Shown here piece after piece: positions 1 through 20,000 of a stretch of DNA of 20,000 nucleotides; position 1 is the stretch's first letter, and each line of letters begins with the position of its first letter. Both the position numbers and the translations under genes were made by a program. The notes below the pieces were generated by a model, which worked only from the letters and a program-made list of their open reading frames with translations, was not told the origin of the DNA and searched no databases. This DNA comes from an uncultured virus (IMG/VR IMGVR_UViG_3300037249_000775) (lineage: Duplodnaviria > Heunggongvirae > Uroviricota > Caudoviricetes). The stretch lies in IMG/VR virus record IMGVR_UViG_3300037249_000775, one strand, 5' to 3'.

Positions 1-1999
1 GTATGATCCAACATTGGTTACTGTAGACCCATTTGCAGTTGATCCTAAAACAAAACACACATCATTAACACAAGACCAGATTGCACGTATAGTGAATGAG
101 TGTGTTAGAAATCCATGGTATTATTTACGTGAAATATCAAGAATACCTGACCAGGGTGGTACAGCAGTTCCATATAAAGCTAATAGAGGAAATATTGCAC
201 AAGCTTACTGTATTTTACGTGGATTAGATTCATGGCTAGAACTTGTTAGACAGAAAGGTAAAACACAATCAGCTCTTGCTATACAAGCTTGGGCTTATAA
301 TTTTGGTACAACAAATTCTGAATTTATTTTTGTGAATAAAGATGGTGATAATGCTAAAACTAATTTAAGACGTTTAACTGACCAAATTAATTTATTACCT
401 GAATATTTACAATTTAAATCTGTTGTAGATGAAGAGGGTGTACGAACCAAAGCAAGAAATAATGCTACAATGATTAGACACCCGATTAATAATAATTCAA
501 TTATTACTAAACCTAAAGCAACATCATATGATAAGGCGTTGTCATTAGCTAGAGGTCTTACAGCACCTATTTTACATTTTGATGAGCCTGAATTTACCGA
601 GCATATTGGAACGATTGTAGCAAACTCGGTATCTACATATGAACAAGCTGCATCAAATGCTAAAAAGAATAATGCTATGTATGCAAGAATATTTACATGT
701 ACACCCGGTGATCAAGATACAAAATCAGCACAGGAAGCTCAAAAAATATTAGACCGCACATGTCCATGGACAGAACGTATTTATGATTGGACAGATGAAC
801 AAATAGAGAATTATATAGCATCACAAGGTAAAGAATGTAATAGAATATTTTATATTAAATATTATTATTATCAAATTGGTTTAACACAAGAATGGCTACA
901 AGAGATTAGTGCTAAAATTGGTGACCCATTAACAGTAAGAAGAGAAATACTTTTACAACGATTACATGGTTCATCATTATCTCCGTTTGACCAAGAAGAT
1001 ATTGAATATATAGTTGAAACAGAACATAAACCTATTGATGAACTATGGTTATTAGATTATTTTAAATTTGATATTTATCAGCCATTAAATAAATATACAG
1101 CATATATTATTGGAGTTGACTGTTCAACAGGTACTAATGGTGATAATAATGCTATAACTATTTTAGACCCATATACAGTAGAACCTGTCGCTGAGTTTGA
1201 ATGTTCATTCATAGGAGAAACTAAATTCTGCAAATTATTAATTGAATTAATTTGTAAGCATTTACCTAAATCAGTTTTATGTATTGAACGTAATAGTGTG
1301 GGCGATGCAATTATTGATTTCTTATTAAATTCTTCTATTAGGTCTAATCTTTATTTTGATAAGGCAAAAGATTTACAGGAAGAAAAAATGAAACAAAATG
1401 AAACGATAGAATCTATATTAAAAAAGCAAGCTCAAGTAAAAACATATTATGGTGTTTATACAAGTGGTAATTCTAGAGAAACTATGATGAGTATATTAGC
1501 TAGACATGTAAATGAATATAAAGAAAAATTTATTACACATAATATTATTAGAGATTTATCAAGACTAAAAAGAACTGGTTCAGGTAAAGTTCAAGCTATT
1601 GGTGATGATCACGATGACTCTATAATGTCGTATTTAATAGCACTATATGTTTTATATCATGGCAATAATTTAATTTCATTTGGTATAATTAGAGGATTGC
1701 GTAATGAAGAAGTAATAGAAAAAAAACATAAAACTGCTGATGAAATTGATCCATCATTAGTATCTCAAGAATTGATAGATAGTGTTAAAAAACAAGAGGC
1801 ATTAGAACGACAAAGAACTTATGATGATATTATGCGTGAAGCAATAACTAATAGTCAAAAGAAAAGTTATAGCATGTATCAATCTGGTATGATATCTAAT
1901 AATATTTTTGGAAATACTCCTGAAGCAAAAATTATTAATGATATAGATAATAATGGTAGTATAGATTTAAATTTCTTTAATGAGTTAAATGGATTTTAA
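1..1999 (+). CDS. terL: Terminase large subunit (5'-truncated; frame open from the window edge)
   Basis: Walker A RQKGKT, Walker B LHFDEPEF, motif III IFTCTPG, RNase H-like nuclease motifs IIGVDCSTG, IERNSVG, HDDSIMS. The frame reads YDPTLVTVDPF from position 2, so the true start lies upstream of the window. Confidence 0.93.
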   Translation, partial: YDPTLVTVDPFAVDPKTKHTSLTQDQIARIVNECVRNPWYYLREISRIPDQGGTAVPYKANRGNIAQAYCILRGLDSWLELVRQKGKTQSALAIQAWAYNFGTTNSEFIFVNKDGDNAKTNLRRLTDQINLLPEYLQFKSVVDEEGVRTKARNNATMIRHPINNNSIITKPKATSYDKALSLARGLTAPILHFDEPEFTEHIGTIVANSVSTYEQAASNAKKNNAMYARIFTCTPGDQDTKSAQEAQKILDRTCPWTERIYDWTDEQIENYIASQGKECNRIFYIKYYYYQIGLTQEWLQEISAKIGDPLTVRREILLQRLHGSSLSPFDQEDIEYIVETEHKPIDELWLLDYFKFDIYQPLNKYTAYIIGVDCSTGTNGDNNAITILDPYTVEPVAEFECSFIGETKFCKLLIELICKHLPKSVLCIERNSVGDAIIDFLLNSSIRSNLYFDKAKDLQEEKMKQNETIESILKKQAQVKTYYGVYTSGNSRETMMSILARHVNEYKEKFITHNIIRDLSRLKRTGSGKVQAIGDDHDDSIMSYLIALYVLYHGNNLISFGIIRGLRNEEVIEKKHKTADEIDPSLVSQELIDSVKKQEALERQRTYDDIMREAITNSQKKSYSMYQSGMISNNIFGNTPEAKIINDIDNNGSIDLNFFNELNGF

Positions 2000-2016
2000 A
2001 AAATAATTACTACGAA

Positions 2017-2029
2017 AACCTTTATCTAA
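2017..2029 (+). promoter_or_regulatory. Near-consensus phage late promoter AACC-N6-TAA
   Basis: aacc-tttatc-taa; one mismatch to the ACA-N6-TAA motif found before other late genes. Confidence 0.35.
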
Positions 2030-2064
2030 TATCCTAATTTATAAAATTGAAAGGAGAGAATGAT

Positions 2065-3408
2065 ATGAGTGATGTATCATTAGAAAATGAAATTGAAGTT
2101 AAAGAAGAGGTAGTTAATGACACTGAAGAGAAAAAAGACGTAGTTACCCCAGAAGATTACAAACTAATTCGTGATATGATGAAAGACATGGATGAATGGA
2201 ACGAAACACTTAACAAATATTCTATCAATAGTCTTCATTATGATTACGGTTTAAGTACAGATATCTTTGTTACTATTGGAATGATTAGTGAAGAAAAGAT
2301 TAAAGAAATGACTCTTGATGAAATTAAAGAATTCTTTAATAAGAATGCTGATCCTAAGTATACTAATAATATTCCTGAAATGAATACTCTTGAAGATGCT
2401 GTTAAATATATGCTGGAAGTAAAAGAAATCCAGACAAATAAATATAATACGGAAATGGATGCTAAACAGTTAAAGGCTGATACAGAGAGTATTACAAATG
2501 ATTATCTTAATTATCTTTCTTCAAATAAAGTTACAGAAGCAAGAAAAAAACGTCTTAATCAGATGAAAGAAATAACTGAAAAAGAAACAGATATTGGTAA
2601 GAAGAGAGAAATGGAGAAATTAATCAAAGCAACAGAATCTATGGATAGCTTTGATTTTGTATTTGATAGATTTGAGAAATTTACTTCCGAGAAAGAACTT
2701 AGAATTACATATGAACAGTTCTTTGATTCTAGAAGAAGTAATTATATTATGGGAAGATTTGAACGTAAAATTAGTAAATTTGGATTTGAGTATCCTATTT
2801 ATAAATATTTTCTTAATTTGGAAGAGAATTTCCTTGAAGAGAAATATCATCCATTTAATAATCTTTTCCTTTTCTATTATATGAGATATGTCGGATATGC
2901 AGATCCATATGATAAAACTCAGAATAGTTTTGTTAAGGTATTTACAAGTACACTTGCTAATCTTGTGTATCATAAATTTCCATCTAATGATTCTGAAAAG
3001 AAATTTTTGGAAATAGTTAGAAAATTTGAAGATATGTTTATGGATAAGCGTGATTACTTTATTGAACATAATACTACACATCCAACACATCCTGTTAGAA
3101 TTGAAAAATCTCAAAAAGCAGAGGTTGACAAAAAGAATAGTGTGATTGCTAAAATGGATGAACTAGGTATTACAGGATATGATTTAAATCAAACGTCAGA
3201 AGAACTTACAAATTATATGAAATCTGAATTAGATAGAATTATTTCTGAAAATACTAAAAGGGTAGAAAAGAAATCTAATGAAGAAAATGATGAAACATCT
3301 GATAGTGATTTAATACCTGTAGAATGTATTGATGATGTAACAACTAGTGATACAGACGATGTAAATAATTCTAATCAGGAAGAAAGTAGTGATGAAAATG
3401 ATAAATAA
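2065..3408 (+). CDS. Hypothetical acidic, helix-rich phage protein
   Basis: Long ORF. RBS AAGGAGAG at 2051-2058 favours the ATG at 2065 over the TTG at 2047. No family recognised. Confidence 0.85.
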   Translation: MSDVSLENEIEVKEEVVNDTEEKKDVVTPEDYKLIRDMMKDMDEWNETLNKYSINSLHYDYGLSTDIFVTIGMISEEKIKEMTLDEIKEFFNKNADPKYTNNIPEMNTLEDAVKYMLEVKEIQTNKYNTEMDAKQLKADTESITNDYLNYLSSNKVTEARKKRLNQMKEITEKETDIGKKREMEKLIKATESMDSFDFVFDRFEKFTSEKELRITYEQFFDSRRSNYIMGRFERKISKFGFEYPIYKYFLNLEENFLEEKYHPFNNLFLFYYMRYVGYADPYDKTQNSFVKVFTSTLANLVYHKFPSNDSEKKFLEIVRKFEDMFMDKRDYFIEHNTTHPTHPVRIEKSQKAEVDKKNSVIAKMDELGITGYDLNQTSEELTNYMKSELDRIISENTKRVEKKSNEENDETSDSDLIPVECIDDVTTSDTDDVNNSNQEESSDENDK

Positions 3409-3799
3409 CTTTAAACTAATATTAAATAGTATTAGTCACAAATTATATGAACAGCATAGAAAATATATTTTTGATATTTATAGTAATTATAAACAAATTT
3501 TAGATATTCGTTCTAAATATGATGGTAATGATATATTAAGAGAAACAAAATTATTTTTACACAGATTATCAATTGAAGAACGAATGAATGATTTAAATTA
3601 TTATTGTGAATATGATAATGATAATCAAATAATTAATGACGCACCATTTTTTAGCAATATTGATGATATTAGAGTTGTTAGGCATGTCGCAAGATGTAAA
3701 ACTAAAGCATGGCTTGAGAAATTACTTAATGATATTCTTGAATACGAAAACGATTTAATTATTCGTTTAAATGTTGATGTAAATGATTTTGAGGGTTAA
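3389..3799 (+). CDS. Hypothetical protein
   Basis: ORF overlapping the previous stop and followed by a hairpin. The start could instead be the ATG at 3392 or 3398. Confidence 0.7.
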   Translation: MMKMINNFKLILNSISHKLYEQHRKYIFDIYSNYKQILDIRSKYDGNDILRETKLFLHRLSIEERMNDLNYYCEYDNDNQIINDAPFFSNIDDIRVVRHVARCKTKAWLEKLLNDILEYENDLIIRLNVDVNDFEG

Positions 3800-3813
3800 T
3801 TTTATTAAATAAA

Positions 3814-3826
3814 AACAATGCTATAA
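3814..3826 (+). promoter_or_regulatory. Putative phage late promoter AACA-N6-TAA
   Basis: aaca-atgcta-taa upstream of the ORF at 3879; matches the AR9-type late consensus AACA-N6-TA. Confidence 0.55.
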
Positions 3827-3860
3827 GTATGGGATAACCATACTTATAGCATTTTATTTT
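3817..3860 (+). terminator. Rho-independent terminator-like hairpin
   Basis: Perfect 16-bp stem aatgctataagtatgg / ccatacttatagcatt with a 5-nt loop, followed by a T-rich tract. Confidence 0.75.
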
Positions 3861-3878
3861 TATGAAAGGAGGAGGAAA

Positions 3879-4616
3879 ATGGCTGAAAACAATTATTTTA
3901 AAAAAGAGGGAGATTATATCTATTTAAATGCTCCTGAATGTAGATTTTATATACCAGAAGATTATTTCGAATCTACTGCTGGGTTTGCCCAAGATAGAGG
4001 TGAAATGATTTATGGTATAGGTTTATTTGATATAGGATTTTTTTCTGATGATAAACTTATTGAAATGAAGATTTTAAATATACCTACATGGATTGAAATG
4101 TTTGTATATGAATCGGAAACAAAAAGTGTTTTATTACCAAGGTCAGATGAACCAACGTTATGTAGAGTACTTACATTTTATAAAGGTTCTAAAATTATGA
4201 AATCTACAATAATCCAAGATTCAGAAAATGCTGTTACATTTTTATATTTAGTTTGTTCTGGTAAAATTCCACAATCGGTTCCTTATAGTAAAGCATCTCA
4301 GATATGGAAGAAAAATCAATCTTTAAATGGTGTTCATTTGGGTGTTCCTGCTGTTATAGAAGAAATGGTTTTATCAGTAACTTATAGAAATAAAAATAAT
4401 CTTGGAGAAAAGTTTTGTTTGGTTGCTGGTAAAGATGATAATGTTTCTGATTATGATTATAAGATGGCAAGTATTAGACAAATTTGTCAGTACTCCTCAA
4501 CATTTACAGCATTAACATTTGAAGACTTTGATTCAATGGTTACTACATCTCTTAATAGAACAGCCGAACATAAATCTGAACAAGAATCTCCTCTGGAGAA
4601 AATAATTAAAATGTAA
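3879..4616 (+). CDS. Hypothetical protein; candidate C-terminal fragment of RNAP beta' (region H)
   Basis: RBS AAGGAGGAGG. NGVHLGVPAVIEEMVLSVTYR and SIRQICQYSSTFTALTFED resemble bacterial beta' [19 protein letters not shown] and [20 protein letters not shown]. The CDS is certain; the function is inferred. Confidence 0.55.
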   Translation: MAENNYFKKEGDYIYLNAPECRFYIPEDYFESTAGFAQDRGEMIYGIGLFDIGFFSDDKLIEMKILNIPTWIEMFVYESETKSVLLPRSDEPTLCRVLTFYKGSKIMKSTIIQDSENAVTFLYLVCSGKIPQSVPYSKASQIWKKNQSLNGVHLGVPAVIEEMVLSVTYRNKNNLGEKFCLVAGKDDNVSDYDYKMASIRQICQYSSTFTALTFEDFDSMVTTSLNRTAEHKSEQESPLEKIIKM

Positions 4617-4639
4617 AAAATTCATTCATCAATGAATAA

Positions 4640-4652
4640 AACAAATATATAA
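4640..4652 (+). promoter_or_regulatory. Putative phage late promoter AACA-N6-TAA
   Basis: aaca-aatata-taa upstream of the tail sheath gene. Confidence 0.6.
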
Positions 4653-4701
4653 AATCTATTAGATAAATTAATAATAGAAATAATAAAGGAGGTTTTGAAA
4701 C

Positions 4702-7440
4702 ATGGCACAAACAACACAGATTGTACCTAAGTTTTCGTTCCCTTATGTGGAAACACATATCAATGACTATACAACAGTAACTAATACTGACGTTGATTAT
4801 GGTGTAATGAACCCTGTTGTTAGTTATATTTTTCCGTTTGTTAGTTCAAAAGGTATTGATAATAAATTTATTAAATATCATGGAAAAGCTAGTATCATAA
4901 AAGCTTATGGTAATAGTAACTGGAAAAAATATGGTCAGCCTCTCATGCAGGTATTAAATATTGCTAATAGTCTTAATAGTGAAATTTGGTGTATGAGAGT
5001 AATGCCTGAAAACGCAACATATGCTCATAATATTGTTTCAGTACACTATAGAGGTGATACTGCAGATAATGTTACTGAAGCACATAAGCGTAGATTTAGA
5101 ATTAAATTTGTTAAAAGCCCTGCTCAGACTAAAAAAGTAGTAACTACTGATGACATCACAACATCAGAGGAATATGAGGATGCAAAAATTATTAAACCAG
5201 CTGATTTACAATTAGCACGATATGTTAATGCAAATGATGGTACATTAGATGATGAGGGTTATTCAATTGAACCCGGTGTATTTACTTTCCGTTCAGCTGG
5301 TCGTGGCGTATATGGTAATAACTATCGTGTAAGAGCAAATCAAAACATTGCATATGAAAAAGAGTACGGAATTAAGTTCTATGACTTCGAAGTATTGAGT
5401 AATGAGAATGCTCTTACAAAAGAAATCACATATACAGGTTCAATGGTTGTATCACAAAAGTATGAAGCAACTACAATGATTAATGATGTGCTCGACGATA
5501 CTCCTACTGGTACAGCACCTGTTTTTCTTAATGTTGACGAAGATGGAGTAGATAATATTTATGCTGCATATGTTGATTGGTTTGAGTCAAATAAGGAAGA
5601 TCTTCTTGATGAAATTACTGATTTACAGTCAGTAGTTGAAGGACACTACAATGATGAGGACGGTAAGTTTTATCTCATATCTAAAGAAGAGAGTAAACCT
5701 GTAATTGATGTAGAATCGGTTGTTGGCGGTAAAGCATATGTGCATCCTGTTGTATCCGGTACACTCACTACCGGTGGTTTTACAGTAGATGGTGAAACGG
5801 TAGATGGTACATCAGACATCATTTATTATGATACAACTACAGAAAAATATTATTTATATGATTCTGAAGCAACACCGAGCTTTGTGGAGCAAGAAGATAC
5901 GTCTTCTTTAATTGTTACAGTTGAAGCTGACAAAATTTATCGTGATACAACAACATCAAAATATTATGAATTAAACACGACATCTAATCTTCTTGTGGAA
6001 ACACATAAACAGGAGGTTGCTGATACAGAAGTTGAACCGATTAAAGATAATAAGGTTTACTATGATAGCGTAGCTGATAAATATTATGTTTATACATCAC
6101 TTACTGATGGAACATATGCATATCAAACAGATGATAGCCTTGTATCTGAGGTTACAGACGGTATGGTTAATGGTACCGAAACATATTCAGCTTTAGTAAA
6201 ACCGTTGATTAAATTAATTCGTTCAATTAAAACATTATTAACATATGGTGTACCTAGTGTTGACGAGTTTGACTTGTTGTTTGGTAGAAGTGTAGCTAAA
6301 ACAACCTCAGACCAACTCATCGCATATCCTCAGAAGCTTACGGATGACATTGATCAGACTGCAACTGATTTTGATACTAATAATTATACAACGACTGAAA
6401 ATGTTGTATATTTTGATAGTGTTGAAGGTGTTAACCTTGTCAATGGTTATGACGGTTATTTCACTGAAGGTGAGCAACGTACTGTACCAACTACCGTTGA
6501 TGGTAAAACGGTTAATGTACAATGGACACTTGATCAAGAAATTGAAGAGTGTTATAAGAATGCATTTAATGGTACATATGATAAGAGAGTACTTTCCGCT
6601 AAGAGACTTAAGGCAAGTGCTCTTTGGGATGCTAACTATCCAATGAGTATTAAGAATGTTATGGCAGACCTTGCTCTTTGTAGAAATGATGGTTTATGTT
6701 ATCTTGACTGTGGTATCATGAGTAACTTTAGTTTGTCTACAGTAGAAAACTTGATTACTGATTTTGCAGGATTTGACGATCATAAAATTTCTAAAAATAT
6801 TCATCATTACTATACAAGAGAAGCTAACACAAAGAAGCGTGTACCTGTAACAATTACATACTTCTTGTCAAGAAAGTTTGCTGATCATGTTGTTAATAAT
6901 GGTTCACATATTCCTTTTGTAAAATCTTATGCTCAACTTGATAACTTTATTAAAGATACAATGTATCCGACAATTGAAGATTATGAAACAGAAATCAAAG
7001 AGAAATTAGTTGATAATAGATTCAACTACTTTGATGTTGTTGATGATGGTGTTTATGAGAGAGCCACTCAGAATACATCACAGTCGTCTATATCCGATCT
7101 TCTTGAGGAAAACAATGTTCATACATTGTATGAAATTAAGAGAATTGTTGAAGCTGATATTACAAGAAATCTCTATGACTTCTCTGATCAACAGACTAGA
7201 CAGAACTTTAGAGATTTTGAAATCGCTAAATTTGAAAACTGGTCTAGTAGACAAGTTAAGAGTTTCGATATTCAGTTTGGTATGAATGCATGGGAGTCTG
7301 AGAGATCAATTCTTCACGCATATATTTCTGTTGTGTTTAGAGGTCTTCAGAAGAGAGCTATTCTTGAAATTGATATTAATAAGAGAACATATAACGAAGA
7401 CGAGTCCAGTACAACTGATTCATTTAGTTATACATATTAA
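4702..7440 (+). CDS. Contractile tail sheath protein with a large central insertion
   Basis: N-terminal FPYVETHIND strand, YG..NWKKYGQP and WCMRVMPENA segments, and a sheath-type C-terminal domain (EENNVHTLYEIKR...ILHAYISVVFRGLQKRAILEIDIN). Lies directly upstream of a tube-sized gene; RBS AAGGAGG. Confidence 0.85.
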   Translation: MAQTTQIVPKFSFPYVETHINDYTTVTNTDVDYGVMNPVVSYIFPFVSSKGIDNKFIKYHGKASIIKAYGNSNWKKYGQPLMQVLNIANSLNSEIWCMRVMPENATYAHNIVSVHYRGDTADNVTEAHKRRFRIKFVKSPAQTKKVVTTDDITTSEEYEDAKIIKPADLQLARYVNANDGTLDDEGYSIEPGVFTFRSAGRGVYGNNYRVRANQNIAYEKEYGIKFYDFEVLSNENALTKEITYTGSMVVSQKYEATTMINDVLDDTPTGTAPVFLNVDEDGVDNIYAAYVDWFESNKEDLLDEITDLQSVVEGHYNDEDGKFYLISKEESKPVIDVESVVGGKAYVHPVVSGTLTTGGFTVDGETVDGTSDIIYYDTTTEKYYLYDSEATPSFVEQEDTSSLIVTVEADKIYRDTTTSKYYELNTTSNLLVETHKQEVADTEVEPIKDNKVYYDSVADKYYVYTSLTDGTYAYQTDDSLVSEVTDGMVNGTETYSALVKPLIKLIRSIKTLLTYGVPSVDEFDLLFGRSVAKTTSDQLIAYPQKLTDDIDQTATDFDTNNYTTTENVVYFDSVEGVNLVNGYDGYFTEGEQRTVPTTVDGKTVNVQWTLDQEIEECYKNAFNGTYDKRVLSAKRLKASALWDANYPMSIKNVMADLALCRNDGLCYLDCGIMSNFSLSTVENLITDFAGFDDHKISKNIHHYYTREANTKKRVPVTITYFLSRKFADHVVNNGSHIPFVKSYAQLDNFIKDTMYPTIEDYETEIKEKLVDNRFNYFDVVDDGVYERATQNTSQSSISDLLEENNVHTLYEIKRIVEADITRNLYDFSDQQTRQNFRDFEIAKFENWSSRQVKSFDIQFGMNAWESERSILHAYISVVFRGLQKRAILEIDINKRTYNEDESSTTDSFSYTY

Positions 7441-7460
7441 TATGAAGGGAGGAAAATAAT

Positions 7461-8414
7461 ATGGCAACAAGTACTATTCAAACAGGTATTCATCATCATA
7501 CCAGAGATGAACTTAAAAACTATGCATTGTTTTTAAGTGGATTGAATGTTACACATGATGTATTACAGAATTATGACCCGTTAAGAACTGGTTATGGTCG
7601 TTTGTTTATGGTTAGGCAACCTGTATTTCTCACAAAATGTATCCCTGATCAAATGTCAAAGTTTAAACATATTCTCGAATATGGCAACACTTCAATAAAC
7701 GGTCTTTCTGATATTACTCAGGAAACAAATACTATTACTGGTGGATATGCTGGTAAGAGTTTTGAAATTCCATCCTATGCTCAAGACGGTACGAATGGAT
7801 TAACTGTTCAGGTTTACGAATTTAGTGGTTCACCGGTTAGAGAAGTAATTCATACATGGATTAATGGTATGAACGATGTTCTTACTGGTCTTACACATTA
7901 TAATGGTTTGGCTACAGGTAATCCTGAAAATGCAAACGGTGATATAGTATATGCATCACAACATAATCAGACAGCAGAGTTTATTTATGTTGCTACAGAT
8001 AATACCGGTACAGAGGTTGAATATGCATGTATGTTTGCAAACTGCTTCCCGAAAGCAATTAAAACCGATCATTTCAATTATCAGTCTGGTAGTCACGAAT
8101 TGGTTGATTATACTATTGATTTTGCTGGAACAAAATATGAATCTATTCAGATTAATAGTGTTGCTAAATCATTACTCGATAGATATAAAATACTCGCTAA
8201 TAGTCTTAACTTTTACAGCGGAATTAAGGCTAATGATGCTAATACACTTGGTAATGGTCATTATTATGATGTAATAGATGGGCAGTTAAAAGATCGCGGA
8301 AGAGGTTCAGACGGTGGTCTGGTAACAACTAACGATAAATATTTTAATACTCCGTTAGATGAGACTGATATTAGTCGTATAAATGCATGGACAACCGATA
8401 ATAAACAATCGTAA
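7461..8414 (+). CDS. Putative tail tube protein
   Basis: 317-aa beta-rich protein immediately after the sheath. Segments YEFSGSPVREVIHTWING and EYACMFANCFPK...FNYQSG...YTIDF resemble the tube fold; RBS GGGAGG. Confidence 0.75.
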   Translation: MATSTIQTGIHHHTRDELKNYALFLSGLNVTHDVLQNYDPLRTGYGRLFMVRQPVFLTKCIPDQMSKFKHILEYGNTSINGLSDITQETNTITGGYAGKSFEIPSYAQDGTNGLTVQVYEFSGSPVREVIHTWINGMNDVLTGLTHYNGLATGNPENANGDIVYASQHNQTAEFIYVATDNTGTEVEYACMFANCFPKAIKTDHFNYQSGSHELVDYTIDFAGTKYESIQINSVAKSLLDRYKILANSLNFYSGIKANDANTLGNGHYYDVIDGQLKDRGRGSDGGLVTTNDKYFNTPLDETDISRINAWTTDNKQS

Positions 8415-8429
8415 TGTATAATTAAATAT

Positions 8430-8472
8430 AAAGAAAAGATACACATTTTATTGTGTATCTTTTCTTTCATTT
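8430..8472 (+). terminator. Rho-independent terminator-like hairpin
   Basis: 16-bp stem aaagaaaagatacaca / tgtgtatcttttcttt with a 6-nt loop, after the tube gene. Confidence 0.75.
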
Positions 8473-8487
8473 ATTATATTATCAAAA

Positions 8488-8500
8488 AACATAGATTTAA
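8488..8500 (+). promoter_or_regulatory. Putative phage late promoter AACA-N6-TAA
   Basis: aaca-tagatt-taa just upstream of the RBS of the RNAP gene. Confidence 0.6.
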
Positions 8501-8519
8501 TATGTAAGGAGGTAATATA

Positions 8520-11300
8520 ATGAGAATAGATTTATTCGATGTTAAAGATTTCATTGAAATAAATAAACTCCAGGAAGTAACTAGTCCAGTATTATTCCAA
8601 AGAGGTGATATTCCTCACCCTGATGGATTGGTTTCAAATAGAATTTTCGGTACAACTGTTCAATCAAGAAAAAATACTTTTGCATATATAAATTTATACG
8701 GACATTTTTTTCACCCTCATGTTTATAAGGCAATAAAACGTATGTTTAGAAATATGGAGAAAATAATTTCTGGTGAGCAATATTATATTATTAATAATAA
8801 AGGTATTCTTGAATTAAATGAAAATGGTGAAACAGGAATTGAATTTATTTATGATAATTGGGAAAAAATAAACTGGGAAAAAACTAGTGATAGTGGAATG
8901 CGTAATGAACGTATTGATATGCTTAAGAATTTTAAAAAAGATGAAATTTTTATGCAATATTTAATAGTTATCCCGCCTTTTTATAGAGATATTAAATCAA
9001 CATCATCTGGTGGAGAAACTGGTGAACTTAATAAGTTTTATACTAATGCTATTAGATATGCTTCTTTATTAAAAGATAGAGATATGTTTAGTTTTCAATT
9101 ATATCAAACAAATTCTAATATGCAAAATTTAATTGTAGATATTTACGATTATTTTAAGAATAAACTTGAAAAGAAAACTGGTATGTTAAGAAAATATCTT
9201 CTTGGTAAAAACGTTGATTATTGTAGTCGCACAGTAATTACTGCACCAAGATTTCATGCTAATAAACCAACTGAAATGCAGACCAGTTTTAAATATGCAT
9301 CTATACCAATATCTCAAATTTGTTCTTTATGCTATCCTTTTGTTGTAAAATGGGTAAAAGATTTTTTTGAAAGAGAAATTTTCTCTTTCAAAAACAGTAA
9401 ATTAGTTTATGATCCGATGACTAATAAAAGTGTTGAATGTGAACTTGATAATCCTGAATCTATTTTTACCGATAAATATATTAAAAAAATGATAGATGGA
9501 TATGTAAAAGATCCTGAATGTAGATTTAATAAAATAGAAGTACCTATTAAAAACAGTAATAAGAAACTCTTTTTAAAATTTGGCGGTAGACGATTAAATC
9601 AATCAAAAGAAGAATTATCTAATATTGCATATCGACCAATGACATATACTGATATCTTATATATGGCTGCTGTAGATGTTACTAAAGATAAACATTGTAT
9701 TATTACACGATATCCAGTAAATGATGAGTTTGGTTTATTTATAAATAAAATTCATGTAGTATCAACTACTACAACCGAACCTATAATGTGCAATGATAAA
9801 GTTTATCAATGGTATCCTGTAATAGATTTTAATGTATCTCCTGAAAAAATGGCTACAAAATTTATTGATTCAGTCCAGTTTTCTAATAGTTATCTGAAAG
9901 GTTTAGTAGGTGACTATGATGGTGACCAAACTACCGTAAAAATTATTTTTACTCAAGAAGCAAATGCTGAATGTGAAGCAAAAATGAATTCTAAGCAATT
10001 TTTCATAAATGCAAAAGGTTCGTTTATACGTGTAACTTCTAATGAGGGAATACAAACTATTTATACTTTAACTAAAAATCCTAAAACTACTGATAGGGTT
10101 TTAAGTACAGCTGATGCTCTTCAATTTATTCAAATGAAACCTGAAAATATAACATTTGAATTTCTTGTTGATACTTTTGGTAATACTGTTGATATTTCTA
10201 ATGGTGTAAGTACAAATGCAAAAAAATCTAATTATAATACTACTGATATAATAGATATTAAAGTACCGTATAATGGATTTAAAGGTAAAACTACGTTAGG
10301 TAGATTAATATATAATAAAATCGTTTTTGATCAGTCTGGACTGTCAAATGTGTTTGGTTATATAAATAAAGAAATTAATGATGATGTAAATTCAGGTATT
10401 GAACAACAAATAGCCAATTATACCAAAGAAGATAAAATTACAGTAGATCAATTATATAATTATATTGATTATCGTGATTGGGTTGGATTGCAATTACATG
10501 CTGTTATAACAACATCATTTACTAGCAATACGTTAAAGAGACCGCCTGAAGTAACTAAACTTAAAAATGAATTAATTAAAAAATATAAAAAAGAAATTGA
10601 AGAAGGAGATCCTAATATAGCTAATCTAATAGATAAAGAGTTGGTTAAAAAAACTGAAGAAATATTAGATGATGATATCGGTATGGATCTTTATAAGTCA
10701 GGTGCTCGTGGTTCTATGGGGAATAACTTCAAGAATATGTACTTATTTAGAGGAGCTGTTATGAATAGATCAACAGGTAAATATGAAATTCTTGAAAACG
10801 CTTTACTTGATGGTCTTGATAAAAAGAATATATCGGTTCATTCTAATACTATACTTGAAGGTGCATATCCTAAAGCTGTTGGTACTGCTGATAGTGGATA
10901 TTTAACTAAGCAAATAAGTTCTGGTCTACAAACTGAAGTATTGGGTGAATATGGTTCAGACTGTGGTACTAAAAAAACATTAGATATTACTATACCAAAA
11001 AAACCAGAAGATTATTTATATAGATATATAGTTGAAAATGGTAAACTTGTTTGTTTAACTCCTGATGTAATAGGTAACTATGTTGGTAAAACAGTAAAAA
11101 TGAGATCGCCGATGTACTGTATTGATAAAAAATGTATATGTAATAAATGTGCAGGAGATAATTTCTATAAACTTGATAAGAAAAATATAGGTCTTGTTGC
11201 TGTTACAATGGGCGGTGTATTGTTGAATCTTAACATGAAAAAATTCCATGATAATGTAGTTAAGATTCAAAATATTGATGTTAATGATATGCTAATATAA
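8520..11300 (+). CDS. rpoC: Phage multisubunit RNA polymerase beta'-like subunit (probably virion RNAP)
   Basis: DGLVSNRIFG (region A), GMLRKYLLGKNVDYCSRTVI (region C), ITRYPV, catalytic GDYDGDQ (nt 9909-9929), TTLGRLIYN, SGARGS, bridge helix GTADSGYLTKQI, Zn site DCGT...RSPMYC...ICNKC, trigger helix ending MKKFH. Lies among structural genes. Confidence 0.93.
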   Translation: MRIDLFDVKDFIEINKLQEVTSPVLFQRGDIPHPDGLVSNRIFGTTVQSRKNTFAYINLYGHFFHPHVYKAIKRMFRNMEKIISGEQYYIINNKGILELNENGETGIEFIYDNWEKINWEKTSDSGMRNERIDMLKNFKKDEIFMQYLIVIPPFYRDIKSTSSGGETGELNKFYTNAIRYASLLKDRDMFSFQLYQTNSNMQNLIVDIYDYFKNKLEKKTGMLRKYLLGKNVDYCSRTVITAPRFHANKPTEMQTSFKYASIPISQICSLCYPFVVKWVKDFFEREIFSFKNSKLVYDPMTNKSVECELDNPESIFTDKYIKKMIDGYVKDPECRFNKIEVPIKNSNKKLFLKFGGRRLNQSKEELSNIAYRPMTYTDILYMAAVDVTKDKHCIITRYPVNDEFGLFINKIHVVSTTTTEPIMCNDKVYQWYPVIDFNVSPEKMATKFIDSVQFSNSYLKGLVGDYDGDQTTVKIIFTQEANAECEAKMNSKQFFINAKGSFIRVTSNEGIQTIYTLTKNPKTTDRVLSTADALQFIQMKPENITFEFLVDTFGNTVDISNGVSTNAKKSNYNTTDIIDIKVPYNGFKGKTTLGRLIYNKIVFDQSGLSNVFGYINKEINDDVNSGIEQQIANYTKEDKITVDQLYNYIDYRDWVGLQLHAVITTSFTSNTLKRPPEVTKLKNELIKKYKKEIEEGDPNIANLIDKELVKKTEEILDDDIGMDLYKSGARGSMGNNFKNMYLFRGAVMNRSTGKYEILENALLDGLDKKNISVHSNTILEGAYPKAVGTADSGYLTKQISSGLQTEVLGEYGSDCGTKKTLDITIPKKPEDYLYRYIVENGKLVCLTPDVIGNYVGKTVKMRSPMYCIDKKCICNKCAGDNFYKLDKKNIGLVAVTMGGVLLNLNMKKFHDNVVKIQNIDVNDMLI

Positions 11301-11308
11301 GAGTAAAT

Positions 11309-11321
11309 CACAATTATATAA
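11309..11321 (+). promoter_or_regulatory. Putative phage late promoter CACA-N6-TAA
   Basis: caca-attata-taa upstream of the ORF at 11340. Confidence 0.45.
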
Positions 11322-11339
11322 AGAAAGGTCTGATGGATT

Positions 11340-11600
11340 ATGCCTAACTATAACGAAATAAAAACTAGAATTATTATTCGTAATGATACTTCCGATAACT
11401 GGGAAGGATCAACTATTGTTTTACAAAAAGGTGAACCTGCTATTGAGATTGATACCGTTAATAAAACTGGTAAACTTAAAATTGGTGATGGTACTTCTAC
11501 ATTTAGTCAGTTACCTTTTTCAACATTAACACCAGATGAAGTTGACGCTAAAATTGCAAGTGCAGGTTCTGGTGGAAGTCCTATATGGCAAACTTTATAA
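11340..11600 (+). CDS. Small Mtd_N/hyaluronidase-N-like tail-fibre adaptor protein
   Basis: RIIIRNDTSDNW...VLQKGEPAIEIDT...KLKIGDGTSTFSQLPF is the typical major-tropism-determinant N-terminal motif. Confidence 0.8.
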   Translation: MPNYNEIKTRIIIRNDTSDNWEGSTIVLQKGEPAIEIDTVNKTGKLKIGDGTSTFSQLPFSTLTPDEVDAKIASAGSGGSPIWQTL

Positions 11601-11632
11601 AATATTAATATAATGAAAGGATGTGAATAAAA

Positions 11633-12352
11633 ATGGCTGAAAGAAATTATGATTTTACAGAAATAAAAACCAGAATTATTATTCGTAATGATAGTGCTGA
11701 AAATTGGGCAGGTTCAGAAGTTATTCTAGAGAAAGGTGAGCCTGCAATAGAATATGATGCTGTAAATAAAACGGCTAAAATTAAATTCGGTGATGGTACT
11801 TCTACATTTAGTGAATTACCTTTTTCAACATTAACACCTACAGAGATTAATTCTGTTATAGGTAATATTTCATCATCTGTTTCTGGAATGCAATTTAAGG
11901 GCACTGTAGGTACATCTGGTACAGTTACAGATATTTCGTCAATTCAATCACCTCAGAATGGTGATACTTATAAAATTATTACAGGAATCACATTAACATC
12001 TGAGCAATCTTTAGATGGTAACGAACATGAATTAACTGTTGGAGATATTATTATATGCTCATCGGATAAATGGGTATTTGTTCCGTCTGGTAATGAAGAT
12101 ATCACAAGTATTAAAATTGCTGGTTCTGGTGATACAATCAATGTATCTGCAACAGCTCAAACTGGTGAGGTAGTACTTGGTACAGCGGCAGGTATTAACA
12201 CAACAACAAGCGTTACAAACGATAGTACAACAGTACCAACAACAAGTGCTGTTAAAACTTATGTCGATGATTCTGTTTCATCTATTAGTACAGATTCTCT
12301 TATAGATGGTGAAAATATTCTTATTCTTAATGGTGGTAGTGCTACAGAATAA
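11633..12352 (+). CDS. Mtd_N-like tail fibre/adaptor protein
   Basis: N-terminal domain paralogous to 11340. The C-terminal module (MQFKGTVG...GDTYKII...VPSGNEDITSIKIA...AVKTYVDD) is shared with the fibre at 18639. Confidence 0.8.
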   Translation: MAERNYDFTEIKTRIIIRNDSAENWAGSEVILEKGEPAIEYDAVNKTAKIKFGDGTSTFSELPFSTLTPTEINSVIGNISSSVSGMQFKGTVGTSGTVTDISSIQSPQNGDTYKIITGITLTSEQSLDGNEHELTVGDIIICSSDKWVFVPSGNEDITSIKIAGSGDTINVSATAQTGEVVLGTAAGINTTTSVTNDSTTVPTTSAVKTYVDDSVSSISTDSLIDGENILILNGGSATE

Positions 12353-12373
12353 TATAAAGAAAGGAGTATAACT

Positions 12374-12574
12374 ATGCTTGACGATGATAAAATTACTAGT
12401 AATAATCTCATGTATTTAGATAAGAAAGTATCTAGAATTTTAAAAAAAGTTTTAGATAATCCTGAATCAGAAATCTCTAAAACTATGCAAGAAAAATATA
12501 GTGATGAATCAGTGGAAGATATTGCTACTAGTGGTAAGACAATTATACTCAATGGTGGTACATCAGAGAATTAA
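12374..12574 (+). CDS. Small protein, stand-alone member of the shared N-terminal peptide family
   Basis: RBS AAGGAG. Carries YLDKKVSRILKKVLDNPESEI; its C-terminus IILNGGTSEN resembles the ILILNGGSATE end of 11633. Confidence 0.8.
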   Translation: MLDDDKITSNNLMYLDKKVSRILKKVLDNPESEISKTMQEKYSDESVEDIATSGKTIILNGGTSEN

Positions 12575-12576
12575 AT

Positions 12577-12613
12577 AAATAAGAGTGATACATCAAATGT
12601 ATCACTCTTATTT
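12577..12613 (+). terminator. Rho-independent terminator-like hairpin
   Basis: 17-bp stem aaataagagtgatacat / atgtatcactcttattt with loop caa. Confidence 0.75.
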
Positions 12614-12626
12614 TACATTTAATTAA
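12614..12626 (+). promoter_or_regulatory. Putative phage late promoter TACA-N6-TAA
   Basis: taca-tttaat-taa directly after the hairpin, upstream of 12659. Confidence 0.5.
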
Positions 12627-12658
12627 ATATATATATTAATAGAAAGGAAGATAATAAT

Positions 12659-13618
12659 ATGAGCGTTTCTAATAAAGATAGAGGGGTTAATAAAAAGATT
12701 AGAAATATATTAAAAGAATTATTTAAATCAGATTCTAATATTTATACCGATATTAAAAATGGTATAGATAAATTAGAAGAGAGTGAATTAGTAAAATTAA
12801 TTAATGACATTTTTACTAATAACGTTGTAAATCTTTCTTCTGATAAAATTAAAAAAATCAATCTGAGTATGAAAAATGCATGCCCAAGCTTAAGAACAGT
12901 TAATTTACCTAATGTAACCAGTATTGGTAATTATACATTTGACAGTTGTACTAAGTTAACTTCTATAGATTTACCTAATGTAACCAGTATTGGTAATAAT
13001 GCATTTCAACGTTGTACTAGTTTAACTTCTATAGATTTACCTAATGTAATCAGTATTGGTAATTATACATTTAACGGTTGTACTAAGTTAACTTCTATAG
13101 ATTTACCTAATGTAACCAGTATTGATGATTCTGCATTTTCAGGTTGTACTAAGTTAACTTCTATAAATATACCTAATGTAATCAGTATTGATAATTATAC
13201 ATTTAACAGTTGTACTAAGTTAACTTCTATAGATTTACCTAATGTAACCAGTATTGGTAATTCTGCATTTTCAGATTGTACTAGTTTAACTTCTATAGAT
13301 TTACCTAATGTAATCAGTATTGGTAATAATGCATTTAACGGTTGTACTAAGTTAACTTCTATAAATATACCTAATGTAACCAGTATTGATAATTATACAT
13401 TTAACGGTTGTACTAGTTTAACAAAAATAATTATTGGTACAGATTCAGACATATGTACATTAAAATCAACTAATGTATTTTATAGTACACCTATTGCAAG
13501 TGGTATGGGATATATTTATGTGCCAGATGATAAAGTTGATACATATAAATCAGCTACTAACTGGAGTACATATGCATCACAAATTAAACCTATTAGTGAA
13601 CTTCCTTCAGAAGAATAA
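12659..13618 (+). CDS. BspA-type leucine-rich repeat (LRR_5) protein
   Basis: Eight 22-aa repeats LPNVTSIGNxxFxxCTxLTSID and a C-terminal cap GYIYVPD...YKSATNWSTYASQIKPISEL. Confidence 0.92.
   Translation: MSVSNKDRGVNKKIRNILKELFKSDSNIYTDIKNGIDKLEESELVKLINDIFTNNVVNLSSDKIKKINLSMKNACPSLRTVNLPNVTSIGNYTFDSCTKLTSIDLPNVTSIGNNAFQRCTSLTSIDLPNVISIGNYTFNGCTKLTSIDLPNVTSIDDSAFSGCTKLTSINIPNVISIDNYTFNSCTKLTSIDLPNVTSIGNSAFSDCTSLTSIDLPNVISIGNNAFNGCTKLTSINIPNVTSIDNYTFNGCTSLTKIIIGTDSDICTLKSTNVFYSTPIASGMGYIYVPDDKVDTYKSATNWSTYASQIKPISELPSEE
12905..13432 (+). repeat. Eight tandem 66-bp near-identical units encoding LRRs
   Basis: Consensus ttacctaatgtaaccagtattggtaattatacatttaacggttgtactaagttaacttctatagat; units start at 12905 + 66n. 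Confidence 0.95.
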
Positions 13619-13646
13619 AAATTAAATAAGAAAGGAAGATAATATT

Positions 13647-13823
13647 ATGAACGCTTCTAATAAAGATAGAGGGCTTAACAAAAAAATTATTAATGTAATT
13701 GCAGATATTCTCGCTGACCCCTTTTCAGAACTTTATAAAGATATTAAAAAAGGTTTAGAACAACTAGAGGAGAATAGTGAATCAGAAAGTAAAAGTGACG
13801 AAGATTCTGATTCAGATAATTAA
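13647..13823 (+). CDS. 58-aa stand-alone shared-peptide protein (not in ORF track)
   Basis: RBS AAAGGAAG. MNASNKDRGLNKKIINVIADILADPFSELYKDIKKGLEQLEENSESESKSDEDSDSDN; RBS and 5' end nearly identical to those of 12659. Confidence 0.8.
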   Translation: MNASNKDRGLNKKIINVIADILADPFSELYKDIKKGLEQLEENSESESKSDEDSDSDN

Positions 13824-13854
13824 TATTTAAATATAAAAGAAAGGAGATATTATT

Positions 13855-14001
13855 ATGAAAAATACAAATCCTATGTATTTAGATAAAAAAATTATTAATA
13901 TTGTAAAGGAAGCTTTATCAGACCCTGAATCGGAGATTTATAAAGCAATTAAAAGAGAATTAGAAAAATCTGATTCGTCTGATAATGAAGAAGGCGAGTA
14001 A
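13855..14001 (+). CDS. 48-aa stand-alone shared-peptide protein (not in ORF track)
   Basis: RBS AAGGAG. MKNTNPMYLDKKIINIVKEALSDPESEIYKAIKRELEKSDSSDNEEGE; paralogue of 12374. Confidence 0.8.
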   Translation: MKNTNPMYLDKKIINIVKEALSDPESEIYKAIKRELEKSDSSDNEEGE

Positions 14002-14002
14002 T

Positions 14003-15049
14003 ATGATTAATTTAGGATTAAATAGAAAAGTTATTAAGGTTTTAGTTGATAGTCTTAGTGACTCTGATTCTAAAATTTATAAAGATATTATGAGTATTAC
14101 AGGTGAACCCTCTGGAGAAGTTGATGAAAACGATACTCTTATTAACTATCTTACAGATGGAACAGAAGTTACAACACTTACAAGTAATGCTGTTAAGAAA
14201 GTAGCCGATGATGTTTTTAATGGTTATAATAAATTAGTAACTGTTAATTTTCCTAAAGCTACTTCTATTGGTGTTCGTTCTTTCCAAGGTTGTACATCTT
14301 TAAATACAGTTGATTTTACAAATGCTAAATCATTAGGAAATTATGCATTTAAAGAGTGCTCTAACTTAAGAAATGTTACTATTCCTAATGTAGAAACAAT
14401 CGGTGATTGGGTTTTCCATAAATGTACAAAAATAAAAGTATTAACTTGTACTAATGTAAAAACTATTGGAGCATCCGCTTTTCAAGGTTGCTATGGATTA
14501 CATGATATTGACTTACCTGAGTGTACAGAAATTGGTACATCTGCATTTTATAGATGTGATTACATAGAGAGAATTAATTTACCTAAAGTAACAGTAATCC
14601 CTAATTCAGCTTTTGATACTGACACTGATAATGATAGACTTCTTACTGAAGTCAATTTACCCAATGTAACAAGTATTGGTGATAGAGCGTTTTATGGTAA
14701 AAATCAATTAACAGAAATTAATTTACCTAAAGTTGAAACCATTGGTACATCTGCTTTTAACTGTTGTCATGATTTATCAACGATTATTTTACCCAAAGTG
14801 ACATTTATCGACGATGGTGCGTTTAACCAATGCTTTTCTATAGATAAAATAATATTAGCTGGTTCTACAAAAGTTGAATTAGGTGAAACGGCAAATAGTG
14901 TATTTAGTCAATCAAATGTATGTGGTTCTGCGAGTTATTTTACTGGTATTTTTGTACCAGATAATTTAGTAGATACTTATAAATCAGATACAAACTGGGC
15001 TCCTGCTGCAGGAAACATTAAACCCCTTAGTCAATTACCGACTGAATAA
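14003..15049 (+). CDS. BspA-type LRR protein (diverged repeats)
   Basis: About 10 repeats of the form xLPxVxxIGxxAFxxCxxL and a cap GIFVPDNLVDTYKSDTNW...IKPLSQLP. The ATG at 14003 (1 nt after the previous stop, preceded by GAAGGCGAG) is preferred to 13985. Confidence 0.9.
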   Translation: MINLGLNRKVIKVLVDSLSDSDSKIYKDIMSITGEPSGEVDENDTLINYLTDGTEVTTLTSNAVKKVADDVFNGYNKLVTVNFPKATSIGVRSFQGCTSLNTVDFTNAKSLGNYAFKECSNLRNVTIPNVETIGDWVFHKCTKIKVLTCTNVKTIGASAFQGCYGLHDIDLPECTEIGTSAFYRCDYIERINLPKVTVIPNSAFDTDTDNDRLLTEVNLPNVTSIGDRAFYGKNQLTEINLPKVETIGTSAFNCCHDLSTIILPKVTFIDDGAFNQCFSIDKIILAGSTKVELGETANSVFSQSNVCGSASYFTGIFVPDNLVDTYKSDTNWAPAAGNIKPLSQLPTE

Positions 15050-15052
15050 TTT

Positions 15053-15088
15053 ATTGTAAGATGAGCAGTAACATGTTCATCTTACAAT
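15053..15088 (+). terminator. Terminator-like hairpin
   Basis: 15-bp stem attgtaagatgagca / tgttcatcttacaat with one G-T pair. Confidence 0.65.
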
Positions 15089-15095
15089 TATTTAA
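15083..15095 (+). promoter_or_regulatory. Putative phage late promoter TACA-N6-TAA
   Basis: taca-attatt-taa upstream of 15119. Confidence 0.5.
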
Positions 15096-15118
15096 TATCA
15101 TAGAAACGAGGCGATTAT

Positions 15119-15712
15119 ATGTCAAATTCAAATTTAGGATTAAACCGAAAAATTAGTTCCGTTGTGTCTAAGAATTTAACAGACACTGAATCGGATATTT
15201 ATAAGCAAATAAGTGAAATTGTTAGTGAATATACTGTTGATGAAGCAGATGAAGACAGTGGTATAGTTGCTATAATTGAACGTGGTAAAGATAATGTAAC
15301 AGAATTTAAAGAAAAACGTATAACAGTTATAACTCAAAATATGTTCTCTGACTTTCCAAATTTAACATATTTATATTTACCTAATGTAACCAGTATTGGT
15401 GATAGTGCATTTTATAGCTGTAGCAATTTAATTTCTATAGATTTACCTAATGTAACCAGTATTGGTGATAGTGCATTTGAAAGTTGTAACAATTTATCAA
15501 CAGTTATAATGTCGACCAATCAAATAATAACATTAGAAGATAAAAGTGTATTTAATGATACACCCATTTCGAATAAAACAGGATATATTTATGTACCAGA
15601 TTCACTTGTAAATAGTTATAAATCTACATCTGGTTGGTCAACATATGCTTCACAAATTAAACCTATTAGCGAACTTCCCCAAGAATATAAAACTCTTTAT
15701 AATATAACATAA
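15119..15712 (+). CDS. Short BspA-type LRR protein
   Basis: Two to three LRRs (LPNVTSIGDSAF twice, 66 bp apart at 15377 and 15443) and the same C-terminal cap as 12659. Confidence 0.9.
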   Translation: MSNSNLGLNRKISSVVSKNLTDTESDIYKQISEIVSEYTVDEADEDSGIVAIIERGKDNVTEFKEKRITVITQNMFSDFPNLTYLYLPNVTSIGDSAFYSCSNLISIDLPNVTSIGDSAFESCNNLSTVIMSTNQIITLEDKSVFNDTPISNKTGYIYVPDSLVNSYKSTSGWSTYASQIKPISELPQEYKTLYNIT

Positions 15713-15733
15713 TACATTTTATTTATTCATTTT

Positions 15734-15746
15734 TACATTTATTTAA
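15734..15746 (+). promoter_or_regulatory. Putative phage late promoter TACA-N6-TAA
   Basis: taca-tttatt-taa upstream of the ATG at 15772. Confidence 0.5.
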
Positions 15747-15771
15747 TATATTAAAGAAAAGAGGCTTTATT

Positions 15772-16145
15772 ATGCCCACAACAAATTCGAGTATTCAATT
15801 TAAACATGGTTTACAAGAAGCTTTTAGTAGTATTACAAAAGATTCTAACACAATTTATTTTATTACAGATACAAATAGATTATTGTAGGTGATAGTGAGT
15901 ATACTCGTCCTGTACAACATGGAAGTGAGTTACCCACAAGTAAAAATCCTGCTAACTCTTTATTTGTAAAAGAGACAGGTACTGCACGTGAGCTTTACTA
16001 TAGTAAAGACGGTACAGCATGGGATATGATTGCTTATTTACCCGCTACAATTACTGGCGGTGTATTTGGTGATAATACAGCTGGAACTGTAGCTTATGGT
16101 GGTACAGTAAAAGTTCCTAAGGTTACAGTAGACAATATCTGCTAA
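15772..16145 (+). pseudogene. Frameshifted and truncated tail-fibre gene, paralogue of 18639
   Basis: MPTTNSSIQFKHG...KDSNTIYFITDTNRL then TAG at 15886. The shifted frame continues VGDSEYTRPV...LYYSKDGTAW...KVPKVTVDN, collinear with the 18639 protein, and stops at 16143-16145. Confidence 0.85.
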
Positions 16146-16166
16146 TATTTCTAATGTTTTATCCAT
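16138..16166 (-). pseudogene. 5' remnant of a paralogue of the 17654-18298 gene
   Basis: The minus strand reads MDKTLEILAD versus MNETLKILAE, with the same RBS (GAGGA) and promoter upstream. Similarity ends at the junction with the fibre pseudogene. Confidence 0.75.
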
Positions 16167-16202
16167 GTCATGTTCCTCTTTTCGACTTTTTTCGACAATA
16201 AT

Positions 16203-16230
16203 ATTATACACTATTTTTTTAAAAAGTCAA
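16203..16230 (-). promoter_or_regulatory. SigmaA/sigma70-type promoter TTGACT-N16-TATAAT
   Basis: Minus-strand TTGACT (16230-16225) and TATAAT (16208-16203). Confidence 0.7.
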
Positions 16231-16307
16231 GGGTGGTTATGTTTAAAGAAAACTCCGTGTTTTTCATATAAAATAAAGAAAAATTTCATTTGAAAAGGAG
16301 AGATTAC

Positions 16308-17561
16308 ATGCCAAATGAAAAGGTACAATTTAAAAGAGGTATCGCTGCGAACCTTCCTGTAACTATGACTGCAGGTCAGATTTTAATTGAAACAGATACT
16401 GGAAATATGTATGTTGATGATTCCAATAATTCAAGAGTACAAATAAAAGATAACTCTAAAATTCAGTCTATTGTAGGGGACGGTTCTTCTACAACAATTA
16501 CGTATAATAAAGGAGATGGCTCAAACGGGAGCTTTATCACTAAAGACACTACATACTCGAATGCAACAACTTCTACCGCAGGACTGATGAGTGCGGCAGA
16601 TAAAACTAAAATGGACGCCATCCCATATAGTAGAAGAACTGCTGAGGGTGTGCCAGATTATAACGTGATAGGTTCTAACTCTTGTACTTTAGGAGCAAAC
16701 AATGTGGCTTCCAAATCTGCAAGTATGTCTTTTGGTGCTCAAATTGTCAATGTTGATCATAGTGCATTAGTTTGTGGAAGAATAAACACAACAACAACAA
16801 CCCCAAATGAAAGTTTGTCTGATGGAACAAGCGGAAATGTTTTTATTGTTGGCAATGGTACTCGTACAGCTGTAGGAGATGGCTCTAGCTATACTTTTAA
16901 TCGTTCAAATGCTTTTAGAGTATCTTACACAGGAGCAACATATGGCAACGGGGCTTTCAACACTTCTGGTGCCGATTATGCGGAATTTATTAAACCTTGG
17001 TTTGATGGCAACCCAGATAATGAGGACCGCATTGGCTATATGGTAACAATAAAGGATGGCTATTTATATAAAGCAAATGAGGGAGATCACATTATTGGTA
17101 TTACTTCTGGAAATCCTTCTATTGTTGGTAATGCGGATGAAAACTATTATTGGAAATATGAACGAGATGTTTTTAACCGTATTATTTATGAAGATGTAGA
17201 AGAAATAAAAGATCAAGAGATTGAGACGACTTCTTATGATGAGAATGGCAATCTAATAATTATAAAGGACACTGTCCCTGTTAAAACAGGTAAAATTATT
17301 AAAAATGGAAAACCTAAAATTTCTTCTTCTTATAATGAAGATTTACAAAGTTCATATATAGAAAGAAAAGACAGACCTGAATGGTCTTATGTTGGTATGA
17401 GGGGGATCGTCCCTGTTCGAGACGACGGAACCTGTGTTGCTGGCGGCTTCTGCAAATGTGGAACAGAGGGTGTCGCAACATATACTTCGCAGCAAAATTT
17501 TGAAACATATTATGTAATTGAAAGAATTGCAGAAAATATTATTTCCATAGAAGTAAAATAA
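16308..17561 (+). CDS. Tail fibre/appendage protein with C-terminal peptidase G2 intramolecular chaperone
   Basis: N-terminal VQFKRG...ETDTGNMYVD, ATTSTAGLMSAADKTK, and C-terminal SGADYAEF...WFDGNPDNEDRIGYMVT...RPEWSYVGMRG.VPVRDDGTC. RBS AAGGAGAG favours the ATG at 16308. Confidence 0.85.
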   Translation: MPNEKVQFKRGIAANLPVTMTAGQILIETDTGNMYVDDSNNSRVQIKDNSKIQSIVGDGSSTTITYNKGDGSNGSFITKDTTYSNATTSTAGLMSAADKTKMDAIPYSRRTAEGVPDYNVIGSNSCTLGANNVASKSASMSFGAQIVNVDHSALVCGRINTTTTTPNESLSDGTSGNVFIVGNGTRTAVGDGSSYTFNRSNAFRVSYTGATYGNGAFNTSGADYAEFIKPWFDGNPDNEDRIGYMVTIKDGYLYKANEGDHIIGITSGNPSIVGNADENYYWKYERDVFNRIIYEDVEEIKDQEIETTSYDENGNLIIIKDTVPVKTGKIIKNGKPKISSSYNEDLQSSYIERKDRPEWSYVGMRGIVPVRDDGTCVAGGFCKCGTEGVATYTSQQNFETYYVIERIAENIISIEVK

Positions 17562-17653
17562 AATTAAAGAGATGAAAGATGTGGCAGAATAGGTAATAAA
17601 ATTTTCAAAAGAGGTAGAGAGCAATCTTTATAGATACAACAAAAGGCAATAAG

Positions 17654-18298
17654 TCAGTAAGAGTTTCTATTTCGGTGTGCGGCTACCCGCAGCTGAGTAT
17701 TAGTAATATTAATATAAGTACCTTTAACTCCTTGAGAAACAACATCTGCCACTTTGTACTCTTGCATCTTCTTCAAGAGTGAAGTCCATACTGGACGAGA
17801 AATATTATACTTTTTAATCATTGCGGAAATGCTAATGTTGCCAGAACTGCCAATTTCTGCCACTATGCTTTTATAAGCTCTTGTTTCGCCATGGCTTAGC
17901 TGATTAAAGAAAAAATCCTCTGAACAGCCTGTATCAAATTCAGCACTTAGAGCTGTTTTAAAAAGTAGAATTAAACCATCATCTATTGTGTCTGAGCATA
18001 AGAAATAATTTTCAAAAATATCGTTGTAATTTATTATGCTAAATTGATTTGTGATAAAATCTTGAGAGTATTTTTTAAATTCTCTAATATCAACGGTTAG
18101 TATTTCTTTTCCAGTTGCTAACTGTATTTCGGTATTCATATCCTTATTTAAAATCAATTCATTAAAAGACGGCACTATAAAAACTATATCTACATCCATT
18201 ATGTTGCTATCCTCTCTTACATTTTTAAATTCCAATATAGCAACGATATGATTTATATCATAGCACTTTTCTGCTAAAATTTTTAATGTTTCATTCAT
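17654..18298 (-). CDS. Protein with C-terminal CodY-like winged HTH and degenerate nucleotidyltransferase-like N-terminus
   Basis: QLSHGETRAYKSIVAEIG.SGNISISAMIKKYNISRPVWTSLLKKMQEYKVADVVSQGVKGTYINITN aligns with the CodY C-terminus (SLSYSELEA...[36 protein letters not shown]). Has its own RBS and promoter; no GAF domain recognised. Confidence 0.8.
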   Translation of the reverse strand: MNETLKILAEKCYDINHIVAILEFKNVREDSNIMDVDIVFIVPSFNELILNKDMNTEIQLATGKEILTVDIREFKKYSQDFITNQFSIINYNDIFENYFLCSDTIDDGLILLFKTALSAEFDTGCSEDFFFNQLSHGETRAYKSIVAEIGSSGNISISAMIKKYNISRPVWTSLLKKMQEYKVADVVSQGVKGTYINITNTQLRVAAHRNRNSY

Positions 18299-18366
18299 AA
18301 TTCTATTTCCTCTTTTCGACTTTTTTCGACATTTTTATTATACATTATTTTTTATTAAAAGTCAAG
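18270..18366 (+). repeat. Direct repeat copy 2
   Basis: Matches 16138-16231. Confidence 0.9.
18337..18365 (-). promoter_or_regulatory. SigmaA/sigma70-type promoter TTGACT-N17-TATAAT for the CodY-like gene
   Basis: Minus-strand TTGACT (18365-18360), 17-nt spacer, TATAAT (18342-18337). The leader contains GTCGAAAA twice, then the GAGGA RBS. Confidence 0.8.
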
Positions 18367-18638
18367 TCCAAAACCATATGGAATTATTATATTAAAGAGG
18401 ATATGCCTAATGATTAAAGATAGAATGGACAATGTGTTTGCCCAGAAAACAGATACCTGATTAAAGTTAAACCATTATCTGAGTTACCCGATAAGTACAA
18501 TATTAAATGGTAAAATAAGAAGATAGAACAACATTATTTTATCCTTTTAATTTAATATTATTAATGTCTTTTTGACATATAAAAGAAAGATATCTATTTT
18601 ACAATAGAATCAAATCTTTATAGAAAGGAAGTTTTTGC

Positions 18639-20000
18639 ATGCCAACAAATAATGTTAAATTCAAACGTGGTACTATGGCAGCCTTTGCAAACGTCGCCAC
18701 CAAAGATCCGAATACTATTTATTTCATTACAGATACTAATAGAATTTACGTTGGTGATTCAGAATATTCTCGTCCAGTGTTATATGGAAACGCGGCTCCA
18801 TCTAATACGATGCCACAAGGTACCCTATATATAAGAGAAATTACTGAAAACAATATCACCCGCCAACAATTATATTATTCCAATGGCAGTACATGGACCG
18901 CTGTTAATATAGAGCCGGGAGATATCCTTGCAGAAGCCATAACGGCAGGGAATGATGGCAACGTTACCCCAACTAATTCCGCAACAACTTTTAAAGTTCC
19001 AACGATTACTGTTGATACAAAAGGTAGGGTTAGTAATGCAGTTGAGAGAACTATTGATTTAGTTAACTTTATGCCAAAAAGCGGTGGAACTTTTACTGGA
19101 GATGTAGTCTTTAATAGAACGCTGGAAACTACAAGTAATATACGCCTATACAGGGGTACTCAAGGAAATATACCAGCTATTGATTGGGATGCTAATCCTG
19201 GCGATCTGTATATAGATGCAGCAACCGTAAGTATTTCTAGTCCAGTTACAATGAGTGGTGCCTCTACTATTTCTGCTACGCCTACAATAAACAATAGTAT
19301 TGTAAATAAGAAATACGTTGATGATAAAATTACAGAAGTATTGCAAGCAACTTCTAGTGCAATGGTTTTTAAAGGCACAATAGGTACAGATGGAACATAC
19401 TCACATGTAACATCTATTGACTTTCAATCTGCTCAGATAGGAGATACTTATAAAATCATTTCTAATGAATTACTTGGTCATGACGAATCTGCGGATCATA
19501 ATCAGCATCTTATGAAAGCAGGCGACTTACTTGTATATACTGGAAACAGTGCTTTTACTTATGTTCCTTCTGGCGATGAAGATGTTACAAGTATAAAAAT
19601 TGCTAACTCGGGTGATACAATTAATGTATCCACAACAGCACAGACAGGGACAGTAGTACTTGGTGATGTAGCGGCAAAGAAAGTATCTACTTCTACAACA
19701 CTTAATGGTAATGGTGCTAGTAATGATAATGTAGCTACAGAGTTAGCTGTTAAAACTTATGTAGATGATACAGTTGGTGCTCTTGAGAATACACTTGGTA
19801 CAGCAGCTACAACTGATGCTACTGATTATGCAACAGCAGCTCAGGGTACATTGGCAGATAATGCTATGCCTAAGAGTGGTGGTACATTTACGGGTGCAGT
19901 TACACTTGCAGGTGCCCCAACAACCGACCTTAATGCTGCTACAAAGAAATATGTAGATGATTCAGTTTCTGGTGTTACTGATACGAAAGTAACAACTGTT
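18639..20000 (+). CDS. Tail fibre protein (3'-truncated; not in ORF track)
   Basis: RBS AAAGGAAG. MPTNNVKFKRGTMAAF...DPNTIYFITDTNRIYVGDSEYSRPV... is open for 454 codons to the window end, with MPKSGGTFTG twice, KxYVDD three times and YATAAQGTLADNA. Confidence 0.9.
   Translation, partial: MPTNNVKFKRGTMAAFANVATKDPNTIYFITDTNRIYVGDSEYSRPVLYGNAAPSNTMPQGTLYIREITENNITRQQLYYSNGSTWTAVNIEPGDILAEAITAGNDGNVTPTNSATTFKVPTITVDTKGRVSNAVERTIDLVNFMPKSGGTFTGDVVFNRTLETTSNIRLYRGTQGNIPAIDWDANPGDLYIDAATVSISSPVTMSGASTISATPTINNSIVNKKYVDDKITEVLQATSSAMVFKGTIGTDGTYSHVTSIDFQSAQIGDTYKIISNELLGHDESADHNQHLMKAGDLLVYTGNSAFTYVPSGDEDVTSIKIANSGDTINVSTTAQTGTVVLGDVAAKKVSTSTTLNGNGASNDNVATELAVKTYVDDTVGALENTLGTAATTDATDYATAAQGTLADNAMPKSGGTFTGAVTLAGAPTTDLNAATKKYVDDSVSGVTDTKVTTV

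What the first reader, a model, noticed from the sequence alone, without database searches (positions are those of the whole stretch)
12374..15260. Six consecutive genes share an unannotated ~30-aa N-terminal peptide, alone or fused to LRRs: candidate modular display/docking system
Seen: consensus [GY]L[ND][KR]K[IV]xx[IV][LVI]xxxLxDx[DE]SxIYKxI followed by an acidic linker. Copies: 12374 YLDKKVSRILKKVLDNPESEISKTM; 12659 GVNKKIRNILKELFKSDSNIYTDI; 13647 GLNKKIINVIADILADPFSELYKDI; 13855 YLDKKIINIVKEALSDPESEIYKAI; 14003 GLNRKVIKVLVDSLSDSDSKIYKDI; 15119 GLNRKISSVVSKNLTDTESDIYKQI. Three are 48-66-aa stand-alone proteins with strong RBSs (two missed by the ORF track); three carry BspA-type LRR cargo of different lengths. 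It is an amphipathic helix-turn-helix pattern, not a signal peptide. Inference: an oligomerisation or virion-docking tag that lets interchangeable LRR binders and cargo-less spacer subunits co-assemble, giving a combinatorial adhesin or host-protein-binding repertoire.
Basis: partly seen in the sequence, partly recalled or inferred. Interest (0 to 1): 0.76.

Follow-up and report, generated by a model that had tools for sequence, protein, structure and literature searches.

The report
Shared N-terminal tag, phage LRR family
Inside the tail-fibre gene region of a large phage from ruminant guts, fast-varying leucine-rich-repeat binder proteins and conserved mini-proteins all begin with the same roughly 30-residue two-helix tag, most likely a handle that mounts them on the virus particle.

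Summary
Six consecutive + strand genes (12374-15712) begin with a homologous ~30-aa peptide. When each peptide is left out of the profile, it is still recovered at E 4.6e-7 to 3.8e-15 among 6,646 ORFs.

A profile search of 1.84 billion proteins found the tag only in one clade of phage-like metagenome proteins, almost always at the very N-terminus. Other phage BspA-type LRR proteins do not have it.

I collected 70 distinct family members. They fall into three tag subtypes:
- Type A (30 of 30) never carries LRRs. It carries short tails, and 19 of them copy the conserved C-terminal tail of the neighbouring fibre gene.
- Types B and C carry LRR arrays in 35 of 40 cases. The arrays vary by whole 22-aa units and at four hypervariable positions.

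The 66-aa gene is under purifying selection (dN/dS 0.20, against 0.15 for the RNA polymerase), so it is not debris. AlphaFold predicts two helices, an acidic low-confidence linker, then the LRR.

Best reading (about 0.4): a lineage-specific docking or assembly handle that tethers LRR binders and small adaptors to the tail-fibre apparatus. Binding is not shown, and the single complex job gave no verdict. This is a new variant of the known [quoted passage not shown] principle.

The parts
11340..11600 (+). fib1: an 86-aa protein made of a fibre N-terminal domain (Mtd_N) and a short tail ending in ...SPIWQTL.
   Evidence: Pfam Mtd_N at 1.1e-9 and PHROG tail fibre/assembly families. It is 65% identical to the fib2 N-terminus. 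It is conserved in L021 and L023 with dN/dS 0.09.
11633..12352 (+). fib2: a 239-aa cassette-type fibre protein with a conserved N-terminus, a swappable centre and a conserved C-terminal tail ...DGENILILNGGSATE.
   Evidence: Pfam Mtd_N at 3.5e-6. Three alleles (window; L021/L023; L022) share the last ~32 aa, and the two full-length alleles also share the first 69 aa (L022 holds only the C-terminal 93 aa). Their centres are unrelated.
12374..12574 (+). small1: 66 aa. It has a type A tag (core 12413-12502), a variable acidic linker, and a C-terminal tail GKTIILNGGTSEN that resembles the fib2 tail.
   Evidence: The degenerate ILNGG pattern gives 2 matches in the window against 0.04 expected. There are 19 distinct orthologues of 58-79 aa. 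dN/dS is 0.20 against L021. AlphaFold gives H15-27 and H33-42, with pLDDT 86 over residues 21-40.
12577..12613 (+). Terminator-like hairpin that closes the fib1-fib2-small1 unit.
   Evidence: Stem of 17 pairs (that scan listed it on the - strand, but the palindrome reads on both strands and is followed by TTTTACATTT on the + strand).
12659..13618 (+). LRR1: 319 aa. It has a type B tag (core 12683-12772), a linker and an array of BspA-type LRRs.
   Evidence: LRR_5 at 7.7e-53. Orthologues of 187, 209, 231, 275, 319 and 341 aa differ by whole 22-aa units.
12903..13422 (+). Tandem array inside LRR1: 66-nt period, 7.9 copies, 86% matches.
   Evidence: Tandem Repeats Finder. Variability between units peaks at unit positions 14, 15, 18 and 19.
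13647..13823 (+). small2: 58 aa. It has a type B tag (core 13671-13760) and a Ser/Asp/Glu tail with net charge -8 over 20 residues.
   Evidence: The orthologue P0001 is 55 aa and 78% identical. The RBS and the first ~55 codons align with the 5' end of LRR1. A partial orthologue follows an LRR1 allele in L022.
13855..14001 (+). small3: 48 aa. It has a type A tag (core 13876-13965) and an acidic tail. Its stop lies 1 nt before the LRR2 start (TAAtATG).
   Evidence: Five near-identical orthologues: four of 48 aa (P0049-52) and P0054 (58 aa with an upstream extension). One relative (P0019) has a 5-aa deletion in the tag.
14003..15049 (+). LRR2: 348 aa. It has a type C tag (core 14015-14104), an acidic linker and LRRs.
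   Evidence: LRR_5 at 5.8e-62. Mosaic relatives join the LRR2 N-terminus to LRR1-type units and the LRR3 C-terminus (P0004, P0006, P0028, P0029). Matching joints appear in metagenome contigs.
15053..15088 (+). Terminator-like hairpin after LRR2.
   Evidence: 15 pairs followed by a T-rich tail.
15119..15712 (+). LRR3: 197 aa. It has a type C tag (core 15137-15226), an acidic linker and a short LRR array.
   Evidence: LRR_5 at 2.9e-15. AlphaFold gives H4-21 and H26-36, residues 36-45 at pLDDT <50, then the LRR strands.
15772..16145 (+). Context, not a family member: a frameshifted and truncated N-terminal fragment of a fibre gene related to 18639+. This is what true debris looks like in this region.
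   Evidence: Three-frame reading compared with P0025. Two of the four laid runs carry an extra T at 15882. One run has 647 further bases at 16137.

Best explanation
**What it is.** The six genes belong to a lineage-specific family of a roughly 240-kb phage of ruminant guts. The family is defined by a ~30-residue N-terminal two-helix module followed by an acidic flexible linker.

**Proposed mechanism.** I read the module as a docking or assembly handle of the tail-fibre apparatus.
- Types B and C of the handle carry LRR solenoids. Their repeat number and four surface positions per repeat vary quickly, which suits them as binders for a variable ligand, most simply a host or gut surface.
- Type A of the handle sits on small conserved proteins. 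Their C-terminal tails copy the conserved C-terminal tails of the neighbouring fibre proteins. These small proteins would act as adaptors or place-holders at the sites that those fibre tails use.

**Shown here.**
- The family exists.
- The module is restricted to the N-terminus.
- There are three subtypes, each with its own cargo rule.
- small1 is under purifying selection.
- The LRR arrays are hypervariable and mosaic.
- The genes lie between fibre genes.

**Inferred, not shown.** That the module binds anything, that the proteins are in the virion, and what the LRRs bind.
For: **Family and position of the tag.**
- The profile search found 24 proteins at E <= 1e-3. In 22 of them the tag lies within the first ~50 residues. 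One has it internally (a miscalled ORF) and one is a spurious coiled-coil protein.
- Word-based searches added 32 longer proteins, 26 of them with PF13306, and 31 short ones.

**Census of 70 distinct sequences** (after removing two window duplicates found).
- Type A, 30 sequences: ILNGG tail 19, LDENGK-type tail 2, acidic or no tail 9, LRR 0.
- Type B, 11 sequences: LRR 9, none 2.
- Type C, 29 sequences: LRR 26, truncated 3.

**The tag is not an LRR cap.**
- All 22 phage records matched by LRR2 align only from residue 42 or later.
- AlphaFold separates the two helices from the LRR by a linker with pLDDT <50.

**Fibre context.**
- Mtd_N fibre genes lie upstream. A Peptidase_G2 fibre and a further fibre gene lie downstream.
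- The small1 tail matches the fib2 tail.
- The fib2 tail is invariant across three alleles with unrelated centres, and small1 follows fib2 in L021, L022 and L023.
- P0009 and P0047 join a type A tag to a tail ending like fib1.

**Selection and variability.**
- small1 against L021 gives dN/dS 0.20 (Sd 14, Nd 15, 65 codons). RNA polymerase gives 0.15.
- 18 aligned small1-type sequences go down to 52% identity yet keep MYLDKKV, NPESEISK and GK..ILNGG.
- LRR variability: 44 unique units have entropy 2.6-2.8 bits at positions 14, 15, 18 and 19, and about 0-0.6 at most scaffold positions.

**Precedent.** Conserved N-terminal peptides that dock secondary receptor-binding proteins, including truncated proteins that still carry the peptide, are described for Klebsiella, K1-5/SP6 and G7C phages (PMC6872550; passages read).
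Against: - No binding, virion presence or partner has been shown.
- No T4gp10-like branching domain or other candidate socket was seen among the window's proteins. The rest of the genome is not held.
- LRR solenoids are not known phage receptor-binding proteins. My two literature searches found no such case.
- In two other phages, BspA-type LRR genes lie outside tail modules: beside helicases in PV036455.1, and beside a giant ORF in a crAss-like phage.
- Truncated or internally deleted forms are frequent in relatives (P0002, P0010, P0017, P0019, P0053, P0070). small2 looks like a partial duplicate of LRR1. Some cargo-less forms may therefore be tolerated by-products.
- For small2 and small3, only close orthologues (78-98% identical) were found, so selection on them is untested.
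- The tail resemblance between small1 and fib2 covers only about 11 residues, and I defined the search pattern after seeing it.
- The census classes were assigned by simple motifs in a script. Many database proteins come from contigs of 1-4 kb.
Confidence: 0.4

Rival explanations
1. The tag has no docking role. It is just the conserved 5' part of a rapidly recombining paralogous LRR gene family. The conserved N-terminal and C-terminal sequences serve mainly as homology arms for cassette exchange. The short ORFs are products of partial duplication and truncation, and a few (small1) were later kept for some unrelated reason.
For: - small2 shares the RBS and ~55 codons with the 5' end of LRR1.
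- Mosaic proteins and contig joints link LRR1, LRR2 and LRR3.
- Truncated or deleted forms are common in relatives.
- The same region holds an N-terminal-only fibre protein (fib1) and a broken fibre fragment.
- fib2 also has conserved ends around swapped centres.
Against: - small1 is under purifying selection (dN/dS 0.20).
- small1 keeps its reading frame down to 52% identity in a 28% G+C genome.
- Type A tags form a separate subtype that is never joined to LRRs (0 of 30). Random truncation of LRR genes would not produce this.
- At the protein level the tag keeps an amphipathic two-helix pattern across subtypes that are only 26-54% identical.
Confidence: 0.22
2. The tag is a capsid-targeting or ejection signal like the T4 internal-protein capsid targeting sequence. 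It would load diverse cargo (LRR proteins, acidic peptides) into the head for injection with the DNA and the virion RNA polymerase. The LRRs would then bind host proteins inside the cell.
For: [quoted passage not shown]
- The genes lie just downstream of an RNA polymerase beta'-like gene that sits among structural genes.
- Jumbo phages of this kind package many ejection proteins (abstracts of PMC5694885 and PMC7411985 in the listing).
Against: - By my reading of alignment A4, no invariant protease-type motif follows the tag at a fixed position.
- The genes are flanked on both sides by fibre genes, not head genes.
- Type A tails copy fibre C-termini.
- The tag is about three times longer than what I recall, not from a call, as a T4 signal of about ten residues.
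Confidence: 0.12
3. The proteins are non-structural intracellular factors for host takeover or counter-defence. The tag would be a shared interaction helix for a host or phage hub. The small tag-only proteins would act as competitors or regulators of the LRR forms.
For: - LRR genes of other gut phages lie in replication-type neighbourhoods.
- Highly acidic small phage proteins are often inhibitors (general knowledge, not tested here).
Against: - The genes share orientation and position with the fibre genes. Terminator-like hairpins divide the cluster into units that begin with fibre genes.
- The tail mimicry of fibre proteins has no place in this model.
Confidence: 0.08

Closest known systems
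Conserved N-terminal docking peptides of secondary receptor-binding proteins in branched RBP systems (Klebsiella KP32/KP34/Menlow/PhiK64-1 groups, K1-5/K1E/SP6, G7C; Latka et al. 2019, PMC6872550)
   Same: A short conserved N-terminal peptide is shared by several neighbouring genes of the fibre region whose C-terminal parts differ. The peptide is specific to one phage group. Truncated proteins that keep the peptide exist in both systems (passages read).
   Different: - The cargo here is an LRR solenoid or a tail of 10-30 residues, not a trimeric beta-helical depolymerase.
- The tag is a two-helix hairpin of about 30 residues with an acidic linker.
- It comes in three subtypes, each with its own cargo rule.
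- No T4gp10-like socket was seen in the window.
- Binding has not been tested.
Capsid targeting sequence of T4 internal proteins
   Same: Diverse cargo shares only an N-terminal tag, and the tagged gene set is plastic (PMC3012670).
   Different: Here the genes sit among fibre genes and no conserved cleavage motif was seen after the tag. The tag is also longer than the T4 signal, whose length I give from recall.
BspA-type leucine-rich repeat proteins (Pfam PF13306, LRR_5); solved examples are cell-surface proteins of Bacteroides and Faecalibacterium (4fd0, 4gt6, 4fdw, 3sb4)
   Same: The three long proteins match LRR_5 far above the gathering score. The LRR3 model finds these chains, but only weakly (E 4e-3 to 5e-2).
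   Different: The phage proteins have the two-helix tag. I saw no hydrophobic signal-like stretch at their N-termini, though I ran no predictor. The tag is not found on other LRR_5 proteins.
Variable lymphocyte receptors of jawless vertebrates (analogy only)
   Same: Both are LRR binders that diversify by changing the number and order of LRR modules and by varying a few positions per module. VLR-derived chains are among the weak structural matches.
   Different: There is no homology beyond the LRR fold. Here diversification is between phage genomes, through recombination among three paralogues, not somatic assembly.

Membership tests
Pfam PF13306 LRR_5 (BspA-type LRR) | The family HMM matches above its gathering score (27.7 bits). 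| tested here: met
   LRR1 scores 178.2 bits, LRR2 207.7 and LRR3 56.7. small1, small2 and small3 have no match. The tag itself lies outside the matched region, which starts at residues 66-87.
Branched RBP systems with a conserved docking peptide | Several genes share a conserved N-terminal peptide while their C-terminal parts diverge. | tested here: met
Branched RBP systems with a conserved docking peptide | The genes lie in the tail-fibre/RBP module. | tested here: met
   Mtd_N fibre genes lie upstream. A Peptidase_G2 fibre and a further tail fibre lie downstream.
Branched RBP systems with a conserved docking peptide | A primary RBP or adaptor has a T4gp10-like branching domain that receives the peptide. 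| tested here: inconclusive
   No such domain appears among the 18 window proteins in Pfam or PHROGs. Only 20 kb of a roughly 240-kb genome is held.
Branched RBP systems with a conserved docking peptide | The cargo is a trimeric tailspike or depolymerase. | tested here: not met
   The cargo is an LRR_5 solenoid or a short tail.
Branched RBP systems with a conserved docking peptide | The peptide physically binds the virion partner. | not testable with these tools
   No partner is known. This needs virion proteomics or binding assays.
T4-type capsid targeting sequence | A conserved prohead-protease cleavage motif directly follows the tag. | tested here: inconclusive
   By eye, no invariant motif sits at a fixed column after the tag in A4. 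The specificity of this phage's protease is unknown.
T4-type capsid targeting sequence | The proteins are found inside the capsid. | not testable with these tools
   This needs proteomics of purified heads.
Diversity-generating retroelement target (Mtd-like) | A reverse transcriptase and a template/variable repeat pair lie nearby. | tested here: not met
   None of the 18 window proteins has a reverse transcriptase family. The Mtd_N match is only the generic fibre N-terminal domain. The rest of the genome was not seen.

The most novel reading that the evidence does not exclude
This would be a three-part plug-and-socket system that puts LRR binders on phage fibres.
- Small type A proteins insert with a tail copied from the fibre's own conserved C-terminus.
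- They present their two-helix tag.
- That tag pairs with the homologous type B or C tag of an LRR protein.

One fibre scaffold could then display a shifting set of LRR binders, diversified much like variable lymphocyte receptors. These would be the first LRR-based receptor-binding proteins of a phage. The tag-only acidic proteins would serve as caps or competitors that set how many sites are occupied.
Probability: 0.12. Interest if true: 0.8.

Novelty: new variant of a known kind. Interest (0 to 1): 0.6.

Why it matters
If the tag is a docking handle, it is a compact natural adaptor of about 30 residues for mounting unrelated binders on a large phage. LRR solenoids would then join the short list of folds that phages use to recognise surfaces. 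That bears on host range and on how phages adhere in the gut.

The family also shows binder diversification in the open. Repeat number, four positions per repeat and mosaic recombination all differ between the same phage lineage in cattle and goat gut samples.

The conserved 64-79-aa proteins are real genes of a size that annotation pipelines may skip. Their mimicry of fibre tails gives a concrete binding hypothesis to test.

Tried and rejected
**Complex prediction.** small3 with LRR2 residues 1-60, each with a family alignment, scored 0.02 against a mark of 0.32. Controls were not run. This is no verdict either way.

**Searches for relatives or context.**
- Whole genome of the window: not held. 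The nearest held record, G001, is an 8.7-kb fragment without the tag.
- Megablast of 8000-20000 against phage records: no match.
- IMG/VR scans with small2 and with the type C alignment: no relatives. Alignment A2 was too variable for that tool.
- First JGI metagenome scan, with A3: none. The second scan, with P0060, gave three short true loci, L021-L023. L024 and L025 are high-GC chance hits.
- GTDB genomes: one Clostridia MAG matched only the LRR part.
- 16 loci around RNA polymerase relatives (about 51% identical) lack the tag, the LRR genes and the fibre genes within 10 kb.
- Five complete relatives of 223-282 kb gave no convincing tag match. The best was E 0.024 with a stop codon inside.

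**Searches for known folds or families.**
- ESM Atlas with small1: best score 0.87, under the level that counts.
- PDB profile search: the only hits were designed armadillo-repeat proteins, with no single stretch passing. I regard this as a sum of weak helical-repeat matches.
- Foldseek of the LRR3 model: only weak LRR matches, none at E <= 1e-3.

**Other.**
- A shared promoter-like motif after the hairpins (TTTACATTTA) gave 2 matches. 16 of 200 shuffles do as well, so I dropped it. The sigma-70 scan found no excess.
- Read laying showed contigs of a metatranscriptome run over the small ORFs, but such libraries can hold DNA, so this is not evidence of expression. The difference tables were cut (331 and 35 rows not shown), so I made no dN/dS from them. 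One contig joint that skips LRR1 plus small2 has only 29 bases on one side, so it is not counted.
- Earlier findings of this scan: none.
- Three further hits were dropped from the census: P0022 (tag fused to an HrcA-like end, probably a chimeric contig), P0023 (tag internal, a miscalled ORF) and P0024 (a eukaryote-like coiled coil).

Full report
**Setting.** The window is about 29% G+C and encodes phage structural genes on the + strand:
- a terminase large subunit (2-1999);
- a tail sheath (4702-7440);
- a tail tube (7461-8414);
- a single 926-aa RNA polymerase beta'-like protein (8520-11300);
- fibre genes after that.

The polymerase is 30% identical to those of Fusobacterium phages JD-Fnp, and about 51% identical to 15 IMG/VR contigs of up to 282 kb. 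Family members found later sit on contigs of up to 242,822 bases, so this is a jumbo-type phage. Near-identical DNA occurs in 20 listed sequencing runs from 17 studies, labelled bovine, goat or unspecified gut metagenomes.

**The observation.** Six consecutive ORFs occupy 12374-15712. Each has a purine-rich ribosome-binding stretch.

| Gene | Coordinates | Length |
|---|---|---|
| small1 | 12374-12574 | 66 aa |
| LRR1 | 12659-13618 | 319 aa |
| small2 | 13647-13823 | 58 aa |
| small3 | 13855-14001 | 48 aa |
| LRR2 | 14003-15049 | 348 aa |
| LRR3 | 15119-15712 | 197 aa |

- Their N-termini align over about 30-40 residues. The other five are 26-54% identical to small2.
- A profile of the six finds only them among 6,646 ORFs of the window and 16 related loci.
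- With each copy left out in turn, the omitted copy is still found at E 4.6e-7 to 3.8e-15. The best unrelated ORF scores 0.03-0.3.
- Pfam LRR_5 matches the three long proteins strongly and none of the short ones.
- Terminator-like hairpins at 12577-12613 and 15053-15088 divide the cluster into units.
- The stop codon of small3 lies one base before the LRR2 start.

**Is the tag the ordinary start of BspA LRR proteins? No.**
- tblastn of LRR2 against 50,697 phage records gave 22 records. All align only from residue 42 or later.
- A profile search of 1.84 billion representative proteins gave 24 hits at E <= 1e-3. In 22 the tag lies within the first ~50 residues. One has it internally in what looks like a miscalled ORF. 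One is an unrelated coiled-coil protein.
- The tag is absent from the 10-kb flanks of 16 polymerase relatives and from five complete relatives.
- It is therefore specific to one narrow clade.

**The family.** Two word-based searches added 32 longer proteins (26 with PF13306 on record) and 31 short ones. After dropping three doubtful hits and two duplicates of window proteins, 70 distinct sequences remain. I classified them by simple motifs.

| Tag type | Motif | Total | Cargo |
|---|---|---|---|
| A | YLDKK | 30 | tail ending GK(T)IILNGG(T/S)xx: 19; tail with LDENGK: 2; acidic or no tail: 9; LRR: 0 |
| B | G[LV]NKK | 11 | LRR: 9; none: 2 |
| C | GLNRK | 29 | LRR: 26; truncated: 3 |

The window holds two of each type. 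Some short database forms come from contigs of about 0.5-3 kb and may be cut.

**Are the small ORFs real genes?**
- *small1: yes.* 18 aligned sequences go down to 52% identity. They keep MYLDKKV, NPESEISK and the C-terminal GK..ILNGG, while the first dozen residues and the linker vary, including in-frame indels. Against the orthologue on L021, dN/dS is 0.20 (Sd 14.0, Nd 15.0, 65 codons, dS 0.51). RNA polymerase against L023 gives 0.15.
- *small3: unresolved.* I found five orthologues that differ from it by one to four residues over the shared 48 aa, and one with a five-residue deletion inside the tag.
- *small2: unresolved.* I found one orthologue at 78% identity and a partial one on L022. Its ribosome-binding site and first ~55 codons align with the 5' end of LRR1, so it began as a partial duplication.
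- Selection on small2 and small3 is untested.
- True debris looks different. 15772-16145 is a frameshifted, truncated fibre fragment. Two of the four laid runs carry one extra base there, and one carries 647 more bases at its end.

**Structure.**
- AlphaFold on LRR3 with 11 family sequences gives helices 4-21 and 26-36, residues 36-45 at pLDDT below 50, a short helix, then LRR strands every 22 residues. Mean pLDDT is 68.9.
- On small1 with 20 sequences it gives helices 15-27 and 33-42, with pLDDT 86 over residues 21-40. The tail is of low confidence.
- The 20-25 residues after the tag carry net charge -3 to -8.
- The tag is thus a small amphipathic two-helix unit on a flexible acidic tether, not a confident part of the solenoid.

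**The link to fibres.**
- Upstream lie fib1 (86 aa, an Mtd_N domain only) and fib2 (239 aa). Downstream lie a Peptidase_G2 fibre and another fibre gene.
- fib2 exists in three alleles. The last ~32 residues are shared by all three, and the first 69 by the two full-length ones. The centres are unrelated.
- small1 follows fib2 directly in L021, L022 and L023. It ends in a tail like that of fib2: GKTIILNGGTSEN against GENILILNGGSATE. The degenerate pattern occurs only at these two places, against 0.04 expected, although I wrote the pattern after seeing the motif.
- Two other type A proteins (P0009, P0047) end in a tail resembling the end of fib1.
- Type A proteins thus combine the family tag with a copy of a fibre's conserved C-terminal tail.

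**The LRR cargo is a diversifying binder.**
- LRR1 contains a 66-nt tandem array of 7.9 copies.
- Its orthologues keep the first ~75 residues and the C-terminal cap but measure 187, 209, 231, 275, 319 and 341 aa, which are steps of 22 residues.
- Mosaic proteins join the LRR2 N-terminus, LRR1-type units and the LRR3 C-terminus (P0004, P0006, P0028, P0029). Contigs of other runs show matching joints.
- Among 44 unique 22-residue units, entropy is 2.6-2.8 bits at positions 14, 15, 18 and 19. It is zero at L1, F17 and C20.

**Mechanism.** The best-supported reading is a docking or assembly handle of the fibre apparatus. This rests on the fibre context, the cargo rule, the tail mimicry, and the precedent of group-specific conserved N-terminal peptides on secondary receptor-binding proteins, truncated ones included (PMC6872550; passages read).
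- *Missing evidence.* No binding has been shown and no socket domain is in view. Two literature searches found no known LRR receptor-binding protein of a phage. LRR genes of two other gut phages lie outside tail modules.
- *Rivals.* The tag may be only a recombination-prone family core with by-product ORFs. It may be a capsid-targeting signal like that of T4 internal proteins (PMC3012670; passages read). Or the proteins may have an intracellular role.
- *Confidence.* I put the docking reading at about 0.4.

**Novelty.** The principle of a conserved N-terminal peptide with swappable distal parts is known. The new elements are:
- the two-helix tag itself, which has no match in Pfam, PHROGs or the PDB;
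- its three subtypes with a cargo rule;
- LRR cargo that diversifies by module number and by four positions per module;
- conserved mini-proteins that pair the tag with fibre-tail copies.

I rate it a new variant of a known kind.

Noticed in passing
window 15772-16145: An N-terminal fragment of a fibre gene related to 18639+ is split by a one-base frameshift near 15885 and ends early. In two of the four laid runs (X8, X15) an extra T at 15882 keeps the frame, while X2 and X6 match the window. X6 carries 647 further bases at 16137.
   Followed up: partly
window 11633-12352; L021 443-1153; L023 3125-3835; L022 1-282: fib2 is a cassette gene. The two full-length alleles share the first 69 residues and all three share the last ~32, around three unrelated central domains. 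This fits exchange of a receptor-binding centre between conserved ends.
   Followed up: partly
window 11340-11600: fib1 is a stand-alone 86-aa Mtd_N-type fibre N-terminal domain. It is 65% identical to the fib2 start and well conserved in two metagenome contigs (dN/dS 0.09). It is another N-terminal-module-only protein in the same region.
   Followed up: partly
window 12903-13422 and family LRR units: Within the 22-residue LRR unit, variability is concentrated at positions 14, 15, 18 and 19 (IG-xx-A-F-xx-C). These lie outside the conserved LTSIDLP strand, so the variable face is probably not the classical concave sheet.
   Followed up: partly
window 8520-11300: A single 926-aa RNA polymerase beta'-like gene lies between the tail tube and the fibre genes. 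In Listeria, Staphylococcus and Bacillus jumbo phages only its first ~520 residues match, as a separate gene. The full length matches only Fusobacterium phages, at 30%.
   Followed up: no
window 17654-18298 (- strand): A 214-aa gene on the opposite strand sits between two fibre genes. It has no family match, only a weak sub-threshold HTH_CodY hit.
   Followed up: no
proteins P0012-P0015, P0044-P0046, P0048: A subgroup of type C relatives ends in a conserved extra tail, LPQEIREELELC(Q/G)I(Q/E)I, after the LRR cap. LRR3 and its relatives end in LPQEYKTLYNIT. This may be a second, C-terminal module.
   Followed up: no
protein P0015 (488 aa): One relative carries two complete LRR modules in tandem behind a single tag.
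   Followed up: no
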